In this document: positions 1-64,000 of the stretch, piece by piece
How the letters are laid out: every line of letters starts with the position of its first letter
How positions within the stretch are numbered: the stretch's first letter is position 1
Source of the DNA: Verrucomicrobiia bacterium
Lineage (GTDB): Bacteria > Verrucomicrobiota > Verrucomicrobiia > Limisphaerales > DSYF01
DNA: 64,000 nt
Direction of reading: 5' to 3'
Assembly: GCA_035765895.1 (NCBI GenBank)
Contig: DASTWL010000014.1
Span: 16,804 to 80,803, forward strand
The notes under the pieces: generated by a model
The model's database searches: none
What the model saw: only the letters and a program-made list of their open reading frames with translations
What the model was told of the DNA's origin: nothing
Made by a program: the position numbers and the translations under genes

Positions 1-45
1 ACCGCCACCGAAGCGTCTTGGGCGCGTGCCGGCCCCTTTCCGGGC

Positions 46-3000
46 TTAAGGAATCGAAATCCGGAAGAAGCGGCGGAGGTCGTCCGACGGGATGGCCCAG
101 TTCAGCGAGACCGGATCAAAGCCAAACGTGCCGGTGCGTTCCACGGTCCAGTCGGCCAGTGGCAAAGCCAGATTGGTGCTGGCCAAAATGGAATAACTCT
201 GTCCCGCCGCGCCGCTGAAGCAGAAATTGAATTCGCGGCTGCCGGACAGGCCGGCGCCCTGGACGGCCGGTGCGGGCACTTCCGGCGCCGGCGCCGTCGG
301 CACCACGGCCGACCAGCTGGTGCCCAGGCCAATGGCGCCGTAATCAAATTGTTTGCCGCTGTAACCGCCGCGCAAAAAAAACCGGTCGAAACTGAAATCG
401 CCGGAAACGCCGCCGAGGTAGGTCGTCGCGGAACTTTGACTGTTCTCGCCAGCGGTCGTGTCGGGATCAAGCCACACGGTCAGGGTGTCGTCGGCATTGG
501 CGTGGTAATCAATCCGCGCCACGAGCAAATGCACCTGCGCATCCACAAAAAGGTAATTGCCGCTGTGGTTGACGAGGTCCGCCGAGGTGCTGGTGGCGGG
601 CGACCAAAGGCTGAACGCCCAGGCGGATGAACTGTTGCCGATCAAAACTCCCGTGGTGTCATCGCTGCGGCTCAATTGCAGTCCGCCGTAGGCACCGTTT
701 CCGGTATCAAAATGCGCGCGAATCAGAAATCGCAGGTAGAGCGTGCCGCTGATGTTCCCACCGCCGATGGTGCCGCTGGCCGAATCCAGGAGCCCGGCGT
801 CCGCGAACGGTCCGCCGGCGGACAGGTCGGGCAATGCCTCCAAGTTGGAGCCGTCGCCCTTGACGGTGACCGTCCCGCCGGAGGAGTGGAGCAATGGCGA
901 GGTCAGCCCCGGAAAGGAAACGGTTGCCGCATCGGAAACACTCGCGCCAAAAGCATTGTCGAGCCCGAGCCATGAGCCGCCGGTGGCAAAACCGGTGCCA
1001 TGAAAGGCTGTTCCCGGAAGATTGCCCGCCGCGTAATTGCCGAAATTGTCTTCCAACAGAATCTGGCCGGCCGCCCATCCCGAAGCCGGAAAAACGGTCA
1101 GGCTAAACTGGGCGCTGGCGGTGTTGGCGCCATCGGTCACGGTCAACGTCACCGTGCTGCGGCCGGTGCCGCCGGGACTGGGTGTGAGCGTGACGGTGCG
1201 GCCGGCGCCCGTGCCGTCGATCACAATGTTTTGCGTGGTCAGCAGGTTGGTGTTGCTGGACGACGCGATGACGGTGAGCGGATTGCCGCCGGTTGAACTC
1301 ACCGTAAACGGAATGGCCGGGGTCGGCGTGGACGCAGCGGTGGTCTGGTTGGGCACCGTGGAAATGCCGACGGTGTTGTTGAGCGTCAGGTTGGAGAAAA
1401 CCGCCTGGTTGTAATGGGTGTCATCCACGGCATTGGTGGCAGCGATAGCCGCCGTGACAGCCAAACCCACGTAGGCCTGCGCATTGAATCCCGGAATGCT
1501 CACCGCCGCCACCTGGGTCCACTGCGCGCCGCTCGTGGAGGCGTAGGCGATGAAGCTGTCGCCCGTGCGCAGCAAGCGCAACCAGCATGGCGCCGTGAAT
1601 CCGGAGATGGTCGTGGTTTGTGCCGCCGCACCGGCGGTGGACCGGCTTTGAAACACCAGATGATTGTCGGCGGTCAGGGCAATCACGGCGTTGCGCGCGG
1701 TGGCGTCCAGACCTTCGCTGAACAGGATGCCGGCTTCCGCACCCGCGCTGGCGGATGGTTGGCCGGTCAGGCGCACCACCAATTGGGCATTGCTGACGCA
1801 GGGCTGATAAAGATAGTGAAAACCGTCGTTGGTGCCGCCGATGCCCGCGCCGCCGCCGCGCACGAGCCAGACGGCATTGGACGACGTGGACGCGCCCTCA
1901 ATGACGTTGCCGCTGGCACCGACACAGCCGATGTCACCGGAGGTCCACGGGCTGGAAGCCGAAGCGAACGTGGCGACCAGCACATTGCTCGTCAGCACGG
2001 AACTTTCCGGCAAAGTCACTTCAAAGACATCGGCATCCGGCGCGCCGTTGGCCGCCCCGAGCGGCATCGCCGTGGTGTTTTTCACGCGCCGCATGACCGG
2101 GCCGATGGGCTGGCCGTTCAGCGTGACTTGTGCCGGGGCAAGGTCATCCGGCCAGTGGGGCGGACGATGCAGCCGCGCCACCCATGAACGTTGGGTGAGC
2201 GCACCGGTGAAGGTGCCGGCGGCCGGAGCAATCGCAACGGAAACGGTTTTCGCCGCGTCATCCGCCCACGTTTTGAGGGTGGTGGTGCGGAACTGACCCG
2301 CTTGGTAAGCCGTGGTCAGGGTGTCATCCTCGTAAAGCGTCGTCTGGTCGGTTTCCGTGGTGCTCGGATACACGTCCAGCGTGACAGGATCCCAGGGCAA
2401 CTGCCCGGTGTATTCCATTTGCGGCGCGAGCGCAAAGATCGAACCGGAACGGATGAACAAGGGGATCTGGCCGAGCGGGGCGTCCACGGCGGCGGTGGCC
2501 GGGCCGTTCACGGTGGCGCCGGTCCAGGCATTGATCCATTTGCCCGGCGGAACCCAAAGGGTCCGGGACGGATTTGCCCCGAGCGATTGCAACGCAATCA
2601 CGTCTTTGCCGCCCAACTGCAAATACTCGAGGCGCAGCGAGCAGGTTTGGCCGGCTTTTAGGATGCTGCTGGACGTCGTGGTGACGGAGTCATTGGGGCC
2701 CCAATTGTCGATGCAAAGCTGGTTGTCCACCCAGACGCGCACGCCGTCGTCGGACAACGCGGCCAAATGCACGTCGCCGGCTCCGGGCGGGATGGTGAGG
2801 TTGCCAATCCACCGCACGGTGAAATTTTGCGCCGGCACGGAACCGCCGGGGCTGCCGCTGTTCCAATTGAAATCAAGGTTGGGATCCACCCGCGTCAACG
2901 TGGGCGCGCCGCTCAGGTTCGTGCTGGAAAAATAGGCGGCGTTCAGCCCAGGCTGGCCGTTTGTCGTGGTCAGCCACGACGACGGAATGGTGGTCGCGCC

Positions 3001-4569
3001 GCTGTCAATCATTGGGGCCACCAGCAGCGAATGGCCGATCAGGTATTGGTCCTCGCGGCTGGCGTCCGCGTATTGGGGGTAATCCAGATCCAAACGCCGG
3101 AGCAACGGTTCGCCCGTTTCATAATTCTCGTGCGCCGCGGCGTAGAACACCGGCAGCAGCCGATAGCGTAGGTTGAGCAGGCGCCGCGCCGTCCATTCGG
3201 CCTCCGGCCCAAAGGTCCACGGCATGCGCGTCAGGTTGTAGGTGCAATGCGGACGGTAGATGGGCGAGAGCGCGCCATATTCAATCCAGCGGATGTAACC
3301 TTCCGGAGTCGGATTGCTGGTGTGCCCGCCGAGATCGTCGCTTTCGTAGGGGAACAACGCTTGCACGCCCGAGTGAACGGCGTTTTGCACGGCGTATCGC
3401 AGATAGGTTGAGGAAGGGCCGATGTCGCCGGTCCATTGAATGGGATAGGTGTGCGCCGCGACGTTCATTGGCCGGTTGCGGACGCCGTTGTCGATGCCGT
3501 CAATGTTGGCCATGATCATCGGCCGCAAGGACGCGTTGGTGGCGTCCGTGGCGTCATGATAAACCCGCATCCCCCACACTTCGTGGCGCAAATTGGGCGA
3601 GGGCGACAACAAGCTGACGCCCCAGTTGCGGTCATACCACCAGACGTCCAATCCTTCGCCGAGCAGTTGTGTCAGGTTGGTGTAGCGATAAGTGACTTCC
3701 ACCGGATCCAGCGCATTCGCAGCCACCGGTTCGGGATGATCGTTGAACATCACGCGGACGTTGGCGGCGTGCGCTTCGGAAAGGAAACGCGGCATGTCGG
3801 GAAAGAAATTGGAATTGGGCTGGTAACCGGTGGAGGCGTTCACGCGCCAGCCCGTGTCGCAAACCAGCGCATCCAGCGGAATGGAACGCGAACGGTAGGC
3901 GGCAATCTGGTCCAGTGCTGTGGATTCGGTGTAATCATACCAGCGGCTGTCCCAGCAGCCGAACGCCCAGAGCGGAATCATGCCCGTGTGGCCGGTCAGT
4001 TTGAGAAAATCACTGCGCAACTGTTGGTAGCTGCCGTTGGGCACAAACACATAAACGTCGGGGGCATCGTTGTTCGTGTCCCAGCCGCTCGTGGACGCGA
4101 GCGGCGCGCCGGGTGGAGCGGGAGTTATGCCCCAGCCTGGCGGCATCAGACGTGGCGAATCGGCAAACGACCAGGACGCTGGTTTCTCCGCCGGCCCCGG
4201 CAGCCAGACGCTGTTGTTCAGGCTGCCGTCATACGTGAAGTTGGTCTGCCCGCCCGGCGACGTCAGGTAAATGCCGCTCAAGGACGTCGCGCCAGAGGGG
4301 ACATGCACCGTGTAGTTCGGCGTGGAGATCAGCACCTGCCCGGCTCCGAGATTGGTGGTGCTGGCGGTGCCCGGCCAGTCGCGGCTCACCACGTGAAACG
4401 TGGGACGGTCTTCAAATCCCTCCGGCCCCATCACCTCCAGCCGGACGAGGTTGCTGGACAGGCATTGAACACGGACGGAGCCGACAACCACGCTGTCGCC
4501 GGCGATGAGGTTCTGGCTGATGAGCCCAAGATTAACAACGGCAAACAGGGCAACGGTGGCAACTTTCAT
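46..4569 (-). CDS. Secreted glycoside hydrolase family 31 (alpha-glucosidase/alpha-xylosidase-like) with a PA14 insert, a C-terminal jelly-roll (TLY..WLDPD) domain and a terminal FYR-type module
   Basis: 1507-aa ORF with signal peptide MKVATVALFAVVNLGLISQNLIAG. GH31-like motifs VWWYDRNWG, IQWTGDIG and ESDDLGGH. PA14-like stretch GLNAAYFSSTNLSG..FTVRWIGNL..DDGVRVWVDNQLCIDNW. Tail contains GTLYLRF..TVWLDPD..FDRFFLRGG and ends RRFFRISIP. Confidence 0.8.
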   Translation of the reverse strand: MKVATVALFAVVNLGLISQNLIAGDSVVVGSVRVQCLSSNLVRLEVMGPEGFEDRPTFHVVSRDWPGTASTTNLGAGQVLISTPNYTVHVPSGATSLSGIYLTSPGGQTNFTYDGSLNNSVWLPGPAEKPASWSFADSPRLMPPGWGITPAPPGAPLASTSGWDTNNDAPDVYVFVPNGSYQQLRSDFLKLTGHTGMIPLWAFGCWDSRWYDYTESTALDQIAAYRSRSIPLDALVCDTGWRVNASTGYQPNSNFFPDMPRFLSEAHAANVRVMFNDHPEPVAANALDPVEVTYRYTNLTQLLGEGLDVWWYDRNWGVSLLSPSPNLRHEVWGMRVYHDATDATNASLRPMIMANIDGIDNGVRNRPMNVAAHTYPIQWTGDIGPSSTYLRYAVQNAVHSGVQALFPYESDDLGGHTSNPTPEGYIRWIEYGALSPIYRPHCTYNLTRMPWTFGPEAEWTARRLLNLRYRLLPVFYAAAHENYETGEPLLRRLDLDYPQYADASREDQYLIGHSLLVAPMIDSGATTIPSSWLTTTNGQPGLNAAYFSSTNLSGAPTLTRVDPNLDFNWNSGSPGGSVPAQNFTVRWIGNLTIPPGAGDVHLAALSDDGVRVWVDNQLCIDNWGPNDSVTTTSSSILKAGQTCSLRLEYLQLGGKDVIALQSLGANPSRTLWVPPGKWINAWTGATVNGPATAAVDAPLGQIPLFIRSGSIFALAPQMEYTGQLPWDPVTLDVYPSTTETDQTTLYEDDTLTTAYQAGQFRTTTLKTWADDAAKTVSVAIAPAAGTFTGALTQRSWVARLHRPPHWPDDLAPAQVTLNGQPIGPVMRRVKNTTAMPLGAANGAPDADVFEVTLPESSVLTSNVLVATFASASSPWTSGDIGCVGASGNVIEGASTSSNAVWLVRGGGAGIGGTNDGFHYLYQPCVSNAQLVVRLTGQPSASAGAEAGILFSEGLDATARNAVIALTADNHLVFQSRSTAGAAAQTTTISGFTAPCWLRLLRTGDSFIAYASTSGAQWTQVAAVSIPGFNAQAYVGLAVTAAIAATNAVDDTHYNQAVFSNLTLNNTVGISTVPNQTTAASTPTPAIPFTVSSTGGNPLTVIASSSNTNLLTTQNIVIDGTGAGRTVTLTPSPGGTGRSTVTLTVTDGANTASAQFSLTVFPASGWAAGQILLEDNFGNYAAGNLPGTAFHGTGFATGGSWLGLDNAFGASVSDAATVSFPGLTSPLLHSSGGTVTVKGDGSNLEALPDLSAGGPFADAGLLDSASGTIGGGNISGTLYLRFLIRAHFDTGNGAYGGLQLSRSDDTTGVLIGNSSSAWAFSLWSPATSTSADLVNHSGNYLFVDAQVHLLVARIDYHANADDTLTVWLDPDTTAGENSQSSATTYLGGVSGDFSFDRFFLRGGYSGKQFDYGAIGLGTSWSAVVPTAPAPEVPAPAVQGAGLSGSREFNFCFSGAAGQSYSILASTNLALPLADWTVERTGTFGFDPVSLNWAIPSDDLRRFFRISIP

Positions 4570-4670
4570 GTTATGGATCGATCGGACATTTCCCCGGTGC
4601 GGGGACTAAATGGAAAACGGCAAAAATGGTTCCGGCAAAATCACGGCAAACGGCGGACGGGGAAATCGCG

Positions 4671-5588
4671 TCACGGATTGATGTCCGTCGCAAAGTGGCT
4701 GGCCACGTAATACAGGTCTTCCTTGTCCGCGTTGGCCAGGGCACCGGCGCTCGAGGCGCCGCCAATGTTGTAATACTTGGAGGGACTCAGGCTGTTGGCA
4801 AAATTGATGACCAGTTGATTAACCCACTTGTGGGATTCCGCATGCCCATCGGCAAAGCTGAACGTGCTGTTGGCCCCGTGAAACGCCGCCGGCGAGTCAA
4901 CCCATTGGGCGGTAAAAAACGGCGAGGGGCCAATGTCCGGTCCGCCGGGCTTCATGTCCCACGCATGCTGGTTTTCGATGTAGGTCGCGCCCCCCAACGA
5001 CTGGGAAGCACATTCCTCCACCCACAAGAACCGGTCGCTCGCGTGCATCAGCTGGGATTCCTTGCTGATGGTTCCCAAGTGGCTGCCCGGAAAGGCGGTG
5101 CTGTCGCCGCCCACAAAGCCGCCGGCGCCCGAGTAGCTGTCCCAACAATACTGCGGCAAACTCTTCCGCACATCCCCGGGGCAATGCAGGACATCAGCGT
5201 TGGGCGCATAGGGATACAGCGGGCCGATTTTGTAGCCCTCCCGAAAACGCCATTGGATGGCGTCCTGACCCGAAAGGCTGGCGGGCGGCGTGGTGGGAAC
5301 CAAATCGGCCTCCACCCGCCAGTTCGCCGGGTTGGCGCCCGGGATCGTGCTGAAACCCACCACCCGGCCGGCATTGTCACTCACATACATCGTCCACGCC
5401 AGGGCCAGTTGTTTCTGGTTGCTCAGACACGTTGCCTGGGTTGCCCGTTTCTTTGCGGCTGACAACGCCGGCAGCAGCAGCGCCGCCAGAATGGCAATGA
5501 TGGCGATGACCACCAACAGTTCAATCAGCGTGAACCCGGCGCGCGTCCGGGCGGATTGACGGACCCTGGTTTTCCGCCGAAAGACCAT
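4671..5588 (-). CDS. Prepilin-type N-terminal cleavage/methylation domain protein with C-terminal H-X9-DG motif (pseudopilin-like)
   Basis: [25 protein letters not shown] prepilin signature. [14 protein letters not shown] fits H-X9-DG. The start was moved to the ATG at 5588 (MVFRRKTRV), which places the pilin motif near the N-terminus; the ORF track starts at 5714. Confidence 0.85.
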
Positions 5589-5641
5589 GATTTCTTCGAT
5601 GTAGATTTTCAACTTGTTCGTCCCGATTGAGGTTGCAAAGG

Positions 5642-5670
5642 CTGGCGGGGCCACCCCGGGACCCCGCCAG
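5642..5670 (-). terminator. GC-rich hairpin between the 1179-aa gene stop and the H-X9-DG gene start (possible terminator/attenuator)
   Basis: ctggcgggg (5642-5650) is the exact reverse complement of ccccgccag (5662-5670), giving a 9-bp stem with an 11-nt loop. Only a weak U tract (CCUUUGC) follows on the minus strand. Confidence 0.4.
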
Positions 5671-5720
5671 CTGTCCATGGCGCGCTGTTCCTTCAAGCCG
5701 CGGCCCGTTCCCAATGATTG

Positions 5721-8700
5721 CTACTGGCGCAGGCGATAAAATTCCGCCGCATTGGTGGTGGACAAAGGCTGCGGGTTGGATTGATTTGCCTTGTCGGTCC
5801 AGGGTCCGCTTACCGCAGGCGCACTTTGCAGCGTGCCGTCGCCGGTCCAGGAAAGCTGCCCGTTCTGGATGCTCAACCGTCCCGGTGGCACGACCGCGGG
5901 GAAGCCAAGGTCCTGCGCGGAGGCCGCGACGACCACGTTGGTAAACTCGGCAAAGGTCGATCCGTTGCCGCAACGCAGCCGGATGTTGTTGAACGTATTG
6001 TTCATGGAGACCGTCAACGGCGATTGCGGTTGGTTGGCCAGACTCTTGGAGAAGTCGGGATCCAGCCAGATGGACTCGGCCGTGGGGCCGTTGGAGGCAT
6101 ACACGCTCTTGATCACGAACGTATGCCATTCGCCCGGCACGATGGGCGTAATGGGCAACACATCGGGCTCACCCGCCTCCTTGGCATCCGCACTCCAATT
6201 CGTGGACAGCCAGGCGTTGCCGACCAGCAATCGTTCGCTGTTGTCCTGGAAGAAATGCAGGCCGCCAAAGGAGCCGCCGGCGTTGGGATCAGTTTGTGGG
6301 AAGTCGTAAAACACCATGCTGAACCGCGCGTAAAGCGTGTTCGTGGACGCGGGGCCGAAATTGCCGTTGAGCCAGCCGTTCTGCGAATCCCACAAGGTCA
6401 CGTATGAGCCTTCGTAAACATCGAACGGCCCATCCAATTTTACCGGCAGCGTGGGATACGAATCCGCCGTAAAGGACCACGTCGCGTAATACGGCGTGTT
6501 GTTCGAGTCCGTCAAACTGACTTGCACCGTGTGCGCCGATCCCGGCGTGAAGGCACTGGGCGGCTGGTAACTCATCGAGATGGAGCTGGCCGTGACGGTG
6601 AAGCTCGGGTCCACCGGATTGCCATCCAAAGTCATGACGACCGTGTTGGTGCCGATGCCGTAGGAGCCGAACAACACATCCACACCCACGGGCGTGGACA
6701 CCGGCGCGGACGAGGCGTTGACGGCAGGAACATAGTTTTGAAATACCGGATCCATCGAGGGGGCGAAGCCAACCCCGTCCGAAGTCGCCGCCACCAAGAT
6801 GTTGGAATACAGGGCGCTGGCCGGCGCGAAGCCCGCACGCAGACGGATGTTGTTGAACGCATTGTTGCAGGAAAGCTCCAGCGGGGGATTGGGTTGGGCG
6901 GCTTCAGTCTGGCCAAAGTCCGGGTCCAGCCAAACTTTAACCGTGGCATTGCCGCCGCCGGCCGGATAATCCGCGCGCACGACAAACGTGTGCCATTCAT
7001 TGGTCGCAAAAGGTATGTAGGGAGGAATGTCCGTGTCGGGAACCGCCGCCGCCACGCTCCAGTTGGCGGTGCCACCACCCTTGCCGGTCAGCAACCGCTC
7101 GGTGTTGTCCTGGAAAAATTGCAGGCCGCCCCAGGTGGGACCGGGTGGATTCAGATTAACAAAGTCCGCGCTGAAACGGACATACAGCGTTTTCGCAAGC
7201 GTCCCCTGATAATTGGTCCCGATCCAGGGATCGTTGGTCGCGGCGAAAATGACGGTGTCCACATTGTTGCTGGCGGCAAACGTCCGGTTCAGCGCGATCG
7301 GCAGGGCGGCGAAACCGGTCGTAAAAGTCCACGTGTTCGTGAACGAACTGCTGTTCGCATCCGTGACCACCAGTTGAACGGTGTGCAGCGTGCCCGAACT
7401 CAGGGGCGTCGAGGGTTGGTAACTGATCCCGAGGATGCTCGGGGAAATCGCGCTCGTGTCCGGCGTGACAGCGCTGCCGCCATCAATGCGGAGCGAGGCG
7501 GACTGGATGGGGTAACCGCCCACGAGCACCTGCGCGCCGATGCTGGTATTGGTGGCGATGTCAAACGATCCCGGCGCCGGAAGCTGCGCCTGGAATTGCG
7601 GTGCCACCGAAGGTGGAAATCCCACGTCGGTCGGTTGCGCGCCCACGATGATGTTGGTCCACGTGGCGCTGGCCGTGCCATTGCCGCAGCGGAGCCGGAC
7701 GTTGTTGAAACTGACATCCGCGCTCAGCGTGACCACATTTGTCTGCGCTTCCTGCGGTTGGCTGAAATCGGGATCCAGCCAGATTTTCACGCTGTCGTTG
7801 CCATTGGTCTGAAAGTCGATGCGCTCGACGATGGTATGCCATTCGCCCAACACCACGGGCGTCAGTGGATTGAGATTCATCTGCAGGCCGCCCGCATCCA
7901 GGCTCCAGTTGGTGGAAACCCACGCGTTGCCGGCGATCAGCTTTTGCGCATTGTCCTGCATGAAATGCAAACCGCCGTAACCGCCGCCATTGCCGGTTTC
8001 GCCATTCAGGTCATTGAAGACCATGCTGTATCGGGCATAAAGAGTCCGGACGGAGTTGGTGTCATAGTTGGTGCCCAGCCAGGCTTCACCGGCGGCTGTA
8101 AGAATCGTCAGATCATTGCCACCGCCCGTGGTCAGCGGTCCGGCCAGCGCCACCGGCAATGCCGCGTAGCCCGTGGTAAAGCTCCACGTGTTGGTGTAGG
8201 AAACCGTGTTGTCGTCCTGCACGATCACCCGAACCGTGTGCGTCGTGCCATAGTCAAATGTCGAGACCGGCGTGTAACTGATGCCCATGAGACTCGAACT
8301 GCCGGTGACGGTGGGCGTGACCGCATTGCCGTCGAGCGAGAACGACACGGACGCCAAATTCAGCGGCACACCGCCGGAGGCCACATTCAGGCTGATCGTG
8401 GCGTTCGTCGCCACGCTCAGAGCACCCGCCCCGGGCGAAAGCGCCTGAAACGACGGTGGCGTGGCGGAAATAATCGTCAGCCGGTCAAACTGATAATCCT
8501 GGCCGTTGCCAGGCGAGGTGCCGGCATTGCGCCGGATGAAGGCCGACTGGGCGATGGGCGCATTCGCGATGGTCCCGGTGAAACTGGCCCCAGTGGCCAG
8601 ATCGGTGAACGTATAAGTCGTGGCACTGTTCAAGGTGAACTTGTAGGTGACAAATTGCTGGTAGGCATACTGAAAGTTGGTCGCCACCCCCACGCTCGTG

Positions 8701-9182
8701 GTGGCATCGCTATACCAGCCATTCAAATTGTCGCCGCCCAGATGCCAGTAGCTGAACAAAATGTTTCCGCCTGCGTCTTCGAGCGCAAAACGGTTCGTGG
8801 TATTCCCGTTGTCCAAACTGTTCAAACGCAAGGCCACCAGAAAGGAATCTCCCGGCGAGAGGGGCGTGTTGAAAGGACGGATCGCCTCGGTGCCGTTGTT
8901 GGCCGAGGTGTTCCACAAATCAAATGAGTAACCACTCGGGCCGTTGTTTTGAATGAACGCGCCGCCCGTGCCCGTCACGGTAAAGGTCCAGGGGCCGAAG
9001 CCGTAGCCGCCGTTCTGGCCGCCCGTGCCCAATCCGTTGGGTGCGCCCAGTCCGGTGTAGGCAGGATCAGAGGCCTGATCAAAGGCATTGGTGGTTTGGG
9101 CGGAAGCCTGGTTCATGGCCAGCCAGGTCGTGACCAGGGCAGCCATCATCAGCGATGTCTTGCAGTGGGTTCGTTGTTTCAT
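5721..9182 (-). CDS. Large secreted protein: N-terminal domain, three tandem [Ig-like + TLY..WLDPD jelly-roll] modules, terminal FYR-type module
   Basis: Signal peptide MKQRTHCKTSLMMAALVTTWLAMNQASA if the start is the ATG at 9182. Repeated motifs in each module: NTW(S/T)FTTG, TLYARFSMVF, GGLHFFQDN, IWLDPDF, FNNIRLRCGNG. Ends AAEFYRLRQ. Confidence 0.8.
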   Translation of the reverse strand: MKQRTHCKTSLMMAALVTTWLAMNQASAQTTNAFDQASDPAYTGLGAPNGLGTGGQNGGYGFGPWTFTVTGTGGAFIQNNGPSGYSFDLWNTSANNGTEAIRPFNTPLSPGDSFLVALRLNSLDNGNTTNRFALEDAGGNILFSYWHLGGDNLNGWYSDATTSVGVATNFQYAYQQFVTYKFTLNSATTYTFTDLATGASFTGTIANAPIAQSAFIRRNAGTSPGNGQDYQFDRLTIISATPPSFQALSPGAGALSVATNATISLNVASGGVPLNLASVSFSLDGNAVTPTVTGSSSLMGISYTPVSTFDYGTTHTVRVIVQDDNTVSYTNTWSFTTGYAALPVALAGPLTTGGGNDLTILTAAGEAWLGTNYDTNSVRTLYARYSMVFNDLNGETGNGGGYGGLHFMQDNAQKLIAGNAWVSTNWSLDAGGLQMNLNPLTPVVLGEWHTIVERIDFQTNGNDSVKIWLDPDFSQPQEAQTNVVTLSADVSFNNVRLRCGNGTASATWTNIIVGAQPTDVGFPPSVAPQFQAQLPAPGSFDIATNTSIGAQVLVGGYPIQSASLRIDGGSAVTPDTSAISPSILGISYQPSTPLSSGTLHTVQLVVTDANSSSFTNTWTFTTGFAALPIALNRTFAASNNVDTVIFAATNDPWIGTNYQGTLAKTLYVRFSADFVNLNPPGPTWGGLQFFQDNTERLLTGKGGGTANWSVAAAVPDTDIPPYIPFATNEWHTFVVRADYPAGGGNATVKVWLDPDFGQTEAAQPNPPLELSCNNAFNNIRLRAGFAPASALYSNILVAATSDGVGFAPSMDPVFQNYVPAVNASSAPVSTPVGVDVLFGSYGIGTNTVVMTLDGNPVDPSFTVTASSISMSYQPPSAFTPGSAHTVQVSLTDSNNTPYYATWSFTADSYPTLPVKLDGPFDVYEGSYVTLWDSQNGWLNGNFGPASTNTLYARFSMVFYDFPQTDPNAGGSFGGLHFFQDNSERLLVGNAWLSTNWSADAKEAGEPDVLPITPIVPGEWHTFVIKSVYASNGPTAESIWLDPDFSKSLANQPQSPLTVSMNNTFNNIRLRCGNGSTFAEFTNVVVAASAQDLGFPAVVPPGRLSIQNGQLSWTGDGTLQSAPAVSGPWTDKANQSNPQPLSTTNAAEFYRLRQ
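5877..8447 (-). repeat. Three tandem coding repeats of about 855 nt (285, 284 and 288 aa modules) inside the 5721-9182 gene
   Basis: Module boundaries counted from the translation: 7593-8447, 6741-7592 and 5877-6740. Each module starts Q(A/N).. and ends ..GF(P/A)PS/PAV. The motif order is conserved, but the repeats are diverged at the DNA level. Confidence 0.8.
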
Positions 9183-9448
9183 AGGGGTTTGTGTCAGCTT
9201 GTCGGCGTTTGCGTTCCCGCTTGAGGGAAAATGAACCAATAATTTCAGATTGGTGACCAATCCGTGGTGGTGGCGCTGCGATCACCAACCTCGCGCGACC
9301 ATTCGACCGGGGAGCCGCTCGCACGGCGGTCCGCAACGAAATCGGCCCGGCGCCGTCAGACGTCTTCGAACCACTTGTCACCGTGGCCGACGTCGAGAGA
9401 CCGCTTACGAGAATGGGCTAAAAATAGAGCCGCAGTTGGAACGGACAA

Positions 9449-9466
9449 TACCCATGAACGTGGGTA
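9449..9466 (-). promoter_or_regulatory. Candidate NarL/LuxR-type operator: TACCCA-N6-TGGGTA inverted repeat upstream of the 1179-aa gene
   Basis: The plus strand reads ACAATACCCATGAACGTGGGTA. TACCCAT matches the E. coli NarL heptamer TACYYMT. The half sites TACCCA and TGGGTA are exact reverse complements. It lies 267-284 nt upstream of the start at 9182. The left half plus flank recurs at 10454-10469. Confidence 0.45.
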
Positions 9467-9530
9467 GTCAGCCTTCGCGCCCGCGCGACCGGAGAGGCGG
9501 GCGTCAATTCAATTTGCGCATCGAATGGAC

Positions 9531-9568
9531 GGACAACAAACCCGGCATTCACCTCAACGAATGCCGGG
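9531..9568 (-). terminator. Rho-independent terminator after the PEP-CTERM gene
   Basis: 10-bp stem cccggcattc / gaatgccggg (9541-9550 / 9559-9568) with an 8-nt loop, followed on the minus strand by UUUGUUGU. It starts 27 nt after the stop at 9595. Confidence 0.7.
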
Positions 9569-9594
9569 GAGTCGTTCATCACGAGCCAATAAAC

Positions 9595-10350
9595 TCACAT
9601 TCCGCGTCCGGAACGACGACGCAAAACCGCCAGCAACCCCACGCCCGCCCCAACCAGCGCCAGCGATGACGGCTCCGGCACGGGACTGATGTCCACGGTC
9701 AGGTTGTCCAGGTTGATGTCAGCGCTGTTGCCGTTGCCGATTCTCAACCCGTCAAGCGCCAGGCCGGCCGGTCCGGTGCCGCTGGCAGAAAACCCGGAGG
9801 ATGAGAACGTCCAGGCGCCGGTGTCGTATTCGTAAGTCAGCGTCAGGTGATTGTTCAGCGTGCTGTCGGCACCAAAGTAGCGGCCAATGGAGCCGTCCGT
9901 GCCCCAGGCAGAAGCGCTGGGATCGCCCGCAAACATTGTTTCCGATCCCGGGTTGTTGGCGTCCACAAAACCCGCATACAGGCTGATTCCCGCCCAGCCA
10001 TTGTTGAGTGACGCACCATTGGACGGCGGAAGCGTGTCGAAAGAAAGCGTGAGCACCTCGCCGGCTCCCAAAGCGGCGGTGAAGCTGTTGAACAGCAGCC
10101 GCTGATCGCCGCTGGTGTCCAACGAATTGGCCGCGCTGACGGCCGCCGGGCCCGGATTGGCCCCGGCGCTTCCGCCCCAAAGCCCCCCGACGTCCGCGGC
10201 TTTGCCGATGATCAAGGTTCCCGGAGCTTCGCTAAAATCATCAGAAAACACAGTGCTTCCGCGGCACAGGGACGGGCAGGCTGCCAGCGCCAGGCCGGCA
10301 AACAAGGGAGTCAAAACGTGAATTGAGCGACGGAAGAGCGGTTGTTTCAT
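9595..10350 (-). CDS. PEP-CTERM sorting domain secreted protein
   Basis: Signal peptide MKQPLFRRSIHVLTPLFAGLALAA. C-terminus VPEPSSLALVGAGVGLLAVLRRRSGRGM has the PEP motif, a TM helix and a basic tail. The body has a degenerate version of the neighbouring jelly-roll motifs (GWAGISLYAGF.., LDGLRIGNGNSADINLDNLTV). Confidence 0.85.
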   Translation of the reverse strand: MKQPLFRRSIHVLTPLFAGLALAACPSLCRGSTVFSDDFSEAPGTLIIGKAADVGGLWGGSAGANPGPAAVSAANSLDTSGDQRLLFNSFTAALGAGEVLTLSFDTLPPSNGASLNNGWAGISLYAGFVDANNPGSETMFAGDPSASAWGTDGSIGRYFGADSTLNNHLTLTYEYDTGAWTFSSSGFSASGTGPAGLALDGLRIGNGNSADINLDNLTVDISPVPEPSSLALVGAGVGLLAVLRRRSGRGM

Positions 10351-10457
10351 GCGCAGGTTTTTTGTTTTAGGAATCCAAATGTCACCCCGGGTCGTTTTTG
10401 AGCGACCGGCTCAAGGGGATCGGCGGGAGAGGCTACAACTGCTGCGGGGCGCAACAA

Positions 10458-10475
10458 TACCCATAAACGGGTGTA
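10458..10475 (-). promoter_or_regulatory. Second candidate NarL/LuxR-type site, upstream of the PEP-CTERM gene
   Basis: The plus strand reads ACAATACCCATAAACGGGTGTA. It is identical to the 9445-9460 site at 15 of 16 positions (ACAATACCCAT[G/A]AACG). The right half is degenerate. It lies 108-125 nt upstream of the start at 10350. Confidence 0.4.
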
Positions 10476-10569
10476 TGCCAAACCAGTTGGAGTCGGCCGC
10501 AGGCGGGAACATCAAAACCCATCGCGCGGGGTTCAGCGCCATTGATGCCCGGTCACGCCGGCCCGTGTT

Positions 10570-11253
10570 TTACGGCACCACGAAAGGCGGGGGCTGCAGA
10601 TATTTCGCCGCCGCTTCACCCCGCGAATGGACGTGCAGCTTGGCGTATATGTGCTTCACGTTCATGCGGACGGTTTCGATGCTGAGCGATAGCTGATGCG
10701 CGATGTCCTTGTAAGTCGAGCCCTTGGCAAGCAGTTCCAGCACTTGTTGTTCCCGCGGAGACAGGGCGGCCACGCTGTCGTCCTTGGCGGCGCCGATCTG
10801 GTTGAAGTAAGCCACCACCTTGCGGGCAATGCTGCTCGACATGGGCGAGCCGCTGCCATGCACCTGCCGGATCGCCTCCAACAACTCCCCGGTGCTGGTG
10901 CGTTTCAACAGGTAACCACTGGCGCCGGCCAGCAGCGAATTGAAAATTTTCTCGCTCTCCTCATAGACCGTCAGCATGAGACACCGCACTTCCGGCCAGA
11001 GCGTTTTGAGCCGTTTGACGCACTCCACACCGTCCATGCCCGGCAGGTTGATGTCCATCAGCACCACGTCGGGCGCATCATTGGGGATGCCCCGCAGGGC
11101 TGCCTCCGCTGTTCGATACGCATTGACGCAGTTCAAGTCCGGATCGCTGTTGATTTCCCGGGCCAGATTTTCCCGCAACCAGGCCTGGTCCTCGACGATC
11201 ACCACCTTGATCCGGGCGGTGGCGGAACGGTTTTTGTCACCGGTAGTTTTCAT
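10570..11253 (-). CDS. Two-component response regulator, NarL/FixJ (LuxR HTH) family
   Basis: REC motifs VVIVEDQ and DVVLMDINLPGMDG. LuxR-type HTH LSPREQQVLELLAKGSTYKDIAHQLSLSIETVRMNVKHIYAKL. The start overlaps the kinase stop by 4 nt. Confidence 0.95.
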   Translation of the reverse strand: MKTTGDKNRSATARIKVVIVEDQAWLRENLAREINSDPDLNCVNAYRTAEAALRGIPNDAPDVVLMDINLPGMDGVECVKRLKTLWPEVRCLMLTVYEESEKIFNSLLAGASGYLLKRTSTGELLEAIRQVHGSGSPMSSSIARKVVAYFNQIGAAKDDSVAALSPREQQVLELLAKGSTYKDIAHQLSLSIETVRMNVKHIYAKLHVHSRGEAAAKYLQPPPFVVP

Positions 11254-12653
11254 GATGCGGTTTTCCCCCGGCGGATCGGAAAATAAAATCTCACGTCGGT
11301 GCCCGCTCCCGGCCGGGTGGCAAATTCCACCCCACCGCCGATGGCGCTCATTCGTCGCTGCATGTTTTCCAGGCCATTTCCCACGCCGGTGGCTTGATCG
11401 AGCCGGAAGCCTGTGCCGTTGTCCGCCACCCGGATGGAAATTTGATTTTCTCCCACCTGCAAAGCGAGCTGGATTTCCGTGCAGGCCGCATGCTTGACGG
11501 CGTTGTTCAAGGCTTCCTTGACCACCATGAACAGGGCGTGCCGGACCTCGGCCGTCACCGGCAGGTCAGGCAGGGCCAGCGGCACCTGCAACTGGCAGGC
11601 GATGGTGGTTGAACCCAGCAGATCCTTCATGAAATACACGAGGTAGTCGGCCATTTCCTTCAACGTGTCGTTCCGGGGATTGATCGCCCAGACGATTTCG
11701 TCCATGGCCCGGATGGTGTCGCGGGCCGTTGCTGCAATGGTCTGGCGCGTCTCGGCGTTCGCCTCCCTGACCTGCTCATGCAGCTCCATCAAATCGCTGA
11801 GCTTGCTGATTTTTGTGAGGCTTACCCCCACTTCATCGTGAATGTCCTGGGCGATGCGGGTCCGCTCCGTCGCGACCGCCCGCTCCTTTTCAAGCTGCTG
11901 GATTTGGACCTGGGCACGCCGCCGTTCCAACAGCTGCACCGCCCCCGCCACCGCCGCCAGCAACATCGCCACGCAGATCGCCACGAACCACCATGCCTGC
12001 CAGAAATGCCGCAACAGCACGTCTTCAAATGACGTTCCCACCACCATCTCGCTGAACTTCCAGCCCCCACCGTAGCCCCGATGGATCAGGCGGAATTCGT
12101 CGAAGGTGGCGTCGGTCTCAAAATGAACCACGATGTTCCTGGGCTGGTTGAATTCGGTCGCCCCGGTGGAAAGATCCGGGTTCAGCCAGACCGTGACGCG
12201 CGCGTCCCGACCGGGCTCGTAATCAATTTTAAAAACGATATACCGCGGCGTGCCGGCCCGCATATACTCGTAGGCAAACGGCGGATCGGGAGACGCCGAG
12301 TTGAAATCCTGGAAGCCCTTCGGTGCCTTGGGCACATGCAGGGCCGAGTAAGCCATGGCCCCTCCGGCATTGCCGATGCCCAAGTGCTCCTGCCGTTTTG
12401 CCACCAGCATGAATCCGGCCTCGAATTGATTGATCACCTTCGCGGCCGTGTCGGAAATCGGATCGACCTTGATACGAAAATAAAGCGTGCCAGACGAATT
12501 GGTGGTCTGTGGCGGAATTGCCCCGTGAAGAATGTCCTCCCCGTCGCCGTTGTTGCAAACCAGGACCGCTCCAGGATGGCTCCACAAAATCGCGCCCCGT
12601 GCGGGAAACGCAACGGCCAGAAACGCGACGGCCAACATGACCGCCGCGCTCAT
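11250..12653 (-). CDS. Sensor histidine kinase (HisKA_3/NarX-LiaS type) with a periplasmic TLY..WLNPD jelly-roll-like sensor domain
   Basis: H-box RIAQDIHDEVGVSL. HATPase motifs EALNNAVKHA, DNGTGF and GNGLENM. Signal/TM1 MSAAVMLAVAFLAVAFPARG from the ATG at 12653, and TM2 WWFVAICVAMLLAAVAGAV. The sensor domain spans about 12018-12593. Confidence 0.9.
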   Translation of the reverse strand: MSAAVMLAVAFLAVAFPARGAILWSHPGAVLVCNNGDGEDILHGAIPPQTTNSSGTLYFRIKVDPISDTAAKVINQFEAGFMLVAKRQEHLGIGNAGGAMAYSALHVPKAPKGFQDFNSASPDPPFAYEYMRAGTPRYIVFKIDYEPGRDARVTVWLNPDLSTGATEFNQPRNIVVHFETDATFDEFRLIHRGYGGGWKFSEMVVGTSFEDVLLRHFWQAWWFVAICVAMLLAAVAGAVQLLERRRAQVQIQQLEKERAVATERTRIAQDIHDEVGVSLTKISKLSDLMELHEQVREANAETRQTIAATARDTIRAMDEIVWAINPRNDTLKEMADYLVYFMKDLLGSTTIACQLQVPLALPDLPVTAEVRHALFMVVKEALNNAVKHAACTEIQLALQVGENQISIRVADNGTGFRLDQATGVGNGLENMQRRMSAIGGGVEFATRPGAGTDVRFYFPIRRGKTAS

Positions 12654-12824
12654 CCGCCTGACCTCGTGATTGCCTTGGAGTGTCCTGCGCGCCCGGCCCG
12701 CTTCGCCACACCACGCTTCCATGTGCCGGTGTCCTTGAAGCGTGAGGGTTTTGTGGGAGGTCTTCACCGTTGATGCCGTTGCCCGGATTCATGGGGAACA
12801 GCCTGGCCCGGGCTTCAAAGGCGG

Positions 12825-13829
12825 CTACTTCACCAACACTTCGGCAATCTGCACGGCGTTCAAGGCGGCGCCCTTGAGCAACTGGTCGCCGCAGACCCAG
12901 AAGGCCAGGCCGTTCTCCATGGCGCAGTCCCGGCGGATGCGCCCGACCTCGCAATGGTATTTCTCGGACGTGAACAGGGGCATCGGATACTTTTTGTTCT
13001 CCGGCTCGTCCACCAGATCCAGACCGGGCGCCTGTTTGAGGACGTCGCGCGCCGCGGCCACGGTGACGGGCTGCTCGAACTCGGCACTTACGGCCACGGA
13101 ATGCGAGCGATACACGGGCACCCGCACGCAGGTCACACTGGCCCGGAAGGAAGGATGATGCATGATCTTGCGTCCCTCGTTTTCCATCTTCATTTCCTCC
13201 TTGGTGTAACCCGAAGGCAGGAAGGCATCGACCTGCGGCAGCACGTTGAACGCGATCTGATGCGGGTAAACCTCCTTGGTTACCGGCTGCTGGTTGACAA
13301 TCTGGCCAACCTGCCGTTCCAGTTCCTCGAGCGCCTTGGCGCCCGTGCCGGACACGGCCTGATAACTGGAGGCAAAAATGCGCTTCACGCCAAAGGCCTT
13401 GTGCAACGGATACAACGCCATCAGGGTGATGGCCGTGGTGCAGTTGGGGTTCGCAATGATGCCCTTGTGCCACCGGCAGTCCTCCGCGTTGATTTCCGGA
13501 ATCACCAGCGGGACGTTGTCGTCCTGCCGGAAGGCGCTCGAGTTGTCCACCACCACGCAGCCGGCCTTGGCCGCGATGGGCGCGAACTCCTTGGAAATGC
13601 TGCCACCCGCACTGAAGAGCGCGAGGTCGATGCCCGCAAACGAATCCTGGGTCAATTCCTGCACTGTGATGTCCGTGCCCTTGAATTTCAGCTTCTTGCC
13701 GGCCGACCGGGCCGAAGCCAGCAGCGTCAGCTTCCCGACCGGAAACTGACGCTTTTCCAAGGTTTTGATCATTTCAATGCCAACGGCGCCCGTCGCGCCG
13801 ACCACGGCCACATGCGGATTGCGATTCAT
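12825..13829 (-). CDS. asd: Aspartate-semialdehyde dehydrogenase
   Basis: VAVVGATGAVG Rossmann motif and the active-site region IIANPNCTTAITLMALYPL. 334 aa from the ATG at 13829 (MNRNPHVAVVG). Confidence 0.95.
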   Translation of the reverse strand: MNRNPHVAVVGATGAVGIEMIKTLEKRQFPVGKLTLLASARSAGKKLKFKGTDITVQELTQDSFAGIDLALFSAGGSISKEFAPIAAKAGCVVVDNSSAFRQDDNVPLVIPEINAEDCRWHKGIIANPNCTTAITLMALYPLHKAFGVKRIFASSYQAVSGTGAKALEELERQVGQIVNQQPVTKEVYPHQIAFNVLPQVDAFLPSGYTKEEMKMENEGRKIMHHPSFRASVTCVRVPVYRSHSVAVSAEFEQPVTVAAARDVLKQAPGLDLVDEPENKKYPMPLFTSEKYHCEVGRIRRDCAMENGLAFWVCGDQLLKGAALNAVQIAEVLVK

Positions 13830-13968
13830 AAAGCGGCGGGAGGATACCCGCGAAGCGCAGCGTGTCAACGTGAGGCGGCCGGTATTGCCCTTGAAATCGG
13901 CCGGAGCGAAACTACTCTGTCTCCGAAGCAAGTGGCCGTCATTTGCTTGGAATTTGGGATCCAACACC

Positions 13969-14709
13969 ATGCCCATCAGCCGAGGCCGCCGCACTTGGAC
14001 GTCGTTTGACGAGATGCGCGAGGCCGCCGAAAAAGGCGACCCGCAGGCACAATGCTACCTGGGAGTCTGCTACCAGACCGGCCAGAGCGTCGCGCCGGAT
14101 CCCGTCGAGGCCGTGCGCTGGTATCGCAAGGCGGCCGACCAGAACGATCCCGTGGCCCAATGTTACCTCGGCTTCTGCTATCAGTCCGGCATTGGCGTGC
14201 CGCAGGAATTTGGCGAAGCCGCCAAATGGTATCGCGAAGCGGCCGAACAAGGTGACCCCGCCGCCCAATACAACCTCGGCGTCCTCTACGAAACCGGCCA
14301 GGGCGTCCCGCAGAATTTTGCGGAGGCCTTCAAATGGTTCCAAGCCGCCGCGGAACAAGGCGAACCGCAGGCCCAGTTCAATCTCGGCGTTTACCACGAA
14401 ACCGGCCAGATCGTCCCACAGGACTTCGCGGAAGCGGTCCGCTGGTATCGGCTGTCCGCCGAACAGGAATGCGCCCCCGCCCAGTGCAATCTCGGCCTGT
14501 GTTATCAGACCGGCCGCGGCGTGGAGCCCGACAATCGCCAGGCCGTCCGCTGGTTCATTCGCGCCGCCAAACAGGGGGACAAAACCGCCCAGCATAATCT
14601 CGGCGTGCACTACGCCATGCTGGAAATTGAAGCCGAAGAAAAGGCGCTGGCGGATGCCGAGGCCGGGACGGAAGGAGAAGCCGAACCCACCGCCGAAGAG
14701 GAGGCATAA
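13969..14709 (+). CDS. Sel1-like (SLR/TPR-like) repeat protein
   Basis: At least 7 consecutive repeats of about 36 aa of the form AQxxLGxxYxxGxGVxxDxxEAxxWYRxAAEQG. The start was chosen at the ATG at 13969, away from the divergent asd. Confidence 0.9.
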   Translation: MPISRGRRTWTSFDEMREAAEKGDPQAQCYLGVCYQTGQSVAPDPVEAVRWYRKAADQNDPVAQCYLGFCYQSGIGVPQEFGEAAKWYREAAEQGDPAAQYNLGVLYETGQGVPQNFAEAFKWFQAAAEQGEPQAQFNLGVYHETGQIVPQDFAEAVRWYRLSAEQECAPAQCNLGLCYQTGRGVEPDNRQAVRWFIRAAKQGDKTAQHNLGVHYAMLEIEAEEKALADAEAGTEGEAEPTAEEEA

Positions 14710-14718
14710 GCCCGCCGT

Positions 14719-15456
14719 TCACCCGCCCGCCGGCTTTCCGCTCGCCGCCTTTCGCCGGACCTGACGCAGCCGCGCTTTGACGCGCAATTTGACCCGGCGT
14801 CCGAGTGCCTCCACGCGGTTGTGCGCCACGTCCCGCAGCAGCGTGTAGCGGGTGTGCGGCAAGCCGCTGTTCGCAATGTCCTCGGGTGCCGTGTTCTTCA
14901 CGTCCACCCCGGGCACCAAATCCATGCCTGCCCGGCGAAAAATGTGCCGCACGAATGCCGAACAAAAAATGGACCGTTCGCGCGCCAGCAGATTCGCCTC
15001 CGCCCGCAAGGGTGCATGGCGCAGGGCAATCAAGGTGCCGAACAGTTCACGGATGGAGTAGCGCTCGTGATTGGCCACGAGTTCCAGCCCCTCACAAACG
15101 AGCGTCTTCACCTGTTCCGCCGACAGGCCGAAGTCCAGAACGGCCAGCGAGGAATAAAGTCCCTCATCGTGGTATTTCGTGACGCGATTTTCCTGCACGC
15201 CGAGTTGAATGTGTTTGCGATGGATTTGGATGTCCGATTCCACCACCCAGTGATGGCCGTCCACCCGCACCCCTTCAAATACAAAGGCGTGCGACCAAAC
15301 GCCCCATTGACGCCGGTCATGCAGGTGTCGTTGCGCGCGACAGATGGCCTGATCCACGAGGGTGGTTCCGCCCGCCAGCCCGATCCGGCCCGGCGCGGCG
15401 TAACGTTCAAGAAACTCGCGATTGGAAAGCCCGTTGACGGGGATGATTTCACCCAT
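14719..15456 (-). CDS. Hypothetical protein (possible permuted papain-like fold: His before Cys)
   Basis: Clean ORF of about 245 aa from the ATG at 15456 (MGEIIPVNG). WSHAFVFEG..HHWVVESD precedes IFCSAFVRHIFRRAG. No family was confidently recognised. Confidence 0.45.
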   Translation of the reverse strand: MGEIIPVNGLSNREFLERYAAPGRIGLAGGTTLVDQAICRAQRHLHDRRQWGVWSHAFVFEGVRVDGHHWVVESDIQIHRKHIQLGVQENRVTKYHDEGLYSSLAVLDFGLSAEQVKTLVCEGLELVANHERYSIRELFGTLIALRHAPLRAEANLLARERSIFCSAFVRHIFRRAGMDLVPGVDVKNTAPEDIANSGLPHTRYTLLRDVAHNRVEALGRRVKLRVKARLRQVRRKAASGKPAGG

Positions 15457-15713
15457 ACGTATGTGGAGAAGAATTTCCGGGCCAGTGCGTGCCCGGCCAC
15501 GCCGCACATGGAGGCATGAACCGGTCCCCCGCGCAACCCCGAATCGCCCTCCCAAAAACTAGGGATTGAATCAGGCGCGACCGACGTTAGATTGCCCGGA
15601 AGCCGGGCGGCCCGGCTGGTGAATCCCACCCTGGAAGTTTCAGCGGATGGCGTGACGCGTGATTGGAATAGAAATGGCCGTTGAAGTGAACCCAAACCAG
15701 ACCGGACCGACGC

Positions 15714-17042
15714 ATGAGATCAGCCCTGATCGTCGATGACGACGCGGATTACCGCGCGCTGGTGGCCGACCAGTTGCGAACCGGCGGCTGGGCTTTTTGG
15801 GAGGCGGACAACGGCGAGCGCGCCATGGAGCTGATCCGCGAACACCGGCCGGCGGTCGTGGTCTGTGACCTGTTGATGCCGCGCGGCAACGGGTTCCAAG
15901 TCTGCCAGAATTTGCGGTCCGATCCCCAATTGCGCGGCACGCGCATTGTCATCACCACGGGCCGCTCGTTTCCCAGCGACCGGCAGGCCGCCCTGGAAGC
16001 AGGAGCCGACGCTTATTTTGTGAAACCGTTCGATGTGCCCACGCTGGTGCACATGTTGCAGGAGCTTGTTGAGAGCCCGACCACCACGCCTCCGCCGCCG
16101 GCCGCCGGTGCTGCAGACGAACGCGTCTGGTTGAAATTCTGGGGCGTGCGCGGTTCGATTGCCACGCCCGGTCCGGCCACGGTTGGTTACGGTGGCAACA
16201 CGGCATGCGTCGAACTGCGCGCCCACGGTCAGATCATCATCCTGGACGCAGGCACGGGCTTGCGCGCGCTGGGCCGTGAACTGACGCGCGAATTCAAGGA
16301 ACAGCCCCTGCAGTTAGACATCCTGCTCACCCACACGCATTGGGACCACATCCAGGGGCTGCCGTTCTTTCAACCTCTTTACCGGTCCAACAACCGCATC
16401 CGCATCTTCGGCTACGAAGGGGCGCGCAACGGGCTGTTCAAAGTCCTCTCCAGCCAGATGGAAAGCCCCTACTTCCCCGTGGGTTTCGAGGAACTGCCCA
16501 GCAACGTCGAGATTGATGAATTGCGGGACATGGATTTCCCGGTGGGCAACGTTCGCGTGCAGGCATTCTTCGCCAACCACCCGGGCATTTGTGTGGGCTA
16601 CCGGCTGACGACCCAGGCCGGCTCCGTGGCTTTTTTCCCGGACAACGAACCGCCCAACCGGCTCCATCACCGGCCCGAGGGAAGTCCGCCGGCCGTCAAC
16701 ACCCGCTTTGCGCAGAGCGAATCGCGCAAGCTGGTCGAGTTCCTGCGGGACACGGATGTGTTGATTTTGGATGCCCAATACGATGCGGAAGAATACGAAC
16801 GGCACAAGGGCTGGGGCCACGGCTGTGTGAACGACGTCGTTGAACTCGCCATCGCGGCCCACGCCAAACGGCTTTACCTCTTTCACCACGATCCGGACCA
16901 CGACGACGCGAAGATTGGTTCCATGGTGGAACAGGCCCGGCAACTGGCCGCACAGCGGCATTCGACCATCGAGATTGAGGCCGCCCGCGAAGGGATGGTG
17001 GTTCAACTGAACACCCCGAAGCCGGCCGGCGGCGAAACGTGA
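15714..17042 (+). CDS. Response-regulator receiver domain fused to an MBL-fold metallo-hydrolase
   Basis: REC motifs LIVDDD, VVVCDLLMPRGNGF and YFVKP. A Pro-rich linker follows. MBL motif LLTHTHWDHIQGLPFF plus a later HHDPDHDD. Confidence 0.85.
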   Translation: MRSALIVDDDADYRALVADQLRTGGWAFWEADNGERAMELIREHRPAVVVCDLLMPRGNGFQVCQNLRSDPQLRGTRIVITTGRSFPSDRQAALEAGADAYFVKPFDVPTLVHMLQELVESPTTTPPPPAAGAADERVWLKFWGVRGSIATPGPATVGYGGNTACVELRAHGQIIILDAGTGLRALGRELTREFKEQPLQLDILLTHTHWDHIQGLPFFQPLYRSNNRIRIFGYEGARNGLFKVLSSQMESPYFPVGFEELPSNVEIDELRDMDFPVGNVRVQAFFANHPGICVGYRLTTQAGSVAFFPDNEPPNRLHHRPEGSPPAVNTRFAQSESRKLVEFLRDTDVLILDAQYDAEEYERHKGWGHGCVNDVVELAIAAHAKRLYLFHHDPDHDDAKIGSMVEQARQLAAQRHSTIEIEAAREGMVVQLNTPKPAGGET

Positions 17043-17060
17043 GCCAGCCGCGCGGCGCGC

Positions 17061-17447
17061 TCAGCCCTTCCAATCCAGCGCCCGTTTCTTCAGGGCATAG
17101 ACGTAACCCACGACGAGAATTCCCAGGAAGGAAAGCATGGCGCCCAAAATCAGGCCCGCCTGGTGACGTAACATGTCCTTGTAAACCACCGCCCACGGAT
17201 AGAGAAAGACCACTTCGATGTCGAAGAGGATGAACAGCATCGCCACCAGGTAGAACTTTACCGAAAGACGCGTGCTGCCCTCGCCAATGGGGAGCATGCC
17301 GCACTCGTAAGCCGTATCCTTGATCTTGGACCGTTTCGCGGACCGGCCAAGCATCACTGAGCCCACGAGCATGCCGCCGGTGAACAGGACCGCCAAGCAG
17401 CCGAGCATCAGGACCGGCAAATACTGCTGAAGTTGCGTCGTCTCCAC
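17061..17447 (-). CDS. nuoA: NADH-quinone oxidoreductase subunit A (solitary copy)
   Basis: YECGMLPIGEGSTRLSVKFYLVAMLFILFDIEVVFLYPWAV matches the NuoA/NdhC core. 128 aa if the GTG at 17447 is the start (start uncertain). No other nuo genes flank it. Confidence 0.8.
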   Translation of the reverse strand: METTQLQQYLPVLMLGCLAVLFTGGMLVGSVMLGRSAKRSKIKDTAYECGMLPIGEGSTRLSVKFYLVAMLFILFDIEVVFLYPWAVVYKDMLRHQAGLILGAMLSFLGILVVGYVYALKKRALDWKG

Positions 17448-17659
17448 GCACCGGATTGTAGGCGTCGGGCCATCCAGTTCAAGGCGTTTCCCCAATGCGC
17501 CAGGCAACGAACATCCTCTGGCATCTGCATCTGGAACGTGAGTTGAACAGAAGGCTTGGCCGACACCATGACTTCGACTGATTTCGGAGAAATCCGGAAT
17601 TTCCGTGTTTTCCCTGCCAACGTTTCCCGCTACATCACCCCGGCGCACCCTGCGCCATC

Positions 17660-19057
17660 ATGGAAGCTAACCAATTTGCCGAGTTTGAAAGCAAAATGCG
17701 GGCGGCCGGCTTGAACGATGCCTGCATCACCGCGTTCCGCCACAATTACGCAGCGCTGGTCGCCGGGCAGACCGGCCAGATTCCCGAGGCCAGCATCCAG
17801 CCGGTCTCCGCGCTGCCGCGGTATGAGGAACTGCCCCGGACCGCCCGGCCAAACATCCAACTGCTGGGGCAAACGGTTGTGCTGAAGCTCAATGGTGGTC
17901 TCGGCACCAGCATGGGGCTCGAATCACCCAAGTCGCTCCTGCCGGTCAGGGACGGCGAAACCTTTCTCGATCTGATTGCCCGCCAGATTTTGCACCTGCG
18001 CCGGACGCATTCGGTGCCACTGCGATTTCTGCTGATGAACAGCTTCAGCACCAGCGCACCCACCTTGGCCGCCCTGCGAAAGCATCCCGAACTGGGCGAA
18101 CCCAAAGGGCTGGAGTTGATGCAGAACTTCGTGCCCAAGGTGGATCTGGCCACGCTGCGCCCGGCCCGCTGGCCCGCCAACCCGCAACTGGAATGGTGTC
18201 CGCCCGGCCATGGCGATTTGTTCGCCGCACTCGCCGGATCGGGCTGGTTGCAACGGCTGCTGGACGCCGGTGTGAAATACCTGTTCGTCTCGAATTCCGA
18301 CAATCTCGGCGCCAGTCTGGACCTGCCATTGCTGAATTACTTCGCGCAGTCGAACCAGCCGTTTCTCATGGAAGTCTGCGAGCGCACTGCGGCTGATCGC
18401 AAGGGCGGTCACCTCGCCCAGCGCGCCGGGCGGTTGCTCTTGCGCGAGTCCGCGCAATGTCCGGCCGCCGACGAAGCCGCGTTTCAAGACATCGCCCGCC
18501 ATCGGTTCTTCAACACGAACAATCTCTGGGTGCGTCTGGATTTGCTGGCTGAAGTGCTGGCCCGGCACGGCGGCATGATCCCCCTGCCCTTGATCAAGAA
18601 CATCAAAACCGTGGATCCACGCGACGGCCAGTCACCCAAGGTCGCCCAACTGGAGACCGCCATGGGCGCCGCGATTGAATGTTTTGAAAATGCCGGCGCC
18701 ATTGTGGTGCCGCGCACCCGCTTTGCGCCGGTAAAAACCTGCGCCGACCTGCTCGCGGTCCGGTCGGACGCCTATGAGACCACGCCGGACTGGCGCATTG
18801 AAATGCGACCGGAACGGCATGGGCAACCACCCGCGCTCAATCTGGACGGCGCCCATTACAAGCTCGTGGACCAGCTCGACGCCTTGACGCACCACGGCGT
18901 GCCTTCCCTGCGAAGTTGCGATTCGCTGACCGTGAACGGTGCGGTTCAGTTCAGCGCGGCCAACGTCTTTCAGGGAAAGGTGGCGATCACGAACCGCTCC
19001 GACTCGCCCAAGGCATTGCCACCGGGAGATTATACCGACACGAATCTGATGCTGTAA
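17660..19057 (+). CDS. UTP--glucose-1-phosphate uridylyltransferase, UDPGP (eukaryotic-type) family
   Basis: LKLNGGLGTSMGLESPKSLLPVRDGETFLDLIARQI, LLMNSFSTS, PPGHGDLF and LFVSNSDNLGA are the UDPGP-family signatures. Confidence 0.85.
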   Translation: MEANQFAEFESKMRAAGLNDACITAFRHNYAALVAGQTGQIPEASIQPVSALPRYEELPRTARPNIQLLGQTVVLKLNGGLGTSMGLESPKSLLPVRDGETFLDLIARQILHLRRTHSVPLRFLLMNSFSTSAPTLAALRKHPELGEPKGLELMQNFVPKVDLATLRPARWPANPQLEWCPPGHGDLFAALAGSGWLQRLLDAGVKYLFVSNSDNLGASLDLPLLNYFAQSNQPFLMEVCERTAADRKGGHLAQRAGRLLLRESAQCPAADEAAFQDIARHRFFNTNNLWVRLDLLAEVLARHGGMIPLPLIKNIKTVDPRDGQSPKVAQLETAMGAAIECFENAGAIVVPRTRFAPVKTCADLLAVRSDAYETTPDWRIEMRPERHGQPPALNLDGAHYKLVDQLDALTHHGVPSLRSCDSLTVNGAVQFSAANVFQGKVAITNRSDSPKALPPGDYTDTNLML

Positions 19058-19080
19058 TGGAATGCCGGCGGATGCCGGCT

Positions 19081-19590
19081 TCAGTTCGCCTTTTTGGCCG
19101 CCCGGGACCGCACATGGTCGAAGTGTTCCTCCGATACGATGTAGCCCACGCACCCCGGCGCGCCGCACCGGCACGGATGATCAAGATAGTCGGCCAGGTC
19201 ATAACCGTAGTTGAAGGACAGTTCCTCGCCCGCCTTGATGTCGCGCAGTGCAATGATCCAGACGCGTCCTGCGTCCTCGTCCAGTTCCGATTCGCAATTG
19301 GGCACGCAACTGTGGTTGAGAAAGCGCGCCGGATTCCAGGGCACGTCGCCGTCGATGTCCCATGCCTCGTTGAGGTAAAAGATGTAGCGGTTGTCGGCTT
19401 CGCAGCGCCGCCGGGCCTCGGCCTTGTCGATCCGCTCCCCCACATATTCGATGACCCGCGTGCCGGCGGGAATGTCGCACCGGGCAAAGCCGCCTGTGCC
19501 GTGAATCGATGAATAGGTGAAGCGCACCAGGGAATGCTTCGAGTCGCCCGATTCAGCGGGCGTCGTCGCGGGTGGTTGAGTGCTGTTCAT
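19081..19590 (-). CDS. SET-domain protein (lysine methyltransferase-like) with post-SET Cys cluster
   Basis: IHGTGGFA, RFLNHSCVPNC, ELSFNYGY and the post-SET CRCGAPGCVGY. The start is ambiguous (ATG at 19590, 19599 or 19638). Confidence 0.85.
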   Translation of the reverse strand: MNSTQPPATTPAESGDSKHSLVRFTYSSIHGTGGFARCDIPAGTRVIEYVGERIDKAEARRRCEADNRYIFYLNEAWDIDGDVPWNPARFLNHSCVPNCESELDEDAGRVWIIALRDIKAGEELSFNYGYDLADYLDHPCRCGAPGCVGYIVSEEHFDHVRSRAAKKAN

Positions 19591-19683
19591 GAAAACCATT
19601 GCCTCCAAACGGGGATTACTTTGCCCGACGAACCGCACAATTCAAGCGGCTGTTCGCGCCGAAAAACAGTTGCAGTGTTCGCG

Positions 19684-21243
19684 TCAGAATTTGCGGAACG
19701 ACCGCGGTCCTGTCTTCTTCTTCCAGCCCGGTTTGCCACCGCGGAACTGCCCGGCGCCGCGTTCGCCCTGCTGCGAACGGAACGGACGTTTGCCTTCCCC
19801 GGTGCGCAGCATTTCGCGTTTTGGACCGGCGCCAAACGGGCGACGGCTGCTTGCCGGAAAAGCGCCGGACTTTTGAAAACCGGCTTTCAGACCATACTGG
19901 GCCGAGGATTTGAAAACGCCGGGCCCGCCACCCGCGGCGCGGCGGCGCGGCTCACGTCCTGCATCACCCTCGCGGGAATTGCCATAGGGACGCCGAGGCC
20001 GACGAAAATCCTGCTCAAAGCGATTTCCCTCCCGGTCCGGCCGGCCGCCACCGGACCGATCAAACGAGCCGGGACGGTTGCCGCCGGAGCGGCGGTCGCC
20101 GCGCGCAAAGCTGCCGGGACGGCGGGCTTCGCGCCCGCCTACGCCGTCCGCAAACTCACGCGGGCCGCGGAAGGGCTTCCGCCCAAATCGCGCCTCGCCA
20201 AACCGGCTGGCGCCGCTTTCGCTTCGTCGCGGGCGGGCGCTGAAACGGCCTTCCGCCGGCTGGCGGCGGTCAAAGGAACGGGGTGATCGTCGGGCTTCGC
20301 CGGCCGCGTCGGCCTGCGCCGCAAATGCCTCGTCCTGCTGCCAGTCAGATCGCGCGGGACGCGATTCCCATTCGCCTTCCTGCGCTTCATGCCGGCGCTG
20401 ACTGCGTTCCTCTTGACGTTTTTCCTTTTCCACGCGCCGCCGCTCCTCCAAGCGGGCCTTGGGATGCTCCAACGCCCGCTCCGGCGCCGTCCGGTTCTGC
20501 AATGCGGCATTGGCCGGGTCAAACCCATGGGCTTTGAGGAAGGCGTCCGATGCCGCGGCAATGTGCACCGGTTCCGCCAGGAACGGGTCGCGATAGCTGA
20601 GGTGGATGGCCCGCAGTGCGAGTTTTGATTCCGTCTTGTCCGAGGTCGTGACCGGCACGGGTCCGTAAAGTTCATCGCCCCAAACCGGATGTCCGACGGC
20701 AGCCAGGTGCAGGCGAATCTGGTGCGTGCGGCCCGTGAGCGGCCAGCACATGACGAGCGCCCGGTCAGCCCGCTTGTCGATCACCCGGAACAGGGTTTCG
20801 CTGTCCTTGCCCTGTGCATTGTTGATTTCCATTCGTCCGGGCCGGTCGGGCATGGGCGCAATACGCAGCCGGCATTTCCACTCCACCACTTCGGGCATGC
20901 CGTGCACGACCGCCAGATAAATCTTCTCCACCTTGCGGTCCTCGAACAATTCCGTGAAGGCCGGGAGCGCGCCGGGTGTTTTGACGAGCAGCAGCACACC
21001 CGACGTGTCGGCATCGAGCCGGTGAACGAAGCGGACGAACTTCAGATTCCGTGATTTGGCCCAGAAATCACCGGCGTTTACGGACGATGTGAGGGCGGCA
21101 AAAAGATTCCGGCCGGTGCTCTGCCACGAAACGGGCGCCAGCATCCAGCCCTGCGGTTTGTCGATGGCGATGACGTTCCGATCCTCGTGGAGGATGGGAA
21201 TGCGAAAGCCGTTGGCGAATTCGATGTAAGGCAACTTGGCCAC
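19684..21243 (-). CDS. RluA-family pseudouridine synthase with a C-terminal Arg/Gly-rich disordered extension of about 285 aa
   Basis: HRLDADTSGVLLLVKT catalytic motif and the HQIR motif in the first ~230 aa. The remainder (19684-20546) is R/G/E/P/F-rich, e.g. RRSGGNRPGSFDRSGGGRPDREGNRFEQDFRRPRRPYG. Confidence 0.9.
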   Translation of the reverse strand: MAKLPYIEFANGFRIPILHEDRNVIAIDKPQGWMLAPVSWQSTGRNLFAALTSSVNAGDFWAKSRNLKFVRFVHRLDADTSGVLLLVKTPGALPAFTELFEDRKVEKIYLAVVHGMPEVVEWKCRLRIAPMPDRPGRMEINNAQGKDSETLFRVIDKRADRALVMCWPLTGRTHQIRLHLAAVGHPVWGDELYGPVPVTTSDKTESKLALRAIHLSYRDPFLAEPVHIAAASDAFLKAHGFDPANAALQNRTAPERALEHPKARLEERRRVEKEKRQEERSQRRHEAQEGEWESRPARSDWQQDEAFAAQADAAGEARRSPRSFDRRQPAEGRFSARPRRSESGASRFGEARFGRKPFRGPREFADGVGGREARRPGSFARGDRRSGGNRPGSFDRSGGGRPDREGNRFEQDFRRPRRPYGNSREGDAGREPRRRAAGGGPGVFKSSAQYGLKAGFQKSGAFPASSRRPFGAGPKREMLRTGEGKRPFRSQQGERGAGQFRGGKPGWKKKTGPRSFRKF

Positions 21244-21314
21244 GAACGGAGCCTAACACCTCGCCGCGCAGAGGCCAAAGTTAATCGCACGCCCGCTCCG
21301 GGCGCGGGCAGCCG

Positions 21315-22439
21315 TCACTTCAGGTGCGCAATACGCTGCAACACCGCCTCGCAAACATTCCGGGCCGACGTGGGCCGGCCGACCGCACGGGCCGCCTTGC
21401 TCATCGCGGCCAGCTTCTTGCCGCCCAGCAACTGGCCGAGGCGATGGGACATTTCCTCGATCCGGTTGACTTTGATGGCGGCCCCGGCTTGCAGGAGAAA
21501 ATCGCTGTTGGCGGCTTCCTGGCCGGGGATGGGATTGATCACCACCATGGGCAGGCCGCTGGCCAGCGCCTCGGACGTCGTGAGCCCACCGGGCTTCGTG
21601 ATGACCACGTCCGACACCGCCATCAACTCGTTCATGTTCGACACGAAACCCAGCACATGCGTCGGATGCCGGCGATCCTGCGCCGCCACTTCACGCCGAA
21701 GCTCTTGATTTCGGCCGCACACCACCAGCGTCTGGAAACGGGCTTCAATCTTGTCCAGCTCGGCCAGCGTTTCGGAGATTGGCCCCCAGCCAAAGCCGCC
21801 GCCCAGCAGCAGAACCACCGGCTGGTCGTCGCGCAAACCGAAGCGCTGGCAGATTTCGCGTGGCTCCACCGGCTGTGCAAACCGGGCCGAAATCGGAATG
21901 CCAGTCACCGCCACATTGGCGGGGGCGGCACCGCGCGCCACCAGCCGCGCACACGTGGCCTCCGCCGCGACGCAATACAGGTCCACACAATCGCTCATCC
22001 ACAACGCGTGGGCCTCAAAATCCGTCACCACGCTGACAACGTAAGGCGCCGGCGCACCGGGCCCGCGCTTGAGGCGGGCCAGCACTTCCAGCGGAGAATA
22101 GTGGGTGCAGATGATGACGTCGGGCTTGCTGCGCTTGACATGCTTTTCCAGCTTGAGGCTGGACGTGGGGGTGAACACCCGCCGCAGACGGTTCAAGCGG
22201 GCCACCACCTTCGGATCATCCGTCTTGCTGAACAGCATGCCCCAAAGTTCAGGCGCATGTTCGACCATTTTTTCGTAGCCGTCCGCATGAATGCGCCGGT
22301 GCAGCGGCGAAAAAAACTGCACCAAATCGAGCTTTTCCAGCGCGTCGGCGGGCCGCAGGTTGCGCCACGCTTCTTCGACCGCCGCCGCCGCCGCGAGGTG
22401 GCCGCCCCCCGCGGTGGCCGTCGCTATGAGGATTCGCAT
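21315..22439 (-). CDS. GT28 glycosyltransferase, MGDG-synthase/UgtP-like (diacylglycerol glycosyltransferase)
   Basis: MRILIATATAGGGH N-terminus, VVTDFEAHALW, and DVVITKPGGLTTSEALASGLPMVVINPIPGQEAANSDFL, which resembles B. subtilis UgtP. The start is set at the ATG at 22439. Confidence 0.8.
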   Translation of the reverse strand: MRILIATATAGGGHLAAAAAVEEAWRNLRPADALEKLDLVQFFSPLHRRIHADGYEKMVEHAPELWGMLFSKTDDPKVVARLNRLRRVFTPTSSLKLEKHVKRSKPDVIICTHYSPLEVLARLKRGPGAPAPYVVSVVTDFEAHALWMSDCVDLYCVAAEATCARLVARGAAPANVAVTGIPISARFAQPVEPREICQRFGLRDDQPVVLLLGGGFGWGPISETLAELDKIEARFQTLVVCGRNQELRREVAAQDRRHPTHVLGFVSNMNELMAVSDVVITKPGGLTTSEALASGLPMVVINPIPGQEAANSDFLLQAGAAIKVNRIEEMSHRLGQLLGGKKLAAMSKAARAVGRPTSARNVCEAVLQRIAHLK

Positions 22440-22522
22440 GGGCGGGAATTTGCGCCGGACCGGCGATGGAGAGCAACGGGAATCGCGTTGAACCCGCGGC
22501 GGCACCGGGGCAGTGTGGGGCC

Positions 22523-22846
22523 ATGAAACGCGCCTCTGGATTTGCCCTGGTTCTGGTCACCGCCCCCAGTCCGGTCGTGGCCCGCCGGCTCGCCCGACAG
22601 GCGTTGCGCGCCCGGCTGATTGCCTGTGCCAACCTGATCCCCAAAGTTGAGTCGCATTACTGGTGGCAGGGCAAAATCGAGTCCGCCCACGAAGTGCTGC
22701 TGGTTTTGAAAACCCGTCGCACCCGGCTGGCGCAATTGGAGGAGCTGGTCCACCAACAGCACCCTTACGACACCCCGGAGTTTGTTGTGCTGGGACTGCA
22801 CGCCGGCTCGCAGCGTTATCTCGACTGGCTCGCGGCGAGCTGTTGA
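22523..22846 (+). CDS. cutA: Divalent-cation tolerance protein CutA
   Basis: LVLVTAP..IACANLIPKVESHYWWQGKIESAHEVLLVLKT..HPYDTPEFVVL is the CutA1 pattern. The start is set at the ATG at 22523. Confidence 0.85.
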   Translation: MKRASGFALVLVTAPSPVVARRLARQALRARLIACANLIPKVESHYWWQGKIESAHEVLLVLKTRRTRLAQLEELVHQQHPYDTPEFVVLGLHAGSQRYLDWLAASC

Positions 22847-22917
22847 AATGGCGAGAGGAGACTTGCCGCAGGGAAAAGGGTTGGGCAGATTGGCATCACA
22901 ACCAACAAAGGAGACTT

Positions 22918-23499
22918 ATGTCGATTGAACTACACCTCCACAAATACCCTAAAAAAGTCACCTTGAAGGACGGATTCAAGTGCACATTACGTCCGCTGCA
23001 GCGCGACGATGAGAGGGCATTCTTCGAATTCTTCCAGGCGATTCCCGAAAAGGAACGCATGTTCATCAAACATCGTGTTCAGGACGCGGCGGTCATCCGC
23101 AGTTGGTGCCAGCACATCGACTACGGCCGCAACTTCCCGCTCCTTGCGCTGGCCGAGAACAAAATCATCGGCACCGCCACCCTGCACCAACAGTTGGGCG
23201 GCTGGAAGCGCCACATCGGACGGATCAGCGTGCTCATGCACCCGCAGTTTCGCGGGCACGGCACCGCCCGGCTGCTTGTCGAGGAAGTGATTGACCTGGC
23301 GCGCAACGCCGGCCTGGAAAAGGCGGAGGCGGAATTTCTCGGAGAGCAGGAGGCCGGCATGAAGCTGTTCGCCATGCTCGGCTTCAGCCACCTGCTGCGC
23401 CTCGATGAATACGTGAAGGACATGCAGGCCATCAAACACGACTATGTATTGATGGGCTTGGAACTGAAAACGGACGAGGAATACGCCAGTGCTGGCTGA
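22918..23499 (+). CDS. GNAT family N-acetyltransferase
   Basis: ISVLMHPQFRGHGTARLLVEEVIDLARNAG is an acetyl-CoA binding Q/RxxGxG/A motif. The start is set at the ATG at 22918 (MSIELHLHKYP). Confidence 0.8.
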   Translation: MSIELHLHKYPKKVTLKDGFKCTLRPLQRDDERAFFEFFQAIPEKERMFIKHRVQDAAVIRSWCQHIDYGRNFPLLALAENKIIGTATLHQQLGGWKRHIGRISVLMHPQFRGHGTARLLVEEVIDLARNAGLEKAEAEFLGEQEAGMKLFAMLGFSHLLRLDEYVKDMQAIKHDYVLMGLELKTDEEYASAG

Positions 23500-23533
23500 A
23501 GCACAAACCGCCCGGCCAGCGACATCCGAAAAC

Positions 23534-23570
23534 AAAAAAGCCCGCTCGAACGAGCGGGCTTTTGCATTTT
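23534..23570. terminator. Bidirectional rho-independent terminator between the GNAT gene (+) and rplQ (-)
   Basis: aaaaaa-GCCCGCT-cgaacg-AGCGGGC-ttttgcatttt: a perfect GC-rich stem flanked by an A tract and a T tract. Confidence 0.8.
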
Positions 23571-23583
23571 CAAAGATTTGGGC

Positions 23584-24054
23584 TTACTTCTGCTCACCTT
23601 CAGGCTTGGCCGCGGCCGGTTCCGGCGCCGGTTCGCCCGCGGCAGGCAGTTCCACCCATTCCAAAATAGCCATCTTGGCCACGTCACCACGCCGCTCGCC
23701 CAGCTTGACGATGCGCGTATAGCCGCCCTTACGGTCCTTGAAGACGGGGGCAATCTGATCGAACAGGATATGCACCACATCCTCGTTCTGACGCCACTTT
23801 TTGCGCTCTTCCTTGCTCTGTTCGAGTGATCGACCCTGCGCGCGCAGCCGCGCGGCGGCCAGCCGGCGGGCGTGGATGGTGCCCTTCTTGCCGAGGGTGA
23901 CCATTTTCTCGGCCACGGAACGGGCGGCCTTGGCCTTGGCCAGCGTCGTGGTCACCCGCTTGTGTTTGATCAGGCTGGCGACGAGGTTGACCAGCATCGC
24001 ATTCCGATGCTCGCTCGTGCGGCCCAACTTGGCGGTTCTTTTAAGATGTCGCAT
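23584..24054 (-). CDS. rplQ: 50S ribosomal protein L17 (with Ala/Pro/Glu-rich C-terminal tail)
   Basis: MRHLKRTAKLGRTSEHRNAMLVNLVASLIKHKRVTTTLAKAKA. The tail is ELPAAGEPAPEPAAAKPEGEQK. Confidence 0.97.
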   Translation of the reverse strand: MRHLKRTAKLGRTSEHRNAMLVNLVASLIKHKRVTTTLAKAKAARSVAEKMVTLGKKGTIHARRLAAARLRAQGRSLEQSKEERKKWRQNEDVVHILFDQIAPVFKDRKGGYTRIVKLGERRGDVAKMAILEWVELPAAGEPAPEPAAAKPEGEQK

Positions 24055-24076
24055 AAAAAATCATCCTGCCGGTCAC

Positions 24077-25087
24077 TCAGACCTTTTTGTCATCCTTCGG
24101 CCCGTCGAGCAGTTCGGCCTCGAACGTCATGCCGAGCGCCAGGCCCAACGCCTGCAGCTTGTCCTTGATTTCATTCAGGGACTTCTTGCCGAAGTTGCGA
24201 TACTTGAGCATCTCCTGCTCGCTCTTCATCGCCAGCTGGCCAACGGTGGTGATGTTGGCGTTGTTCAGGCAGTTGGCAGCACGCACGCTCAGCTCAATTT
24301 CATTGACGCTCATGTTGAGGAGCTTCTTGAGCTTGGCCTTTTCGTCATCCTGCCGGTCCGCCACCTCTTCGAACTCAACGGCGTTCTTGTCATAGCCAAC
24401 GAACACATCGAGGTGGTGCTGCAAAATCGCCGACGACTGGGTCAGCGCATCGTCGGGTGTCATCCGCCCATCCGTCCAGACTTCCACGACCAGACGGTCA
24501 TAGTCCGTGCGCTGGCCAACGCGGGCCGCTTCGACGCCGTAACGAACGCGCGTGACGGGCGAGAAAATGGAATCAATGGCGATCACGCCAATGGCCTGGC
24601 CGGGCTTCTTGTTTTCGTCACCCGGGCAGAATCCGCGGCCGACCTTCACCTCGAGTTCCATCTCGAACTTCTTTTTCTTGTCGAGCGTGCAGATGTGCTG
24701 GTCGGGATTGACCAGTTCGAGGTTCTGGTTGACCTGAATGTCCGCCGCCGTGACGGCGCCTTCCTTGTTGACGGAGAGCAACAGGGTTTGAGGGTCGCGC
24801 GTGTTGGCCTTGAACTTGATCTTTTTGAGGTTGAGGACGATTTCGGTCACGTCCTCGACGACGCCATCAACCACGGCGAACTCATGCATCGCGCCGTCGA
24901 TCTTGACGGAGGTGATGGCCGCGCCTTCAAGCGAGCTCAACAGCACGCGGCGCAGGGAGTTGCCGATGGTGTGGCCGTAACCGGTTTCAAATGGTTCGGC
25001 AATGAACCTGGCATAGGTGTCCGTTGCGGTGCTCTCATCCTTCGTGAGCCGCTTCGGCATTTCAAAACGTCCGAGACGAATAGGCAT
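24077..25087 (-). CDS. rpoA: DNA-directed RNA polymerase subunit alpha
   Basis: FIAEPFETGYGHTIGNSLRRVLLSSLEGAAITSVKIDG. C-terminal domain ELSVRAANCLNNANITTVGQL. Confidence 0.97.
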   Translation of the reverse strand: MPIRLGRFEMPKRLTKDESTATDTYARFIAEPFETGYGHTIGNSLRRVLLSSLEGAAITSVKIDGAMHEFAVVDGVVEDVTEIVLNLKKIKFKANTRDPQTLLLSVNKEGAVTAADIQVNQNLELVNPDQHICTLDKKKKFEMELEVKVGRGFCPGDENKKPGQAIGVIAIDSIFSPVTRVRYGVEAARVGQRTDYDRLVVEVWTDGRMTPDDALTQSSAILQHHLDVFVGYDKNAVEFEEVADRQDDEKAKLKKLLNMSVNEIELSVRAANCLNNANITTVGQLAMKSEQEMLKYRNFGKKSLNEIKDKLQALGLALGMTFEAELLDGPKDDKKV

Positions 25088-25234
25088 GGTTTCCTTTCAA
25101 CAATTTTAATCTGACTCCGACGCCGTTATTCCCGGCGGCATCGCAGTCCGTATAATTGTTTTGGGGTGCGGAAAAAGGTGCGCGGTAATTCCCTGGAACT
25201 CCGCCACCGCCTTTTCCGTCACCCCGGTGGTCAA

Positions 25235-25843
25235 TTAGCGGGAATAAAATTCAACGACGGCCTGCTCATTGGCGATGGGCTGAATCTCATCGCGGGAGGG
25301 AATGCGCATGACAACCCCCTTGAGCTCGTCCTTGCTGAGCGACAGCCAGTCCGGCACGGCGCGGCTGGTGGCGCTCTCCAGATTCTTGGTCGCCATCTGG
25401 CGCGAGACATTGTTGTTCTTGATGGTGATCACGTCGTTCACGCGCAGCGCATAGGACGGGATGTTCACCTTGCGGCCGTTGACCTGCACGTGGCCGTGTC
25501 CGACCATCTGTCGTGCCGCCGCACGGGTGTTGGCAAAACCAAGCTGGTAAACCACGTTGTCCAGGCGGGTTTCCAGAATCTGGAGCATCTGTTCGCCGGT
25601 GACGCCGCGCCGGCGGATGGCCTTCTCATAAACGCCCCGGAACTGGCGTTCCATCAGTCCGTAATAATAACGCAGCTTCTGTTTCTCAATGAGGCCCAAA
25701 CCGTATTCGGTGAATTTCCGGCGGGACTTGGGGCCGTGCATGCCGGGCGGATAAGCACGGCGTTCCAGATACTTCGTCGGCCCAAAAATGGGGACGCCAA
25801 AGCGGCGGCTGATGCGGACGCGAGGACCAGTGTAACGAGCCAT
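25235..25843 (-). CDS. rpsD: 30S ribosomal protein S4
   Basis: MARYTGPRVRISRRFG..LEKQKLRYYYG..LDNVVYQLGFA. Confidence 0.97.
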   Translation of the reverse strand: MARYTGPRVRISRRFGVPIFGPTKYLERRAYPPGMHGPKSRRKFTEYGLGLIEKQKLRYYYGLMERQFRGVYEKAIRRRGVTGEQMLQILETRLDNVVYQLGFANTRAAARQMVGHGHVQVNGRKVNIPSYALRVNDVITIKNNNVSRQMATKNLESATSRAVPDWLSLSKDELKGVVMRIPSRDEIQPIANEQAVVEFYSR

Positions 25844-25874
25844 AACAAATCAGTCTTGGGTTGCTAAAGGGGGG

Positions 25875-26456
25875 TTAGACGCGGCGCTTCTTGCGCGGTC
25901 GGCAGCCATTGTGCGGCACCGGGGTGACGTCCCGGATCATCGTGACTTCAAGTCCGATGGCCTGCAAGGCACGGATGGCCGATTCGCGGCCCGAGCCGGG
26001 GCCTTTCACGCGCACTTCCACTTCGCGCATGCCGTGGGCCATCGCCTGGCGGGCAGCGTCCTGCGCCACCTGCTGGGCGGCGTAGGCCGTGCTCTTGCGC
26101 GACCCTTTGAAACCAACGCGGCCGGCGCTGGACCACCCGATGATGTTGCCGTGCATGTCCGTGATGTTGACCTGGGTGTTGTTGAACGTCGCCAGAATGT
26201 TGGCCACTCCGGTCGTGATGTTCTTGGAACCCTTGGCCTTGACGATCTTCTTTCCGGCCAGATCGTCAGCCAGCAATTCAGCTGCGGTGGGCGCACTGCC
26301 GGCAACGGGTCCTTCTGCAGGCTTGGCTTCCGCAACAGCAGGCGCGGGAGCGGCGGCGGCTTCCGGCGCAGCGGTCTTCTCTTTCTTGGCGGGCTTGGCG
26401 GCCTTGGCGGGTTTCTCCGCCGCGGCTTCGATCTTCGGTTTGGTCTCGTCGGACAT
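25875..26456 (-). CDS. rpsK: 30S ribosomal protein S11 with Ala/Lys/Pro-rich N-terminal extension of about 65 aa
   Basis: Core [53 protein letters not shown]. The extension is [38 protein letters not shown]. Confidence 0.95.
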
Positions 26457-26465
26457 ACGAATAAA

Positions 26466-26861
26466 TTAGTGGATGCCGGTTTTGGCGTTGGGATTGCGTT
26501 GCACGCCGACCGTTTTGCGCGGGCCCTTGCGGGTGCGGGCGTTGGTTTGCGTCCGCTGGCCACGCACGGGGAGGCCGCGCAGATGGCGGACGCCGCGATA
26601 GCACTTGATGGCCTGCATGCGCTTGAGGTTCATGCCAATTTCGCGGCGCAGGTCACCTTCGATGACATACTTGCCCTCCTGAATGGCATGGACGATTTGG
26701 GAAAGCTGGGCTTCCGTCAGGTCCTTGGCCCGGATGCCGGGGTCGATGCCGGCGTTGGCCAGAATCTCCTTCGCATTCGTGGGCCCGATGCCGTAAACGT
26801 AGCGCAGCGCGATTTCGATGCGCTTGTTCGGCGGGATTTCAACACCAATGATACGTGCCAT
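26466..26861 (-). CDS. rpsM: 30S ribosomal protein S13
   Basis: [34 protein letters not shown]. Confidence 0.97.
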
Positions 26862-26867
26862 AATGAA

Positions 26868-26981
26868 CTAGCCTTGACGTTGTTTGTGGCGCCGGTTGGT
26901 GCAAATCACCCGAATGACGCCCTTGCGGCGAACCACCTTGCAGTGCTCGCAAAGTTTTTTGACTGACGCGCGAACCTTCAT
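26868..26981 (-). CDS. rpmJ: 50S ribosomal protein L36 (not in the supplied ORF track, below its size cutoff)
   Basis: Manual reverse-complement translation gives [37 protein letters not shown] followed by a stop. It sits in the canonical position between infA and rpsM. Confidence 0.95.
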
Positions 26982-26984
26982 AAA

Positions 26985-27206
26985 TCAATTGCTATGTGCT
27001 TCGACTAAAATTCGCCCCTCCGACAGGTCGTAGGGCGACAGTTGTAAATTTACCTTCCGGCCGACCAGCAGCCGGGCCTGACCGCTCTGGCGAACAGGCA
27101 CAAAACCGAACACGACATGGCCATTGGCCAGTCTCACCCGACAGGTGCGCTCCGAACAGACTTCCGTTACGACACCTTCAACCCGGAAGGCATCTTGTGC
27201 GCGCAT
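26985..27206 (-). CDS. infA: Translation initiation factor IF-1 (divergent)
   Basis: S1-like pattern VEGVVTEV..CRVRLANGHVVFGFV..VGRKVNLQLSPYDLSEGRI in the canonical position. Its start overlaps the map 3' end by 40 nt. Confidence 0.85.
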   Translation of the reverse strand: MRAQDAFRVEGVVTEVCSERTCRVRLANGHVVFGFVPVRQSGQARLLVGRKVNLQLSPYDLSEGRILVEAHSN

Positions 27207-27943
27207 GTCAAAATCTCCGGCTCCGCTTCGGTGATCAGAACCGTATGTTCAAAATGGGCCGAGAGTGAACCATCTTGCGTGACGACTGTCCAGCCATCAT
27301 TCAAGATCTTCACCCCGGGCAATCCGGCGTTGACCATTGGCTCAATGGCAATCGTCATTCCCGGACGCAGGCGCTGATTGCTCTTGGGATCCACAAAGTT
27401 TGGCACCTGCGGCTCCTCATGCATCGAGCGCCCCACCCCGTGGCCCACGAATTCCCTCACAACGCTGAAGCCATTCCCTTCCACATAGTTCTGAATGGCG
27501 CGCGAAATGTCGGTGACGCGCCTGCCCACCACCGCCTGCGCAATGCCTTCATGGAGCGCCTTTTCGGTCACATCCATCAACCGCTGCGCCTCGACGCTGC
27601 AACCGCCCACCGCCACCGTCGTCGCCGTGTCCCCGATGAACCCGTTGTGCACCACCCCGACATCGAGGCTGACAATGTCACCGAAGCGCAATTCGCGGTC
27701 GATGGCCAGCCCGTGCACCACCTGGTCATTAACCGAAATGCAAATATGGCACGGATACTTGCGATAGCCTAAAAAGGCGCTCTTTGCACCATATGCGCGA
27801 ATCCGCTCGGCGGCGTAACTGTCCACCTGTTTCAACGTCAGCCCGGGCCGAATGAACGCGGCCACCTCCTCCAACACCGTCCGCGCCACTCCACAAGCGG
27901 GTCGCATCGCCTCCAAATCCCGCTCGCTTTTGAGAATGATCAT
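27167..27943 (-). CDS. map: Type I methionine aminopeptidase
   Basis: GYRKYPCHICISVNDQVVHG, DIVSLDVG, FVGHGVG, MTIAIEPM and SAHFEHTVLIT metal-ligand motifs. The start is set at the ATG at 27943. Confidence 0.95.
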   Translation of the reverse strand: MIILKSERDLEAMRPACGVARTVLEEVAAFIRPGLTLKQVDSYAAERIRAYGAKSAFLGYRKYPCHICISVNDQVVHGLAIDRELRFGDIVSLDVGVVHNGFIGDTATTVAVGGCSVEAQRLMDVTEKALHEGIAQAVVGRRVTDISRAIQNYVEGNGFSVVREFVGHGVGRSMHEEPQVPNFVDPKSNQRLRPGMTIAIEPMVNAGLPGVKILNDGWTVVTQDGSLSAHFEHTVLITEAEPEILTCAHKMPSGLKVS

Positions 27944-27994
27944 CGCTTTTGCCGGCACGCCACGGCTTTCGCCCGGCGGCCTGATCACAGTGGT

Positions 27995-29386
27995 TTAGAA
28001 CCGGCCCTTGAGGCGGCCCTTCTTCAAAAAACCGTCGTAATGACGCATCAACAAATGCGACTCGACCTGACGCATGGTGTCCAGCATCACACCGACAGTG
28101 ATCAGCATGGACGTGCCGCCGAAAAATTGTGCCACCGGATACGGAACGCCCATCATGCGATACAGGAGCATGGGAATCACGGCAATGATGACCAAAAAGA
28201 ACGCGCCGGCGAACGTGATCCGGGTCATGGAAAAGTGCAGGTAATCGCTGGTGGCCTGGCCGGGGCGAACCCCTGGAATATAACCGCCGTTCTTCTTCAG
28301 GTCGTCCGAAATCTGCAATTCATTGAATTGCGTGGCCACCCAGAAATAGGAGAAGAACAGGATCATCAGCGAATAAATGGTCAGATAAAATCCGGAGCCA
28401 TCGCTCAGATGAATCGAAAACCAGTTGAAGAGGTCCTTGAGAAATTTGTTTTGCACCATGCCCCCCACAAACATGAAGAACTTCTGGGGGAACATCAAAA
28501 TCGCCTGAGCGAAGATGATCGGCATCACGCCGGCATAATTGACCTTGAGCGGCATGAACGAGGTTCCGCCGGCGAACACCTTGCGGCCCACGGCCCGTTG
28601 GGCGTATTGCACCGGAATTTTGCGCTGAGCCTGGGTGACCGCCACAACCCCGGCAATCACGGCGGCCAGCAACGCGATGAGAATGCCGGCTTCGCCAACC
28701 TTCAGCTTGTTTTCGCTGCCGGAGCTTCCAAACATGTCCACCAATCCCTGAAACGCCTGTGGCAGGCGGGCCACAATGCCGATGGTGATGATGAGCGAGA
28801 TGCCGTTGCCGATGCCCCGATCGGTGATTTGTTCGCCCAGCCACATGAGCAACATGGTGCCGGTCGTGAGGATCAAAACGGTCTGAATGCGATACCACCA
28901 GATCATGGAATCGCTGTAAAGCACCAGCCGGCCTATGCCTTCGCCAAATATTTTGTTCGGGTTTTCCCAGCCCAGCGCCATCGCCGCGCCCTGGCCAAGG
29001 CAGAGCAGCACGGTCAGGTAGCGCCCGTATTGAATCAGCTTCACACGTCCGCCTTCTTCACGCGCCAGCTTGCTCAACTGGGGCACGACGGCGGTCATCA
29101 GCTGAATGATGATGGTGGCGCTGATGTAGGGCATGATGCCCAGCGCGCCGATGGCGCAGTGCTCCAGCGCTCCACCGGTGAACATGCTATACATGCCCAG
29201 CACCGAGGAACTGGCATGCGCGTTCTGGGCAAAAAAATTGGCGAGCGCCGTGCCATCCAGCCCGGGAATGCGGACGACCGCCGCGATGCGGCAGATCGCC
29301 AGAACCACCATTGTGAAGATGATCCGGGATTTTAGTTCCGGAATCTTGAAGCAATTGCTGAAGGTGTTGGCGATGTTGGCAAACAT
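27995..29386 (-). CDS. secY: Preprotein translocase subunit SecY
   Basis: 463-aa polytopic membrane protein with GIMPYISATIIIQL, ITDRGIGNGISLII and GGYIPGVRPG. Confidence 0.97.
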   Translation of the reverse strand: MFANIANTFSNCFKIPELKSRIIFTMVVLAICRIAAVVRIPGLDGTALANFFAQNAHASSSVLGMYSMFTGGALEHCAIGALGIMPYISATIIIQLMTAVVPQLSKLAREEGGRVKLIQYGRYLTVLLCLGQGAAMALGWENPNKIFGEGIGRLVLYSDSMIWWYRIQTVLILTTGTMLLMWLGEQITDRGIGNGISLIITIGIVARLPQAFQGLVDMFGSSGSENKLKVGEAGILIALLAAVIAGVVAVTQAQRKIPVQYAQRAVGRKVFAGGTSFMPLKVNYAGVMPIIFAQAILMFPQKFFMFVGGMVQNKFLKDLFNWFSIHLSDGSGFYLTIYSLMILFFSYFWVATQFNELQISDDLKKNGGYIPGVRPGQATSDYLHFSMTRITFAGAFFLVIIAVIPMLLYRMMGVPYPVAQFFGGTSMLITVGVMLDTMRQVESHLLMRHYDGFLKKGRLKGRF

Positions 29387-29403
29387 TGAGAGGCTCCCCG
29401 AAC

Positions 29404-29877
29404 TTAACCCTTGGCGGTCTCAGACTGCTTGCCGGCAACCACTTCGCACGTCCCGCCCCTGGCCTCAATCTTGGCCCGGGCGGAAGCGCTGAAGGCGCTC
29501 GCACAAACCGTGAGTTTTTTGGTCAACTCACCGTCGCCCAGAATCTTGATGCCGGCGGCCTTGCCGCTCGCCAGCCCGCTGGCGCGCAACGCGGCTTCAT
29601 CCACCCGCGTGCCGTCGGCAAAGTCATTCAACGAACTGACATTCACCGGCAGATAAACGGTGGCGAAGCGGGTGTTGTTGAAACCGCGCTTCGGAATGCG
29701 GCGGATCAAAGGCATCTGACCACCTTCGAAACCGATGCGGATGGAGCTGCCTGAGCGGGCGGTCTGGCCTTTGCCACCGCGGCCGGACGTTTTGCCGTGA
29801 CCGCTGGATTCACCCTGCCCCAAACGCTTCCGGCGGTGCTTGGCACCCGGACGAGGTTTTAAATCGTGAAGTCGCAT
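29404..29877 (-). CDS. rplO: 50S ribosomal protein L15
   Basis: MRLHDLKPRPGAKHRRKRLGQGESSGHGKTSGRGGKGQ. Confidence 0.96.
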   Translation of the reverse strand: MRLHDLKPRPGAKHRRKRLGQGESSGHGKTSGRGGKGQTARSGSSIRIGFEGGQMPLIRRIPKRGFNNTRFATVYLPVNVSSLNDFADGTRVDEAALRASGLASGKAAGIKILGDGELTKKLTVCASAFSASARAKIEARGGTCEVVAGKQSETAKG

Positions 29878-29883
29878 ATCCTG

Positions 29884-30525
29884 TTAAGCTGTCGCCGTCG
29901 CCGTGGCCGGCTCGGCCTTTTTCATTTCGATGCCGCGCGCCTTGTAAATGTTCTCGCGCAGGCGGAGGCTCAGCAAGGCGTTCAGCGTCGCCTTGACCAC
30001 ATTGGCGGAATTCTTGGAACCGAGAGACTTGCTGAGAATGTCCTTCACCCCCGCCGATTCCAGCACGGCGCGCACCGTCTTGCCGGCGATGATGCCTGTG
30101 CCGGGTGACGCCGGGCGCAGCAAAACCCTTGCGCCATCAAAGTGCGAATAAACCTCGTGCGGAATGGTCGGGCCGTTCAGCGCCACGCCCACCATGTTGT
30201 TGCGGGCCATTTCGCCGCCGCGCCGGATGGCGTCGGCCACTTCACTGGCCTTGCCCAGGCCCACGCCGACGCGTCCCTTCTTGTCGCCCACGACAACGAG
30301 GGCGCTGAAATTGAACCGGCGTCCGCCCTTGACCACCTTGGCCGAGCGGTTGATGAACACGACCTTCTCCACGAGTTCGTCGCCCGTCTGGCCAAACTCG
30401 CGCGACTGGTCGGACGACCTCGGCCGGCGGCCCCGGGGCCCACGTGCGGGACGTGAATCGGCGGGCTGCTCGGGCGCGGGCGCGGGCGCGGGCGTCGCGT
30501 TGTCTGCAACAATTTCTTCTTTCAT
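29884..30525 (-). CDS. rpsE: 30S ribosomal protein S5 (Pro/Arg-rich N-terminal extension)
   Basis: [36 protein letters not shown]. There is no rpmD (L30) between it and rplO (6-nt gap). Confidence 0.96.
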
Positions 30526-30530
30526 GGAAA

Positions 30531-30896
30531 CTAGAACTTTAGACCTGCTTCGCGCGCGGCGTCCGCCAGCGCCTTGACCTTGCCGTGATACGGATTGCCG
30601 CCACGGTCAAAAACCACCCGGGTGATGCCCTTTCCCATCGCGGCCTGGGCCGCTTGCTTGCCGATTTCAACGGCACTCTTCACGTTGGCCGAGAGCTTTT
30701 CACCGGCAGCCCGCCCTTTCGAACGGGTCGATACCGTCGCCAAGGTGGCGCCCTTCGTATCGTCAATGAACTGCACGTAGATGTGGGTGTTGGTAAAACA
30801 CGCACTCATGCGCGGACGTTCGGTCGTCCCATTGACCTTGGTGCGGATGCGCCAGTGGCGCCGCCGCTTCAAATCGTGTTTCTTTTGAACTTTCAT
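30531..30896 (-). CDS. rplR: 50S ribosomal protein L18
   Basis: [63 protein letters not shown]. Confidence 0.96.
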
Positions 30897-30938
30897 GTGG
30901 ACTGGACCACGGAGCTGGCCGTGACCGTTGATTCACTG

Positions 30939-31475
30939 TTACTGAACCGTCTTGCCTTCCTTGCGCTCGACGCGTTCGTTGGCGTAACGGACGCCCTTGC
31001 CCTTGTAGGGCTCCGGCGGATAGAAACCGCGTAATTCCGCGGCCACCTGACCGACAACCTGCCGGTCCGGCCCTTCAATCGTGATCTTGGTGTTTTCTTC
31101 CACGGTCACCTTGACCTGATCCGGAATCGGATAATTGATGGGGTGCGAATAACCGAGATTCATGGTGACCGTCTTGCCTTGGACGGCGGCCTTGAAACCG
31201 ACGCCTTGAATCTCGAGCTTCTTCATGAAGCCGTCGCTCACGCCCTTGACCATGTTGTTGATCAGTGCCCGGCCCAGACCGTGCATGGCCCTGGCCTGTG
31301 AGTCATCACCTTCGCGGGCGACCTCGACCTTGCCATCGGCCACTTTTGCGGTGGTGCGAGGCGGCAGGTCCATGTTGAGCTTGCCCTTGGGGCCCTCAAC
31401 CAGAACCTTGCGGCCTTTGATCTCAATCTTGACCTTCGGCGGAAGGGCAATGGGTTGTTTACCGATACGCGACAT
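30939..31475 (-). CDS. rplF: 50S ribosomal protein L6
   Basis: MSRIGKQPIALPPKVKIEIKGRKVLVEGPKGKL..GYSHPINY. Confidence 0.96.
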   Translation of the reverse strand: MSRIGKQPIALPPKVKIEIKGRKVLVEGPKGKLNMDLPPRTTAKVADGKVEVAREGDDSQARAMHGLGRALINNMVKGVSDGFMKKLEIQGVGFKAAVQGKTVTMNLGYSHPINYPIPDQVKVTVEENTKITIEGPDRQVVGQVAAELRGFYPPEPYKGKGVRYANERVERKEGKTVQ

Positions 31476-31486
31476 AACTCAAATCC

Positions 31487-31879
31487 TTACCAGACGAAGC
31501 AGAGCAGTTCTCCGCCCAAATTCTTCTTGCGGGCCTCCGTCCCGCTCATCACCCCTTCGGAGGTGGACAGAATCGCCACACCCAAGCCGCCGCGCACGCG
31601 CGGAATGTCCTGGGCGCCGACATAAACCCGGCGGCCGGGCGAGCTCACGCGCCGCAGGCCTTCCATGACGGTCTTCTTGCCCTGATACTTGAGCTGGACC
31701 TTGATCTTCTTCTGAATCTTGTCGGCGTTTTCCACCTCCACGGTGGAAACGTAACCCTCCTGCTTGAGGACTTTGGCAATGCTCTCCTTCATCTTGGAGT
31801 GCGGCATCTCCACAGCCGGCTGCAATGCGCGGCCCGCGTTGCGGATCCGCGTCAGCATGTCAGAAATCGAATCGTTCAT
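31487..31879 (-). CDS. rpsH: 30S ribosomal protein S8
   Basis: DSISDMLTRIRNA..LKQEGYV..GLGVAILSTSEGVM. Confidence 0.96.
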   Translation of the reverse strand: MNDSISDMLTRIRNAGRALQPAVEMPHSKMKESIAKVLKQEGYVSTVEVENADKIQKKIKVQLKYQGKKTVMEGLRRVSSPGRRVYVGAQDIPRVRGGLGVAILSTSEGVMSGTEARKKNLGGELLCFVW

Positions 31880-31883
31880 AATC

Positions 31884-32153
31884 TTACCAGCTTGCTTTGG
31901 TCACTCCCGGAATCAACCCGTTCAGGGCGGCCTCACGGAACGTCAGACGGGACACCCCGAACTTGCGGATGTAGCCGTGACGACGCCCGCTGATCGCACA
32001 GCGATTGACCAGCCGCGTGGGGCTGGCATCGCGCGGCAGCTTCGCCAGACCGGCGTAATCGTGCTTGGCCTTCAGCTCGGCCCGCAGGGCGGCGTATTTC
32101 TTCACCGTCGCGGCCTTGCGCTTGTTGCGCTCAATCCATGATTTCTTGGCCAT
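31884..32153 (-). CDS. rpsN: 30S ribosomal protein S14 (long, non-zinc form)
   Basis: [53 protein letters not shown]. Confidence 0.96.
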
Positions 32154-32168
32154 ATAAAATTCGTGCGG

Positions 32169-32711
32169 TTACTTTTCGGCAAACGGGAATCCCATCAACT
32201 TCAACAACTCGAGCGCCTCTGCGTCCGTGGGGGCGCTGGTCACGATGGTGATGTCCATGCCCTGATTGCGCTTCACCTTGTCCAGTTCGATCTCCGGAAA
32301 GATCGTCTGGTCCGGCACGCCGAACGTGTAGTTGCCGCGGCCATCAAATTTGCGCGGCGAAAGGCCACGGAAGTCACGAATCCGGGGAAGCGTCGCCGCC
32401 ACCAGCCGGTCAAAGAACTCATACATCGCGTCCTTGCGGAGCGTCACGCGGCAGCCGATGGGCATGCCCTTGCGGAGCTTGAAGTTGGCAATGCTGTGGC
32501 GCGATTTGCTGATCGCCGGCTTGCGACCGGTGATGGCCGCCAGATCCTTGGCCGCGTCGTCCAAAGCGGCTTTTTCCAAATCCGAACGAATCCCCATGTT
32601 CACGACGATCTTTTCGATGCGCGGAATCTGATGGACGTTCGCATATTTCCGGCGCTCCTTGAGCGCGGGAATCACTTCACTGACGTATTTTTGATGGAGT
32701 CGGGCTTTCAT
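32169..32711 (-). CDS. rplE: 50S ribosomal protein L5
   Basis: IPRIEKIVVNMG..ITGRKPAISKSRHSIANFKLRKGMPIGCRVTLR. Confidence 0.96.
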   Translation of the reverse strand: MKARLHQKYVSEVIPALKERRKYANVHQIPRIEKIVVNMGIRSDLEKAALDDAAKDLAAITGRKPAISKSRHSIANFKLRKGMPIGCRVTLRKDAMYEFFDRLVAATLPRIRDFRGLSPRKFDGRGNYTFGVPDQTIFPEIELDKVKRNQGMDITIVTSAPTDAEALELLKLMGFPFAEK

Positions 32712-32741
32712 TTCGCTTTGGTCCGGTTATGGCCGGAGCGT

Positions 32742-33023
32742 TCAGGCGGTCGCCTGGGCGCCGCGCTTCTGGGCGCGGGCGTCAAATTTCTCCGCCAGCA
32801 TCACATTCGAAATGTGAATCGTCCCCTCGCGCTCGACGATGGCGCCGTTGGGGTTTTGCTGGCTCTTGCGCTGGTGCTTCTTGATCATGTGGGCGCCTTC
32901 CACGATCACGCGCTGCTGCTTGGGATAGACGGCAATGATCTTGCCGCGCTTGCCCTTGTCGGCGCCACTGATGACCACGACCTCACTGCCCTTTTTCACG
33001 TGCTGTTTCGACATATCAGACAA
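32742..33023 (-). CDS. rplX: 50S ribosomal protein L24
   Basis: [35 protein letters not shown]. It overlaps the rplN stop by 8 nt. Confidence 0.95.
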
Positions 33024-33381
33024 CCTCCGGCGCGAGTGAAATGATCTTCATGAACTTCTTGTCGCGCAGCTCGCGGGCCACGGGACCAAAGATGCGGGTG
33101 CCCTTCGGATTCAGCTCCTTGTCAATGATGACGCAGGCGTTCGAGTCAAACCGCAGGCAGGAGCCATCGTCACGACGGATCGCCTCCCGGGTGCGCACGA
33201 CCACGGCGTCGTGCACCTCGCCCTTTTTGACCTGGCCGTCCGGCGCAGCTTCCTTGATGTGCACCTTGATGACATCGCCAACCCGGGCGTAGCGCTGGTT
33301 GCGGCCCAGCACGCCGATCGCCCAGGCGACCTTGGCGCCCGTATTGTCGGCCACATCGAGATGAGAGCGGACTTGTAACAT
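33016..33381 (-). CDS. rplN: 50S ribosomal protein L14
   Basis: [43 protein letters not shown]. Confidence 0.97.
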
Positions 33382-33391
33382 GGCTTCTTTC

Positions 33392-33700
33392 TTAGGCGGC
33401 CGGATTCACTTCCGGGGCGCGTTCCACAACTTCCACCAGCCGCCAGCGCTTCAGCTTGGAGAGCGGGCGGGTTTCCACGATGCGCACCCGGTCGCCAATG
33501 CGGGCTTCCTGTTTTTCGTCGTGCGCGTAAAACTTGTTGTAGGTGCTGATGACCTTTTTGAACTGCGGGTGCGGATGACGCCGCAGAACCTGCACCACAA
33601 TGGTGCGGGTCATTTTGTTCGAGACCACCTCGCCCACGCGTTCCTTGCGCTTGCCGCGCGGTTCGCCGGTTGTCGCTGCTGTCGTGTTCGTATCGGCCAT
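33392..33700 (-). CDS. rpsQ: 30S ribosomal protein S17
   Basis: [47 protein letters not shown]. Confidence 0.96.
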
Positions 33701-33703
33701 ACC

Positions 33704-33913
33704 TTAAGCTGCCTTCTTGGTTTGCTCGTTGCGGAGTTGCGACATGCGGGTTTCCACGCGCGCAATGTCACGGCGCAACTGACGCAGGCGCGCCGGCTTT
33801 TCCAGCTGGGCGCTCGCCTGCTGCAGGCGCAGGTTGAACAGTTCCTGACGCAAATCCCGGCCTTTGGCCGCGAGTTCCGTCAGCGTCGAATCTTTAATCT
33901 CCGAAAATTTCAT
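33704..33913 (-). CDS. rpmC: 50S ribosomal protein L29
   Basis: LRQELFNLRLQQASAQLEKPARLRQLRRDIARV. Confidence 0.95.
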   Translation of the reverse strand: MKFSEIKDSTLTELAAKGRDLRQELFNLRLQQASAQLEKPARLRQLRRDIARVETRMSQLRNEQTKKAA

Positions 33914-33925
33914 GTCAGTAGCGCG

Positions 33926-34345
33926 TTATGAATGCTGGTGACGCGAAACGAATTTGGTTGCGATCGGCAGCTTGGTCGCCGCCAGACGCATCGCTTCGCG
34001 GGCAATGACTTCCGGCACCCCGTCCACTTCAAACAAAATGTTCGCGGGACGCACCACGGCCACCCAGGACTCCAACGGACCCTTGCCGGTGCCCATACGA
34101 ACTTCCAGCGGCTTCTTGGTGAAGGACTTTTGCGGAAACACGCGAATCCACATCTTGCCATGCCGCTTCATATGGCGGGCAATGGCCACACGGCAGGCTT
34201 CCAGCTGCTTGGTGTCGATCCACGCGCGCTCGAGCGCCATCAAACCGTATTCGCCGAATGCCACGGTATTCCCGCTCGTGGCCAGGCCGGTGCGGCTGCC
34301 ACGCTGCATTTTGCGATACTTAACTCTCTCGGGCATCAATGCCAT
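33926..34345 (-). CDS. rplP: 50S ribosomal protein L16
   Basis: [37 protein letters not shown]. Confidence 0.97.
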
Positions 34346-34362
34346 ATCACATCTCTCCTCGG

Positions 34363-35031
34363 TTAGGCCGCAGCCGTTTCGGTTTTAGCAGTCTCCGCCT
34401 TCACCGGCTTGCGGTCGCCTTTGCAAATCCAGCACTTGACCCCCAGCTTGCCGTAAACCGTCTTCGCCTCGGCAAAGCCGTAATCAATTTCCGCGCGCAA
34501 CGTATGGAGCGGCACGCGGCCCCAATGGTAGGATTCAACGCGAGCCAGTTCCGCGCCGCCCAACCGGCCGGCACAACGAACCTTGATGCCCTGCGCCCCC
34601 AAATCCTTGGCCACCTGCAGCGCCTTCTTCATGGCCCGGCGGAAAGAGACGCGACGCTCCAACTGAAGCGCGATGTTTTCGGCCACCAACTGGGCGTCGA
34701 GATCGGGGCTCTTGATCTCCACGATGTCCACGTAAATTTCCTTGCCCGTCATTTTGCTCAATTCTTCCTTGAGCTTGTCAATTTCAGCCCCTTTGCGGCC
34801 GATGACGACGCCAGGGCGGGCGGTTTGAATGGTCACGCGGCAGCGGCTGGCGGCGCGTTCGATCAGAATGCGCGGCACGGCGGCGCCTTCGAGCTTCTTC
34901 TTGAGGAAGCTGCGGATGCGGTTGTCTTCGACAACCAGCGCGGAGAAGTCCTTCTTGTTGGCATACCACTTGGAACGCCAGTCTTTGGTGACGGCAACGC
35001 GGAGGCCGATTGGATTTGTCTTTTGACCCAT
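34363..35031 (-). CDS. rpsC: 30S ribosomal protein S3
   Basis: [55 protein letters not shown]. Confidence 0.97.
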
Positions 35032-35035
35032 ACGC

Positions 35036-35368
35036 TTACTCGTCTGTCAGAATGATCTTAACATGGCAGTGACGCTTCAGAATCGGACCCGCGGACCCGC
35101 GAGCCTTGGGCTGAAACCGTTTGTAGGTGGACGCCGTGCCGGCTGTGGCCACCTTGATGCGGAGCACCTCAGGCTTGAGGCTGTTGTTGTTTTCCGCATT
35201 GGCGATGGCGCTCTTCAGCGTCTTGGCCACAATGCCGGCGCGTTTGCCGGGCATGAAGGAAAGCACCGCGGCGGCCTGCAGCGCCGGCAGCCCCTGGATT
35301 TGCCGCACCACCTCGCGCATCTTCTGCGCGCTGGTGTTGACGTTCTTGGTAATGGCTTGGACTTCCAT
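35036..35368 (-). CDS. rplV: 50S ribosomal protein L22
   Basis: [49 protein letters not shown]. Confidence 0.96.
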
Positions 35369-35369
35369 G

Positions 35370-35651
35370 CTACTTGGCCTCCGCCTTCGCCGTGTGAGCG
35401 CCGTGTTTCTTGAACGTGCGGGTCAGCGAGAATTCGCCCAGCCGGTGGCCCACCATGTTTTCCGTGACAAACACCGGGTTGAACACCTTGCCGTTGTGCA
35501 CATTGAACGTCAGCCCCACGAACTCGGGGGTGATCATCGAGCGCCGCGACCACGTCTTGATGGGCGCCTTGGACTTCGTCTCCTTCGCCTTGACGATTTT
35601 ATCCATCAAGTGCCCGTCAACAAAGGGACCTTTTTTAATCGAACGACCCAT
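35370..35651 (-). CDS. rpsS: 30S ribosomal protein S19
   Basis: [51 protein letters not shown]. Confidence 0.97.
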
Positions 35652-35654
35652 AGT

Positions 35655-36509
35655 TTACTTGAGTTTCATCGGCCGGCCGTCACGACGGACCAGAATGAAC
35701 CGATTGGAAATTTTCTTCTTGTTCCGGGTGCGATAACCCTTGGCCAGCAAACCCCACGGGGAGGTCAATTGCTGCCAGCCGCCACCGGATTTTGATTTGC
35801 CTGCACCACCACCATTCGGGTGATCGACCGGGTTCCGCGCCACACCGCGCGTGATGCCACGGTAACCGAGATGACGCGCGCGCCCCGCCTTGCCGAGGAC
35901 GACGTTTTCATGCTCGGTATTGCCCACCTGCCCGATCGTTGCGTAGCACTCTTCGTGAATACGACGGATTTCGCCGGAAGGCAGGCGCACTTGGGCGTAA
36001 CCACTGTCGCGCGACATCAAGGTCGCCGCCCCGCCGGCCGAGCGGACCATTTGGGCACCCTTGCCCGGGACGAGTTCAAGATTGTGAATCGCGACACCCA
36101 CCGGGATCGCCTTGAGCGGGAGCGCGTTGCCCACTTCCGGGGCCGCCGCCGGACCACTCATGACTTTCTGCCCCACTTGGATGCCAACGGGCGCCAACAT
36201 GTAGGCCTTTTCCCCATCCTTGTATTCCAAAAGGGCCAGCCGGGCGGAACGCGTCGGATCGTATTCAATCGCGGACACCGTGGCTTCCACACCGTGCTTC
36301 TTCCGTTTGAAATCCACGATGCGGAGCTTTTGCTTGTGACCGCCACCAATACCACGGGCAGTCACACGGCCATAGCAGTTGCGTCCGCCGGTCTTCTTGC
36401 GGATCACAACCAAGCTCTTCTCCGGAGTCGTCTTGGTAATATCGCTGAAGTCCGCGACAGTCTTGTATCGCAGCGACGGCGTCAGCGGTCTAAAAGTTTT
36501 AACTGGCAT
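35655..36509 (-). CDS. rplB: 50S ribosomal protein L2
   Basis: MPVKTFRPLTPSLR..GRNCYGRVTARGIGGGHKQ..RGVARNPVDHPNGGG. Confidence 0.97.
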   Translation of the reverse strand: MPVKTFRPLTPSLRYKTVADFSDITKTTPEKSLVVIRKKTGGRNCYGRVTARGIGGGHKQKLRIVDFKRKKHGVEATVSAIEYDPTRSARLALLEYKDGEKAYMLAPVGIQVGQKVMSGPAAAPEVGNALPLKAIPVGVAIHNLELVPGKGAQMVRSAGGAATLMSRDSGYAQVRLPSGEIRRIHEECYATIGQVGNTEHENVVLGKAGRARHLGYRGITRGVARNPVDHPNGGGAGKSKSGGGWQQLTSPWGLLAKGYRTRNKKKISNRFILVRRDGRPMKLK

Positions 36510-36637
36510 AAGTCGTCAACAAAACCCAAGTCAGCTTGGAGCTAGCGGAGCCATCATTCCTGCGCCGGTGAGGCGATCAGTTATCGGTTCCGATGTAATG
36601 CTGTCCGGTTTGGCCTTTTGGGCGAAACGGAGCGCAG

Positions 36638-36665
36638 ACAATATCAATCTGCTTTTTGATGGCAA
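36638..36665 (-). promoter_or_regulatory. Candidate sigma70-like promoter for an rplB-led transcription unit
   Basis: The minus strand has TTGCCA (36660-36665), a 16-nt spacer and TATTGT (36638-36643), in the only AT-rich patch of the 243-nt lysC-rplB spacer. This is a consensus match only and is weak. Confidence 0.25.
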
Positions 36666-36752
36666 GTGGTTTTTTACAGATTTTTGGTTGGGCGCGGAAA
36701 CCGTTCAAATCCCAGCTCTGCCACACACCGGCCGGCCCGCGCAACCGGAAGG

Positions 36753-37970
36753 TCAGCCAATAAAAGCCGTGTGCACTGCGCGCATGGCCTGTTCGCCCTT
36801 CGCAAGATCAATCACCACCGAGATCTTGATTTCACTGGTGGAAATCATGTCGATGTTGACGCCTTCCTGCGCCAACACGTCGAACATCTTGCCCGCCACG
36901 CCCGTGTGGCTCTTCATGCCCACGCCCACAATGGACAGCTTGCCGATGCTTTCGTTGGCCATCACTTCGCGGATGCTGAGCTCAGCCTTCAACGCGTCGA
37001 TGACTTTTTTCGCCTTGAGCAGGTCAGGCTTGTCCATGGTGAAGGAAATGTCGGTGGACGGGCTGCCCGTGCCGTGGCTGATGTTTTGCACGATCATGTC
37101 CACGTTCACCGTCGCGTCGCCGAGCGCCTTGAACACGCGCGCCGCCATGCCCGGCTTGTCGGGAATGCCGATGAGCGTGACCTTGGCCTGGTTCTTGTCG
37201 AGCGAGACGCCGCGCACAACGACGCCTTCCATGGATTTCGTTTCTTCTTTCACAATCGTTCCGGGGTTTTCGTTCAAGCTGGAGCGCACTTCAAAGACGA
37301 CGCCAAATTTCTTGGCGAACTCGACCGAGCGGGATTGCATCACCTTGGCCCCCAGGCTCGCGAGCTCGAGCATTTCGTCGTAGGACACTTCGGGCAATTT
37401 TTTCGCCGTGGGCACGATGCGCGGATCGGCCGTGTAAACGCCGTCCACGTCCGTGTAAATCTGGCAGAGATCGGCCTTGAGCGCCGCGGCGAGCGCAATC
37501 GCCGAAAGGTCGGAACCACCGCGGCCCAACGTGGTGATCTGACCTTCGGGCGTCTGCCCCTGGAAGCCAGCCACAATGACCACGCTGCCGGCCTGCAAGT
37601 GCTCGTGAATTCTTTGCGGGGTGATGTTGTGAATCTTGGCCTTGGTGTGCACCCCGTCCGTAACGATGCCCGCTTGGGCGCCGGTGAGCGAAACCGCCTT
37701 GACGCCCAAGGCATGCAACGCGATGGCGGTCAGCGCGATGGTGGTCTGTTCCCCGGTCGCGAGCAGCACGTCCATCTCGCGTTCCGCGGGCAGCGGCATG
37801 ATTTCCTTGGCCAGCTTGATGAGGTTGTCGGTCACTCCGCTCATCGCGGAAACGACCACCACCACCTGGTCGCCTTTGGCGTGGTATTTGGCCACCCGGG
37901 CCGCGACATTTTTAATGCGGTCGGGGTTGCCCACCGAGGTGCCACCGTATTTCTGAACAATCAGTGCCAT
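36753..37970 (-). CDS. lysC: Aspartate kinase
   Basis: MALIVQKYGGTSVG start at the ATG at 37970. GRGGSDLSAIALAAAL. C-terminal ACT domains. Confidence 0.95.
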   Translation of the reverse strand: MALIVQKYGGTSVGNPDRIKNVAARVAKYHAKGDQVVVVVSAMSGVTDNLIKLAKEIMPLPAEREMDVLLATGEQTTIALTAIALHALGVKAVSLTGAQAGIVTDGVHTKAKIHNITPQRIHEHLQAGSVVIVAGFQGQTPEGQITTLGRGGSDLSAIALAAALKADLCQIYTDVDGVYTADPRIVPTAKKLPEVSYDEMLELASLGAKVMQSRSVEFAKKFGVVFEVRSSLNENPGTIVKEETKSMEGVVVRGVSLDKNQAKVTLIGIPDKPGMAARVFKALGDATVNVDMIVQNISHGTGSPSTDISFTMDKPDLLKAKKVIDALKAELSIREVMANESIGKLSIVGVGMKSHTGVAGKMFDVLAQEGVNIDMISTSEIKISVVIDLAKGEQAMRAVHTAFIG

Positions 37971-38080
37971 GTTGTGCCCGCCCTTTGGCGGACGCGCAAA
38001 ATAGGGGGTTTGACCCGGTTTGCAAAGCGGGGAAATGGCGCAGAATAAACGCTTAAGCGCACCATCAGCAGGCCCGCTTT

Positions 38081-39439
38081 TCAATGGGCGGCAGCCAGGT
38101 AATCACGAAACGCGTCGTAGTCTGTCGTCATGCGGTCGAAGTCCTCAGGCAACACCTCCAAAGCCGCCAACGACGGTGGGACTTCGGGCGTAAAGCCCAG
38201 CACCTTTTCGATCTCGGCGGGAAACTTCGCGGGATGCGCGGTCTCCAGGACCACTGCCGGCGCACCGGCCAGCGGTTCCGTGGCCAGGTAATCCCCAAAC
38301 CCATGCCAGCCCACCGCCCCGTGTGGCTCCAACAAAAGTTGATGCTTCTCCCACGCCAGCTTGAGGGTGGCGCGCGTCTGTTCATCGGAAACGGAACTGG
38401 AATACAAATCACACCGCATGGCTTCTAGGCTGGGTGCCCGGAGGATGGTGCCCGTTTCATCCATCTGCCCGCCGTAAACCGCAACCAGCCGCGCCAGGTT
38501 GCTCGGGTGCCCGACGTTCATCGCGTTTGAAAGGCAATTGCGCGACGGCTCGATCTTCGCATAGCCACCGGTGCCGAGGAAACGCGGGAACTCGTCATTG
38601 CCATTCACCGGCACCACGAGCTTTTTGACCGGCAATCCCATCCGGCCCGCGATGACCGCGCCCATCATGTTCCCGAAGTTCCCGCTGGGCACACAGATCA
38701 CGATCGGCTCGCCCGGTTTGGCCAGCCGTGATGCCGCGTAGAAGTAATAAACACTCTGCGGCAGCAGGCGGCCGATGTTGATGGAGTTGGCTGACGACAG
38801 CGGAATGTGCTGCAACGCCGGATCGGCAAAGGCGCGCTTCACCAGCGCCTGGCAATCGTCAAACTTTCCGTCCACCGCAATGCTGCGGATGTTGCCGCGC
38901 AGCGTGGTCATCTGCTTGCGCTGACGGTCGCTGACTTCGGCGATGGGAAACAACACGATGACACGAATGCCTTCCACGCCGTGAAACGCACTGGCCACGG
39001 CGGAGCCGGTGTCGCCACTCGTCGCGACGAGAATCGTCAATTGCTGTCCGGCTTCACGCACGAAGCGGCCGATGAGCCGGGCCATCATGCGCGCGGCAAA
39101 ATCCTTGAATGAGGCCGTCGGCCCCTGGTCCAGCCGCATCACCGCCACGCGGTCCAGCCCGCGCACCCGCTCCAGCGGCACTTCAAAGTCGTAGGCGTCC
39201 TGGCAGAGCTTTTCGAGCACGTGCGCGGGCAGCACGTCTTCGGTGTATTTGCCCAGCACGCGGAAGGCGATTTCGTGATAGGGCATCGTGCCGAACGCGG
39301 CCATCTCGGCCGGCGTGAACGGCGGGAAGGCATCTGGCAGATATAATCCCTTGTCCGGCGCCTGCCCTTGCAGCAGCGCCGTGCGCAAATCAACCGCCGG
39401 GGACCGGCCGTTCGTGCTGTGAAGAAGAATGGCAGCCAT
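38081..39439 (-). CDS. thrC: Threonine synthase
   Basis: PLP-lysine motif GPTASFKDFAARMM and SGDTGSAVASAF. Confidence 0.93.
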   Translation of the reverse strand: MAAILLHSTNGRSPAVDLRTALLQGQAPDKGLYLPDAFPPFTPAEMAAFGTMPYHEIAFRVLGKYTEDVLPAHVLEKLCQDAYDFEVPLERVRGLDRVAVMRLDQGPTASFKDFAARMMARLIGRFVREAGQQLTILVATSGDTGSAVASAFHGVEGIRVIVLFPIAEVSDRQRKQMTTLRGNIRSIAVDGKFDDCQALVKRAFADPALQHIPLSSANSINIGRLLPQSVYYFYAASRLAKPGEPIVICVPSGNFGNMMGAVIAGRMGLPVKKLVVPVNGNDEFPRFLGTGGYAKIEPSRNCLSNAMNVGHPSNLARLVAVYGGQMDETGTILRAPSLEAMRCDLYSSSVSDEQTRATLKLAWEKHQLLLEPHGAVGWHGFGDYLATEPLAGAPAVVLETAHPAKFPAEIEKVLGFTPEVPPSLAALEVLPEDFDRMTTDYDAFRDYLAAAH

Positions 39440-39450
39440 GAACCGCGCAA

Positions 39451-40773
39451 TTAGTCAAAACTTTCCACCCGCAGCATCACCGGTTTCGCCTTCACCACGG
39501 GCAGCTTCGCGATTTTCGTCAGGGCCTTTTGCATCGCGGCGTTGGGCGCGTCATGAATCATCAGAATCAGCGGCACCACTTCGCCCACGTGACCTTCCGG
39601 CTGAATGACCGACGCAATGCCAATCTTTGCCGCGCCCAGGATGGTTGAAATCTTCGCAATGACGCCCGGCTGATCGACGACGCTCAAACGCAGATAATAG
39701 CGCGACACCACGTCACCGATGGGCGCCACCGTGCCCTTGCGCTCGTAGGATGCGAACGGCGGCACGCGCAACGTGCCGTGCACCAGGTCGAGGGCCGCAT
39801 CCGCCAGATCGCTCAACACGGCGCTGGCGGTCGCATCCTTGCCCGCGCCGCGACCGTAATACAGCGTGTCGCCCACGGCGTCGCCGCGAACAAACACGGC
39901 ATTGAACACGCCATTCACGTTCGCGAGCACGTGGGCATTGGGAATGAGCGTCGGGTAAACCGAAACCTGAATCTGTTTGGCGCCTTTGGCTCTGCGTTCG
40001 CCGGCTTCCAGCGACTTCACGATGCCGAGCAGCTTGATGGTGTAGCCGAGCTGCTGCGCGAATTGCATGTCGAGTTTCGAGATGTGCCGGATGCCTTCCA
40101 CGTGAATCTGCTGCGGCCGCACCCAGAAACCGTGCGCCAGCGACGCGAGAATGCCGGTCTTGTGCTCGGCGTCGAAACCGTCAATGTCCAGGTCTGGCGG
40201 CGTCTCCGCGTAGCCCTGCCGTTGCGCGTCCGCCAGCACGTCGGCAAACTCCGCGCCCTCCTGCTTCATGCGTGTCAGGATGTAATTGCAGGTGCCGTTG
40301 ACGATGCCGTAGATGTGCGTGAAGCGGTTGCCCACGAGGGCTTCGCGGATGGTCTTGATGATGGGAATGCCACCCGCCACGCTCGCCTCGTAGTAGAGAT
40401 TCGTCCGGTTCGCTTTCGCCGCAGCGAACAATTCCTCGCCGTGCGCGGAGATCAGCGCCTTGTTGGCGGTGATGACCGGCTTGCCCTGCTTCAGCGCCGT
40501 CAGGACGATTTCCTTCGCAATGCCGGTGCCGCCGACGAGTTCGATGACCGCATGAATGTTCGGATCGTTGACGACTTCCTTCCAATCCGTGGTTAGCAGG
40601 GAGCGCGGGATGTCGTAGGGCCGCGGCTCGGTCAACGACTTCACGGCGACCTTGGTAATGGCAACCTGGACACCCAGGCGCGCGGCCATCAGGGCGCCGT
40701 TGTTTTGCCAGTGATGGAAAACGCCGCTGCCCACCGTTCCGCCCCCGATCATGCCAATGTTCACCTGCTGCAT
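39451..40773 (-). CDS. hom: Homoserine dehydrogenase (with C-terminal ACT domain)
   Basis: VNIGMIGGGTVGSGV, ITANKALI and YEASVAGGIPII. The start is set at the ATG at 40773. Confidence 0.93.
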   Translation of the reverse strand: MQQVNIGMIGGGTVGSGVFHHWQNNGALMAARLGVQVAITKVAVKSLTEPRPYDIPRSLLTTDWKEVVNDPNIHAVIELVGGTGIAKEIVLTALKQGKPVITANKALISAHGEELFAAAKANRTNLYYEASVAGGIPIIKTIREALVGNRFTHIYGIVNGTCNYILTRMKQEGAEFADVLADAQRQGYAETPPDLDIDGFDAEHKTGILASLAHGFWVRPQQIHVEGIRHISKLDMQFAQQLGYTIKLLGIVKSLEAGERRAKGAKQIQVSVYPTLIPNAHVLANVNGVFNAVFVRGDAVGDTLYYGRGAGKDATASAVLSDLADAALDLVHGTLRVPPFASYERKGTVAPIGDVVSRYYLRLSVVDQPGVIAKISTILGAAKIGIASVIQPEGHVGEVVPLILMIHDAPNAAMQKALTKIAKLPVVKAKPVMLRVESFD

Positions 40774-40905
40774 AGGGCGCGGAGAGTGCCGGGAAGCGCC
40801 CGCACGGACAATGCAATTTTGGAACCGGAATAAGTTCAAAAAAAGCCTTGGCCCGCCGCGACTGCATTGCCATTTTTTCAGAAAGGAGCACCCCCCAGAT
40901 CGACC

Positions 40906-43900
40906 ATGAACTTTTCACGTCCTGGCCTCATCGCCTGTCTCGCCCTGATCAATTTCGCTTTGTCAGCCCGGGGCGGCGTGGCGCCCAGCATCATCAGCGG
41001 TCCCGTCGGCCGCGTCGCGCCCGCCGGCACAAACATCGCATTCAGCGTAACCGCCGACGGGACGGCTCCCCTGCTCTATCAATGGTATTTCAACAGCAAC
41101 GCCATCCCGGATGAGACAAATGCCACGTTGCTTTTGACCAATGTGCAATCGGCCAATGCCGGGCCGTATTTCGTGACGGTGTCGAACGATTTCGGCGCCA
41201 CCAACAGCGGCGTCGCGAATTTGGTGGTGAACAACGCCGCGCCGATTTTCTGGTCACAGCCGCAAGGCATGTCAACGTGGCCGGGATCTGCCGCGCTGCT
41301 CTCCGCGGGTTATGTTGGCAGCACACCGCTGACGCTTCAGTGGCGTTTGAACGGGGTCGATTTGCCGGGCGCGACGAACGCGGCCCTGGCCCTGCCCAAC
41401 GTGCAATTCAGCGACGGTGGCAGTTATGTGCTGCTGGCGTCCAACGCCTACGGCACCCGGCTTACCACACCGGCGCCGTTGAACGTCGCGGAATTGGCTG
41501 CCTGGGGCGCCGGCGCGGCCAGCGTCGTCACCCTGACCAACTACGGGCAGAGCTTCCCGCCCAACGGCCTGAGCAACCTGCTGGCCGTGGCGGCCGGCGG
41601 CTGGCACAGCCTCGCGTTGCTGCCCAATGGCCGGGTGGCAGCGTGGGGCTACAACAACGTCGGCCAGATCAACAACTTCATTCCCGCGACCAACGTGGCC
41701 GCCATTGCCGCCGGCTGGGAACACAACCTGGTTCTGCGCAGCAACGGCACGCTGGCGGCCTGGGGTTACACGGCCTACAGCCTGACGCAAATCACCGCCG
41801 CCATGACGAACGTCGCCGCCATTGCAGCCGGCTGGTTGCACAACGTCGCCGTTCGCAGCAACACCACCGTGTTTGCCTGGGGATTAAATGCGTATGGCCA
41901 GACGAATGTCCCGCCGGGCTTGAGCAACGTCGTGGCGGTGGCCGCCGGCTACGGTCACAGCCTGGCCTTGAAAGCCGACGGCCAAGTGGTCGCCTGGGGA
42001 CTCAACACCAGCGGGCAAACCAACGTGCCGGCGGATTTGAGCGATGTGGTGGCGATTGCGGCCGGAGCCTCCAACAGCCTCGCCTTGACGGTGGACGGCA
42101 CCGTCGTCGCGTGGGGCGCCAACGACTACGGGCAAAGCACGGTGCCCGCCGGACTGAGCAACGTCATTGCCATCGCGGCCGGCGGCGCCCATGCGCTCGC
42201 CCTCCAAAATGACGGCACAACGGTGGCCTGGGGGCTGGACAATCATCAACAGGCAACGGTGCCCGCCAGCCTGCCGACGGTGGCGGGAATTGCTGCCGGC
42301 CAGTTTCACAGCCTAGGTCTGCTCACGGACAATTCGCCTCACTTTGTGCGCCGGCCATTGGATCATCTCGGCTATGAAAACAATCCCGCCTACCTGAGCG
42401 CGGCCGCCTGCGGGCTCGCACCGCTGCACTATCAATGGCTCCGCGGCGTAACAGCCGTTGAAGGAGCAACGAACGCCACCCTGAGTCTGGCCAGCGCGCA
42501 ACTCGGCGACACGGGAACCTACCAACTGGTGGTCACCAACGATCTGGGCGCCATCACCAGCACACCGGTCGCATTGACGATTCTTTCGTCCCGGCCCTAC
42601 TTCGTCATCCAGCCGACCAATTACGTCACCCTCGCCGGAACCAATGCGACCTTTTCGGCTTTGGCCACCAGCCCTTGGGGCAGCAGCTATCAATGGCAAT
42701 TCAACGGCGCGAATCTCCCGAATGAGACCAACGCCACGCTGACCCTCGTCAACGTGCAACTGGTCAACGAGGGCTCCTACTCGGTCGTGGCCAGCAACCT
42801 CAACGGCAGCATCACGAGTTCGAACGCCTACCTCGACGTCCTCACGCTGCCGGAGGCGCTGAACGCCACAAACCTGACTTGGAACACCTTTGGCGACGTG
42901 CTTTGGAAGCCCGCATTTTCGCCGGCCTACGCCAATCCCGGCGTCGGCCTGTGCGGTCCGCTGACGCCCACGCAGCAAGGCTTCTTGCAGACAACGGTCG
43001 TCGGCCCCGGCACGTTGAGTTTCGCGTGGCAGGCGCCGGTTTACGCCAACTTGAATTTCGAACTCGACGGTCTCCAACAGGGTTTTGTTCAGATGAGTTC
43101 AACGTGGCAGCCGCGGACGTATTATCTCTCCGCGGGCTCGCACGTTCTGACCTGGATTGCCTCCCTGTCCTTCACCCCGTTCGGCTCGGGGTATGGCTAT
43201 CTGGACGCGGTCACGTTCACACCCGGAGCCACGCCCGTGACGCTCACGGCACAGCCCGCCAGCAAAACATTGCCCGCCGGAACCAATGCGATTTTCAGCG
43301 TGGGCGCCGCGGGCACTCCGCCCTTGAGCTACCAATGGAGTTTCAACGGCACCAATCTGCCCGGTGCCACCGGAGCTTCGCTGGCCCTCCATGACATTCA
43401 GGCCGGCGCCACCGGCACCTACCGCGTAACCGTCAGTAATGACTACGGTGGACAATCGAGCACCAACTTTTCGCTCGTCGTTACGCCAGCCGCGCCCGTT
43501 CTGTTGACCCAGCCAATCGCCCAGCAGATGCTGGTGGGCGGCGCGGTGCTGTTTAGTGGCACGGCCCAAGGCACCCAGCCCATCACCTACCAATGGCGCC
43601 GGAACGGCGTTGATCTGCCGGGCGCCACGAACACCTTGCTGATGCTTGCAGACGTGCAACTGACAGACGCGGCGGATTACTCCTTGTCGGCCAGCAACGT
43701 GATCGCCGAAACAGTCAGTTCCAATGCCTGCCTGTTCGTTTACGAACTGCCTGACTTGGTCTCCGCCTTGGGCGGAACCGGCATCACGTGGAGCACCGAC
43801 ACCAACGCGCCCTGGTTTCCTCAAACCAACGTGACGCATGACGGCGTGCTGGCTGGTCAAAGCGGCGCGCTGGCGACAAACAGTCAGTCGTCCGTGCTCA

Positions 43901-45969
43901 CGGGCGTCGTCAACGGTCCTGCAACCGTCACGTTCTGGTGGAAGGTATCCTGCGACAGTTTCTGGAGCGGCCTGAGTTTCCTGGTCAACGGCGTCGGCCA
44001 GGCAACCATCGCCGGCGACGTGGATTGGCAGCCGCAATCCTTTTTGATCGGTCCCGGCCCGCAAACCCTGCAATGGAACCTGACCCGCGGCACATTCGGG
44101 AGCGCCACGGATCGCGGTTGGGTGGACGAAGTCGAGATCACGCCGGGCTGGGTTCCCGTGGCCTTGACGGCCCAGCCCAGCAACTTCACCGCCATGGCGG
44201 GCAACGCGGTAACGTTTGGCGTTGCCGCCACGGGCACCCCGCCGCTGCGTTACCAATGGCAGTTTGAAGGAGCCAGCCTTGCGAATGCCACCAATGCCAC
44301 GCTCACGCTCGTCAATGTTCAGTCCAACAACATCGGCAATTATTCCGTGGTGGTGAGCAACGATTACAGCGGAGCCACCAGCACCAACGCCCTGCTCTCC
44401 GTGTCGTCCTCCGGCCCGGTCCTCACCGCCCAGCCCGCGGACCGCCTCACCACGTTCAACAACACGACCACCTTCTCCGTGGGCGTCAAAGGCTCAAACC
44501 CGCTCCGCTACCAGTGGTTGTTCAACAGCAATGCGATTGCTGACGCCACCAACGCGTCGCTGGTGCTGACCGGCCTGCAACCGGCCAATGTCGGCGACTA
44601 CCGGGTCGTTGTCTCCAATGAATTCGGCAGCGTCACCACCTCAAATGCGCACCTGAACCTGGCCCGGATGGTTGTGCTGGATTTTCTGCCGACTCCTCTA
44701 AACACGCGGCCCACCCCGGCCGATCTCACCAACCTCATTGCCATCGCCGCCGGAACGGGACATTCACTGGCCCTGCGGGACGACGGCACCGTGACGGCGT
44801 GGGGCAACAACACCTTTGGGCAAACCAATATTCCGACGGGTCTGGCCGACGTTGTCGCCATTGCCGCCGGCTCGTCCCACAACGTTGCCTTGAAGGCGGA
44901 CGGCACGGTGGTCGCGTGGGGCGACAACACTTATGGGCAGACGATGGTTCCACCCGGCTTGAGCGGCGTCAGGGCCATTGCCGGCGCTTCGAGTTACAAT
45001 CTTGCCTTGAAGGACGATGGAACGGTCGTGGGCTGGGGACAGAACAACTACGGTCAGTTGAACATTCCCCCGGGCTTGAGCAACGTCGTGGCGATTGCCG
45101 CCGGCAATTTCAACGGCGCGGCGGTCAAGCTGGACGGCAAAGTTGTTGTCTGGGGTCAGAACCCCTACGGCCAGGGCGTGCCCCAAGCCGGGATCAGCAA
45201 CGTCGTCGGTGTGGCCCTCAGCGGCAGCCGGGGCTGGGGACTGTTTCAGGATGCAAGCGTGAGCGGCTGGGGTTTTGCCGCCTTCAACAATTGGGAGAAC
45301 ATCGCCGCCCTAAGCGCCACCGGCAACGACCCCTCCACGGATTACGTTGTCCTGCTGACCTACGACGGAACGATAATCCAAAGTTCGACCTTCCATTACA
45401 ACCTGCCCGCCATCACCGGCAGTCTGCAAAATGCCGTGGCCATCGCGGCCAGTCCGAATCAAGCCCTCGTTGTGCTCAACGACGGCACGCCGTTTCTGGC
45501 CAGTCGCCTGCACGATCGCGCCGTGCTCTCGGGCGCCACGACCGTTTTCGCGTCGGGGGTTGTGGGCGCCAAACCCCTTTTTCACCAATGGCAGTTCAAC
45601 CAGGGAAACATCCCGGGGGCAACCAACAATCTCCTGATCCTCACCAATACGCCGCTCACCGCCAGCGGGGACTATCGTTGCGTGGTCAGCAACGCGTTGG
45701 GCAGCCTGACCACCCCTACGGCACACTTGACGGTGATACGCTCCACGCCCCGGATTGCGTCCGCTTCCTCGGGCTTCACCACGAACGGTGCCTTCGCACT
45801 TTCTTTGAGTGGGCTTTCCGGACACGGCAACATCATCTTGTTCACGTCAACGAATCTGACCGATTGGCAGCCGATTCTCACCAACCCGCCCGTGCTGGGC
45901 TCCCTGCTGCTCGCCGATCCCAGCACGACAAACGTCCCGGTGAAGTTTTACCGGATCGAAGAGGAATAA
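40906..45969 (+). CDS. Giant secreted protein: multiple Ig (I-set-like) domains, two RCC1-like beta-propeller repeat blocks, two copies of an unnamed module of about 125-135 aa, terminal FYR-type module
   Basis: Signal peptide MNFSRPGLIACLALINFALSARG. Ig motifs recur as PLxYQWxFNGxxLPGATNAxLxLxNVQxxDxGxYxVVVSN. RCC1-type repeats such as VVAWGxNxxGQTNVPxGLSNVVAIAAGxxHSLAL occupy about 41490-42325 and 44730-45300. The duplicated modules are 42847-43228 and 43747-44148. Ends VKFYRIEEE. Confidence 0.85.
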   Translation: MNFSRPGLIACLALINFALSARGGVAPSIISGPVGRVAPAGTNIAFSVTADGTAPLLYQWYFNSNAIPDETNATLLLTNVQSANAGPYFVTVSNDFGATNSGVANLVVNNAAPIFWSQPQGMSTWPGSAALLSAGYVGSTPLTLQWRLNGVDLPGATNAALALPNVQFSDGGSYVLLASNAYGTRLTTPAPLNVAELAAWGAGAASVVTLTNYGQSFPPNGLSNLLAVAAGGWHSLALLPNGRVAAWGYNNVGQINNFIPATNVAAIAAGWEHNLVLRSNGTLAAWGYTAYSLTQITAAMTNVAAIAAGWLHNVAVRSNTTVFAWGLNAYGQTNVPPGLSNVVAVAAGYGHSLALKADGQVVAWGLNTSGQTNVPADLSDVVAIAAGASNSLALTVDGTVVAWGANDYGQSTVPAGLSNVIAIAAGGAHALALQNDGTTVAWGLDNHQQATVPASLPTVAGIAAGQFHSLGLLTDNSPHFVRRPLDHLGYENNPAYLSAAACGLAPLHYQWLRGVTAVEGATNATLSLASAQLGDTGTYQLVVTNDLGAITSTPVALTILSSRPYFVIQPTNYVTLAGTNATFSALATSPWGSSYQWQFNGANLPNETNATLTLVNVQLVNEGSYSVVASNLNGSITSSNAYLDVLTLPEALNATNLTWNTFGDVLWKPAFSPAYANPGVGLCGPLTPTQQGFLQTTVVGPGTLSFAWQAPVYANLNFELDGLQQGFVQMSSTWQPRTYYLSAGSHVLTWIASLSFTPFGSGYGYLDAVTFTPGATPVTLTAQPASKTLPAGTNAIFSVGAAGTPPLSYQWSFNGTNLPGATGASLALHDIQAGATGTYRVTVSNDYGGQSSTNFSLVVTPAAPVLLTQPIAQQMLVGGAVLFSGTAQGTQPITYQWRRNGVDLPGATNTLLMLADVQLTDAADYSLSASNVIAETVSSNACLFVYELPDLVSALGGTGITWSTDTNAPWFPQTNVTHDGVLAGQSGALATNSQSSVLTGVVNGPATVTFWWKVSCDSFWSGLSFLVNGVGQATIAGDVDWQPQSFLIGPGPQTLQWNLTRGTFGSATDRGWVDEVEITPGWVPVALTAQPSNFTAMAGNAVTFGVAATGTPPLRYQWQFEGASLANATNATLTLVNVQSNNIGNYSVVVSNDYSGATSTNALLSVSSSGPVLTAQPADRLTTFNNTTTFSVGVKGSNPLRYQWLFNSNAIADATNASLVLTGLQPANVGDYRVVVSNEFGSVTTSNAHLNLARMVVLDFLPTPLNTRPTPADLTNLIAIAAGTGHSLALRDDGTVTAWGNNTFGQTNIPTGLADVVAIAAGSSHNVALKADGTVVAWGDNTYGQTMVPPGLSGVRAIAGASSYNLALKDDGTVVGWGQNNYGQLNIPPGLSNVVAIAAGNFNGAAVKLDGKVVVWGQNPYGQGVPQAGISNVVGVALSGSRGWGLFQDASVSGWGFAAFNNWENIAALSATGNDPSTDYVVLLTYDGTIIQSSTFHYNLPAITGSLQNAVAIAASPNQALVVLNDGTPFLASRLHDRAVLSGATTVFASGVVGAKPLFHQWQFNQGNIPGATNNLLILTNTPLTASGDYRCVVSNALGSLTTPTAHLTVIRSTPRIASASSGFTTNGAFALSLSGLSGHGNIILFTSTNLTDWQPILTNPPVLGSLLLADPSTTNVPVKFYRIEEE

Positions 45970-46122
45970 CCGATCTAATCGGGGATGTTGGCGGTGCTGC
46001 GGCTCTCTTTGCTGCCCGGCGCGGCAGGCGCCGGGACCATGCAATCCGAGGCCGGCTCCCCAACCCGAAACCACCTTCAGCCGGGCGCATCAAAACAGCG
46101 CTCAGACCATCGGCTGAACGTC

Positions 46123-47277
46123 TCAGTGTAGAATCAGCCCCACCACCGCGCCGCCGAGGACGAGCCATGTGGGATTGATCCGCTGAAACGATAAAATCGT
46201 CAGGCTGACGGCACTCAAAAGGACAGTTGGGCCGTCCACCAGTGAGGACCGGCCCAGGTGCCATGTGACCACCGCCATCAACGCCAGCGATGCCACGTTC
46301 AGGCCGTCGAGAAAATGTCCGGCGCCGGGCGAACGCCGCAACCGCGGCACGAACGGCCCGCTGACCGCCACGAAGAAAAACGCGGGCAGAAAAATTCCCA
46401 CCGTGGCCACCGCCGCGCCGGGCGCACCCGCAAGCACCCACCCAATGAAGGTCGCCGTCGTGAACACCGGCCCCGGGGTGATCTGTCCCACGGCGATGGC
46501 ATCAAGCAACTGGCTGTCGGTGAGCCAATGCCAGCGGTCCACCAAATCCGCCCGCAAAAAGGCGAGCAACACATAACCGCTGCCGAACAGCACGGAGCCC
46601 ACCTTGAGGAAGAAGCAGAACATTGACCCGAGCCCGAAGGCGGCTGAACTGGCCGCCGTCCCACCGGCGGAAGCCGGCCAGGCCAGCGCCAGCCAGGGCG
46701 CCGCGCCAGCGCGGGACAGCTTCCGCGGCCATGGCCGCGCCAGCGCCACCAGCGCGCCGGCTCCAAAGAGCACGATGAGTTCGTTGGCGCCGCAAAAATT
46801 GAGAATCGCCGCGGCGAGCCCCACCACGGCGAGCAGCTTCGTTTTCACCGCGGTCCGCCCCAGCCGCCACAACGCCTGCAACACAATCACGATGATGACG
46901 GGTTTGACCCCATAAAGGAGTCCCCCGGCTTCCGGCAACCGGCCGAACTGCACGTAAGCCCAGGCAATCAGGCTGACCATCAGCGCCGCCGGCAAAATGA
47001 AACAGACGCCCGCCACGAGGAGTCCCGGCCAGCCGGCGCGCCGGTGCCCGATGTGGATGGCCAGTTCGGTTGAGTTCGGACCGGGAATGAGATTCGTGGC
47101 GCCCAGGAGATCGAGAAATTCTGCGTGCGTCAGCCAGGCCCGCCGGCGCACCACCTCATCCTCCATCATGGCGATATGCGCCGCCGGTCCGCCAAACGCG
47201 GTGGTGCCCAGTTTCAGAAACAACCGCGCCAGTTCGCCCAACCGGCCGGCGCGATCGCGATCTGCCGCCTCGCTCAC
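46123..47277 (-). CDS. chrA: Chromate transporter ChrA (two fused CHR halves)
   Basis: FLKLGTTAFGGPAAHIAMMEDEVV..NLIPGPNSTELAIHIG, and a second half FLKVGSVLFGSGYVLLAFL..GQITPGPVFTTATFIG. The GTG at 47277 gives a GTGA overlap with the upstream stop. The ATG alternative at 47343 would overlap the upstream gene by 70 nt. Confidence 0.88.
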   Translation of the reverse strand: MSEAADRDRAGRLGELARLFLKLGTTAFGGPAAHIAMMEDEVVRRRAWLTHAEFLDLLGATNLIPGPNSTELAIHIGHRRAGWPGLLVAGVCFILPAALMVSLIAWAYVQFGRLPEAGGLLYGVKPVIIVIVLQALWRLGRTAVKTKLLAVVGLAAAILNFCGANELIVLFGAGALVALARPWPRKLSRAGAAPWLALAWPASAGGTAASSAAFGLGSMFCFFLKVGSVLFGSGYVLLAFLRADLVDRWHWLTDSQLLDAIAVGQITPGPVFTTATFIGWVLAGAPGAAVATVGIFLPAFFFVAVSGPFVPRLRRSPGAGHFLDGLNVASLALMAVVTWHLGRSSLVDGPTVLLSAVSLTILSFQRINPTWLVLGGAVVGLILH

Positions 47278-47801
47278 GGGAGGGCAGCCGCCGGCGGCAG
47301 CACCAGCACCTGCGCGCTCATGGCCGGCTGATGCATGGCGCACACGAGGTTGAACAGCCCTTCCTCGTGGAAGGTGAAGATGTAGGAGGTTTCCTTCAAC
47401 GGCGGCAGCAACTGACTCAACAGCACCTTGCCGTGCGGATCAATCAGCATGAAGTCGTGATTGTCGTCGGGCTGGAGATTCCAGAAGCGGATTTGCGTCG
47501 GCTCGTCCCGCTGCACCGCGAAAAAGGCCGGCGAAAAGGCATAGACTTCCCCGAATTTTTCGAGGCTTTCCTTGGCTGCGTTCTCCTTCACGGCCACCGC
47601 CTGCGTCTGCACCACGATGCTGGCGCGCGACACGCCGTTCGTCGTCACGGTCACCACCCGCGCGGCTTCGGCGTTGGGCAGATAAAATGACGCCATGTCC
47701 AGCGGATGCTGCAGGTTGCCCATCGGTTCTCGCGGGGAACTGGCACAGCCGTTCAGCAACCCAACCGCCACCAACATCGTGAGACCAGGGATGATTTTCA
47801 T
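47274..47801 (-). CDS. Cupredoxin-like lipoprotein (putative type-1 copper site)
   Basis: Lipobox MKIIPGLTMLVAVGLLNGC. C-terminal HDFML..GLFNLVCAMHQPAM supplies His, Cys-x2-His-x3-Met ligand spacing like amicyanin or plastocyanin. Confidence 0.65.
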   Translation of the reverse strand: MKIIPGLTMLVAVGLLNGCASSPREPMGNLQHPLDMASFYLPNAEAARVVTVTTNGVSRASIVVQTQAVAVKENAAKESLEKFGEVYAFSPAFFAVQRDEPTQIRFWNLQPDDNHDFMLIDPHGKVLLSQLLPPLKETSYIFTFHEEGLFNLVCAMHQPAMSAQVLVLPPAAALP

Positions 47802-47805
47802 GAGT

Positions 47806-48309
47806 TTACGAATTTCCGGAATGTTTCGCCGACGCACCGGCGCGACCGGCCAGCCAGGCATCCACCGACCAGCGGCCGGCGCCGACAAGAATCAGGTAAA
47901 GCCCGCCCAACCACATGGAAAAATCCGTGCGTGCCTCGTGCATCAGGCTGAGGAAGCCGTAGCGCGGCAGTGATGCGAGCGTCAGACCGCCGAAGCTGTG
48001 GCCCAGCAGGATGGGAATCTTCGTCGTTACAATGGCGACTGAAATATCGACAACCAGCAGCACCGCCGCCGGACGCGTGAGCAGGCCCAGCAGCACCAGC
48101 GCGCCGCCCACCGTTTCCACGCCACCGACAAACGGCCCCAGAACGTCCGGCCAGGGCAGACCGATTTTGGCGAAGCGCCCGGCCCCCAGCGCCGCCGGGT
48201 AGAGAAACTTCTGCACGCCTTCAACGAAGAACACCGTGCCAACCAGCAGCCGAATGAGCACGACCGATGCCGGTGCCCGCGTCTTCGCAACCTGGGTCAG
48301 TGCGCTCAT
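47806..48309 (-). CDS. DoxX family membrane protein
   Basis: Four predicted TM segments. LIRLLVGTVFFVEGVQKF..GGVETVGGALVLLGLLTRPAAVLL is the DoxX pattern. Confidence 0.75.
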   Translation of the reverse strand: MSALTQVAKTRAPASVVLIRLLVGTVFFVEGVQKFLYPAALGAGRFAKIGLPWPDVLGPFVGGVETVGGALVLLGLLTRPAAVLLVVDISVAIVTTKIPILLGHSFGGLTLASLPRYGFLSLMHEARTDFSMWLGGLYLILVGAGRWSVDAWLAGRAGASAKHSGNS

Positions 48310-48313
48310 GCGT

Positions 48314-48658
48314 TCATTCCGCGTCCGGTCCGGAGCGGTAGTGCAGCACGGTGACCTTTTCCAGCGTGATCAGGCCGCCGCCCACCATTTTTTCCAGCTC
48401 CGGGAGGAAGCTTTGAATTTTTTCCCCGGCGTCCACGATTTCAATGACCAGCGGCAGATCCGCCGAAAGCCGGAGGATTTTGGCGGTGTGCACCCGGCTG
48501 GCCTTGCCGAAGCCCATCGGGCCACGCAGGACCGTGGCACCGGCAAGATGCAGCTCGCGGGCCTTGAGCACGATGGCCTCATAAAGCGGCTGGTGTCCCC
48601 ACTTGTCGCTTTCGCCAATGAAAATGCGGAGCAAAACGGCTTCGCTTGGGATTTGCAT
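48314..48658 (-). CDS. DUF190 (PII-like, CrcB-associated) protein
   Basis: LLRIFIGESDKWGHQPLYEAIVLKARELHLAGATVLRGPMGFG..LPLVIEIVD, adjacent to crcB as is typical of this family. Confidence 0.8.
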   Translation of the reverse strand: MQIPSEAVLLRIFIGESDKWGHQPLYEAIVLKARELHLAGATVLRGPMGFGKASRVHTAKILRLSADLPLVIEIVDAGEKIQSFLPELEKMVGGGLITLEKVTVLHYRSGPDAE

Positions 48659-48659
48659 G

Positions 48660-49067
48660 TCAGTTTCCTTTCATCGCCGTGAGCCACGCCCCGAACAAAT
48701 AACCCAGCCACGTGCCGGCCAGGCAGAGCACCACGGACAGCAGCACGTTGCCGCCGGCGTAGAACCATTCGCGGTCGCGGAGCAGGTTGAGAGTTTGCAG
48801 GCTGAACGAGGAAAATGTCGTAAAACCGCCGCAGATCCCAATCATCACAAACTGCGTGACGAAGGCGCGTGATTCGGGCGCCATCCGGGCTTCGGGACTG
48901 GTCAACGCACCAATGACCCCGATGATGAAGGAGCCAAGAATGTTCACCGTCAGCGTGCCCGCCGGGAAGGTGGCAAAGCGTTGCGCCACGATGCCGTTCA
49001 GCCAGTAACGCCCGACGCTGCCCAGCGCGCCGCCCAAGGCAACCCACAAATAGACGGCATTCGTCAT
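48660..49067 (-). CDS. crcB: Fluoride ion channel CrcB/FluC
   Basis: GGALGSVGRYWL..FPAGTLTVNILGSFIIG..GFTTFSSFSLQT. The start is set at the ATG at 49067 (MTNAVYLWVALGG). Confidence 0.9.
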   Translation of the reverse strand: MTNAVYLWVALGGALGSVGRYWLNGIVAQRFATFPAGTLTVNILGSFIIGVIGALTSPEARMAPESRAFVTQFVMIGICGGFTTFSSFSLQTLNLLRDREWFYAGGNVLLSVVLCLAGTWLGYLFGAWLTAMKGN

Positions 49068-49092
49068 GGGTTCAGCAGTAGCGCAAATGGCC

Positions 49093-49121
49093 GGAAAAGC
49101 AAAGGCCCATGGTTGAGCCTT
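49093..49121 (-). promoter_or_regulatory. Terminator-like hairpin inside the crcB 5' leader (possible attenuator)
   Basis: The minus-strand RNA is AAGGCUC-AACCAU-GGGCCUU followed by UGCUUUUCC, about 25 nt upstream of the crcB ATG. A second perfect hairpin, GGGAC-GGAG-GUCCC, lies upstream at 49137-49150. Confidence 0.35.
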
Positions 49122-49242
49122 CGCCGGAACCCCGTAGTGGGACCTCCGTCCCGACCAACGGTTTGCAAGACGCGCCTGACCGATATTCGCGGTGTGGGCT
49201 TGACCGCAAATCACGTTCTCTGATTGTTTAGTTAAGTTCCCC

Positions 49243-52200
49243 ATGAAATTCAGAACCCAACCCCGGGTCATGCTCGGTCCCGCGCTGGCCCTTGGCTTCG
49301 CGCTCGCCATTGCGACCGCGCAAGCCGCGCTGGTCCATCAATGGAATTTTAACGAAACGTCCGGCACCAACCTGTTCGATTCCGTCGGTGACGCCCATGC
49401 CTGGGTGGTCGTTGCCAATGGCGGTGGCGGCTACTCGCTCAACGGCAAGCGCATTCGCCTCGACGGGGGCGACCGGGCCACCGCGGACTACGTGCAGTTT
49501 CCGGAAACGGTTTTCGACGGTCTGAGCAATGTGACCGTTGAAGTGTGGGCGGTGCCCCATTCGTTTCCCAACTGGGGCCGCGTCTTTTGCATCGGACCCG
49601 GGGACGGACAGGACATCAGCAACAAGCTGATCCGCGTGGCGTTTTCCCAGGGGACCAACGGCGACCTGCAACGCTATGGTTTGTGGCCCAATGCGGTGGA
49701 TGGCGCCATGCCAACGCCCGTCGATCGGGAATATCATTACGTCATGACCTGGAGCGCGTCCGGCGCGCTGAACTTCTATCGCGACGGCGTTTGGGTTGGC
49801 ACGCAAAGCACCGGCGGCACGAACATCGCCAGTCTGGCCGCCCTGCCCAACACGACGTTCTGGCTGGGCCGCTCGCACTTTGCCGGCGATTCCACCGCCA
49901 ACGCCTCCTGGAACGAGGTTCGCATTTACGACACCGTGCTGGATGCGGCCACGATCCAGAATGATTTCCGCCGCGGGGCCGATGACACGCTGGGGCTTTT
50001 GCACCGCTGGAGCTTTTCCGAAACCAGCGGCACGAACTTCGCCGATTCCGCCGGCACCGCCACCGGCAATGTCGTTCAACAGGGAACCGCCGATTATTCG
50101 CTGGGGTCCGGACAGGTCACCCTGGCTGGCGGCGCTCGCGACACGGCTGACTATGTCTCGTTCCCATCGCGCCGGCTGGACGGCTTGAGCAACCTGACCA
50201 TCGAGGTTTGGGCGACGCCCAATGCCGCGCAGAACTGGGGCCGCGTCATTGATATTGGCGACGGAGTGACGCCCGACACGTCTTTCCTGTTGTCGTTTTC
50301 GCAGGGCGCGGACCTGAATTTGCAGCGTCTTGAATTCAAGCCGGCCGGCACCGCCGATTCCGCGCTGCCCACGACCGCCGGCGTGCAACATCACTACGTG
50401 GTGACGTGGGATCAAGGCGCCGGCACGTGCAGCTGGTATCGCGATGGCGGGTTGGTGAACAGCTTTCCGCTCGGTTCACAAATGCTGGCCAACGTGCCCA
50501 ACACGGCATTCTGGTTGGGCCGGTCGCATTACCCGGCCGACAATACGGCCGGCGCAAGTTTCAACGAAGTGCGCGTTTACAACCGGGCTTTGACCACGGA
50601 TGAAATCGCCTTCCACCACCAGCAGGGGCCGGACAGCATCGCGGCCCCGCCGGCGACCGCCATGGACGATCAGGCCACGCTGAATCCGGGCGCCTCCGTG
50701 ATGCTCGACGTGCTGGCGAATGACACGCCGAACCGCTTTTTGACCGGTTCCGTCGCCGTGATCGCACCTCCTGCGTTTGGTTCCGCGACCCCCCGGGCCG
50801 ATGGCCGCGTAGTTTACGTGAACACCAATCCCGCCGCGACCAGTGATGCGTTCACGTATCGCGCCACGGATTCACTGACGGGCAGCTACGCAACCGGTGC
50901 CGTATTCTTGACCCTCACCAACGCGCTGCGCCTGGCCGCCACGACGCTGCGCCTGCCGGACCAGCCGCCGACGGTGGCGTATCAAATCGTGGATGCCTTT
51001 CCGGGCTTGAACTTCGAAGATGCGCTGGCCATGGCAACGCCACCCGGTGTTTCCAACCAGCTCTTCGTCGTCGAACGCCGCGGGCGCATTTCCTACGTGC
51101 CGGACATCAACGCCGTCCATCCGACGCGGCAGGTGTTTCTGGACATTACGGACCAGATGTCCTTCGACGATACGCCCGAGGGAGAACGCGGTCTGCTGGG
51201 CCTCGCGTTTCACCCCAACTTCGCGCAGAACGGTTATTTCTACGTCTTCTACATCGCGCCCGGCGCGCCTTACATTGACCGGCTGGCCCGTTTCACGGCC
51301 AACCCGGCGACGTTGACGGTGGACACCAACACGCAACAAGTGCTTTTTGACGTCGTCGATCAGGCGTTCAACCACAACGGCGGCGACCTCCATTTCGGCA
51401 ACGACGGCTGCCTCTACATCGGCATGGGCGACGAGGGCGACCAATACAACTACCGCCAAAACGCCCAGCGCATCGACAAGGACCTGTATTCCTCCCTGCT
51501 CCGCATTGACGTGGACAAAAAGCCGGGCAGCGTCGAGCCACGCCCCTCCGCCAACACCACCACGATTTACACCAACGCACAGGGAAAGGCCTTCTATTCC
51601 ATTCCACCGGATAATCCGTTCGTGAACGCGGCGAGCTACCTGGGACAGCCCATCAACACCAACACGCTGCGCGCCGAGATTTTTGCCACCGGCTTCCGGC
51701 ACATCTGGCGATTTTCCATCGACCAGCCGACCGGCGAAATCTGGGTGGGCGACGTGGGTCAGGATCGCTACGAGGAAGTCGATGTCGTTACGAATGGCGG
51801 CAATTATGGCTGGGCCTATTTCGAGGGGTATTCCAACGCCATCTCGCTTTATCCCTCACAAACCACGCTGCTCTCGAACCCACCCTCCGCGTTTGTGCAC
51901 AGCCTGCCGCTTTACGTTTACCCGCACACCAGCGTGGCGGGCGGGGATGGTCAATACAAAGGCAACTCCATTTCGGGCGGTGTGGTGTATCGCGGCAGCC
52001 GCATCCCGCAGCTCACGGGCGCCTACATCTTCGGCGACTTTGAATCCGGCAACCTCTGGGCTTTGTGGCGCACGAACAACACCGTCCTCACGAACCGCAT
52101 TGCCGGCGTGGGCGGCGCGGCGGCCTTCGGACTCGATCCCGGAAACGGTGATGTGTTGATTGCCAATTACGCGGCCAATCAGATTCAAAGATTGGTGCGC

Positions 52201-53547
52201 ACGGACACAGACATGACATCCTTCCCGCAGAAGTTGAGCGACACCGGCGCCTTCGCGGATGTCATCGCGCTGACCCCCAATCCCGGCGTCGTCAGCTACG
52301 AACCGATTGTGCCCTTCTGGTCGGACAATGCCATCAAGCGCCGCTGGTTCGCCCTGCCCGATCTGACCCGCCAGGTGACGCATGTGGTGGACGGCAACTG
52401 GGGTCTGCCCGCCGGCATGGTGTGGGTGAAACATTTCGACCTCGAACTGGAGCGCGGCAATCCGGCCACGAAGAAGCGCATCGAAACCCGGTTCATCGTG
52501 AAGAACACCAACGGCATTTACGGCGTGAGCTACGCGTGGAACGAGGCCGGCACCGAAGCCTATCTGGCCCCGGACGGCGGGACCAATTTCTCGCTGAGCA
52601 TCACCAATGGTCCCGCGGTTGAGACGCAGCAGTGGACGATTCCGTCGCGCGCCGACTGCCTTGCCTGCCATACGCCCGCAGGCGGCTACGCACTGAGCTT
52701 CAACACGCGTCAATTGAACCAGACCGCCACGATGAACGGCGTCACGGGCAATCAGCTGGCGACCTTGAGTGCTGCCGGTTACTTCAGCAATACGGTGCCG
52801 GCACCGCAAACGCTCCCCGCCTACGCGGCGGCCACCGACACCACCTACAGCCTGGAATATCGGGCCCGCTCCTACTTTGCCGTGAACTGCGTGCAATGCC
52901 ATCAACCGGCCGGCGTGGGCCCGGGCACCTGGGATGCACGTCCCTGGCTCACACTGGATCAAACCGGGCTCATCAACGGCGTGCCTTACAACAACGGCGC
53001 CAATCCAACCAACAAACTCGTGGTGCCCGGCGACCCGGTTCATTCGGTGGTGTTGCAACGCATCCGGGCCAACGGCTTCAGCCGCATGCCGCCGCTGGCC
53101 ACATCCGTCATCGACGTGGGCGCCACCAACCTGTTGACCGACTGGATTTCGACCGAACTGACCAACCGCCTTTCGTTTGCCGACTGGCAGCTGGCCAACT
53201 TCGGTGAGACCAATTCGCCCCTGGCCGCCGCCAATGCCGACCCGGACAACGACGGTGCCAACAACTACTACGAATACCTCACCCACACGTCGCCGCTGAC
53301 CAATGCACCGCCGCCCTGGACGGTCCGCATCGACCGGGTCGCGGGCACGGTGGGCGTCACCTTCCAGCGTCTGGCCAATCTGGGCTTTGTGGTGGGGACC
53401 ACCGACCGTCTGGGCGATTGGAGTCCCTGGGATGTGCCGGACAACCGGCTCTGGTTCGGCGCCTCCAATTTCACCGACACCGTCACCGGACCGTTTGATC
53501 TGGCGGAAACCAACCGGTTCTATCGCGTGAAAATCTACGAGCCGTAA
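49243..53547 (+). CDS. Secreted multidomain protein: 2x LamG (Laminin_G_3-like), cadherin/Ig-like, glucose/sorbosone dehydrogenase-type beta-propeller, two CxxCH haem-binding motifs, terminal FYR-type module
   Basis: Signal peptide MKFRTQPRVMLGPALALGFALAIATAQA. LVHQWNFNETSGTN.. and LLHRWSFSETSGTN.. LamG starts, each ending FWLGRSH..NEVR(I/V)Y. GSDH motifs GLLGLAFHPNF and FNHNGGDLHFGNDGCLYIGMGDEG. Haem motifs CLACH and CVQCH. Ends NRFYRVKIYEP. Confidence 0.8.
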   Translation: MKFRTQPRVMLGPALALGFALAIATAQAALVHQWNFNETSGTNLFDSVGDAHAWVVVANGGGGYSLNGKRIRLDGGDRATADYVQFPETVFDGLSNVTVEVWAVPHSFPNWGRVFCIGPGDGQDISNKLIRVAFSQGTNGDLQRYGLWPNAVDGAMPTPVDREYHYVMTWSASGALNFYRDGVWVGTQSTGGTNIASLAALPNTTFWLGRSHFAGDSTANASWNEVRIYDTVLDAATIQNDFRRGADDTLGLLHRWSFSETSGTNFADSAGTATGNVVQQGTADYSLGSGQVTLAGGARDTADYVSFPSRRLDGLSNLTIEVWATPNAAQNWGRVIDIGDGVTPDTSFLLSFSQGADLNLQRLEFKPAGTADSALPTTAGVQHHYVVTWDQGAGTCSWYRDGGLVNSFPLGSQMLANVPNTAFWLGRSHYPADNTAGASFNEVRVYNRALTTDEIAFHHQQGPDSIAAPPATAMDDQATLNPGASVMLDVLANDTPNRFLTGSVAVIAPPAFGSATPRADGRVVYVNTNPAATSDAFTYRATDSLTGSYATGAVFLTLTNALRLAATTLRLPDQPPTVAYQIVDAFPGLNFEDALAMATPPGVSNQLFVVERRGRISYVPDINAVHPTRQVFLDITDQMSFDDTPEGERGLLGLAFHPNFAQNGYFYVFYIAPGAPYIDRLARFTANPATLTVDTNTQQVLFDVVDQAFNHNGGDLHFGNDGCLYIGMGDEGDQYNYRQNAQRIDKDLYSSLLRIDVDKKPGSVEPRPSANTTTIYTNAQGKAFYSIPPDNPFVNAASYLGQPINTNTLRAEIFATGFRHIWRFSIDQPTGEIWVGDVGQDRYEEVDVVTNGGNYGWAYFEGYSNAISLYPSQTTLLSNPPSAFVHSLPLYVYPHTSVAGGDGQYKGNSISGGVVYRGSRIPQLTGAYIFGDFESGNLWALWRTNNTVLTNRIAGVGGAAAFGLDPGNGDVLIANYAANQIQRLVRTDTDMTSFPQKLSDTGAFADVIALTPNPGVVSYEPIVPFWSDNAIKRRWFALPDLTRQVTHVVDGNWGLPAGMVWVKHFDLELERGNPATKKRIETRFIVKNTNGIYGVSYAWNEAGTEAYLAPDGGTNFSLSITNGPAVETQQWTIPSRADCLACHTPAGGYALSFNTRQLNQTATMNGVTGNQLATLSAAGYFSNTVPAPQTLPAYAAATDTTYSLEYRARSYFAVNCVQCHQPAGVGPGTWDARPWLTLDQTGLINGVPYNNGANPTNKLVVPGDPVHSVVLQRIRANGFSRMPPLATSVIDVGATNLLTDWISTELTNRLSFADWQLANFGETNSPLAAANADPDNDGANNYYEYLTHTSPLTNAPPPWTVRIDRVAGTVGVTFQRLANLGFVVGTTDRLGDWSPWDVPDNRLWFGASNFTDTVTGPFDLAETNRFYRVKIYEP

Positions 53548-53568
53548 ATCACATTGCGGCAAGGAAAA

Positions 53569-53598
53569 CGCCGGTTCAGTGTTGCCACTGAACCGGCG
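53569..53598. terminator. 13-bp perfect hairpin between convergent genes (49243-53547 and the transketolase gene)
   Basis: cgccggttcagtg-ttgc-cactgaaccggcg. The flanking A and T runs are short, so terminator function is inferred from position. Confidence 0.55.
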
Positions 53599-53618
53599 CA
53601 CGAATTTGAGAAGGGACG

Positions 53619-55688
53619 TTACCTGCCCAGCAGGGCCAGCGCGGCCTCGGCCATTTTCGGACCGGTCAGGCCGTGCTTCTCGTAAAGCTGTTCCGCCATG
53701 TAGGCGCTCTGTCCAAACTCATCGTTGATGCCGAGCGACTTCATGACATGTGGAATGCCCGCCCGGGACAACGCATGGCTGACCTGCGCGCCCATGCCGC
53801 AGGCCAGCTGGTGATCCTCGATGGTCACCACCTTGCCACACGACTTCACCGCCGCGCCGATGGTGTCGAGGTCCACGCGGTTCACGAACGGATTGTTGAT
53901 GACCGTGGCTTTGACACCTTTTTCGGCGAGCAGTTTTCCCCCCTGCACGGCCTTGCTGAACAGCGTGCCACAGCCGATCAATACCACGTCGCTGCCGGCC
54001 TGGGTGACCTGCGCCTTGCCGAACGGATAGGTCGCATTCTCAAGCCAGTAAACCGGATAATTCTCGCGGCCGACAAAGAAGATGTAACTCTGGCCGTCCT
54101 TGCCGGCCTTGCGGTCCTCGGCCTGGCGTTTGATGGCCTGATACATCAGCTCTTCCGCCTCATTCGCACAACTGGGCGCGATGACCACGGTGTGCGGAAT
54201 CGCGGAGACGGCGGCCAGGTAAGTCGTGGCCTGGTGCGACGCCCCATCCGCCGCATCCTGGAAACCGATGTGGGAAAATATCGCAATCACCGGCGCCTGC
54301 GACAACGCGGCCATCGTGAGCGGCAGGTTGCCCTTCGTCACACCAAACTGGCCGAACGTGTCCACAATCGCGACGAAGCCCTGCTTGCTGAGCCCCGCAC
54401 CGACGCTGCACATGTTGGCCTCGGCAATGCCCACTTCGATGTAACGGCCGGTGGCTTTCTGGAAGGTGCTGATGCCCGTGGAGCCCTGCACGTCGGAACT
54501 GACGGAATAAACCGGATAGCCTTCCTTCGCGGCGCGAATTGCACCCGCGGCCAGGCCCGCCTGCACCTTGTCCTTCTTGACCGCCGGGGCGGCCGGGGCC
54601 GGAGCCGCCGCCGCCTTGGCCTTTTTCTCCGCTTCCTTTTTCTCCCAATCCGCGCGCAGCGACTTCGCCCAGTTCATCAGCTCGTCCGGCGGAGTGGCGT
54701 CCTTGTAAAGTTCCGTGACCCAATCAATGATCTTCTCGCCATTGGCGAGCGGAAAGCCGTGACCGCCCGCGGGGTTCTCTTCCGTGGCCTTGATGCCGTA
54801 ACCCTTGACCGTCTTGACCCACAGGCACACGGGATAATTCGGATTTGCCTTCGCCTGCTGGATGCCCTTCTCCACCGCAAGATAGACGGAAGGAAGGTCA
54901 TTCCCGTGCGGCACGGAAATCACGTTCCAGCCCAGCGCACCCATGGCCTGGAAGCTCCGCTGCATTGAAAATGAATCCTTGGTGATGCGGCCCGAGAGCT
55001 TCGTGTCGTTGTCCGAAACGATCATCATGAACGGATTCAAACGATCCTTCGCGGCCAGCCCCGGAATCGCCGCGAAGGCCTCCTTCGCCTCGCCTTCCAT
55101 GCTCGCCCCATCGGACATGATGCAGATCGTCATGCGATCATTGCCGATCAGCTTGTCGGCGATGGCGAGGCCCTGCGCCTGCGGCAGCGACGAGGACAGC
55201 GGGCCGTTGGACAACAGCACGCCTTCGGGATTCAGATGTGATTCGCCGTGGCCCGTCAGCTTGCTCTGGATGCTGCGGAACAACTTCAGGTCGTCAAAGG
55301 TCAGGTTGTCGAAGCCGTAATTGGCGCGCAGCGCGTAGATGCCGTTCTCGGCGTGGCCCGCGTCGTTGATGAAATTGTAGGCTTCGTGCCATTGGCGGCC
55401 TTTCACGCCGAACAGGAAGGCATGCACCGCCGCGTTGATTTCCGCGAACGCGGCCGGACCGCCCCAGTGACAGGCCGCGCCACCGACGACGGCATGCACG
55501 TCCATCAGCGCCACCAGCGCCCGGGTTGCACGTGGGTCGGCGACCACCACTTCCTCGCCGGCGAGGTTCTTCACCTTGACGGCGTATTTGGGCGGATGCG
55601 CCGGCGTGGGGGCGAGCCGGGATTTGAGGGCGAGTGGCGCGAGCGGGGGGAGCTCCACCTTGGCAACAACGGAATTATCAGCAGCCAT
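53619..55688 (-). CDS. Transketolase-family TPP enzyme (N- and C-terminal halves in one chain joined by an Ala/Pro/Lys-rich linker)
   Basis: CHWGGPAAFAE, GHGESHLNPEGVLLSNGPLSSSLPQAQG and MSDGASMEGEAKEA (TPP-binding), the linker [23 protein letters not shown], then a pyrimidine-binding half GIAEANMCSVGAG. Confidence 0.8.
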   Translation of the reverse strand: MAADNSVVAKVELPPLAPLALKSRLAPTPAHPPKYAVKVKNLAGEEVVVADPRATRALVALMDVHAVVGGAACHWGGPAAFAEINAAVHAFLFGVKGRQWHEAYNFINDAGHAENGIYALRANYGFDNLTFDDLKLFRSIQSKLTGHGESHLNPEGVLLSNGPLSSSLPQAQGLAIADKLIGNDRMTICIMSDGASMEGEAKEAFAAIPGLAAKDRLNPFMMIVSDNDTKLSGRITKDSFSMQRSFQAMGALGWNVISVPHGNDLPSVYLAVEKGIQQAKANPNYPVCLWVKTVKGYGIKATEENPAGGHGFPLANGEKIIDWVTELYKDATPPDELMNWAKSLRADWEKKEAEKKAKAAAAPAPAAPAVKKDKVQAGLAAGAIRAAKEGYPVYSVSSDVQGSTGISTFQKATGRYIEVGIAEANMCSVGAGLSKQGFVAIVDTFGQFGVTKGNLPLTMAALSQAPVIAIFSHIGFQDAADGASHQATTYLAAVSAIPHTVVIAPSCANEAEELMYQAIKRQAEDRKAGKDGQSYIFFVGRENYPVYWLENATYPFGKAQVTQAGSDVVLIGCGTLFSKAVQGGKLLAEKGVKATVINNPFVNRVDLDTIGAAVKSCGKVVTIEDHQLACGMGAQVSHALSRAGIPHVMKSLGINDEFGQSAYMAEQLYEKHGLTGPKMAEAALALLGR

Positions 55689-55875
55689 AGATTTCTGAGT
55701 TCAGTTTAATTTTGTCAATCGGCGGGACGGAGCATAAACGAACCCGGCCGGATTTTAAAAATGAAACTTCTGCAAGCCGCCCATGAAAGACGGCACTGAA
55801 CGGCCGGTGCCGACCGCAAGAGTGCGGCCTGTGGCGCCCGCCGCGCCCGTGCTCCCCATTTACCGGTTCATCCGG

Positions 55876-57642
55876 CTAGGGTTTCTTTTCAGCCAGACCC
55901 AGCTGCTCCCGCACGAGTTCCGGCAGAAATTTCAACGGAATCGAACCGTTCGCCAGCACCGCCTGGTGGTAGCGGCTCAGCACAAAACGGTCGCCCAGTT
56001 CGTGTTCGATTTGCTGGCGCAGCCGGTAATGTGCCATGCGGCCGGTGAAGTAGGTCGAAAGCTGCACCGAACTTTGCTTGGCCCGGATGATTTTCAGCCG
56101 GGCTTCGCCCTCGGACTGGAACGCCTGGTTCGCCAGTAGATCCATCGCCTCCTCATCGGTCATGTTCTCGCAATGCATGCGGTGATCGAGAATCGCGTTG
56201 CCGACGGCGCGCAGGTAAAACTTGAGTTGCGTCAGGCGCAGCGCCAGGTCGCCGTCGCCATAGCCCTGGTCCAGCATCATCTGCTCGGTGTAAACCGCCC
56301 AGCCCTCGATGTAGGCGCCCGAGCCCAGCACCTTGCGGATGAGCGACGGATTGCGATTCGCGTATTCCAACTGCACGTAATGCCCGGGGTAGGCTTCGTG
56401 AATCGTGAGGATCTGCAACATCTGGTGATTGTATTCCTCGAAGAAGCTGCTCACGCGCGCCGCGTCCCAATCGGCCGGCGGTGGGCTGACCGCGTAAAAA
56501 CCCACGGCATTGGTATCGAGCGGCGGCGGCGAATTCATGAACGCCGTTGAGTTGCCGCGCTGGAACTCCGGCATCTCGATGACGCGACAGCGATCGGGAT
56601 CCGGCAACGGGAGAATGTTGTGCCGGCGGATGAAATCCTTCACCTGCACCACGTCGCGCTTCACGTCGCGCACAATGGTTTTCGCCGTGCTGTGATCCTG
56701 GGCAATGTGCGCGAGCACCCGGGCGATGGTCGTGCGCCGGCCGGCGGCATCATCCGGCGGCAGGGCTTGCTGCGGGAAATACCGGCCCCAGAGCTGCCGC
56801 GCGATGACATACATGTCGTTTCGCACGCGGTCGAATTCGGTCTGCGCGTCGGCATAGACCTGGTCCGCGGTCAGCCCCGCATCCAATTCCAGTTCCAGCT
56901 TGCGGTTGAATTTTTCCCGGCCAATACGCCATTCGCCGTGCGCCCGCGGCAGCAGGTCGTCTTGGAGAAATTTCTGGTAGTCCCGGAGCGCCGGCAAAAT
57001 CGCCTGGACCGCCGCCTTGAGTTCGGCCAGTTGCCTGGTCTTCCCCGCCACGGTGTAAAGATCGTGCTCGTAGAAATTGAGGGAACCCTGGTTCTGTTTG
57101 ATGGCCGTCTCAACGTAAACGCGCGGCGGATTGACCAGATTTTGCCGGGCCGCGGCCAGCACTCCGGGCACCTGACGGATGCGCGCAATGGCATTGGACA
57201 CGTTGACTTCCTGCGGCAGGGAAGATTGCGCGAGCAGATCAAAAATCGTCCCGCTGATGAACTGGTTGTAAGTGCGCGGATCAGTGACGAAGGCATCAAA
57301 GTGGTCCGCCATCCAGATGTCCTTTTGCAGTTCGTGCGCGAAGATGTCGTAATCGATCTGGCCCGCGCGGGTGAGCTTCGTCCGGTCCACGGCCTGCGGC
57401 AGTTGCGCCAGCGTTTCGCGCGTGTGTGCCCGCCAGCGCGCCCGGGCCGCCGGCGTCAGGTCGTCCATGAACCGGTCGTAGTCATGGTCGCCCAGCGACG
57501 TCGCCTCGACGGGCTGCATCTGGAATGTGGCCTCCAGTTGCTGACGGAAGAACGCCGCCAGCCGGGCGTCTTCGGACTGGGCCACCGCCGGCCGGGCGGC
57601 CAGCAACAACAACGGAGCGAGAACAGCGCAAAGGGATTTCAT
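55876..57642 (-). CDS. DUF885 family secreted protein
   Basis: Signal peptide MKSLCAVLAPLLLLAARPAVA from the ATG at 57642. TIHEAYPGHYVQLEY matches the DUF885 HExxPGH-type motif. The ORF-track version (to 59247) runs antisense through eno and is rejected. Confidence 0.85.
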   Translation of the reverse strand: MKSLCAVLAPLLLLAARPAVAQSEDARLAAFFRQQLEATFQMQPVEATSLGDHDYDRFMDDLTPAARARWRAHTRETLAQLPQAVDRTKLTRAGQIDYDIFAHELQKDIWMADHFDAFVTDPRTYNQFISGTIFDLLAQSSLPQEVNVSNAIARIRQVPGVLAAARQNLVNPPRVYVETAIKQNQGSLNFYEHDLYTVAGKTRQLAELKAAVQAILPALRDYQKFLQDDLLPRAHGEWRIGREKFNRKLELELDAGLTADQVYADAQTEFDRVRNDMYVIARQLWGRYFPQQALPPDDAAGRRTTIARVLAHIAQDHSTAKTIVRDVKRDVVQVKDFIRRHNILPLPDPDRCRVIEMPEFQRGNSTAFMNSPPPLDTNAVGFYAVSPPPADWDAARVSSFFEEYNHQMLQILTIHEAYPGHYVQLEYANRNPSLIRKVLGSGAYIEGWAVYTEQMMLDQGYGDGDLALRLTQLKFYLRAVGNAILDHRMHCENMTDEEAMDLLANQAFQSEGEARLKIIRAKQSSVQLSTYFTGRMAHYRLRQQIEHELGDRFVLSRYHQAVLANGSIPLKFLPELVREQLGLAEKKP

Positions 57643-57807
57643 GCAATGGTGGTCAGTAGTTATCATGTTCTGTTCCATGAGCCAATCCCCCGAAAAGGTG
57701 AGCCGGCCCATTCTCACCCGCCGGCCGGTGGCTGCCCTGCTTGCATCTTGAACTGGTCCGTGCCGCCATCTATGCTGTCCGCTCAAGTTGGTCTGAACCA
57801 GAATTAG

Positions 57808-59106
<1,299 letters not shown>

Positions 59107-59182
59107 ATCAATCTGGTAGGGCAGACCTGCTGGTCTGCTTCTCAGGCGGCGCCGCAACGCCGCCCTACCGACAAAAAGCTCA

Positions 59183-59220
59183 CCCCGGAAGTCAGCCATG
59201 GCTTCCGGGGTTTTGCTTTG
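59183..59220 (+). terminator. Rho-independent terminator of eno
   Basis: ccccggaag-tcagccatgg-cttccgggg is a 9-bp stem, followed by ttttgctttg. Confidence 0.85.
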
Positions 59221-59280
59221 CCGTTCACCATTACTCGGAGAGTTCATTTATTTGGATTTGCTCCAAATCTTCTACCTCAT

Positions 59281-59320
59281 TAAGCGAACATAGGTGAACA
59301 GAAGCGAACTTAAGCGAACA
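59281..59320. repeat. Four tandem 10-bp repeats (plus strand TAAGCGAACA; minus strand TGTTCGCTTA)
   Basis: taagcgaaca / taggtgaaca / gaagcgaact / taagcgaaca, head to tail at exact 10-bp spacing, between the eno terminator and the stop of the 59330-59938 gene. Confidence 0.8.
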
Positions 59321-59329
59321 GTTTTTCAT

Positions 59330-59938
59330 TCAATTCCCGTTGTTGGATTTGCCCTGTTCCTTCCCGCCCGCGCTCGAACGATCCCAGCCAAAGAGAATTG
59401 CGTGGACCCTCTCCAGCTTCTCGTCATGGCTCAGGGTGGTATCATCTCCCACCACCGCCAGATACGCCCTAAGTTTCGGCAGCTCCTTCACAGACGCAGC
59501 AGTCGCTTCATAATCAAAATACTTTTCGGCCAGCCTTAACCGCGCCCGCCGGATGTCATTGTCCTCACTGTCCAGCAAAAGCTTGGTGAATGACACGAGA
59601 TGCGCCAGTTCCTCCGGCTTTTCGCGGGCCAGCTTCAAGACGGCCTTGCCAACAAGCTTTACTGCTGCGTTCCGCAGACTGGCCACGCTCACGGGCAACT
59701 CATTCAATTCGTCGGCCGCCGCCTGCGCTTCAACCAACTCCTTGACCTGCCGTTCCCGCGCCCGGCGACGATAGAACCGGCCCAAGCTGGCAATGGTGGT
59801 CGTCACCCCGAATTCCTTTTGGACGCGCTCCAACGTTTTCGCGTAACCCAGGTTCTCGTCGAACAACCAGCCCTCCAATGTCTCGCGTTGCTCGCGCGTG
59901 AGTTGGTTCCACGTTGAATCGTCGCGCAGCTTTCTCAT
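59330..59938 (-). CDS. Hypothetical protein (202 aa), translationally coupled to the upstream KTSC gene
   Basis: The ATG at 59938 overlaps the KTSC stop (ATGA). The N-terminus STWNQLTREQRETLEGWLFDENLGYAKTLERVQKEFGVTTTIASLGRFYRR looks helix-turn-helix-like. This resemblance to phage Mu gp27/DUF3486-type proteins is an impression, not a verified hit. Confidence 0.55.
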   Translation of the reverse strand: MRKLRDDSTWNQLTREQRETLEGWLFDENLGYAKTLERVQKEFGVTTTIASLGRFYRRRARERQVKELVEAQAAADELNELPVSVASLRNAAVKLVGKAVLKLAREKPEELAHLVSFTKLLLDSEDNDIRRARLRLAEKYFDYEATAASVKELPKLRAYLAVVGDDTTLSHDEKLERVHAILFGWDRSSAGGKEQGKSNNGN

Positions 59939-60141
59939 CGGGAAAGTTTGCGGCATGAATACCGGTTCTTGATGCGGGCATGGAAATAACGGCCATGCGA
60001 AGCCGCGCGCAGCAGGCCGGCGTATTCTGAATAGGGGACACGTGAGTAGGCGTAAACGCCGCCGCTGTGGAAGACGATGACCAATGTGCCATGCCCGTCG
60101 TAATCCACCGCGGCCAGATTCGAGGATTGAACTGAGATCAC
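59935..60141 (-). CDS. KTSC domain protein
   Basis: 68 aa with a GTG start. SSNLAAVDYDGHGTLVIVFHSGGVYAYSRVPYSEYAGLLRAASHGRYFHARIKNRY follows the KTSC domain pattern (S.I..v.YD...L.V.F..G..Y.Y..VP...y..l..A.S.G.yf...I...Y). Confidence 0.7.
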   Translation of the reverse strand: MISVQSSNLAAVDYDGHGTLVIVFHSGGVYAYSRVPYSEYAGLLRAASHGRYFHARIKNRYSCRKLSR

Positions 60142-60209
60142 ACGTCCACACTAACGATGCAGGGGGTTTGCTAAAATGGGCGTTAAATACCGTGGGATTT
60201 TCCACCTAC
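60093..60209. repeat. Direct repeat copy A (117 bp): KTSC 5' end (49 bp) plus its 68-bp upstream region
   Basis: Aligns without gaps to 63185-63301 with about 12 mismatches (about 90% identity), counted by eye. Confidence 0.85.
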
Positions 60210-60461
60210 CTGGCCGCAGAATTGGCTGCCCCGATGCAGGCCTTGGACATTCTCGACTATTTGATGGCGAAGACGACCTGCGAGCAGCCAAGGAACTATG
60301 CGAAAGCTCAAGGGCCGATTGACCATGTCTGAGCAAAAAACGGCTGCCCATGCGGCGGGTTTGCAACCGTTTTTCTCTTGCATTCGAAAACCGATACCAA
60401 AAACTCAAACTACCGCTGAACTCAGCTCGCACGGAGGGGACGGCCACAAACCAAAAGGAAA

Positions 60462-62465
60462 ATGGCGGACATGAAAACGATCAGGAGTCGTGCAATCGCA
60501 ACCGCAGCCTGCCTGCTGTTCGCAACCGCAGTTCACACCTACGCCATTGAAGGGCTGAAACTCTCCCTGCAATGCAGCAACGTCGTCCTGACGTGGCCGA
60601 GCCTGGACGGCGAAACGTATATCGTCCAATACTGTCCAACGCTCGACACGAATTCGTCGTGGAAAACGCTCACCAACTTCATGCCAGCCGAAGTTGGAAT
60701 GACCAACACGACGTTCGTCCATTCCAACGCCGTGATAATGGCGGTCCATGACGGAGGCGGCTCATTTGCCGCCATGTCGTCCGGCCAGAGCAGTTCAATG
60801 GCTCTGGCCGTTGAAAGCGACACGCCAAGCGAGCCGATGGCATTTCCAACCAACGGCATTGGTTCAGGTGTCCCGCTTCAACTTTTCCCTCCCGGGTTCG
60901 ACATGACGCCTTACTACATTTACGACCCATCCAGCGACGAGTTCGTGAGCGGTTCTTTGCTTTCATCCTCAACGGATGGCGAGATGCAAGCGAACGATAT
61001 TGAGTTTCCACCAGCAGAGGAAGGCGGGGGCATCACCAATAGCAGCGGAGATTTCATCGCCGAAACGGCGTTCTACCGTGTCGTTCGGAATGGCGTTCAT
61101 CTGGTTGGCATCACCGACGGAATAAACCTGTCGGGCGTTGTCACAATCCCCGTGGAGGTTGGAACCGACGCAGGCATCTTGGCCGCATTGAGCGTCAGAG
61201 AGGACGGTTCACCCGTCGGGAACTCACAGGCCATTGCACCTTTTCAGGGACCGCTGCAAATTGTTCTGGATACAACTGCGATGAGTAACGGCGTCCATCA
61301 AATCACGGGTTATGCCTCATGGATTTCGGGCGGGGATGAAGACGGCACGACTGGCGTGGATGCAGAGTCGCCGCCGATCACGGTCAATGTTTACAACGAG
61401 ATTACGTTCCCAACTTGGATTGAGCATTTCGGGGAACTTTACGACTCGGTTCTGATTACCGCTCAGTTGGGCCATGCGGACGCCGACTGGTATGTGGACG
61501 TGTATGGCAGCGGTGCGGGCTACATCGGAACATTTTCGGGTCACACGACCGATGGAACGATTTACGGTTGGTGGGACTTGGTTGGGCCTGGTGGCGTGGC
61601 TTACACGAACGAAGCATATTTTGATTTCGTGGTGTCGTCTGATTATGCGGGGCAGGCACCCCAAGGGAACGGCCCGCAGCCGAACGGAAGTTCAACTTCG
61701 GTTCCCAAGCGAACCTATCGGCAAACCGATAACTGGATTAGCAAAGGCATGTGGGTCACGGCCAATCTGCAAGCATGGGAGGGTTTGACAGGCAGTGATT
61801 TGCTGGACATCGCAACGGATGGATTTGTTACCATCGCCGACGGAGCAGGATTGACAACACGTCCATCGCACTCGATAGGGGAAGCATTCCGAATTCAGTA
61901 TGGTTCAAACATTCCAGTATCCACAAGGAACAGCCAATGGCAATCTCTGCGAAATGCCATCTACCACCCTGAATCTCGCAACTTTTTCTACCTTGGACAC
62001 GGCTCACCCGATGGAATTGGCGGAAGTGCGGACACAAACCGCTTCATCACCGCCTCAGAGATTTCCACCAATCTTCACACATTACCTGCCGGGCAGACAA
62101 ACCGTCACGGGTATCGCTTTGTATTCCTCTATGGGTGTGAAACCGCCAGCGGGAAACTGCCCGAAGCATTCGGCATCATTCATCGGGAAAATGTTCCCGT
62201 TGTTGATTACGTTGATGCTGCCCTAACGCCCGGGGCGTTCGTTGGCTGGAACGACAAACAAAAGGCAGGCATCCTTGGTTCGACCTTCACAGACAACGCC
62301 CATTTCATCCAGCACTTCCAATGGGAGTGGACAACCAGCGGCTTGGGTGTCAGTGAATGCTTGGATCGTGCAAAGAATCTTTATTCCGACGTGGGCTTTA
62401 TTGACCGCAGTAAACTCAAGGTCTTTGGAAACTGGGAACTGCATCCGCTCGACTTCAACAGGTGA
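60462..62465 (+). CDS. Secreted protein with N-terminal FYR-type module, Ig-like domain and C-terminal caspase-fold (CHAT/C25-like) His-Cys domain
   Basis: Signal peptide MADMKTIRSRAIATAACLLFATAVHTYA. VVLTWPSLDGETYIVQYCPTLDTNSSWKTL .. AETAFYRVV. FFYLGHGSPDG (His513, codon 61998-62000) and FVFLYGCETASG (Cys559, codon 62136-62138) resemble the CHAT HG and ACxT(A)xG dyad motifs. Confidence 0.6.
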   Translation: MADMKTIRSRAIATAACLLFATAVHTYAIEGLKLSLQCSNVVLTWPSLDGETYIVQYCPTLDTNSSWKTLTNFMPAEVGMTNTTFVHSNAVIMAVHDGGGSFAAMSSGQSSSMALAVESDTPSEPMAFPTNGIGSGVPLQLFPPGFDMTPYYIYDPSSDEFVSGSLLSSSTDGEMQANDIEFPPAEEGGGITNSSGDFIAETAFYRVVRNGVHLVGITDGINLSGVVTIPVEVGTDAGILAALSVREDGSPVGNSQAIAPFQGPLQIVLDTTAMSNGVHQITGYASWISGGDEDGTTGVDAESPPITVNVYNEITFPTWIEHFGELYDSVLITAQLGHADADWYVDVYGSGAGYIGTFSGHTTDGTIYGWWDLVGPGGVAYTNEAYFDFVVSSDYAGQAPQGNGPQPNGSSTSVPKRTYRQTDNWISKGMWVTANLQAWEGLTGSDLLDIATDGFVTIADGAGLTTRPSHSIGEAFRIQYGSNIPVSTRNSQWQSLRNAIYHPESRNFFYLGHGSPDGIGGSADTNRFITASEISTNLHTLPAGQTNRHGYRFVFLYGCETASGKLPEAFGIIHRENVPVVDYVDAALTPGAFVGWNDKQKAGILGSTFTDNAHFIQHFQWEWTTSGLGVSECLDRAKNLYSDVGFIDRSKLKVFGNWELHPLDFNR

Positions 62466-62471
62466 GTTCTT

Positions 62472-63170
62472 ATGGAACAACTAATACACATTACTGCCAC
62501 GTATTCCAATGCTTTGCTCGTGGCTATCCTTCCGCACGTTTCTGACTTCGCAAAGAAGTTGGACTTGCCAATCGCACAACCGATCACGCAGGAACAAGTG
62601 CTTCGCTTCAATCCTAATCCATATAAGGGGCACTTTTCGGGGACCGTCATCTTAAAAAACCACTGGTGGTTTCACTTTGATGAAGGTGGCTATGTGGACA
62701 GTTTCAGTTCGGCGACCAATTGGTTTACGGCGGATGAAGATGCCGTGGACAACACGCAATACTACACGGGCACAACAAGGATGACCACGAATGAAATCAT
62801 TGGCTTTGCCCGAACCGTTCTTCTCAAACTTGGCTACCCGCCAGTCCTCACGCATTCAGATGCCATCCCGGAGTTGCAGGGACCGTATAATCTGAAACAT
62901 GGAGGGCATGTTACATACAGCCGTGTTTTATGGGAACCCGTCACAGATCACGACAGCGGCGACTACAGCAAAGTCCGTGTGGAGATAAACACTCAAGAAA
63001 GGGCGCTGGTTGGCCTTTACATCTGGTTTACAAAAACCAATCGAACAAGAATCGCGGCCCCGTTAAAAATTGATGTGGAACCAGAACTCGAAACCGATTT
63101 TCGGAAGCGAACGAAGGTTGGCGGCATGTTCATCCGCAGCAACGCCCCACCTGTGCTGCCAAAGAAGTGA
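62472..63170 (+). CDS. Hypothetical protein (232 aa), 6 nt downstream of the caspase-like gene
   Basis: Clean ORF in a visibly lower-GC stretch (42% in the sampled line at 62461). No signal peptide and no recognised domain. Confidence 0.6.
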   Translation: MEQLIHITATYSNALLVAILPHVSDFAKKLDLPIAQPITQEQVLRFNPNPYKGHFSGTVILKNHWWFHFDEGGYVDSFSSATNWFTADEDAVDNTQYYTGTTRMTTNEIIGFARTVLLKLGYPPVLTHSDAIPELQGPYNLKHGGHVTYSRVLWEPVTDHDSGDYSKVRVEINTQERALVGLYIWFTKTNRTRIAAPLKIDVEPELETDFRKRTKVGGMFIRSNAPPVLPKK

Positions 63171-63233
63171 TTATTCGGGTGCCGGCCCGTCGTAATCCAC
63201 CGCGGCCAGATTCGAGGATTGAACAGCGATCAC
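63171..63233 (-). pseudogene. Truncated KTSC gene remnant (first 16 codons conserved, then 4 unrelated codons and a stop)
   Basis: Reverse-complement translation from a GTG start gives (M)IAVQSSNLAAVDYDGPAPE then a stop, against (M)ISVQSSNLAAVDYDGHGTLV.. in the intact copy. Homology ends at 63185. Confidence 0.65.
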
Positions 63234-63301
63234 ACGTCCACACTAACGGCGCACGAAGTTTGCTGAAATGGGCGATAAATGCCGTGGGATTTTCCGCCTA
63301 C
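63185..63301. repeat. Direct repeat copy B (117 bp), partner of 60093-60209
   Basis: Same alignment as copy A. Its distal end coincides with the stop codon (63298-63300) of the upstream minus-strand gene. Confidence 0.85.
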
Positions 63302-63999
63302 TTGCTGTGTCCGCCTCGGGTCGGCCAGTTCAACGGGCGTTCTGAGCTGGCAAGAAACGGAAACAGCCGGTGAAACATTTCATCCGCCCGCTTCCTTTCT
63401 TTATACCACTCACGTTTGCGGTAGAGCTGCCAGGCCTTCGGAGATTTCTTCTCCAGCTCACCTTTGCTGAAGTGATGGAGCAGTCGCATCATGCCCAGCC
63501 GTTCCAAGGCCACCCGCCAATCCCGCGCTTTGTTCCGGCCCTTGCCGTCAGGGCCGGGAATGTCTTGGGGCCGGTTGGTTTTCACCCATTTGCGAAACTC
63601 CTGGATGATTTCCTCGTTGGTAAAGACGCCCCAACATATTTGCACCACGGTATGCTCCGTGCCGCTCCCGTAAATGACCGAAGCCGGGACATTGGAATAC
63701 CGCAGCTTGCCCAGTCGTGCGAGCACTTCGTCGTTGAGTTCGGGATTCTCCAGCCTCGCCCGCGCGTTGGCTTCATCAATCAATCGCCTTTGTTGTGCCA
63801 CCATCTCCACAATGTCCTTTGCGTCGAGGGGAATGCCGCGCTCGAAGGGGAGCAACTGAACCGAATCCACCAGGCCGCGCGGGGGAGTGTATGCTCGGAA
63901 CTCCCGCTCCGCTTTCGTAAGCAACTGCCATGGCTTCGGGAAACTTCCCGTCAGCCGGTGAACCTCGCCCAGCTTGAGGGGCAACGCATCGGCCAGCAC
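63298..63999 (-). CDS. Hypothetical protein, 5'-partial at the window edge
   Basis: The open frame runs to the end of the window. Charged C-terminal region GRNKARDWRVALERLGMMRLLHHFSKGELEKKSPKAWQLYRKREWYKERKRADEMF. No family was recognised. Confidence 0.55.
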   Translation of the reverse strand: MLADALPLKLGEVHRLTGSFPKPWQLLTKAEREFRAYTPPRGLVDSVQLLPFERGIPLDAKDIVEMVAQQRRLIDEANARARLENPELNDEVLARLGKLRYSNVPASVIYGSGTEHTVVQICWGVFTNEEIIQEFRKWVKTNRPQDIPGPDGKGRNKARDWRVALERLGMMRLLHHFSKGELEKKSPKAWQLYRKREWYKERKRADEMFHRLFPFLASSERPLNWPTRGGHSK

Positions 64000-64000
64000 T

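Follow-up and report, generated by a model that had tools for sequence, protein, structure and literature searches.

In Clostridium thermocellum and its relatives, RsgI anti-sigma-I factors carry sensor domains (CBM3, PA14 or GH-like) of the kinds found in the secreted proteins that they control, and the sensing of extracellular polysaccharides turns on the matching secreted proteins (PMC6852018, PMC4711584, PMC10328401). We describe a locus of a Limisphaerales/Pedosphaera-type verrucomicrobium, found in a 64-kb stretch of DNA (the window, meaning the whole stretch analysed), that resembles these systems: the extracytoplasmic domain of a membrane sensor is of the same kind as modules of the proteins encoded next to the kinase. 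The two are alike in logic only. Here the signal passes through a HisKA_3 kinase and a NarL-type regulator, where the clostridial systems rely on regulated proteolysis and an anti-sigma/sigma-I pair. Sensing falls to an uncurated domain, predicted to be a ConA-like jelly roll, and the host, a verrucomicrobium and no cellulosome producer, supplies PEP-CTERM and pseudopilin-like partners. We do not assign the locus to the RsgI/sigma-I systems: it senses through a histidine kinase, and the cluster yielded no sigma or anti-sigma domains. The PA14 insert of its GH31 protein matches the PA14 sensor of RsgI3 (6qe7, E = 5.5e-33).

A second comparison is offered by Bacteroidetes PULs with hybrid two-component systems (Reg_prop/Y_Y_Y), where a locus-embedded sensor also sits beside a glycoside hydrolase and surface binding proteins, here putative. 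Some relatives of our kinase, designated group B, combine the module with Reg_prop and Y_Y_Y, whereas the kinase of the window has neither and is no hybrid kinase carrying an AraC output. With SusC/SusD, a hybrid kinase and Reg_prop/Y_Y_Y absent from the six cluster proteins by Pfam, we rejected membership of this class too. The signalling core is that of NarL/LiaS-class systems: a HisKA_3 and HATPase_c kinase, a REC-GerE regulator, overlapping genes, a periplasmic domain flanked by two membrane segments and a candidate operator with TACYYMT-like inverted heptamers. It differs from them in its sensor, a predicted beta jelly roll instead of a four-helix NarX-type, Cache or PAS domain, and in half-site spacing, which is 7-4-7 (or 8-2-8) against the classical 7-2-7. 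The locus would be an RsgI-style sensor logic built on a two-component system and a new domain.

Soils and waters are rich in Limisphaerales-type bacteria, most of them uncultured, whose glycan harvesting is poorly understood. The locus provides a compact set of parts, namely a sensor domain, a candidate operator and a candidate regulon made up of a multi-module protein, a PEP-CTERM protein, a pseudopilin-like protein and a GH31 enzyme. Should one ligand bind both the sensor and the secreted modules, then sensors that borrow a binding module from the proteins under their control would be a principle found not only in clostridial anti-sigma factors but also in two-component systems, and in another phylum.

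Results

A module shared by a kinase sensor and secreted proteins

A domain of about 190 residues occurs five times in the cluster, all of whose genes lie on the reverse strand. Three copies belong to a secreted protein of 1179 amino acids, big3 (5721–9260; Pfam Big_5, 3.3e-7, and a partial match to PF14099), at 7581–8195, 6729–7355 and 5877–6473 (HMM i-E 2.1e-71, 1.3e-63 and 1.8e-69 for copies 1 to 3). The fourth is the tail module (283–990, about residues 1194–1429) of a secreted GH31 alpha-glycosidase (46–4569; Glyco_hydro_31_2nd, 2.2e-39; PA14, 3.1e-21), with i-E 4.9e-56 in a mixed profile and 1.2e-17 in a secreted-only profile that excludes the tail. The fifth is the periplasmic sensor (12018–12593, residues 59–250) of a histidine kinase. 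Across the 64-kb window the module HMM matched no protein other than these three.

The motifs follow one order, TLYxR, GN, WS, WLDPD, Q and FDxxRL. The original prediction that the motif set recurs in these proteins is borne out by the positions of TLY (residue 1276 of GH31, 406, 691 and 975 of big3 and 94 of the kinase) and of W[LV][DN]PD (1366; 494, 777 and 1065; and 194). Pairwise BLAST aligns the GH31 tail with the kinase sensor over 164 residues (E = 2e-6, database size 2e6). An HMM of secreted multi-module proteins, with the kinase and the GH31 tail left out, matches sensor residues 89–250 at E = 4e-10 and the tail at the value given above; conversely, a kinase-only HMM matches big3 at 8.4e-13 and the GH31 tail at 8.9e-7 (Z = 5000 for these leave-out searches). 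The trimmed kinase and secreted profiles align over 143 columns in hhalign with 98.6% probability and E = 9e-16. Profiles built without the class of sequence being tested therefore uphold both the sensor and the GH31 tail as family members, and the proposed homology of sensor and secreted modules holds.

The family counts 796 clusters at 50% identity, is almost confined to Verrucomicrobiota and their relatives, and has diverse partners: PEP-CTERM, FG-GAP/TSP3, PATR, BACON, Ricin and Reg_prop/Y_Y_Y kinases. In a 40-sequence alignment the columns G, G, W-L-x-P and F are invariant. Sensors and secreted modules alike keep the polar residues Y38, R40, D140 and Q150, each in at least 90% of sequences if not in all; the family alignment contains no conserved histidine. 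Calling the domain unnamed proved essentially right: the kinase sensor and the GH31 tail matched no Pfam or NCBIfam model, and big3 gives the partial PF14099 match. This is in essence a sizeable extracytoplasmic domain family without a curated model of its own. Its members serve as sensors of histidine kinases and, in secreted or PEP-CTERM-anchored proteins, as repeated modules.

Neighbouring secreted proteins

In big3, a signal peptide and an unclassified N-terminal domain precede three repeats of an Ig-like Big_5 spacer plus module and a C-terminal FYRLRQ tail. Its homologues begin with a signal peptide followed by AQTTNAFD, and the true start is probably ATG 9182. Besides the PA14 insert, the GH31 protein has DUF5110 and further beta domains, and it carries the tail module and, at its C-terminus, a FFRISIP tail; among solved structures its closest relatives are GH31 alpha-glycosidases and alpha-xylosidases. 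Between the two genes lies that of a pseudopilin-like protein (4671–5714, probably starting at ATG 5588) with a prepilin-type N-terminal methylation motif (N_methyl, 5.2e-8).

The remaining secreted protein (9595–10350, 251 residues) has the C-terminal PEP motif, hydrophobic helix and basic tail of PEP-CTERM proteins, scoring 25.3 bits against PF07589 (cut-off 20.7). It had been taken for a degenerate version of the module, which the data support in part. Its family profile aligns with the secreted-module profile (hhalign 98.4%, E = 7e-15), a match confined to the central 81 columns. As a single sequence, however, it gives no match to the module HMMs beyond alignment of the sorting tail; it has no WLDPD loop, and its family profile has no significant hhalign match to the kinase profile. 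The protein is probably a partial, distant relative and a marginal member of the family. Its body is also fused N-terminally to multi-module proteins in four other loci (L013, L016, L048 and L052).

Predicted fold of the module

The AF2 model of the kinase sensor is all-beta with a pLDDT of 95.5, and copy 3 of big3, modelled from an alignment without kinases, reaches 91.1. The two have the same strand order and identical DSSP states at 146 of 177 aligned positions, so that the sensor and the secreted modules are predicted to share a fold, as first proposed. In Foldseek both models match 2zzj, 6kcv/6kzk, 8q28/8q2a, 4le3, 2w68, 1af9, 3mpp and 9h8i. Probabilities are 0.99–1.0 for matches to lyases of PL7/PL14/PL20/PL36, to GH131, to lectins and to toxin Hc domains. 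The module is thus predicted to be a two-sheet beta jelly roll of the ConA-like lectin/glucanase fold class. These matches are distant, with TM-scores of only 0.35–0.54 and 7–15% identity, so the fold class gives no specificity and no proof of sugar binding.

The kinase and its response regulator

The kinase gene (11250–12767; HisKA_3, 1.1e-7; HATPase_c, 7e-14), whose true start is probably ATG 12722 or 12653, encodes a hydrophobic N-terminal segment, the periplasmic module, a second membrane helix, HisKA_3 and HATPase_c; the hydrophobic segments read from the sequence are residues 41–56 and 258–280. More than 100 full-length homologues of 450–520 residues have sensors 59–99% identical to it. 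The end of the gene overlaps by four bases (11250–11253) with the start of that of a NarL/LuxR-class response regulator with REC and GerE HTH domains (10570–11253; Response_reg, 6.6e-24; GerE, 3.1e-16). HisKA_3, HATPase_c, REC and GerE all score above the Pfam cut-offs in adjoining genes, as in a NarL-class two-component system; NCBIfam gives NarL-like matches to the regulator below cut-off.

The sensor is about 25% identical to the neighbouring secreted modules and about 35% to single-domain PEP-CTERM proteins encoded elsewhere. By these identities it did not arise recently from the modules next to it, so recent duplication gives no ground for a shared ligand.

A candidate operator

In 12 loci a conserved palindrome, TACCCAT-N4-ATGGGTA, precedes the multi-module or PEP-CTERM genes or occupies the intergenic region divergent from the kinase. 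A scan of 792 kb of related loci gave 11 copies with one mismatch at most, where shuffles gave about 0.2; within the window alone, three matches against 0.8 expected are not significant. The half-site TACCCAT agrees with the NarL heptamer, TACYYMT. Two operator-like sites are found in the window, given here on the gene strand: TACCCACGTTCATGGGTA (9449–9466, one mismatch) upstream of the three-module gene, and TACACCCGTTTATGGGTA (10458–10475, three mismatches to the consensus) about 110 bp upstream of the PEP-CTERM gene, with the gene-proximal half and TTGTT perfect.

In the six loci whose regulator belongs to a second subfamily, a different palindrome, TGACGCAATTGCGTCA, takes its place. The position of the palindrome upstream of the multi-module and PEP-CTERM genes, together with this switch, argues that the kinase-regulator pair controls its neighbours. 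From position and co-variation only, we infer that the GerE-type regulator binds the palindrome.

Recurrence of the neighbourhood

The idea that the kinase and a secreted paralogue might recur side by side in related genomes fared well. We counted 15 further distinct Verrucomicrobiota loci with an orthologous kinase-regulator pair, group A (L001, L003, L005, L006, L009–L014, L016, L018, L020, L021 and L054, taking only those with sufficient flanking DNA). In every one the pair adjoins a protein with two or three modules, and the adjacency persists where the genes have been rearranged to divergent orientation. The kinases have about 480 residues and sensors 55–76% identical to ours. A close pseudopilin-like homologue (phmmer, 1e-100 to 1e-160) adjoins the multi-module gene in 12 of the 15, and in L016 and L021 a more distant one (about 1e-29) holds the same place. 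Kinase, regulator and multi-module protein are co-inherited in related genomes; as this is conserved synteny in one lineage, it counts as one evolutionary association and not as many independent ones.

GH31 is often present in these 15 loci, and one protein (P0138) joins two modules to GH31 and PA14. GH31, PA14 and GH106 occur as neighbours, and fusions of the module to BACON, to Ricin and to kinases with Reg_prop/Y_Y_Y occur elsewhere; both make for a carbohydrate context.

Discussion

A proposed sensing circuit

We lean, by a modest degree, towards reading the locus as a self-contained glycan-sensing two-component unit that controls paralogous surface proteins, where we infer both the ligand and the direct regulation. 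An extracytoplasmic ligand, most likely a carbohydrate, would occupy the periplasmic jelly roll of the kinase; the NarL-class regulator, signalled by the kinase, would bind the palindrome and turn on the genes of surface and secreted proteins whose paralogous modules bind related material, as well as that of the GH31 glycosidase, which would trim it. The earlier suggestion of a self-contained sense-and-respond unit stands as regards the homologous sensor and the recurrent pairing, and the palindrome co-varying with the regulator subfamily lends new support to regulation of the neighbours by the pair. The other part of the suggestion, that the kinase detects the same ligand as the secreted proteins or contacts them, stays conjectural.

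The low identity between the sensor and its neighbours, a family of such size and very varied partners, and the group B and group C kinases, which carry the same module with no paralogous neighbour, would all fit a simple reuse of a lineage-expanded beta-sandwich as scaffold. The kinase would then regulate its neighbours while sensing an unrelated ligand, and the shared domain would be mechanistically meaningless. We hold this to be unlikely, if worth keeping in mind: within the window the module is confined to this one cluster, the adjacency holds throughout group A, divergently rearranged loci included, and Y38, R40, D140 and Q150 are kept in sensors and secreted modules.

Less probable still is that the sensor recognises the secreted paralogues themselves, for example by homotypic beta-sandwich pairing, and reports their load or export status as feedback. 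In its favour, the kinase is strictly co-inherited with the multi-module protein and their domains are paralogous, and the putative operator in the kinase-divergent intergenic region is consistent with autoregulation. However, signal peptides and C-terminal tails suggest that the secreted proteins reside at the surface or outside the cell, away from a periplasmic sensor, and group B and C kinases carry the module without such partners.

A more elaborate reading is put forward as a long shot. In it the paralogous sensor and surface modules would have a binding site in common, so that the latter might compete with the sensor, hand ligand to it or contact it directly, and the output of the kinase would follow surface-lectin occupancy instead of free ligand. 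If true, this matched-receptor circuit would be a previously undescribed two-component feedback design, with an operator co-evolving with its regulator.

Relation to polysaccharide lyases

The best Foldseek matches are alginate and glucuronan lyases (4ozx, 2zzj and 6kcv), and big3 scores 38.6 bits against PF14099 (Polysacc_lyase; cut-off 29.9). That score is a whole-protein sum: each module covers about 55 of 210 profile positions, with the best stretch at 110–169, and module 1 alone gives 18.4 bits. An above-threshold score over most of the profile is not reached, and we rejected membership of PF14099.

It is accordingly very improbable that the modules are divergent PF14099-like, PL7/PL20-type lyases and the sensor an inactive lyase-like domain that binds a uronate polymer or its products, as the lyase matches just named would have it, given this short coverage, the low TM-scores (0.35–0.5), the lack of a family-wide histidine, lectins and toxin receptor-binding domains that score about as well as lyases, and a layout (three in tandem with Ig spacers, or appended to GH31) typical of binding modules. 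No lyase catalytic residues could be identified in the module sequence, and its signature (TLYxR, WLDPD and FDxxRL) differs from that of the lyases. What the module has in common with PF14099 and the ConA-like clan (PL7, PL14, PL20 and PL36 lyases, GH131, toxin Hc domains and lectins) is the predicted jelly-roll beta-sandwich, along with a weak sequence match to the central strands of the profile.

Organization of the cluster

The cluster consists of six genes, all on the minus strand, and may extend past the left edge of the window. First in transcription order is a 505-aa histidine kinase with HisKA_3 and HATPase_c domains (11250-12767), preceded upstream by a housekeeping gene for aspartate-semialdehyde dehydrogenase. 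The second gene, overlapping the first by 4 bases, codes for a response regulator with REC and GerE domains (10570-11253), and by domain content the pair is of the NarL class. Next come a PEP-CTERM protein of 251 aa (9595-10350), a secreted three-module protein of 1179 aa (5721-9260), a pseudopilin-like protein with a prepilin N-methylation motif (4671-5714) and, last, a GH31 enzyme of 1507 aa with a PA14 insert and DUF5110 (46-4569). The kinase is built from a hydrophobic segment, a domain of ~190 residues, a second membrane helix and HisKA_3.

In three genes the longest open reading frame probably begins too far upstream. For the kinase, lengths and signal-peptide positions of the homologues favour ATG 12722 or 12653 over GTG 12767. 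The three-module protein probably starts at ATG 9182 rather than TTG 9260, since the protein then opens with a canonical signal peptide and AQTTNAFD, like its homologues. The pseudopilin-like protein probably starts at ATG 5588 instead of TTG 5714; as this leaves a gap of ~130 bp, we claim no translational coupling with the three-module gene.

Among solved structures, the GH31 enzyme is closest to alpha-glycosidases and alpha-xylosidases. Its PA14 insert (window 2600-2950, aa about 540-655) matches the PA14 sensor of RsgI3, an anti-sigma factor of clostridia (6qe7, E=5.5e-33), and another PA14 protein, 6qdi. Residues 972-1040 (about nt 1450-1655) weakly match DUF1349, a ConA-like family (E=0.0066), and a weak cadherin-like/tandem-95 match also lies between the catalytic part and the tail. 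The protein probably contains further uncharacterised beta-sandwich domains.

The three-module protein ends in ...AEFYRLRQ (window 5721-5870) and the GH31 protein in ...RRFFRISIP (46-250). Such an F[YF]R[LV] tail, following a domain of ~50 residues, terminates nearly all multi-module homologues in the related loci (L001-L054). No Pfam model covers this C-terminal domain, which may be a lineage-specific sorting or anchoring domain, alternative to PEP-CTERM.

A module shared by secreted proteins and the kinase sensor

A direct check located the motifs of the module where the original prediction had placed them. The proposed common domain of the three-module protein (7581..8195, 6729..7355 and 5877..6473), the GH31 tail (283..990) and the kinase sensor (12018..12593) is borne out by BLAST, leave-out HMMs and hhalign. 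The GH31 tail aligns with the sensor over 164 residues (BLAST E=2e-6 in a 2-million-residue database), and the modules of the three-module protein are 41-47% identical among themselves. In leave-out tests (Z=5000), an HMM built from secreted multi-module proteins only recovers the sensor at E=4e-10 and the GH31 tail at 1.2e-17; conversely, an HMM built from kinase sensors only finds the three-module protein at 8e-13 and the GH31 tail at 9e-7. Trimmed kinase and secreted profiles align in hhalign over 143 columns with 98.6% probability (E=9e-16). Across 40 sequences G60, G74, W136, L137, P139 and F164 are invariant, and T36, Y38, R40, D140 and Q150 nearly so; N75 and D138 are also conserved. 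The similarity of the motif-bearing proteins is thus far above chance, and in the 64-kb window the module profile matches only the three-module protein, the GH31 protein and the kinase.

A recent duplication of an adjacent module into the kinase can be rejected, because single-domain PEP-CTERM proteins, the sensor's nearest non-kinase relatives, resemble it more closely (hhalign E=1.6e-34, with 32-35% full-length identity) than do the modules encoded beside it (E=9e-16, about 25% identity).

The PEP-CTERM protein of the window was predicted to carry a degenerate module, and this stands in part: its family profile matches the central strands of the secreted-module profile over 81 columns (E=7e-15). 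As a plain member of the family it is rejected, since the single sequence aligns through its sorting tail only and the WLDPD loop is absent; nor does its family profile significantly match the kinase profile. Judged from these alignments, it would be at best a distant, partial relative, and with this exception the original observation holds. Elsewhere, multi-module proteins have the body of this protein (9595-10350) fused at their N-terminus (phmmer 1e-46 to 1e-83), in loci L013 (4156-6768), L016 (15676-18294), L048 (3647-6208) and L052 (772-3453). In these fusions the body takes the place of the unrelated QTTNAFD-type N-terminal domain of the three-module protein, for which no relation to either the module or the PEP-CTERM body was found.

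Predicted fold and extent of the family

The module was described as unnamed, and no Pfam or NCBIfam model indeed covers the kinase sensor or the GH31 tail: the isolated sensor matched nothing in either collection, and a sequence search of the PDB gave no match. AlphaFold models were obtained with a pLDDT of 95.5 for the sensor and 91.1 for module 3 of the three-module protein, the latter from an input alignment free of kinases. Both are all-beta with identical strand order; the DSSP state agrees at 146 of 177 aligned positions, and 75 of 85 strand residues coincide. Foldseek searches of the PDB with the two models returned overlapping sets of matches: glucuronan lyase 2zzj, alginate lyase Aly36B, TtX122 (a distant structural neighbour of unknown function), GH131, the lectin domain of Vibrio sialidase and the Hc domains of clostridial neurotoxins. 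Their probability is about 1, with a TM of only 0.35-0.54 and 7-15% identity. From the predicted models and these overlapping matches, the fold is therefore assigned as a ConA-like jelly roll without a close solved relative. The models and Foldseek thereby agree with the jelly roll guessed initially, and the kinase sensor and secreted modules, significantly similar by profile comparison, have the same predicted fold.

A word-indexed protein search found 14 matches with the sensor alone and 3 with a single module of the three-module protein; the family came into reach only with an alignment as query. An exhaustive HMMER search yielded 796 clusters (50% identity) at E<=1e-3, 124 of them at E<=1e-30. 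Among the best 146 of the 796, a PEP-CTERM end occurs in 31, an FYRL-type tail in 14 and a HisKA_3 H-box in 21. Other partners of the module include kinases with Reg_prop and Y_Y_Y, BACON/Ricin, FG-GAP/TSP3 and PATR. Genomic matches come almost entirely from Verrucomicrobiota (Verrucomicrobiia, Pedosphaera, Limisphaerales), with a few in Pontiella, Haloferula and one Thermoguttaceae. The module is a candidate new domain family. One protein from the search, P0138 (1766 aa), has two modules N-terminal to GH31, PA14 and DUF5110, and is thus a fusion of two neighbouring genes of the window.

Recurrence of the kinase and multi-module genes

We scanned 55 related loci with the module HMM and the window's own proteins, and the kinases sorted into three groups. 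Group A contains orthologous kinases of ~480 aa, whose sensors are 55-76% identical to that of the window. The neighbourhood recurs in all 15 group-A loci with enough flanking DNA (L001, L003, L005, L006, L009-L014, L016, L018, L020, L021, L054): each time, kinase and regulator adjoin a protein with 2-3 modules and an FYRL tail, whose gene follows on the same strand or is divergent. A close pseudopilin-like homologue (phmmer 1e-100 to 1e-160) adjoins the multi-module gene in 12 of the 15; the homologue is more distant in L016 and L021, and no pseudopilin-like gene lies beside the multi-module gene in L009, L012 and L014. A GH31 gene is often present, replaced by GH106 in one locus.

Group B (L022-L026, L028-L030, L032, L034, L035, L042 and the proteins P0179 and P0184) has kinases of 1230-1430 aa with sensors 41-47% identical to the window's. 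Here the module is followed by Reg_prop beta-propellers, Y_Y_Y and HisKA_3, with a regulator gene adjacent. Group C comprises small kinases with a sensor about 40% identical. No module-bearing neighbour was found in the loci of either group. The association is therefore robust yet confined to one kinase lineage.

Palindromes upstream of the multi-module genes

The upstream regions of the multi-module genes have a palindrome in common, with the gene-oriented consensus TACCCATGTTCATGGGTATTGTT. In the window it occurs at 9449-9466, upstream of the three-module gene, with 1 mismatch, and at 10458-10475, about 110 bp upstream of the PEP-CTERM gene, with 3 mismatches and a perfect proximal half. In other loci it precedes a multi-module or PEP-CTERM gene, or occupies an intergenic stretch bordered on one side by a divergent kinase gene. 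Sites with <=1 mismatch number 11 in 792 kb of non-redundant loci, versus 0-1 in shuffles. Within the window by itself, 3 matches against 0.8 expected fall short of significance, so the claim rests on the comparison across loci. The half-site TACCCAT fits TACYYMT, the NarL heptamer.

The palindrome changes with the regulator. TACCCAT-N4-ATGGGTA accompanies regulators scoring about 1e-100 against that of the window, and is reduced to the gene-proximal half-site in L003 and L050; the set of loci comprises the window, L003, L005, L010, L012-L016, L018, L020, L050 and L054, and the truncated regulator of L014 scores 8e-66. Six loci (L001, L006, L009, L011, L021, L051) have a more distant paralogue of the regulator (phmmer about 1e-51); there the first palindrome is absent and a different one, TGACGCAATTGCGTCA, stands at the same position. 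The strongest case for control of the multi-module and PEP-CTERM genes by the adjacent regulator, which would bind these sites, comes from this co-variation. Both regulator subfamilies accompany kinases with very similar sensors, and they partition exactly with the two palindromes.

Proposed model and relation to known systems

With somewhat more confidence than doubt, we propose a glycan-sensing two-component unit. The periplasmic jelly roll of the kinase would bind carbohydrate and the kinase would phosphorylate the NarL-type regulator. The latter would then bind the palindrome and activate the genes for the surface or secreted proteins with paralogous modules, the pseudopilin-like protein and the GH31 alpha-glycosidase. 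The model brings together the module homology, the shared predicted fold, the topology of the kinase, the conserved synteny and the regulator-specific conserved palindromes described here. Of the self-contained sense-and-respond unit originally predicted, synteny and the operator-like palindrome support the arrangement, so that the idea is partly upheld, the regulation itself being putative. A carbohydrate context is suggested by GH31, PA14 and GH106 in the neighbourhood, along with the module's Reg_prop/Y_Y_Y, BACON and Ricin partners.

The shared domain might also be a generic scaffold, with sensor and secreted modules differing in their ligands; we hold this to be possible and clearly less probable. 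That the sensor recognises the secreted paralogues themselves seems to us unlikely. More improbable still is a reading of the modules as divergent polysaccharide lyases, with an inactive copy as the sensor: the three-module protein scores 38.6 bits with PF14099 (Polysacc_lyase) summed over its whole length, the match spans only about 55 of 210 profile positions per module, and one module alone reaches 18.4 bits, under the cut-off of 29.9; the module is not a bona fide PF14099 member.

Returning to the glycan-sensing unit, the nearest system in logic is RsgI/sigma-I of cellulolytic clostridia, in which the sensor resembles modules of the regulated proteins: the extracellular sensors are CBM3, PA14 or GH-like modules as in the regulated enzymes (PMC6852018, PMC4711584, PMC10328401). 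The locus does not belong to that system, as sigma and anti-sigma parts are absent, nor is it a Bacteroidetes-type PUL/HTCS. Its domain content places it among the NarL-class two-component systems, with a sensor domain outside the described types. Our literature searches found no ConA-like kinase sensor and no description of such a locus. What is new here is a two-component system with an uncurated jelly-roll sensor paralogous to modules of its putative regulon. With its candidate domain family, the locus is a clean system open to testing, within a phylum that has been little studied, without implying a new principle.

Other genes in the window

Two giant proteins, both probably secreted, are encoded on the plus strand: one of 1700 aa with RCC1 repeats and many Ig domains (40867-45969), and one of 1434 aa with Laminin_G_3, Big_9 and a glucose/sorbosone dehydrogenase domain (49243-53547). 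The window scan gave no module-HMM match in either. Also on the plus strand, at 15714-17042, a Response_reg domain is fused to Lactamase_B_2, joining a receiver to a metallo-beta-lactamase fold, an uncommon output for a response regulator.

Follow-up and report, generated by a model that had tools for sequence, protein, structure and literature searches.

Uncultured soil Verrucomicrobiia are abundant degraders of complex glycans and, to our knowledge, almost nothing is known about how their genes are regulated. The cluster considered here, part of a 64,000-nt stretch of Verrucomicrobiia DNA that was analysed as a whole (hereafter the window), carries two near-identical sites, S1 and S2, in front of two of its genes and a two-component system beside them, raising the question of which protein reads these sites and to what effect. 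Comparative sequence evidence makes it highly likely that the adjacent NarL-family regulator uses both as operators; they would serve as class II activator sites driven by the partner kinase. The features of the cluster are listed in Table 1.

Table 1. Positions in the window of the genes, predicted operators and putative promoters of the cluster (motifs in gene direction).
Feature	Position	Strand	Remarks
GH31 + PA14 glycoside hydrolase, 1507 aa	46..4569	-	
Prepilin-type N-methyl protein	4671..5714	-	6-nt gap behind lyase-like gene
Target gene 1 (lyase-like): secreted 1153-aa protein, Big_5 + Polysacc_lyase-like jelly-roll modules (Pfam)	5721..9182	-	
Putative core promoter, lyase-like operon	9421..9448	-	TTGTCC (9448-9443), 16-nt spacer, TATTTT (9426-9421)
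Operator S1 (predicted), 18-bp dyad TACCCAC-GTTC-ATGGGTA	9449..9466	-	5' of lyase-like/N-methyl/GH31 operon
Terminator-like hairpin	9541..9568	-	12-bp stem then T-rich tail; 3' of PEP-CTERM gene
Target gene 2: 251-aa PEP-CTERM-anchored protein (Pfam PEP-CTERM)	9595..10350	-	
Putative core promoter, PEP-CTERM gene	10430..10457	-	TTGTTG (10457-10452), 16-nt spacer, TAGCCT (10435-10430)
Operator S2 (predicted), 18-bp dyad TACACCC-GTTT-ATGGGTA	10458..10475	-	5' of PEP-CTERM gene
NarL/FixJ-family response regulator, REC + GerE HTH, recognition helix TVRMNVKHIY	10570..11253	-	Proposed binder of S1 and S2
HisKA_3 histidine kinase	11250..12767	-	Overlapping gene upstream of regulator gene

The original prediction described two 16-mers, ACAATACCCATGAACG (9445-9460) and ACAATACCCATAAACG (10454-10469), identical at 15 of 16 positions and each located in one of the cluster's two largest intergenic regions, the first of them extending into a perfect TACCCA-N6-TGGGTA inverted repeat; the heptamer TACCCAT was said to fit the NarL consensus TACYYMT, and a NarL/LuxR-type regulator with a HisKA_3 kinase was noted nearby. 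All of these observations were recovered. Both 16-mers are present; the two regions span 9183-9594 (as defined with the corrected start of the lyase-like gene, ATG 9182, which replaced TTG 9260 after comparison of start codons with the orthologs) and 10351-10569; the inverted repeat at 9449-9466 occurs a single time in the 4.64-Mb genome; the heptamer agrees with the consensus as cited in PMC4886647; and Pfam identifies one neighbouring gene as a regulator with REC and GerE domains and the other as a kinase of the HisKA_3 type. With at most one mismatch, the 16-mer is found in the whole genome only at S1 and S2, and a 15/16 match was reached in none of 300 shuffles of both intergenic regions, the maximum being 14. 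The element common to the two sites comprises 22 nt in minus-strand (gene) orientation, TACCCACGTTCATGGGTATTGT vs TACACCCGTTTATGGGTATTGT, beyond which the flanks are unrelated. A segmental duplication as the origin of the match is excluded by this confinement of the likeness to 22 nt, and a dispersed repeat or general promoter element by the lack of further copies in the genome.

Scored with a symmetrised matrix, S1 reaches 27.9 bits and S2, the left half-site of which is degenerate (TACACCC), 24.0 bits. A genome-wide scan of about 9.3 million positions, using a 22-mer matrix whose only input was five sites from orthologous loci, ranked S1 first (33.4 bits) and S2 second (30.2 bits), the next best position scoring 18.3 bits. 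The bare heptamer TACCCAT is no more frequent in the window than expected (2 copies vs 2.0), indicating that the signal resides in the full dyad. A near-match, TCAATGCCCATGAACG, on C13 and C91 is not paired into a dyad and seems to be a coincidental or coding match.

The gene for the N-methyl protein, found behind the lyase-like gene at essentially every orthologous locus, is probably co-transcribed with it, and the GH31 gene is probably the final gene of this operon, the gene order including GH31 being syntenic in two related genomes (G042 and G075). The hairpin behind the PEP-CTERM gene indicates that two transcription units are kept separate. Some lyase-like homologs have an N-terminal module homologous to the body of the PEP-CTERM protein. 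The gene for this protein is missing from the syntenic G042 cluster, the closest ortholog, indicating local gain or loss. In some metagenome contigs, GH31 homologs are preceded by a dyad of their own.

The receiver domain of the regulator (Pfam Response_reg, 84.7 bits; cut-off 30.2) has a phospho-acceptor Asp region, DVVLMDINLPGMDG, that aligns with DLILLDLNMPGMNG of NarL, and the C-terminal HTH belongs to the GerE family (59.2 bits; cut-off 23.5). Full-length alignments were obtained with DevR (3c3w, E = 7e-31) and NarL (1a04, E = 6e-28), the recognition helix TVRMNVKH aligning with TVKVHVKH of NarL. The genome encodes 21 GerE-type HTH proteins, and the cluster regulator alone among them has the helix T[IV]RMN[IV][KR]HI. 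An AAA+/sigma-54 interaction domain is absent, REC and GerE being the only Pfam domains of the protein, and reading by eye showed no promoter of the sigma-54 type. The kinase carries HisKA_3 (32.7 bits) and HATPase_c (52.7 bits) domains and a predicted periplasmic sensor region (about aa 60-255) flanked by two transmembrane segments. This sensor domain matches no Pfam family; its fold model is an all-beta jelly-roll (pLDDT 73.9), for which Foldseek returned lyases, lectins and CBMs at TM-scores of 0.3-0.45, so low that they only hint at a class of ligand. The sensor is also similar to the C-terminal module of the GH31 enzyme (blastp, E = 3e-8). The input of the system is probably the kinase with its lectin-like jelly-roll sensor.

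Conservation was assessed in about 20 related genomes of soil Verrucomicrobiia. In the orthologous intergenic regions the dyad is found 5' of the lyase-like gene, with scores of 20-30.5 bits, at 8 of 8 loci whose adjacent regulator has the helix T[IV]RMN[IV][KR]HI (these regulators being 69-79% identical), a count that is not fully independent, as are the other conserved-site counts, since the compared loci share ancestry. Genomes with the dyad in this place are G042, G249, G075, G352, G136, G401, G402, G403, G404 and G405. In five genomes the PEP-CTERM gene has the dyad in front of it as well, the named relatives being G402, G403, G405 and G042, and in G405 and G042 the PEP-CTERM homolog and its dyad are located on a separate contig. 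The aligned sites, 16 in number, are all spaced 7-4-7 with the consensus half TACCCAT, and the 22-nt element has been kept across many genomes while every flank diverged. The exact pattern ATACCCATRAACG gave only scattered single matches across 60 relatives; the conservation shows up only when true orthologs are compared using the dyad model. Of 26 exact motif matches that could be evaluated in a blind scan of metagenome contigs, 19 were directly 5' of homologs of the cluster genes; the remaining 7 precede other secreted proteins, glycan-related by the look of their sequence alone.

A third, weaker element, TTCATGGGGAACA, had been proposed at 12788-12800 (+), 5' of the kinase gene. This part of the original prediction is unsupported: the element scores 4.7 bits in the symmetrised matrix and is a single half-site, ATGGGGA, whose partner half, GCCCGG, matches at 2 of 6 positions. 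A second site 5' of a co-directional kinase gene was absent from every ortholog locus compared. In G352 and G136, the kinase-regulator pair is divergent from the same intergenic region that holds the dyad; at such loci the dyad's far side, read by eye, showed no in-register promoter hexamers, leaving autoregulation via the dyad unsupported.

In gene direction, the dyad TACCCAT-N4-ATGGGTA leads into TTGTyn, and a TAnnnT hexamer comes after a further 16 nt. Among 16 aligned promoters, 13 have this hexamer exactly 22 nt past the dyad, whereas each of the other offsets from 14 to 31 is occupied in 0-1 of them, and the centre of the dyad reads nTTy in 16/16. At class II activator-dependent sigma-70 promoters, the activator site has its centre near -41.5, touches or overlaps a weak -35 and keeps a fixed distance to the -10. 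The register seen here would place the dyad centre near -43 in a putative class II arrangement, with the dyad abutting a weak -35-like TTGTyn. Both hexamers are weak: on average, 3.1 of 6 positions match in the proposed -35 and 3.4 of 6 in the proposed -10. The distance from S1 to the start codon is about 275 nt in the window vs 100-140 nt in most orthologs.

Further evidence is provided by a sister system, here called group X as opposed to the TACCCAT-bearing group M. In 7 of 7 loci where the regulator (43-46% identical) has the helix TVRN[YH]IRF[IV], the TACCCAT dyad is lacking and a different palindrome, TGACGCAWTTGYGTCA, is present instead. The group-X operator, TGACGCAATTGCGTCA, occupies the same promoter position as the TACCCAT dyad, with an equal distance of 31-32 nt from operator centre to -10 in both groups, but its heptamer is TGACGCA at 7-2-7 rather than TACCCAT at 7-4-7. 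The operator type thus switches with the recognition helix of the adjacent regulator in 15/15 loci (8 M, 7 X). The two groups share their targets (the lyase-like gene, then the N-methyl gene), their promoter geometry and a similar sensor domain (69-75% identity), whereas identity drops to 40-55% in their DHp-CA, REC and HTH modules. S1 and S2 are unique and conserved; their distance to promoter-like hexamers is fixed, and the operator varies together with the type of regulator. Their originally predicted assignment to the adjacent NarL/LuxR-type regulator is strongly backed by conservation, helix covariation, helix uniqueness and resemblance to NarL, and this regulator is the putative binder.

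The same regulator might act as a repressor if the true -10 were TATTGT, a hexamer overlapping the dyad at its 3' end: the dyad would then lie inside the core promoter, filling the -35/-10 spacer and blocking polymerase, which is the position of a repressor. A consensus scan does choose TTGGCA-16-TATTGT at S2 (10481-10454), TATTGT is the best-conserved -10-like hexamer (mean 4.0/6 matches), and NarL is known to repress frdA and other genes via 7-2-7 sites near the start site (PMC4549865). Nevertheless, repression seems unlikely. The upstream "-35" that it requires averages 2.4/6 even when the best of three spacers is taken, which is near random, and is good only at S2; the TAnnnT hexamer at its fixed offset would be left without explanation; an extended -10 TG is missing, and the conserved TTG is what would be expected of a -35. 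The unrelated group-X palindrome, moreover, keeps an equal distance from its own TAnnnT.

That many dimeric transcription factor families bind 18-bp palindromes would allow the dyads to be operators of another, unlinked factor, the adjacency of the NarL-type regulator being coincidental. This is very improbable given that the operator changes with the adjacent helix at every locus while sensor and targets remain unchanged, that the kinase-regulator pair of G352 and G136 diverges from the dyad-holding region, and that the heptamer is identical to the consensus of the NarL family and the helix similar to that of NarL. There is hardly any likelihood that the element has no protein-binding role at all and reflects a promoter duplicated locally when the PEP-CTERM gene was inserted, or an RNA hairpin with a stem of 7 bp and a loop of 4 nt. 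The absence of the PEP-CTERM gene from the G042 syntenic cluster would suit the former and the ability of the dyad to fold the latter, but the likeness stops at the 22-nt element, which many genomes retain between diverged flanks, and its fixed register with the downstream -10-like hexamer puts it 5' of the transcript. Departures from the half-site consensus are one-sided in 13 cases and mirrored in 1, so that base identity is kept beyond the needs of pairing; with no compensatory pattern and no match in Rfam, the dyad was rejected as an RNA element.

In the activator mechanism inferred for the cluster, binding by the adjacent regulator would turn genes on rather than off in response to a glycan signal. 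The membrane kinase would sense a glycan or glycan fragment via its periplasmic jelly-roll domain, a putative relative of the substrate-binding modules of the enzymes that it is proposed to control, and would phosphorylate the regulator. A regulator dimer would then bind each dyad and recruit RNA polymerase in class II fashion, and two units would be turned on, the lyase-like/N-methyl/GH31 operon and the gene for the PEP-CTERM surface protein. The mechanism itself is of no new kind. The cluster nevertheless offers a concrete testable regulatory unit consisting of a sensor kinase, a regulator, an operator sequence, a promoter architecture and a two-promoter regulon that is conserved even with the genes unlinked, and the motif could be used for annotating this regulon in metagenomes.

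Literature searches turned up no described equivalent in Verrucomicrobia. Escherichia coli NarL and NarP resemble the cluster regulator in their REC + GerE-type HTH architecture, HisKA_3 partner kinase, recognition helix, heptamer TACCCAT and its inverted arrangement. NarL binds inverted TACYYMT heptamers, with high affinity at 7-2-7 spacing, and its activating sites at napF and yeaR lie at about -40 to -49 (PMC4549865; PMC4886647). The predicted position of S1 and S2 resembles that of these activating sites, whereas their heptamers are 4 bp apart (7-4-7) instead of the 2 bp of NarL; as far as sequence can tell, the predicted sites would act like NarL operators yet fall outside the canonical 7-2-7 type. 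In addition, NarX is a nitrate sensor while the cluster kinase has a predicted all-beta jelly-roll sensor, and the respiratory targets of NarL/NarP contrast with secreted glycan-active proteins and a PEP-CTERM protein in a tiny regulon (two promoters) of the phylum Verrucomicrobiota.

Regulators of the LuxR/TraR type also place a GerE-type HTH dimer on an 18-20-bp dyad, the lux-box or tra-box being centred in the low -40s, in contact with the -35 or overlapping it, for class II activation, and the GacA box is a 6-N6-6 18-mer. The half-sites of the LuxR/TraR and GacA/UvrY boxes differ in sequence from S1 and S2; LuxR and TraR are controlled by ligands, whereas a regulator of the cluster type is controlled by phosphorylation, and GacA, unlike the cluster regulator, targets small-RNA genes. 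In PEP-CTERM/exosortase systems, the sigma-54-dependent NtrC-type PrsR and the kinase PrsK are found near PEP-CTERM or EPS genes, and the cluster regulator differs from PrsR in having no AAA+/sigma-54 interaction domain. In the hybrid two-component systems of Bacteroidota, a periplasmic carbohydrate-sensing kinase is encoded beside the glycan-degradation genes that it activates. The cluster shares the functional logic of such polysaccharide utilisation loci by analogy only, since the hybrid systems combine kinase and AraC-type output in a single polypeptide, whereas the cluster has a separate HisKA_3 kinase and NarL-type regulator, and the SusC/SusD genes of Bacteroidota have no counterpart in the cluster.

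The relationship between groups M and X bears on how such a system may evolve. Trees separate the two groups by about 1.4-2 substitutions per site, and G136 carries both systems. The trees for RR and DHp-CA misplace the locus L082, an artefact of using its second, unrelated RR/HK. Within group M, a single replacement of Lys by Arg at the residue equivalent to NarL K192 goes along with C to G/A at heptamer position 4. It is possible, if still tentative, that the signalling core (DHp-CA, REC + HTH and operator) was replaced wholesale while sensor and targets were kept, together with a rule linking Lys or Arg to the heptamer. If so, M and X would represent two orthogonal "wires" serving one input and one output, and the Lys/Arg tracking would amount to a one-residue, one-base specificity rule for NarL-family regulators. 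The M/X pairs and the Lys/Arg variants form a natural data set on DNA specificity and the evolution of pathway insulation in this family, and the two systems are candidate orthogonal parts for synthetic circuits. An X-like palindrome, TGACGCACTTGCGTCA, at G000 C90:582 was judged unrelated, being about 1.6 kb 5' of an ORF. The N-terminal sequence of that ORF is catalase-peroxidase-like in appearance.

Sequence comparison supports reading the dyads S1, upstream of the lyase-like gene, and S2, upstream of the PEP-CTERM gene, as a NarL-family operator pair of what would be a small regulon for glycan degradation, conserved among uncultured Verrucomicrobiia. The two 16-mers of the original prediction lie where it placed them and agree at 15 of 16 positions, and the first indeed extends to a perfect inverted repeat, TACCCA-N6-TGGGTA. 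In the gene direction the common element comprises 22 nt (TACCCACGTTCATGGGTATTGT in S1, TACACCCGTTTATGGGTATTGT in S2) between flanks that are unrelated to each other. Within the 4.64-Mb assembly (62% GC; window at C14:16804-80803), S1 and S2 are the sole occurrences of the 16-mer at ≤1 mismatch and the perfect dyad is single-copy; shuffling of both intergenic regions yielded a 15/16 match in 0 of 300 trials. The bare heptamer TACCCAT was not enriched, and the signal is the whole dyad, not the heptamer. Built from five orthologous sites with no sequence of the window included, a matrix ranked S1 (33.4 bits) and S2 (30.2 bits) first and second in the genome, the next match reaching 18.3 bits. 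The weaker third element proposed before the kinase gene proved to be one half-site of 4.7 bits, and a second dyad before the co-directional kinase gene was found in no orthologous locus. Besides these, CACCCATGAACGTTGGGTG in the GH31 coding region has 12 nt in common with S1 (ACCCATGAACGT) but a 7-nt half-site spacing and <8 bits with the dyad matrix, and is probably a chance match. The perfect 7-2-7 palindrome TGACGCACTTGCGTCA, in an AT-rich region away from cluster homologs, is probably unrelated; the ORF ~1.6 kb downstream of it looks catalase-peroxidase-like by N-terminal sequence alone.

The relatives are uncultured Verrucomicrobiia (Pedosphaera/Limisphaerales-like) represented by MAGs only. 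Of 401 genomes sampled from the order, 10 have homologs of the lyase-like gene, and further loci were added from a scan of species-representative genomes. Loci were classified blind by adjacent regulator type and by a position weight matrix per operator type, with both operators scored upstream of the lyase-like gene. In group M (8/8 loci), response regulators 69-79% identical to that of the window, with the recognition helix T[IV]RMN[IV][KR]HI, accompany a TACCCAT-type dyad of 20-30.5 bits. In group X (7/7 loci), regulators of 43-46% identity with the helix TVRN[YH]IRF[IV] accompany TGACGCAWTTGYGTCA at 26-31 bits, and the M dyad is found before the lyase-like gene in 0/7. Operator type thus covaries with regulator type at 15/15 loci, a count that overstates independence because the loci are kin, even though their flanks are fully diverged. 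The helix TVRMNVKHIY belongs to the window's regulator alone among the 21 GerE-type HTH proteins of the genome, the next closest being 59% identical with different contact positions. The regulator aligns full-length to DevR and NarL, its TVRMNVKH corresponding to TVKVHVKH of NarL. Covariation, unique helix and NarL alignment together support the predicted assignment of the sites to the adjacent regulator.

NarL and NarP recognize the heptamer TACYYMT (PMC4886647), which the window heptamer fits, and prefer inverted heptamers with a 2-bp gap (PMC4549865). The window sites differ in being 7-4-7 rather than the canonical 7-2-7, whereas the X operator is 7-2-7. By analogy the M site would nevertheless function like a NarL operator. 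Within group M, TACCCAT goes with Lys in the helix (RMNVKH) and TAC[G/A]CAT with Arg (RMN[VI]RH), the Arg form occurring in G042, G404 and a paralogous system on G403:C56. Heptamer position 4 is C 15, A 5, G 0 with Lys and C 0, A 3, G 7 with Arg (Fisher's exact test, p = 2e-4, uncorrected for relatedness). The G403:C56 regulator is 60% identical; TACGCAT dyads flank its gene on both sides, and two further dyads lie 30 kb off.

Group-X loci (sister loci L072, L073, L074, L075, L082, L084-L088 and L092) retain the sensor domain and target genes of M but carry a different DHp-CA/REC/HTH module, with TGACGCAWTTGYGTCA at the same promoter position. Measured against the window's proteins, identities in X and M are 69-75% and 53-74% for the kinase sensor, 48-55% and 56-72% for DHp, 40-48% and 47-63% for CA, 44-50% and 70-81% for REC, and 51-54% and 78-87% for HTH. 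X sensors nest on short branches with those of the window, G042 and G249 (support 98/93); M and X are separated by ~2 substitutions per site in the regulator tree and ~1.4 in the DHp-CA tree, the placement of L082 in these two trees being an artefact. Domain identities and trees therefore point to exchange of a transmitter/regulator/operator module with sensor and targets constant. The operator pair is a variant in its 7-4-7 spacing, and the exchange would be an instructive case of modules swapped in nature. G136 carries one M and one X locus.

The putative two-promoter regulon is conserved. G402 (L095) and G403 (L097) each have two dyads, before the lyase-like gene and before a PEP-CTERM homolog (50-74% identity). 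The nearest syntenic locus, in G042 (GH31 77%, lyase-like 74%, regulator 79%, kinase 69% identical), has TACGCATCTTCATGTGTATTGT before its lyase-like gene and lacks the PEP-CTERM gene in the cluster. In G042 and G405 the PEP-CTERM homolog is on a separate contig and retains the dyad and the same downstream hexamers, the G042 dyad being that genome's own variant, TACACATTATTATGCGTA. Five contigs clearly of this group (L080, L081, L082, L098, L102) bear public titles naming Dongiaceae, Bifidobacteriaceae/Bifidobacterium and Candidatus Sulfotelmatobacter; they were probably misbinned or mislabelled.

Alignment of 16 M-type promoters in the gene direction gave the order dyad, T(T)GT(y)n, 16 nt, TAnnnT. 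TAnnnT falls exactly 22 nt past the dyad in 13 of 16, other offsets of 14-31 occurring 0-1 times each; taken as the -10, it would place the dyad at about -52 to -35, centred near -43. The NarL/NarP sites that activate napF and yeaR lie at ~-40 to -49 (PMC4549865), and from geometry and this analogy we infer activation rather than repression. The opposite reading, repression, takes the S2 promoter to be TTGGCA-16-TATTGT, as a consensus scan suggested; the upstream -35 that it needs averages only 2.4/6 matches over the 16 promoters, the downstream hexamer goes unaccounted for, and repression is considered unlikely. Consistent spacing extends to X, whose palindrome centre lies 31-32 nt upstream of its own TAnnnT, against 31 nt in M. 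The 4-bp dyad centre reads nTTy in the gene direction in 16/16, so the operator would be directional, also in both loci where kinase and regulator genes diverge from the target.

Searching metagenome contigs with the DNA string TACCCATRTTYATGGGTATTGT alone returned 28 matches, 26 evaluable. In 19 of these a same-orientation homolog of a cluster gene (PEP-CTERM-type module, lyase-like protein or GH31) lies ~50-290 nt downstream. The other seven precede secreted proteins that are glycan-related by sequence appearance alone, including LamG-like, aldose-1-epimerase-like, 848-aa ricin-lectin-containing and beta-helix-like proteins, which suggests larger regulons in some relatives.

The periplasmic domain of the kinase (~aa 60-255), flanked by two hydrophobic segments, had no Pfam match. 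It resembles the GH31 C-terminal module (blastp E = 3e-8) and is also linked to the lyase-like protein. An AlphaFold model (15 orthologs) is all-beta (pLDDT 73.9, pTM 0.76), and its top Foldseek matches are PL7 alginate lyases, glucuronan lyase, legume lectins, galectins and CBMs, at TM-scores of just 0.3-0.45, which supports a ConA-like, carbohydrate-binding assignment at the level of fold class.

Features of the cluster and of compared loci (window coordinates unless a locus or contig is named)
Feature	Location	Strand	Basis or remark
GH31 + PA14 hydrolase	46-4569	-	domain search
GH31 jelly-roll region	298-1070 region		related to kinase sensor
CACCCATGAACGTTGGGTG	2180-2198		probably chance
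N-methyl (prepilin-type) protein	4671-5714	-	domain search
Big_5/Polysacc_lyase-like protein, ~1150 aa	ORF 5721-9260	-	true start ATG 9182
Lyase-like jelly-roll region	5877-8447		related to kinase sensor
Lyase-like gene leader	9183-9420		predicted
S1 dyad	9449-9466	-
Hairpin	9541-9568		terminator-like
PEP-CTERM protein	9595-10350	-	domain search
S2 dyad	10458-10475	-
REC + GerE response regulator	10570-11253	-	domain search
HisKA_3 histidine kinase	11250-12767	-	domain search
Kinase sensor	11982-12635		related to the enzymes' jelly-roll modules
Element before kinase gene	12788-12800		half-site
asd	12825-13994	-
TGACGCACTTGCGTCA	G000 C90:582-597		probably unrelated
PEP-CTERM body/module	window 9595-10350; L095 5914-6567; L097 5485-6072; L083 916-1575
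~660-aa ORF	L095 3765-5744; L097 3290-5272; L184, L185, L190, L194, L202, L204, L205		L184-L205: metagenome
Arg-helix systems	G042 (L041, L181); G404 (L098, L182); G403:C56 (L177, L178)
Exact operator copies before other secreted proteins	L186, L201, L206, L187, L197, L204		metagenome contigs

All cluster genes lie on the minus strand, and the hairpin separates the PEP-CTERM unit from S1. The predicted leader of the lyase-like gene is ~230 nt here and roughly 60-100 nt in most orthologs; an Rfam search of it gave no match. In some genomes the lyase-like protein has, as its N-terminal module, a homolog of the PEP-CTERM protein body (~aa 5-225; 50-67% identity), and the module therefore exists both free, surface-anchored, and enzyme-fused. 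Absent from the window cluster, a conserved ~660-aa ORF with an N-terminal transmembrane segment regularly lies 3' of the PEP-CTERM gene in relatives.

Follow-up and report, generated by a model that had tools for sequence, protein, structure and literature searches.

The low-GC stretch 3' of eno in this Verrucomicrobiia contig is a bounded, horizontally acquired island of ~7.4 kb, and it belongs to a family of Verrucomicrobiota islands with the shared order MmeI-type IIG gene, variable defence cargo, p3xx, KTSC, p202 and TTCGC array. We consider it likely that the island is a mobile unit linked to restriction-modification and that it integrated in Campbell fashion by way of an eno-tail copy borne on the element. 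The window analysed here is the whole 64,000-nt stretch of DNA, and features beyond its end are given in window-equivalent coordinates (L001 coordinate + 57196). In these coordinates the island spans about 59,107-66,454, with its right border 2.45 kb past the window end, outside the window as originally predicted. From right to left, it carries a truncated MmeI-family type IIG gene, a DNA methyltransferase gene, p330, KTSC, p202 and a 4x10-bp TTCGC array. The features of the island and its borders are as follows.

59052-59106, plus strand: segment A of the left border repeat, made up of the final 55 nt of eno with its stop codon (repeat family D2, L001 1856-1910 versus 9259-9313)
59107-59181, plus strand: left spacer, a GC-rich palindrome (GGTAGGGC...GCCCTACC), not alignable with the right-copy spacer
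59182-59221, no strand assigned: left border repeat, segment B, terminator hairpin ACCCCGGAAGTCAGCCATGGCTTCCGGGG plus T-run (repeat family D5, 90% over 40 nt)
59250-59268, no strand assigned: inverted repeat ATTTGGA-tttgc-TCCAAAT with 7-bp arms, read from the sequence
59277-59341, minus strand: conserved end element, made up of the closing codons of p202 with the stop, then ATG.AAAA.TG and four TTCGC motifs spaced 10 bp apart
59330-59938, minus strand: p202, 202 aa, with a three-helix HTH-like bundle at the N-terminus and long coiled-coil helices after it; backbone gene
59935-60141, minus strand: KTSC-domain protein, 68 aa (PF13619, E 1.3e-20), its stop codon overlapping the p202 start (ATGA)
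60093-60212, no strand assigned: copy 1 of a 118-120-nt repeat, covering KTSC codons 1-16 and 71 nt upstream (family D1, 90%)
60462-62465, plus strand: p667, 667 aa, with a signal peptide and, in its relatives, Ig-like regions; nested cargo
62472-63170, plus strand: p232, 232 aa, the non-secreted partner of p667
63185-63304, no strand assigned: copy 2 of the 118-120-nt repeat, a KTSC 5' remnant that abuts the p330 stop codon
63298-64000 in the window and on to window-equivalent 64245, minus strand: p330, 315 aa from Met16, with no recognisable fold; backbone gene
Window-equivalent 64260-65615, minus strand, beyond the window: DNA methyltransferase, 451 aa
Window-equivalent 65612-66388, minus strand: truncated MmeI-family type IIG gene, 258 aa (PDLC03599 positions 5-239 of 959, E 4e-96)
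Window-equivalent 66455-66607, strand not given: right border repeat, consisting of the displaced eno tail, a native-type spacer and a terminator
Window-equivalent 66700-67023, strand not given: ArsR gene, after the right border repeat
Window-equivalent 67030-67497, strand not given: AHSA1 gene, after ArsR

The GC content of the island is 55.0% (0.550) versus 62.2% (0.622) for the genome. Within the window, the fall begins at ~59150, and the 1-kb windows of 59001-64000 lie at 0.50-0.57 versus 0.58-0.67 for nearly all others, the single exception being 28001-29000 at 0.557. The core region 41001-42000, which holds the line (41521) sampled as GC-rich in the original prediction, gives 0.648. On a genome-wide scale, the 8-kb window C14:76001 (GC 0.553) ranks fourth lowest among 1021, and the tetranucleotide distance of the island is 0.279 versus 0.142 +/- 0.034 for genome windows of the same size, ~4 sd above the mean, a distance reached by just 4 of 1109 genome windows. 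GC3 ranges from 0.56 to 0.72 in the island genes, with 0.79 in the MmeI remnant and 0.86 in eno. The lower-GC block predicted to follow eno is thus confirmed by the 1-kb windows, the genome-wide rank and the tetranucleotide distance, and the sliding GC and k-mer profiles show the discontinuity.

The island is bracketed by a split direct repeat composed of the last 55 nt of eno, an unalignable spacer and a terminator hairpin, with the copies 7403 nt apart. The two copies of segment A are identical at 50/55 positions by alignment count (91% as reported by the repeat search), and all five differences are synonymous, the same 17-residue peptide being encoded by both; both have therefore evolved as coding ends of eno. 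The left and right hairpins share an identical core of ~29 nt (ACCCCGGAAG...CCGGGG), and the terminator scan found the two of them (L001 1986-2015 and 9373-9400). The segment B terminator acts in both directions, for eno on one side and the convergent p202 operon on the other. The left spacer, which is the island-associated allele, shares 74% identity with the spacer beside the related island in L023 and ~49% with the right copy. At its start, the right spacer agrees with the eno tail of the same-genus genome G002 at about 22/26 nt, and global spacer identities (0.60 for right-G002, 0.57 for left-G002) are not decisive. Both spacers are fast-evolving palindromes.

Overall, the flanking copies are two diverged eno-tail alleles, of which the left now completes eno and the right is a displaced tail. 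Crossover probably took place in the left copy of segment A. The foreign DNA most likely begins within the last 55 nt of eno, and the "eno terminator" itself is therefore probably island-borne, so that the border, originally drawn after this terminator, needs to be shifted leftward into the eno tail. A matching border repeat, which the original prediction proposed to look for beyond 64000, does exist, but it consists of the eno 3' end and terminator and not of the 7-bp inverted repeat. The latter is real and located at 59250-59268 as described; however, it was rejected as a border signal, its position not being conserved in the closest relative L023, and is probably incidental. Past the right border repeat, the ArsR and AHSA1 genes are also somewhat low in GC.

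The left end is also marked by the conserved end element, which occurs once in the genome and is near-identical in 14 loci, with conservation stopping just past the fourth repeat. Its 4x10-bp tandem repeat, noted from the letters alone, was located by TRF at 59282-59321. The TTCGC motif occupies three different reading frames, and its conservation is therefore at the DNA level. This 10-bp array recurs as a conserved end feature throughout the island family and is a candidate protein-binding array; a search for a second TTCGC array at the far end of the island found none.

On the inner side of this array come two of the backbone genes. The KTSC protein scores 73.3 bits versus a Pfam cut-off of 25 and covers model positions 1-58 of 58, in agreement with the predicted KTSC gene and its coupled 202-aa ORF, and the KTSC-p202 pair is adjacent in most loci of the family. 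KTSC is regarded as DNA-binding (PMC9503650), and we infer that KTSC and p202 probably bind the TTCGC array. For p202, 210 homologues were found at 60-90% identity, with no Pfam domain, and its AF2 model (pLDDT 72) had no match in the PDB by Foldseek. A small-terminase-like identity for p202 is unsupported, the lone match of this kind being at rank 26 with E 9.7.

The third backbone gene, p330, had been taken for an unrecognised partial gene; unrecognised it is, but the gene is complete (315/330 aa) and merely runs past the window end. In the representative library, its family forms 963 clusters at 50% identity, and its AF2 model (pLDDT 78) matched nothing in the PDB or BFVD by Foldseek. Pfam searches with 10 distant p330 relatives gave no match. 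For p330 and p202 together, profile searches against PDB sequences returned no significant match, Foldseek with the two models returned nothing at E < 1, and profile, Foldseek and Pfam searches revealed no catalytic fold or motif of a recombinase. In addition, no relatives of either protein were found in IMG/VR viral contigs or PLSDB plasmids, and hence no phage or plasmid link through these databases.

The restriction-modification cargo consists of an M gene and a restriction function present only as a truncated N-terminal nuclease part of MmeI. The methyltransferase shows motifs I (FCGTG) and IV (SPPY). Like MmeI-family type IIG enzymes, the 258-aa ORF matches MmeI_N (E 1.2e-26) and the beginning of MmeI_hel and retains the D-X9-E-X-K motif, and it is 71% identical to residues 1-278 of the full-length 1016-aa enzyme in L033. 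Unlike these enzymes, it has no methyltransferase, target-recognition or C-terminal domains and hence not the single-chain type IIG architecture, and it ends ~15 codons beyond the last similarity to the full-length relatives (977-1016 aa). The ORF is thus a remnant and not a working enzyme, and the methyltransferase beside it looks like an orphan. A stand-alone conserved MmeI_N subunit was considered and rejected, as the truncation points vary by locus and full-length relatives exist.

Nested within the backbone, between the 118-nt repeats, is a 3.1-kb pair of genes for p667 and p232, which was inserted later than the backbone itself. The KTSC remnant of the original prediction is the second copy of this 120-nt repeat, 90% identical to the first, and nt 1932-2049 of L023 align to both copies. 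The p667-p232 pair is also conserved in non-island contexts. Neither Pfam nor PDB sequences gave a match to p667, its 102 homologues are without Pfam matches, and one member of the family matches Peptidase_C25 weakly (E 0.084); p232 has no Pfam match. In the C-terminal part of p667, G509, H510, G511 and C556 are invariant across 26 homologues, and from these residues p667 may have a caspase-like fold. Of the caspase-like secreted protein and 232-aa partner proposed earlier, both ORFs and the signal peptide stand, but "caspase-like" is backed by the motif and nothing further.

The same backbone with varying restriction-modification cargo occurs at different sites in Verrucomicrobiota MAGs, including two copies at different sites in one MAG series. 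Full-length MmeI genes accompany it in L024-27 and L033, and N- and C-terminal MmeI remnants surround other cargo in L019, L021 and L031; the interior of the MmeI gene has been repeatedly replaced among family members. The minimal members, L024-27, contain MmeI, a 62-aa ORF and the p3xx-KTSC-p202 trio and nothing else, and p3xx is absent from L033, L037 and L038. The shortest flanking repeat is 27 nt and the longest at least 204 nt, the latter in L033 at 93% identity, and none was found at L018, L019 or L024. A 46-nt repeat around the L021/L029 island was downgraded, since it carries the motif AGCCTTCAGCCTT, which recurs nearby, and ends no convincing gene. The array lies between 60 nt and about 440 nt from the flanking repeat, depending on the member.

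In L023, p330, KTSC and p202 are contiguous, 84-89% identical to those of the island and also abut eno, without the nested cassette. Divergence from L023 is similar for the island and the adjacent eno fragment (81-87%), and the common eno site may therefore reflect vertical inheritance rather than site preference. Elsewhere the distribution is patchy: p202 is absent from 2/2 same-genus and 4/4 same-family genomes and from 38/40 relatives searched, and homologues that are 70-90% identical occur in unrelated chromosomal surroundings. In the same-genus genomes G001 and G002, different genes adjoin eno, and synteny is poor on both sides of it. The original suggestion of an acquired accessory island is thus supported by composition and k-mers, the flanking eno-tail repeat, the patchiness of p202 and the differing genes that follow eno in G001 and G002.

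No recombinase, integrase or transposase was matched in the island by Pfam, NCBIfam, PHROG or PADLOC, and no tRNA, tmRNA or Rfam family was found in the island or its flanks, bearing out the earlier impression that the visible part lacks integrase, transposase and tRNA. The sequence beyond 64000, which the original prediction proposed to inspect for a recombinase, has none up to the right border, and none occurs anywhere in the island. A genome-wide search for PF00589 gave no match on contig C14, and the five tyrosine-recombinase matches of the genome are all on other contigs. The exact eno product is on record nowhere else, contigs with the ArsR neighbour are all in the occupied state or too short to tell, and a junction pattern was not found in metagenome contigs. 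We infer the mobility of the island rather than observe it, because no empty-site genome (insert-free close relative) or excised circle was found.

In the Campbell-style scenario, the island would arrive as a circle carrying a copy of the eno tail, this tail would recombine with its chromosomal counterpart by a single crossover of the Campbell type, and the restriction-modification cargo would stabilise the unit. The composition break, split repeat, synonymous differences, unalignable spacers, the L023 island at eno, the recurring backbone, the long flanking repeat of L033, the end array conserved in 14 loci, the patchiness of p202, the lack of integrase, tRNA and Rfam matches and the precedent in PMC2853133 count in favour; against it count the lack of an empty site or circle, the indecisive spacer identities, the similar divergence of island and eno fragment in L023, the repeatless L018, L019 and L024, the dispersed-looking repeat of L021 and the poor synteny at eno. 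As for the enzyme, host homologous recombination is quite possibly responsible, a recombinase supplied in trans is a more doubtful candidate, and the conserved p3xx/KTSC/p202 module itself is an unlikely one.

Known elements offer partial parallels. In E. coli, e14 and phage 21 are integrase-type elements that enter the 3' end of icd and bring a replacement tail. The island is similar in that a tail that is probably element-borne restores the target gene with synonymous differences and the displaced native tail lies at the far end; by contrast, neither the island nor about 12 family members examined have an integrase or excisionase gene, and the island has no phage genes. The CIMEs of Streptococcus thermophilus are att-flanked, cis-mobilisable elements without recombination genes of their own that depend on a related integrative element. 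Like them, the island is bounded by att-like direct repeats and lacks its own recombinase, but its genome yielded no helper element sharing its attachment site.

The closest published likeness also supplies the best of the alternatives, namely strict insertion with long target duplication, in which a linear restriction-modification unit duplicated a target of ~170 nt, the copies diverged and one spacer was replaced by another palindrome. As described by Nobusato et al. (2000) and by Furuta, Abe and Kobayashi (2010, PMC2853133), such units are small (<20 kb), lack mobility genes, can have a GC content below that of the host and are flanked by imperfect repeats of >30 bp that often overlap a gene 3' end, with allelic substitution of restriction-modification genes and type IIG parts. 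The island, at 7.4 kb with repeat segments of 55 nt and 40 nt and no mobility genes, falls within that description of size and repeats, repeat length varies among its family members, and the nested cassette too has a 118-nt repeat. However, its repeat copies hold non-homologous spacers and look like two alleles, its restriction gene is truncated, and its family has a conserved backbone of p3xx-KTSC-p202 and 10-bp array that was not seen in the passages of PMC2853133 consulted. The unalignable spacers between conserved segments, the left-type spacer that accompanies the related island in L023, and five synonymous differences that fit two selected eno-tail alleles better than a drifting dead duplicate make this explanation improbable.

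It is also quite improbable that the island is a new self-mobile element, with p3xx, KTSC and p202 as integration/excision or replication machinery and the TTCGC array as a cis site (arm site or iteron). In its favour, the trio and array are the sole parts conserved across differing cargo and chromosomal sites, the minimal members hold little beyond the trio, two copies occur at different sites in one MAG series, the p330 family is large and of no recognisable fold, and the DNA-binding ascribed to KTSC would suit such a role. Nevertheless, the searches detected neither a catalytic motif nor a fold belonging to any class of recombinase, transposase or Rep protein, the array is without a counterpart at the other island end and lies at a variable distance from the repeat, and p3xx is missing from three members. 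A third explanation, an old vertically inherited variable region with an eno-tail duplicate from local rearrangement and a low GC that reflects gene function, would accommodate the L023-like divergence of the adjacent eno fragment and the rather low GC of ArsR and AHSA1, but is highly improbable given the absence of p202 from all six same-family genomes, its close homologues in unrelated contexts, the tetranucleotide outlier status, and the mosaic cargo and nested repeats.

How restriction-modification and defence genes move without a nearby integrase or transposase has been an open question since the first "long target duplication" reports. The island offers a recurring scaffold for this question in a poorly studied phylum: a fixed three-gene backbone, a fixed DNA array, and cargo swapped inside an MmeI-type gene. 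For annotation, the island is the probable source of the stop codon, spacer and terminator of eno in this genome. We regard it as unlikely that p3xx-KTSC-p202 and the TTCGC array together make up a self-contained and so far undescribed module by which small defence islands in Verrucomicrobiota are moved or maintained with no known recombinase; if true, the module would represent a new class of vehicle for restriction-modification cargo, with the p330 family (about 960 clusters at 50% identity) as its enzyme.

Over the window's first 59 kb, GC content per 1 kb is 0.56-0.67 (nearly always at least 0.58), compared with only 0.50-0.57 across 59001-64000, and at 300-nt resolution the fall starts at about 59150. 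The contig (C14; the window is C14:16804-80803) extends 7.1 kb beyond the window end, where low GC persists to about C14:84000 before returning to 0.60-0.63. Genome-wide (4.64 Mb, GC 0.622), the 8-kb window at C14:76001 ranks fourth lowest in GC of 1021. The island proper has a GC of 0.550 and lies at a tetranucleotide distance of 0.279 from the genome, vs. 0.142 +/- 0.034 for same-size windows, with only 4 of 1109 windows as deviant. The low-GC discontinuity originally predicted near the end of eno is thus borne out by GC and k-mer profiles alike, and its interpretation as an acquired accessory island holds. Each island gene occurs once in the genome, and the island is itself a mosaic: GC3 is lowest in p232 and the methyltransferase (0.56), followed by p667 (0.60), by KTSC, p330, and p202 (0.65-0.72), and by the MmeI remnant (0.79), against 0.86 in eno. 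Other low-GC stretches (0.52-0.56 in 5-8-kb windows) occur in this genome at C51:32-45 kb, C82:8-13 kb, C42:12-18 kb, C27:12-20 kb, C9:12.5-17.5 kb, and C34:144-165 kb; C51 carries a weak integrase match (30413-30718), and C9 a gene distantly paralogous to the island methyltransferase (16423-17400; 25% identity). The island encodes:

p202, minus strand, start overlapping the KTSC stop
KTSC, minus strand, 68 aa, PF13619 (E 1.3e-20)
Nested cassette, plus strand, 3.1 kb, between p330 and KTSC, encoding secreted p667 and its partner p232
p330, minus strand, 315 aa counted from Met16
DNA methyltransferase, minus strand, N6/N4-type, 451 aa, next to the MmeI remnant, PF01555, PADLOC MTase_II (E 1.8e-37)
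Truncated MmeI-family gene, minus strand, 258-aa ORF at the right-border end, MmeI_N (E 1.2e-26) and the start of MmeI_hel

A repeat search of the extended region (L001, C14:74000-87935; window coordinate = L001 coordinate + 57196) detected a second copy of the final 55 nt of eno (L001 1856-1910) at L001 9259-9313, and one of the eno terminator hairpin (L001 1986-2025) at L001 9372-9411. The matching border repeat sought beyond position 64000 is therefore the eno 3' end plus terminator (L001 9259-9411), and the copies lie 7403 nt apart. The 55-nt segments are identical at 50 of 55 positions by alignment count (91% in the repeat search); the five differences are all third-position and synonymous, and the encoded peptide is the same. 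The spacers separating the conserved segments, 77 nt in one copy and 60 nt in the other, do not align with each other. Over its first ~26 nt, the right spacer matches the eno tail in the same-genus genome G002 (TTGTAGCGGCGG-TCTATGACCGCCG vs. TTGCAGCGGCGGGTCCATGACCGCCG), and the left spacer shares 74% identity with the one flanking a related island in L023, which also abuts eno. These matches are moderate evidence, rather than proof, that the right copy is the native tail, now displaced, and that the island brought the left one with it, since the global spacer identities are close. On this preferred reading, foreign DNA would begin within the last 55 nt of eno, and the left border, predicted to lie after the terminator, would shift into the gene. 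The predicted inverted repeat (59250-59268) and 4x10-bp tandem repeat (59282-59321) are both present. Because the L023 island and its adjoining eno fragment diverge from ours to a similar degree, the common eno site may reflect descent.

Different genes do follow eno in the same-genus genomes G001 and G002, but this is weak evidence alone because synteny around eno is poor on both sides. The upstream neighbours of eno are purD-like in G001 and symporter-like in G002 (L014/L015, compared with window 55876-57600). Flanking genes differ on both sides across the three genomes, and gene order here is highly fluid within the genus. No insert-free relative or excision product was found among exact eno product records, ArsR-neighbour contigs, or by metagenome junction pattern. 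Past the window, just after AHSA1 (L001 10298-10410; C14:84297-84409), lies a nested GC-rich palindromic element of ~100 nt (CCCCTCACCC...CCTCTCCCCATCCGATGGGGAGAGG...GGGTGAGGGG; fold z-score -4.2) with no Rfam family; it has at least nine more copies in this genome, and its 58-nt core reaches ~20 copies per genome (90-98% identity) in other families of the order.

As predicted, the KTSC gene is coupled to p202. Homologues number 210 for p202, and 296 (word-indexed search) or 963 clusters (exhaustive profile search) for p330; those with a source name are almost all labelled Verrucomicrobiota, and none contains a Pfam domain. The AF2 models of p330 (pLDDT 78) and p202 (pLDDT 72; an HTH-like bundle plus coiled coil) lack significant structural neighbours, and both families are absent from the viral contigs and plasmids searched. 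p202 is missing from both same-genus and all four same-family genomes, and was found in only 2 of 40 other genomes searched. A 65-nt element right after the p202 stop is common to 14 loci; it contains four TTCGC motifs spaced 10 bp apart (the tandem repeat of the original prediction), and conservation stops directly past the fourth. Since the motif occurs in more than one reading frame, the conservation is at the DNA level. In conflict systems, KTSC is considered to be a domain that binds DNA (PMC9503650). KTSC and p202 may bind the TTCGC array. In L034, L037, and L038, three other family loci, one or two extra genes of ~200-230 aa with no Pfam family lie downstream of p202; their N-termini (SKIA-LPENVR..VN.RL..GE....LAEWLN.LPEAQ) resemble the HTH region of p202, which points to tandem paralogues.

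The MmeI-like ORF aligns to positions 5-239 of a type IIG profile of 959 positions (E 4e-96) and shares 71% identity with residues 1-278 of the full-length 1016-aa enzyme of L033, but similarity to full-length relatives ends ~15 codons before its stop; despite a retained D-X9-E-X-K motif, it is a truncated gene. The methyltransferase has no partner endonuclease in the island. Across the family, an MmeI-family gene occupies one end, variable cargo the middle, and p3xx (p330), KTSC, and p202 the other end. MmeI is full-length in L024-27 and L033 (977 and 1016 aa), and the L018 cargo is a type ISP enzyme. Elsewhere, MmeI fragments surround the cargo:

L019, MmeI N-terminal residues 1-311, a TPR protein, C-terminal residues 846-967
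L021/L029, N-terminal 1-121, an Eco57I-type methyltransferase and PstI-like endonuclease, C-terminal 851-979
L031, N-terminal residues 1-44, another, different MmeI-like gene, C-terminal residues 932-967

Cargo has therefore been replaced repeatedly in the MmeI interior, and the conserved ends act as anchors. Several C-terminal remnants are stacked behind the intact L033 gene and look like scars of earlier replacements; three short ones lie at 5760-7135 (residues 898-923, 939-967, and 988-1011). In L037 (4156-7213), the cargo adjoining KTSC-p202 is a reverse transcriptase (RVT_1, E 7e-15), and after it comes a small Asn-rich ORF that looks like the target of a diversity-generating retroelement. 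Chromosomal flanks vary by locus, and one MAG series has two island copies at different sites. Flanking repeats measure at least 204 nt (93% identity) in L033 and 27 nt in L031, with none at L018, L019, or L024.

The p667/p232 cassette sits between two repeats of 118-120 nt that share 90% identity and comprise the 5' end of KTSC with the sequence upstream of it; one of them had been recognized as a KTSC remnant. The cassette is a later insertion, since p330-KTSC-p202 is contiguous in L023, where 118 nt align to both our copies. The pair also occurs elsewhere in ordinary chromosomal settings. The predicted caspase-like secreted protein, p667, is secreted and has a GHG...C motif invariant among homologues, but has no Pfam or PDB sequence match, leaving the caspase-like assignment as a lead. 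On another Verrucomicrobiota contig (L045 8001-12247), a homologous pair (63% identity) lies two genes from a serpin (PF00079), a neighbour that would fit a protease role for p667.

The best-fitting mechanism is a circular form carrying an eno-tail copy, which would integrate through one crossover between that copy and the eno tail of the chromosome; recombination of the flanking repeats would excise it, regenerating a circle with an eno tail. This model is favoured because the borders are two diverged, selection-shaped eno-tail alleles with no recombinase, and because of the restriction-modification cargo, the variable repeat lengths in the family, and the relative at the same eno site. Host homologous recombination is a plausible, if tentative, catalyst. 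A recombinase acting in trans seems rather unlikely, and catalysis by the conserved p3xx/KTSC/p202 trio is more doubtful still. Profile searches found no recombinase of any known class in the island or the called genes of other family members, and the five tyrosine-recombinase matches in the genome all lie on other contigs. The island also has no tRNA or Rfam match, so the predicted lack of integrase, transposase, and tRNA extends beyond 64000 to the island end.

A similar cycle has been proposed for restriction-modification units bounded by long repeats; such units, with 46-420-bp repeats and no mobility genes, are documented in several phyla (PMC2853133). Overall, the island belongs to a known general kind of unit, linked to restriction-modification and lacking an integrase, and its new aspect is the recurring backbone and end array in Verrucomicrobiota.

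Follow-up and report, generated by a model that had tools for sequence, protein, structure and literature searches.

Why should a two-gene cassette be bracketed by two copies of the start of a resident gene together with the region upstream of it? The question is raised by the last part of the window (the whole 64,000-nt stretch of Verrucomicrobiia DNA analysed), where a sequence-only reading had noted 117-bp direct repeats, about 90% identical, on either side of the genes p667 and p232, one copy continuing into an intact KTSC gene and the other into a truncated one. Our analysis answers that the repeats were left behind when a foreign two-gene cassette entered a restriction-modification island by recombination, a scar of an ordinary, well documented kind rather than the trace of a new kind of mobile element.

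The repeat pair and its extent

A repeat search of the window returned a two-member family at 60093-60212 and 63185-63304, 120 nt long, ungapped, identical at 108 of 120 positions (90%) and with a spacing of 3092 nt, and a MAFFT alignment of the two copies agreed with it. The similarity is far above the chance level and, once computed, proved neither lower nor shorter than first read. Across the whole 4.64-Mb assembly (96 contigs) the repeat matches at these two places only (E 2.6e-57 and 4.8e-41); a third copy was sought there and none was found, the next-best matches having E > 1. All 12 mismatches between the copies lie at or above 60133, beyond a core that is exact in both (Table 1). When the full length is measured with the empty site of a relative (L040) as reference, homology of copy B extends 6 nt further left, a 1-nt indel included, and the duplicated target comes to about 126-127 nt.

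The repeat is made up of 49 nt of KTSC coding sequence and 68-71 nt of upstream sequence. Copy A is, as had been claimed, the start of an intact KTSC gene, whose product matches PF13619 at 73.3 bits (cut-off 25) over profile positions 1-58 of 58 and belongs to that family; exact-protein look-ups with it and with an 82-aa reading frame spanning copy A returned no record. The truncation of copy B after codon 16 was likewise read correctly: its translation is V-IAVQSSNLAAVDYDGPAPE-stop, and its TAA (63171-63173) lies beside the TGA of p232 (63168-63170). Because only about 16-18 codons are kept, this stump is a fragment and not a member of the KTSC family. The outer end of copy B spans the stop codon of p330 (63298-63300) and the last p330 codon, which bears out the reported coincidence with the end of the upstream gene.

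Table 1. Features of the locus, in window coordinates
Feature	Position	Strand	Remarks
Last 55 nt of eno with terminator-like hairpin (59182-59211)	59052..59221	+	Left copy of the outer direct repeat bracketing the low-GC island
p202/p208	59330..59938	-	Conserved partner downstream of KTSC; ATGA stop-start overlap with KTSC
KTSC gene, intact	59935..60141	-	68 aa, GTG start; Pfam PF13619, E 1.3e-20
Repeat copy A	60086..60212 (ungapped 60093-60212)	.	KTSC codons 1-18, 64-nt spacer, remnant of p330 stop and last codon
Exact core, 40 nt	A 60093-60132; B 63185-63224	.	Identical in both copies; short-read unitigs end there
Near-palindrome AAAATCCCACGGTATTTA (palindrome AAAATCCCACGGYATTTA)	A 60184..60201; B 63276-63293	-	Operator-like; kept in p330-KTSC spacers of distant relatives
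Cassette	60213..63178	+	2.97 kb; GC 53% against 62% for the genome; ends set by alignment to the L040 empty site
Terminator-like hairpin	60354..60380	+	Within the left 249 nt of the cassette, after an open 40-codon tail (60213-60332)
p667	60462..62465	+	Signal peptide, Ig-like beta-sandwich domains, C-terminal caspase-fold domain
p232	62472..63170	+	232 aa; conserved p667 partner; no signal peptide; two alpha+beta4 modules
Truncated KTSC	63171..63233	-	20-codon reading frame: 16 KTSC codons, then a frameshifted tail and TAA
Repeat copy B	63179..63304 (ungapped 63185-63304)	.	From repeat search, alignment and empty-site comparison
TGCC microhomology	63180..63183	.	L028 cassette end joined here to position 85979 of the window's contig (G000 C14), 5.99 kb skipped
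p330, 3' part	63298..64000 (gene to window-equivalent 64290)	-	330 aa; conserved partner upstream of KTSC

Empty sites and a foreign cassette

The host locus is an island linked to restriction-modification genes that adjoins the 3' end of eno; within it p330, a 64-nt spacer, KTSC and p202 follow one another in the same direction. The right copy of the outer repeat lies beyond the window, at window-equivalent 66455-66607, and a repeat search of the contig L009 resolves this repeat into stretches of 55 nt (91%) and 40 nt (90%), the copies being about 7.4 kb apart. The genome contains one p330 and one KTSC of this type, besides one unrelated KTSC (44% identity) on another contig.

A comparison with relatives had been proposed as the way to find an empty site, and a contig of about 85% identity (L040) supplies one. 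There the island again adjoins eno, whose 3' end is also on the contig, and p330 (84% aa identity), a single segment, KTSC (88%) and p202 (88%) follow in uninterrupted succession with no cassette; positions 1932-2049 of the contig can be aligned to either copy of the repeat. The same layout occurs in L041-L046, where p202 again stands directly after KTSC (76% aa identity in L045 and L046), and in 22 of 40 species-level loci; about 25 loci beyond L040 show it. The gap between p330 and KTSC in these relatives is 68-225 nt, and neither a kb-size insert nor a second KTSC fragment was found in the uninterrupted loci; the cassette is absent from all of the roughly 30 other p330-KTSC loci. Synteny within the genus and the family is uninformative on the ancestral state, because these species share no conserved region beyond eno and the two same-genus contigs reach only about 1.5-1.7 kb past it. 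The single segment without a cassette in the relatives shows that a 2.97-kb low-GC3 cassette was inserted with a target duplication of about 126 nt. Since these 126 nt, from the p330 stop to KTSC codon 18, stand on both sides of the insert, p330 and KTSC-p202 are complete and KTSC has kept its upstream region. The locus shows an accessory gene pair entering an operon-like module with neither neighbour destroyed, the neighbours surviving because the putative control region and the gene start of the target were duplicated.

The cassette is compositionally foreign, with a GC3 of 0.56-0.60 against 0.74-0.86 in host genes, and is transcribed opposite to the resident operon. Its first gene, p667, encodes a secreted Ig-repeat protein with a caspase fold. 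In the caspase-fold domain of p667 an alignment shows His513 to be invariant and Cys559 near-invariant, and the AF2 model (pLDDT 82) matches procaspase-1 in Foldseek (3e4c_B, prob 1.00, E 6e-4) in addition to Ig-repeat structures. The AF2 model of p232 has a pLDDT of 92, and a search of the PDB for a solved structure gave no match at E < 0.06. We found 78 homologues of p667 and 76 of p232, the latter on the same contigs as the former, and homologous pairs elsewhere have unrelated neighbours, for instance rpsG and fusA in L048; the cassette travels on its own. No long flanking repeats surround its homologues in L029, L047 and L048. The open 40-codon tail at its left end, for which no homologue was found, is followed by a hairpin, and this gives a slight hint that the cut releasing the cassette from its source fell arbitrarily within a neighbouring gene.

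With empty relatives, a foreign GC3 and a conserved operator-/promoter-like segment, the proposal that the capture of a cassette duplicated a promoter region is in essence correct. The remark that a transposase target-site duplication would not be this long also holds. A transposon too leaves its insert flanked by direct repeats of the target, but these are exact and 2-15 nt long, against about 126 nt at 90% here; the cassette proteins matched nothing in Pfam, PHROG or NCBIfam and no recombinase in PADLOC, and the cassette ends hold no terminal inverted repeats, the best inverted match being at shuffle level. Transposition was rejected on these four grounds of length, inexactness, missing transposase and missing terminal inverted repeats. 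An integron cassette was rejected as well: integrons likewise offer a promoter-adjacent slot for a promoterless or self-contained cassette, whereas here there is no IntI on the contig and no attC-like imperfect palindrome or other inverted-repeat structure at the cassette ends, the cassette runs opposite to the resident operon, and the site is filled in one lineage only. Among recombinase families, PF00589 (tyrosine recombinases) matches contigs C3, C39, C40, C42 and C51 only, with no match on the window's 88-kb contig (C14), and PF00239 (serine recombinases) has no match in the genome.

Competing accounts of the duplication

The sister strain L028 carries a cassette 99.5% identical to that of the window, but there the same end of the cassette is connected by way of TGCC to a site lying 6 kb further downstream, and this motif also precedes the site in the window's genome (C14:85975-85978). 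The divergence of the two strains differs by segment: it is 8.3% in the repeat (10 of 120 positions) against 0.47% in the cassette (14 of 2971; Fisher P = 7e-9), and the right flank is also more diverged, at 3.2% (4 of 126; P = 0.005). At 9 of the 10 differing repeat positions L028 has the base of copy B, its repeat being a mosaic of A and B with the B bases in the centre; judging by this pattern, recombination has acted within the repeat. Identity to the outgroup is 77.5% for copy B and 72.5% for copy A, copy B keeping more outgroup states, and the pair resembles two natural alleles more than a duplicate that has drifted apart. The locus is a natural example for which the site is known both empty and filled, as well as in the variant form of a sister strain, and it provides a strain-level structural marker for an uncultured Verrucomicrobiota lineage.

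We put at about even the chance that the arrangement goes back to an illegitimate, homology-facilitated recombination event linking two diverged alleles of the island. One allele would have had the cassette already beside KTSC, as in the sister strain, and the other an intact p330-KTSC junction, as in the relatives; after DNA uptake, a crossover at the GTGCC/TGCC microhomology would have placed p667 and p232 within the p330-KTSC spacer, and the two copies would later have served as substrates for gene conversion. A single join of this kind would account both for the duplication and for the 10% difference between A and B. Recombination of this type has reportedly been described in natural transformation, and the present case resembles it in that foreign DNA has a homologous anchor next to it and a joint at 4-5 nt of microhomology, GTGCC being common to the cassette end and KTSC codons 17-18 in the L040 alignment, in the lack of mobile-element features and in the unequal divergence on the two sides. 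It differs in that 126 nt have been duplicated here, while recipient DNA is usually deleted in such events. Against a crossover of two alleles also stand a 1-nt indel exactly at the copy B join and the possibility that the L028 form was derived from the window form by a 6-kb deletion at TGCC; the mosaic repeat of L028 would come most simply from an ancestor with copy B, which would favour the window form as the earlier one. A search for the postulated intact donor allele found no strain at >95% identity, and a JGI metagenome scan with the repeat core gave 0 matches.

It is possible, though rather doubtful, that the duplication was instead made in place, either through entry of the cassette at breaks separated by about 126 nt or through microhomology-guided template switching during replication. 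The copies would then have been identical at first, with mutation and conversion from other alleles later setting them apart, and L028 would represent a later TGCC-mediated deletion of 6 kb. Only two events are required for such a course, the central copy-B bases of the L028 repeat would be natural if copy B had once been present there and converted copy A, and TGCC on both sides of the 6-kb segment is a typical signature of microhomology deletion. However, the 10% divergence of the copies (14% on the promoter side) is some 20-30 times that of the cassette between strains, and the more conserved copy is the orphan, copy B. Moreover, with kilobases available to it, the left end of the deletion would have landed by chance no more than about 5 nt from the old joint, and the higher divergence of the L028 right flank is left unexplained.

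Integration of a circle by a Campbell-type single crossover appears unlikely. The circle would have held the cassette with its own diverged KTSC start and upstream region, and homologous recombination, or a recombinase acting in trans, would have operated within the 40-nt core, so that the promoter side of copy A would derive from the element and that of copy B from the resident. This fits the placement of all 12 mismatches on the promoter side of the exact core, in the manner of attL and attR, and the closer resemblance to the outgroup of copy B, which is contiguous with p330; the insert lies between direct repeats of a homology segment, and recombination between them would permit its excision as a 3.09-kb circle. 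Integrative islands in gene ends, such as those of tRNA and tmRNA genes, are flanked by attL/attR direct repeats and bring along a replacement copy of the gene end. The likeness extends to repeats made of a gene end and adjacent sequence, to an identical core within flanks of about 90% similarity and to an interrupted gene left intact with its displaced fragment at the far end, and the same logic applies at the eno 3' end to the island as a whole, bracketed by an analogous repeat of about 90%. Here, in contrast, it is a 5' end, together with its control region, that was targeted instead of a 3' end; of the marks of a site-specific element, the shared identical core is present, while an adjacent recombinase is found neither in the cassette nor on the contig and no other genome has the cassette at this site, the roughly 30 further p330-KTSC loci included. 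No replication or integration function was seen, cassette homologues elsewhere have neither a KTSC fragment nor long flanking repeats, the left end of the cassette resembles an arbitrary cut through a neighbouring gene and its terminator, and how the first circle gained its KTSC fragment is left unexplained.

In a related but very improbable reading, the KTSC start with its operator region would be a dedicated recombination site at which cassettes lacking a recombinase are captured and released, through a recombinase in trans or the p330, KTSC and p202 proteins, with the 40-nt core as the crossover and the cassette plus one repeat as the 3.09-kb mobile circle; the trio would then be a platform through which defence islands of Verrucomicrobiota acquire cassettes. 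Still less probable is the earlier suggestion of recombination between two paralogous KTSC loci of one genome, one of them later truncated by deletion or recombination: beyond the existence of a truncated second KTSC start nothing favours it, the genome has one p330 and one KTSC of the type, no remnant of p330 was found upstream of copy A, and a search among relatives for an ancestral state in which both KTSC genes were intact found one KTSC per module in every relative examined and an uninterrupted site in the closest. Finally, the arrangement is not an assembly artefact: although the metagenome-assembled genome is in 96 contigs and Logan unitigs break at the core, a mis-joining of strain variants at the shared 40-mer has a negligible chance of being the explanation, since the exact core is far below read length, the same pieces recur at 99.9% identity in the Logan contigs of five independent runs (cassette end to copy B in L036 and L037, copy B to p330 in L038 and L039), and the L028 contig is continuous from KTSC through copy A into the cassette.

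The duplicated segment as a putative control region

From conservation, we infer that the duplicated segment holds an operator-like palindrome together with a -10-like box. A scan of both copies for sigma-70 consensus promoters found none, and as a structured RNA the repeat has no Rfam match and folds no better than shuffles. Copy B is probably an orphan control region, because the conserved operator-like palindrome lies within the segment. Copy A would continue to control KTSC-p202, whereas copy B would read into the 20-codon stump and then antisense into the cassette, and may offer a second binding site to whatever protein binds the palindrome. The locus may serve as a natural duplication of a putative promoter and operator for studying the control of KTSC-p202.

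Sequence searches with p330, p202, p667 and p232 in PADLOC, PHROG, NCBIfam and the PDB were uninformative, a methylase and an MmeI fragment aside; p202 has no family match in Pfam, NCBIfam or PHROG, and p330, with 296 homologues, has no match in the plasmid and phage collections. The locus points to an uncharacterised, widely conserved trio of p330, KTSC and either p202 or an HTH coiled-coil protein. This trio is often found beside MmeI-type restriction-modification genes.

The repeat and its uninterrupted counterparts

A repeat search of the window and a MAFFT alignment agree on a single repeat family, two direct, ungapped copies of 120 nt (A and B) that are 90% identical, spaced 3092 nt apart, and bracket the cassette genes p667 and p232. 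The sequence-only reading had described repeats of 117 bp at about 90% identity and proposed a self-comparison for further copies, which in the 4.64-Mb assembly (96 contigs), where the window occupies C14:16804-80803, returned only A and B (E 2.6e-57 and 4.8e-41). Its account of the ends also held up: copy A heads a full KTSC gene, copy B leaves a KTSC stump of 20 codons whose TAA abuts the TGA of the 232-aa gene p232, and the stop codon of the 330-aa gene p330 falls within the outer end of copy B. Over the first 40 nt the copies are identical; all 12 mismatches are promoter-side, from 60133 upwards.

Coordinates of the repeats and associated features (window positions unless a locus is named)
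Feature	Position	Remarks
Repeat copy A	60093-60212	
Repeat copy B	63185-63304	
Duplicated target, A side	60086-60212	edges from pairwise alignment with L040
Duplicated target, B side	63179-63304	edges as above; 1-nt indel
KTSC gene headed by copy A	59935-60141	minus strand; intact, 68 aa, PF13619 E 1.3e-20
p232	62472-63170	
p330-KTSC-p202 trio	59330-60141, 63298-64000	also in L040-L046, L053-L092
eno-end repeat, left	59052-59106, 59182-59221	
eno-end repeat, right	L009 11259-11313, 11372-11411	beyond the window
MmeI-type IIG fragment	L009 10416-11255	beyond the window
Cassette homologue in the str operon	L048 2821-5944	
Truncated p330 homologue and p667-like fragment	L081 1202-1971	

The closest relative outside the species, a Logan contig (L040, SRR32390732; DNA identity about 85%), encodes p330, KTSC and p202 at 84%, 88% and 88% amino-acid identity, followed by a convergent eno 3' end (95% over 42 residues); the island and its chromosomal site are those of the window, but the cassette is absent. 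In blastn, its positions 991-2049 correspond to p330 through copy B and 1932-3160 to copy A through eno, with 1932-2049 (118 nt) aligning to both copies alike. In four further loci (L041-L044) the uninterrupted order runs from an MmeI enzyme, intact at 977 aa, through a 62-aa gene (which was not called in L042) to homologues of p330, KTSC and p202; L045 and L046 have the same trio behind different restriction genes. Of 40 species-level loci, 22 have KTSC beginning 68-225 nt past p330, with either a p202 homologue or an HTH/coiled-coil gene after it. Neither a kilobase insert nor a second KTSC fragment was found in L040-L046 or these 22 loci; in the window's genome p330 occurs once, and the one additional KTSC, on a different contig, is 44% identical. 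One KTSC is therefore the ancestral state, which leaves the proposed recombination between two paralogous KTSC loci unsupported, and an ancestral arrangement with two intact KTSC genes was found in none of these loci. The empty-site layout of the relatives shows the event in the window to be a one-off insertion with a target duplication of about 126 nt. Of the two proposals in the sequence-only reading, it is the other, a cassette capture that duplicated a promoter region, that holds in essence. Recombination scars with a duplicated target are already known; what is new is a further instance with unusually complete comparative support.

Within the p330-KTSC spacer, the near-palindrome AAATnCCACGGnATTT is kept across distant loci, as is a -10-like box (TAGAAT, TAAAAT) about 7 nt ahead of the start codon, and the duplicated segment would include a putative internal operator/promoter for KTSC-p202. 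A simple sigma-70 scan found no promoter in either window copy, and the repeat gave no Rfam match and no stable RNA fold. KTSC has been called a DNA-binding domain in one paper (PMC9503650).

The trio p330-KTSC-p202 (or HTH/coiled-coil protein) is uncharacterised and widely conserved in Verrucomicrobiota, p330 alone having 296 matches, chiefly from this phylum, with no annotated function. It adjoins MmeI-type restriction genes in 7 of the 40 species-level loci, as well as in L041-L046, and was not found in plasmid and phage collections. A genome of the same order (G041) holds three p202/p208 homologues on separate contigs (C13, C16, C18; L020, L025, L027), none with KTSC within 1.5 kb, which hints that p202/p208 is also part of a multi-copy element.

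A sister strain and the origin of the duplication

A sister-strain contig of 3271 nt (L028, Logan SRR33230216_1821841) is 99.2% identical to window 60035-63186. Its final 126 nt are 96.8% identical to C14:85979-86104, which on the window's own contig is the spacer separating the gene for the large secreted protein from the FGE-like gene. The strain is without 5.99 kb comprising the KTSC stump, copy B, p330, methylase, MmeI fragment, right eno repeat, ArsR, AHSA1 and FGE. Its joint (window 63180 / C14:85979) lies within TGCC, a tetranucleotide that each end of the missing 5.99 kb carries, and KTSC reads GTGCC at the homologous position. Point differences are concentrated to either side of this joint. 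Divergence from the window is uneven: 14 of 2971 positions differ in the cassette, 10 of 120 in the repeat (Fisher P = 7e-9 against the cassette) and 4 of 126 in the right flank (P = 0.005). At 9 of the 10 differing repeat positions the sister strain has the copy-B base, with copy-A bases at the cassette-proximal end; over 120 nt it is 96.7% identical to B and 91.7% to A. The supposedly functionless copy B is also closer than copy A to the outgroup consensus (77.5% and 72.5% identity to L040). This mosaic and the uneven divergence establish the repeat as a past substrate of recombination or gene conversion. No further strains emerged from exact-protein look-ups (KTSC and an 82-aa ORF spanning copy A) or from a repeat-core scan of JGI metagenomes.

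The insertion shows neither transposon nor integron features; its joints have microhomology and its repeat is mosaic. In the best-fitting model, to which we give about an even chance, an illegitimate crossover anchored by homology would have joined two diverged island alleles at GTGCC/TGCC, one carrying KTSC-segment-cassette and the other segment-p330. Its fit derives from the 10% difference between A and B, the better-conserved copy B, the occurrence of one cassette end in two right-hand contexts, and the uneven divergence. The main alternative begins with a duplicative insertion in situ, after which the copies would have diverged or been converted and the sister strain would have undergone a TGCC deletion. 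It would account for the copy-B-like centre of the sister repeat but seems unlikely, as the insertion must be old, a deletion end point must coincide and the orphan copy must be the better conserved one. Slightly less probable again is a Campbell-type or site-specific circle integration, which agrees with an exact core and with mismatches confined to the promoter side but lacks a second occupied site and a recombinase, no tyrosine or serine recombinase being encoded on C14.

The cassette and its island

With 78 and 76 homologues, often on one contig, p667 and p232 are conserved as a pair. Homologous pairs adjoin NfeD/Band7 genes in L029 and lie in an unannotated cluster two genes upstream of a serpin gene in L047, while in another Verrucomicrobiota genome (L048) rpsG and fusA of the normally invariant str operon are separated by an XRE-type regulator with 663-aa and 234-aa genes. 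Long flanking repeats are found around none of these three. In p667 homologues, His513 is invariant and Cys559 near-invariant, and the p667 model (pLDDT 82) combines Ig-like domains with a C-terminal domain matching procaspase-1 (probability 1.00, E 6e-4). The p232 model (pLDDT 92) consists of two alpha+beta4 modules without a PDB match at E < 0.06; its weak top matches include PepSY-like and propeptide-like domains, which would be in keeping with an inhibitor or chaperone acting on the caspase-fold partner. No inverted repeats mark the cassette's ends. In its left 249 nt, an open tail of 40 codons precedes a terminator-like hairpin, which may reflect an arbitrary cut from a source genome. In a Limisphaerales MAG (L081), a p330 homologue stops at residue 214, and after it the opposite strand carries a short fragment resembling the p667 C-terminus (38% over 53 aa, E 5e-5), which may be a second, decayed contact of the two gene sets.

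The surrounding lower-GC island (genome GC 62%) starts directly after the eno terminator and is about 7 kb long. The gene order, read from the window and L009 (C14:72000-87935), is eno (+), p202 (-), KTSC (-), copy A, 249 nt, p667 (+), p232 (+), KTSC stump, copy B, p330 (-), an N6/N4 DNA methylase (-), an MmeI-type IIG fragment (-), ArsR, AHSA1-like, FGE-sulfatase-like and a large secreted protein. GC3 is 0.74-0.86 in host genes and 0.56-0.78 in island genes (0.56-0.72 if the MmeI fragment is left out), with 0.56-0.60 in the cassette genes. A second direct repeat brackets the whole island: about 7.4 kb downstream there is another copy of the last 55 nt of eno and of the terminator, 90-91% identical to the first and resembling an att-like scar of an island that would have integrated at the eno 3' end. 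No integrase is left in the island. The MmeI-type enzyme retains only its N-terminal 279 aa (relatives, about 977 aa) and, with the separate 451-aa methylase that follows it, constitutes a decayed or remodelled restriction-modification unit.
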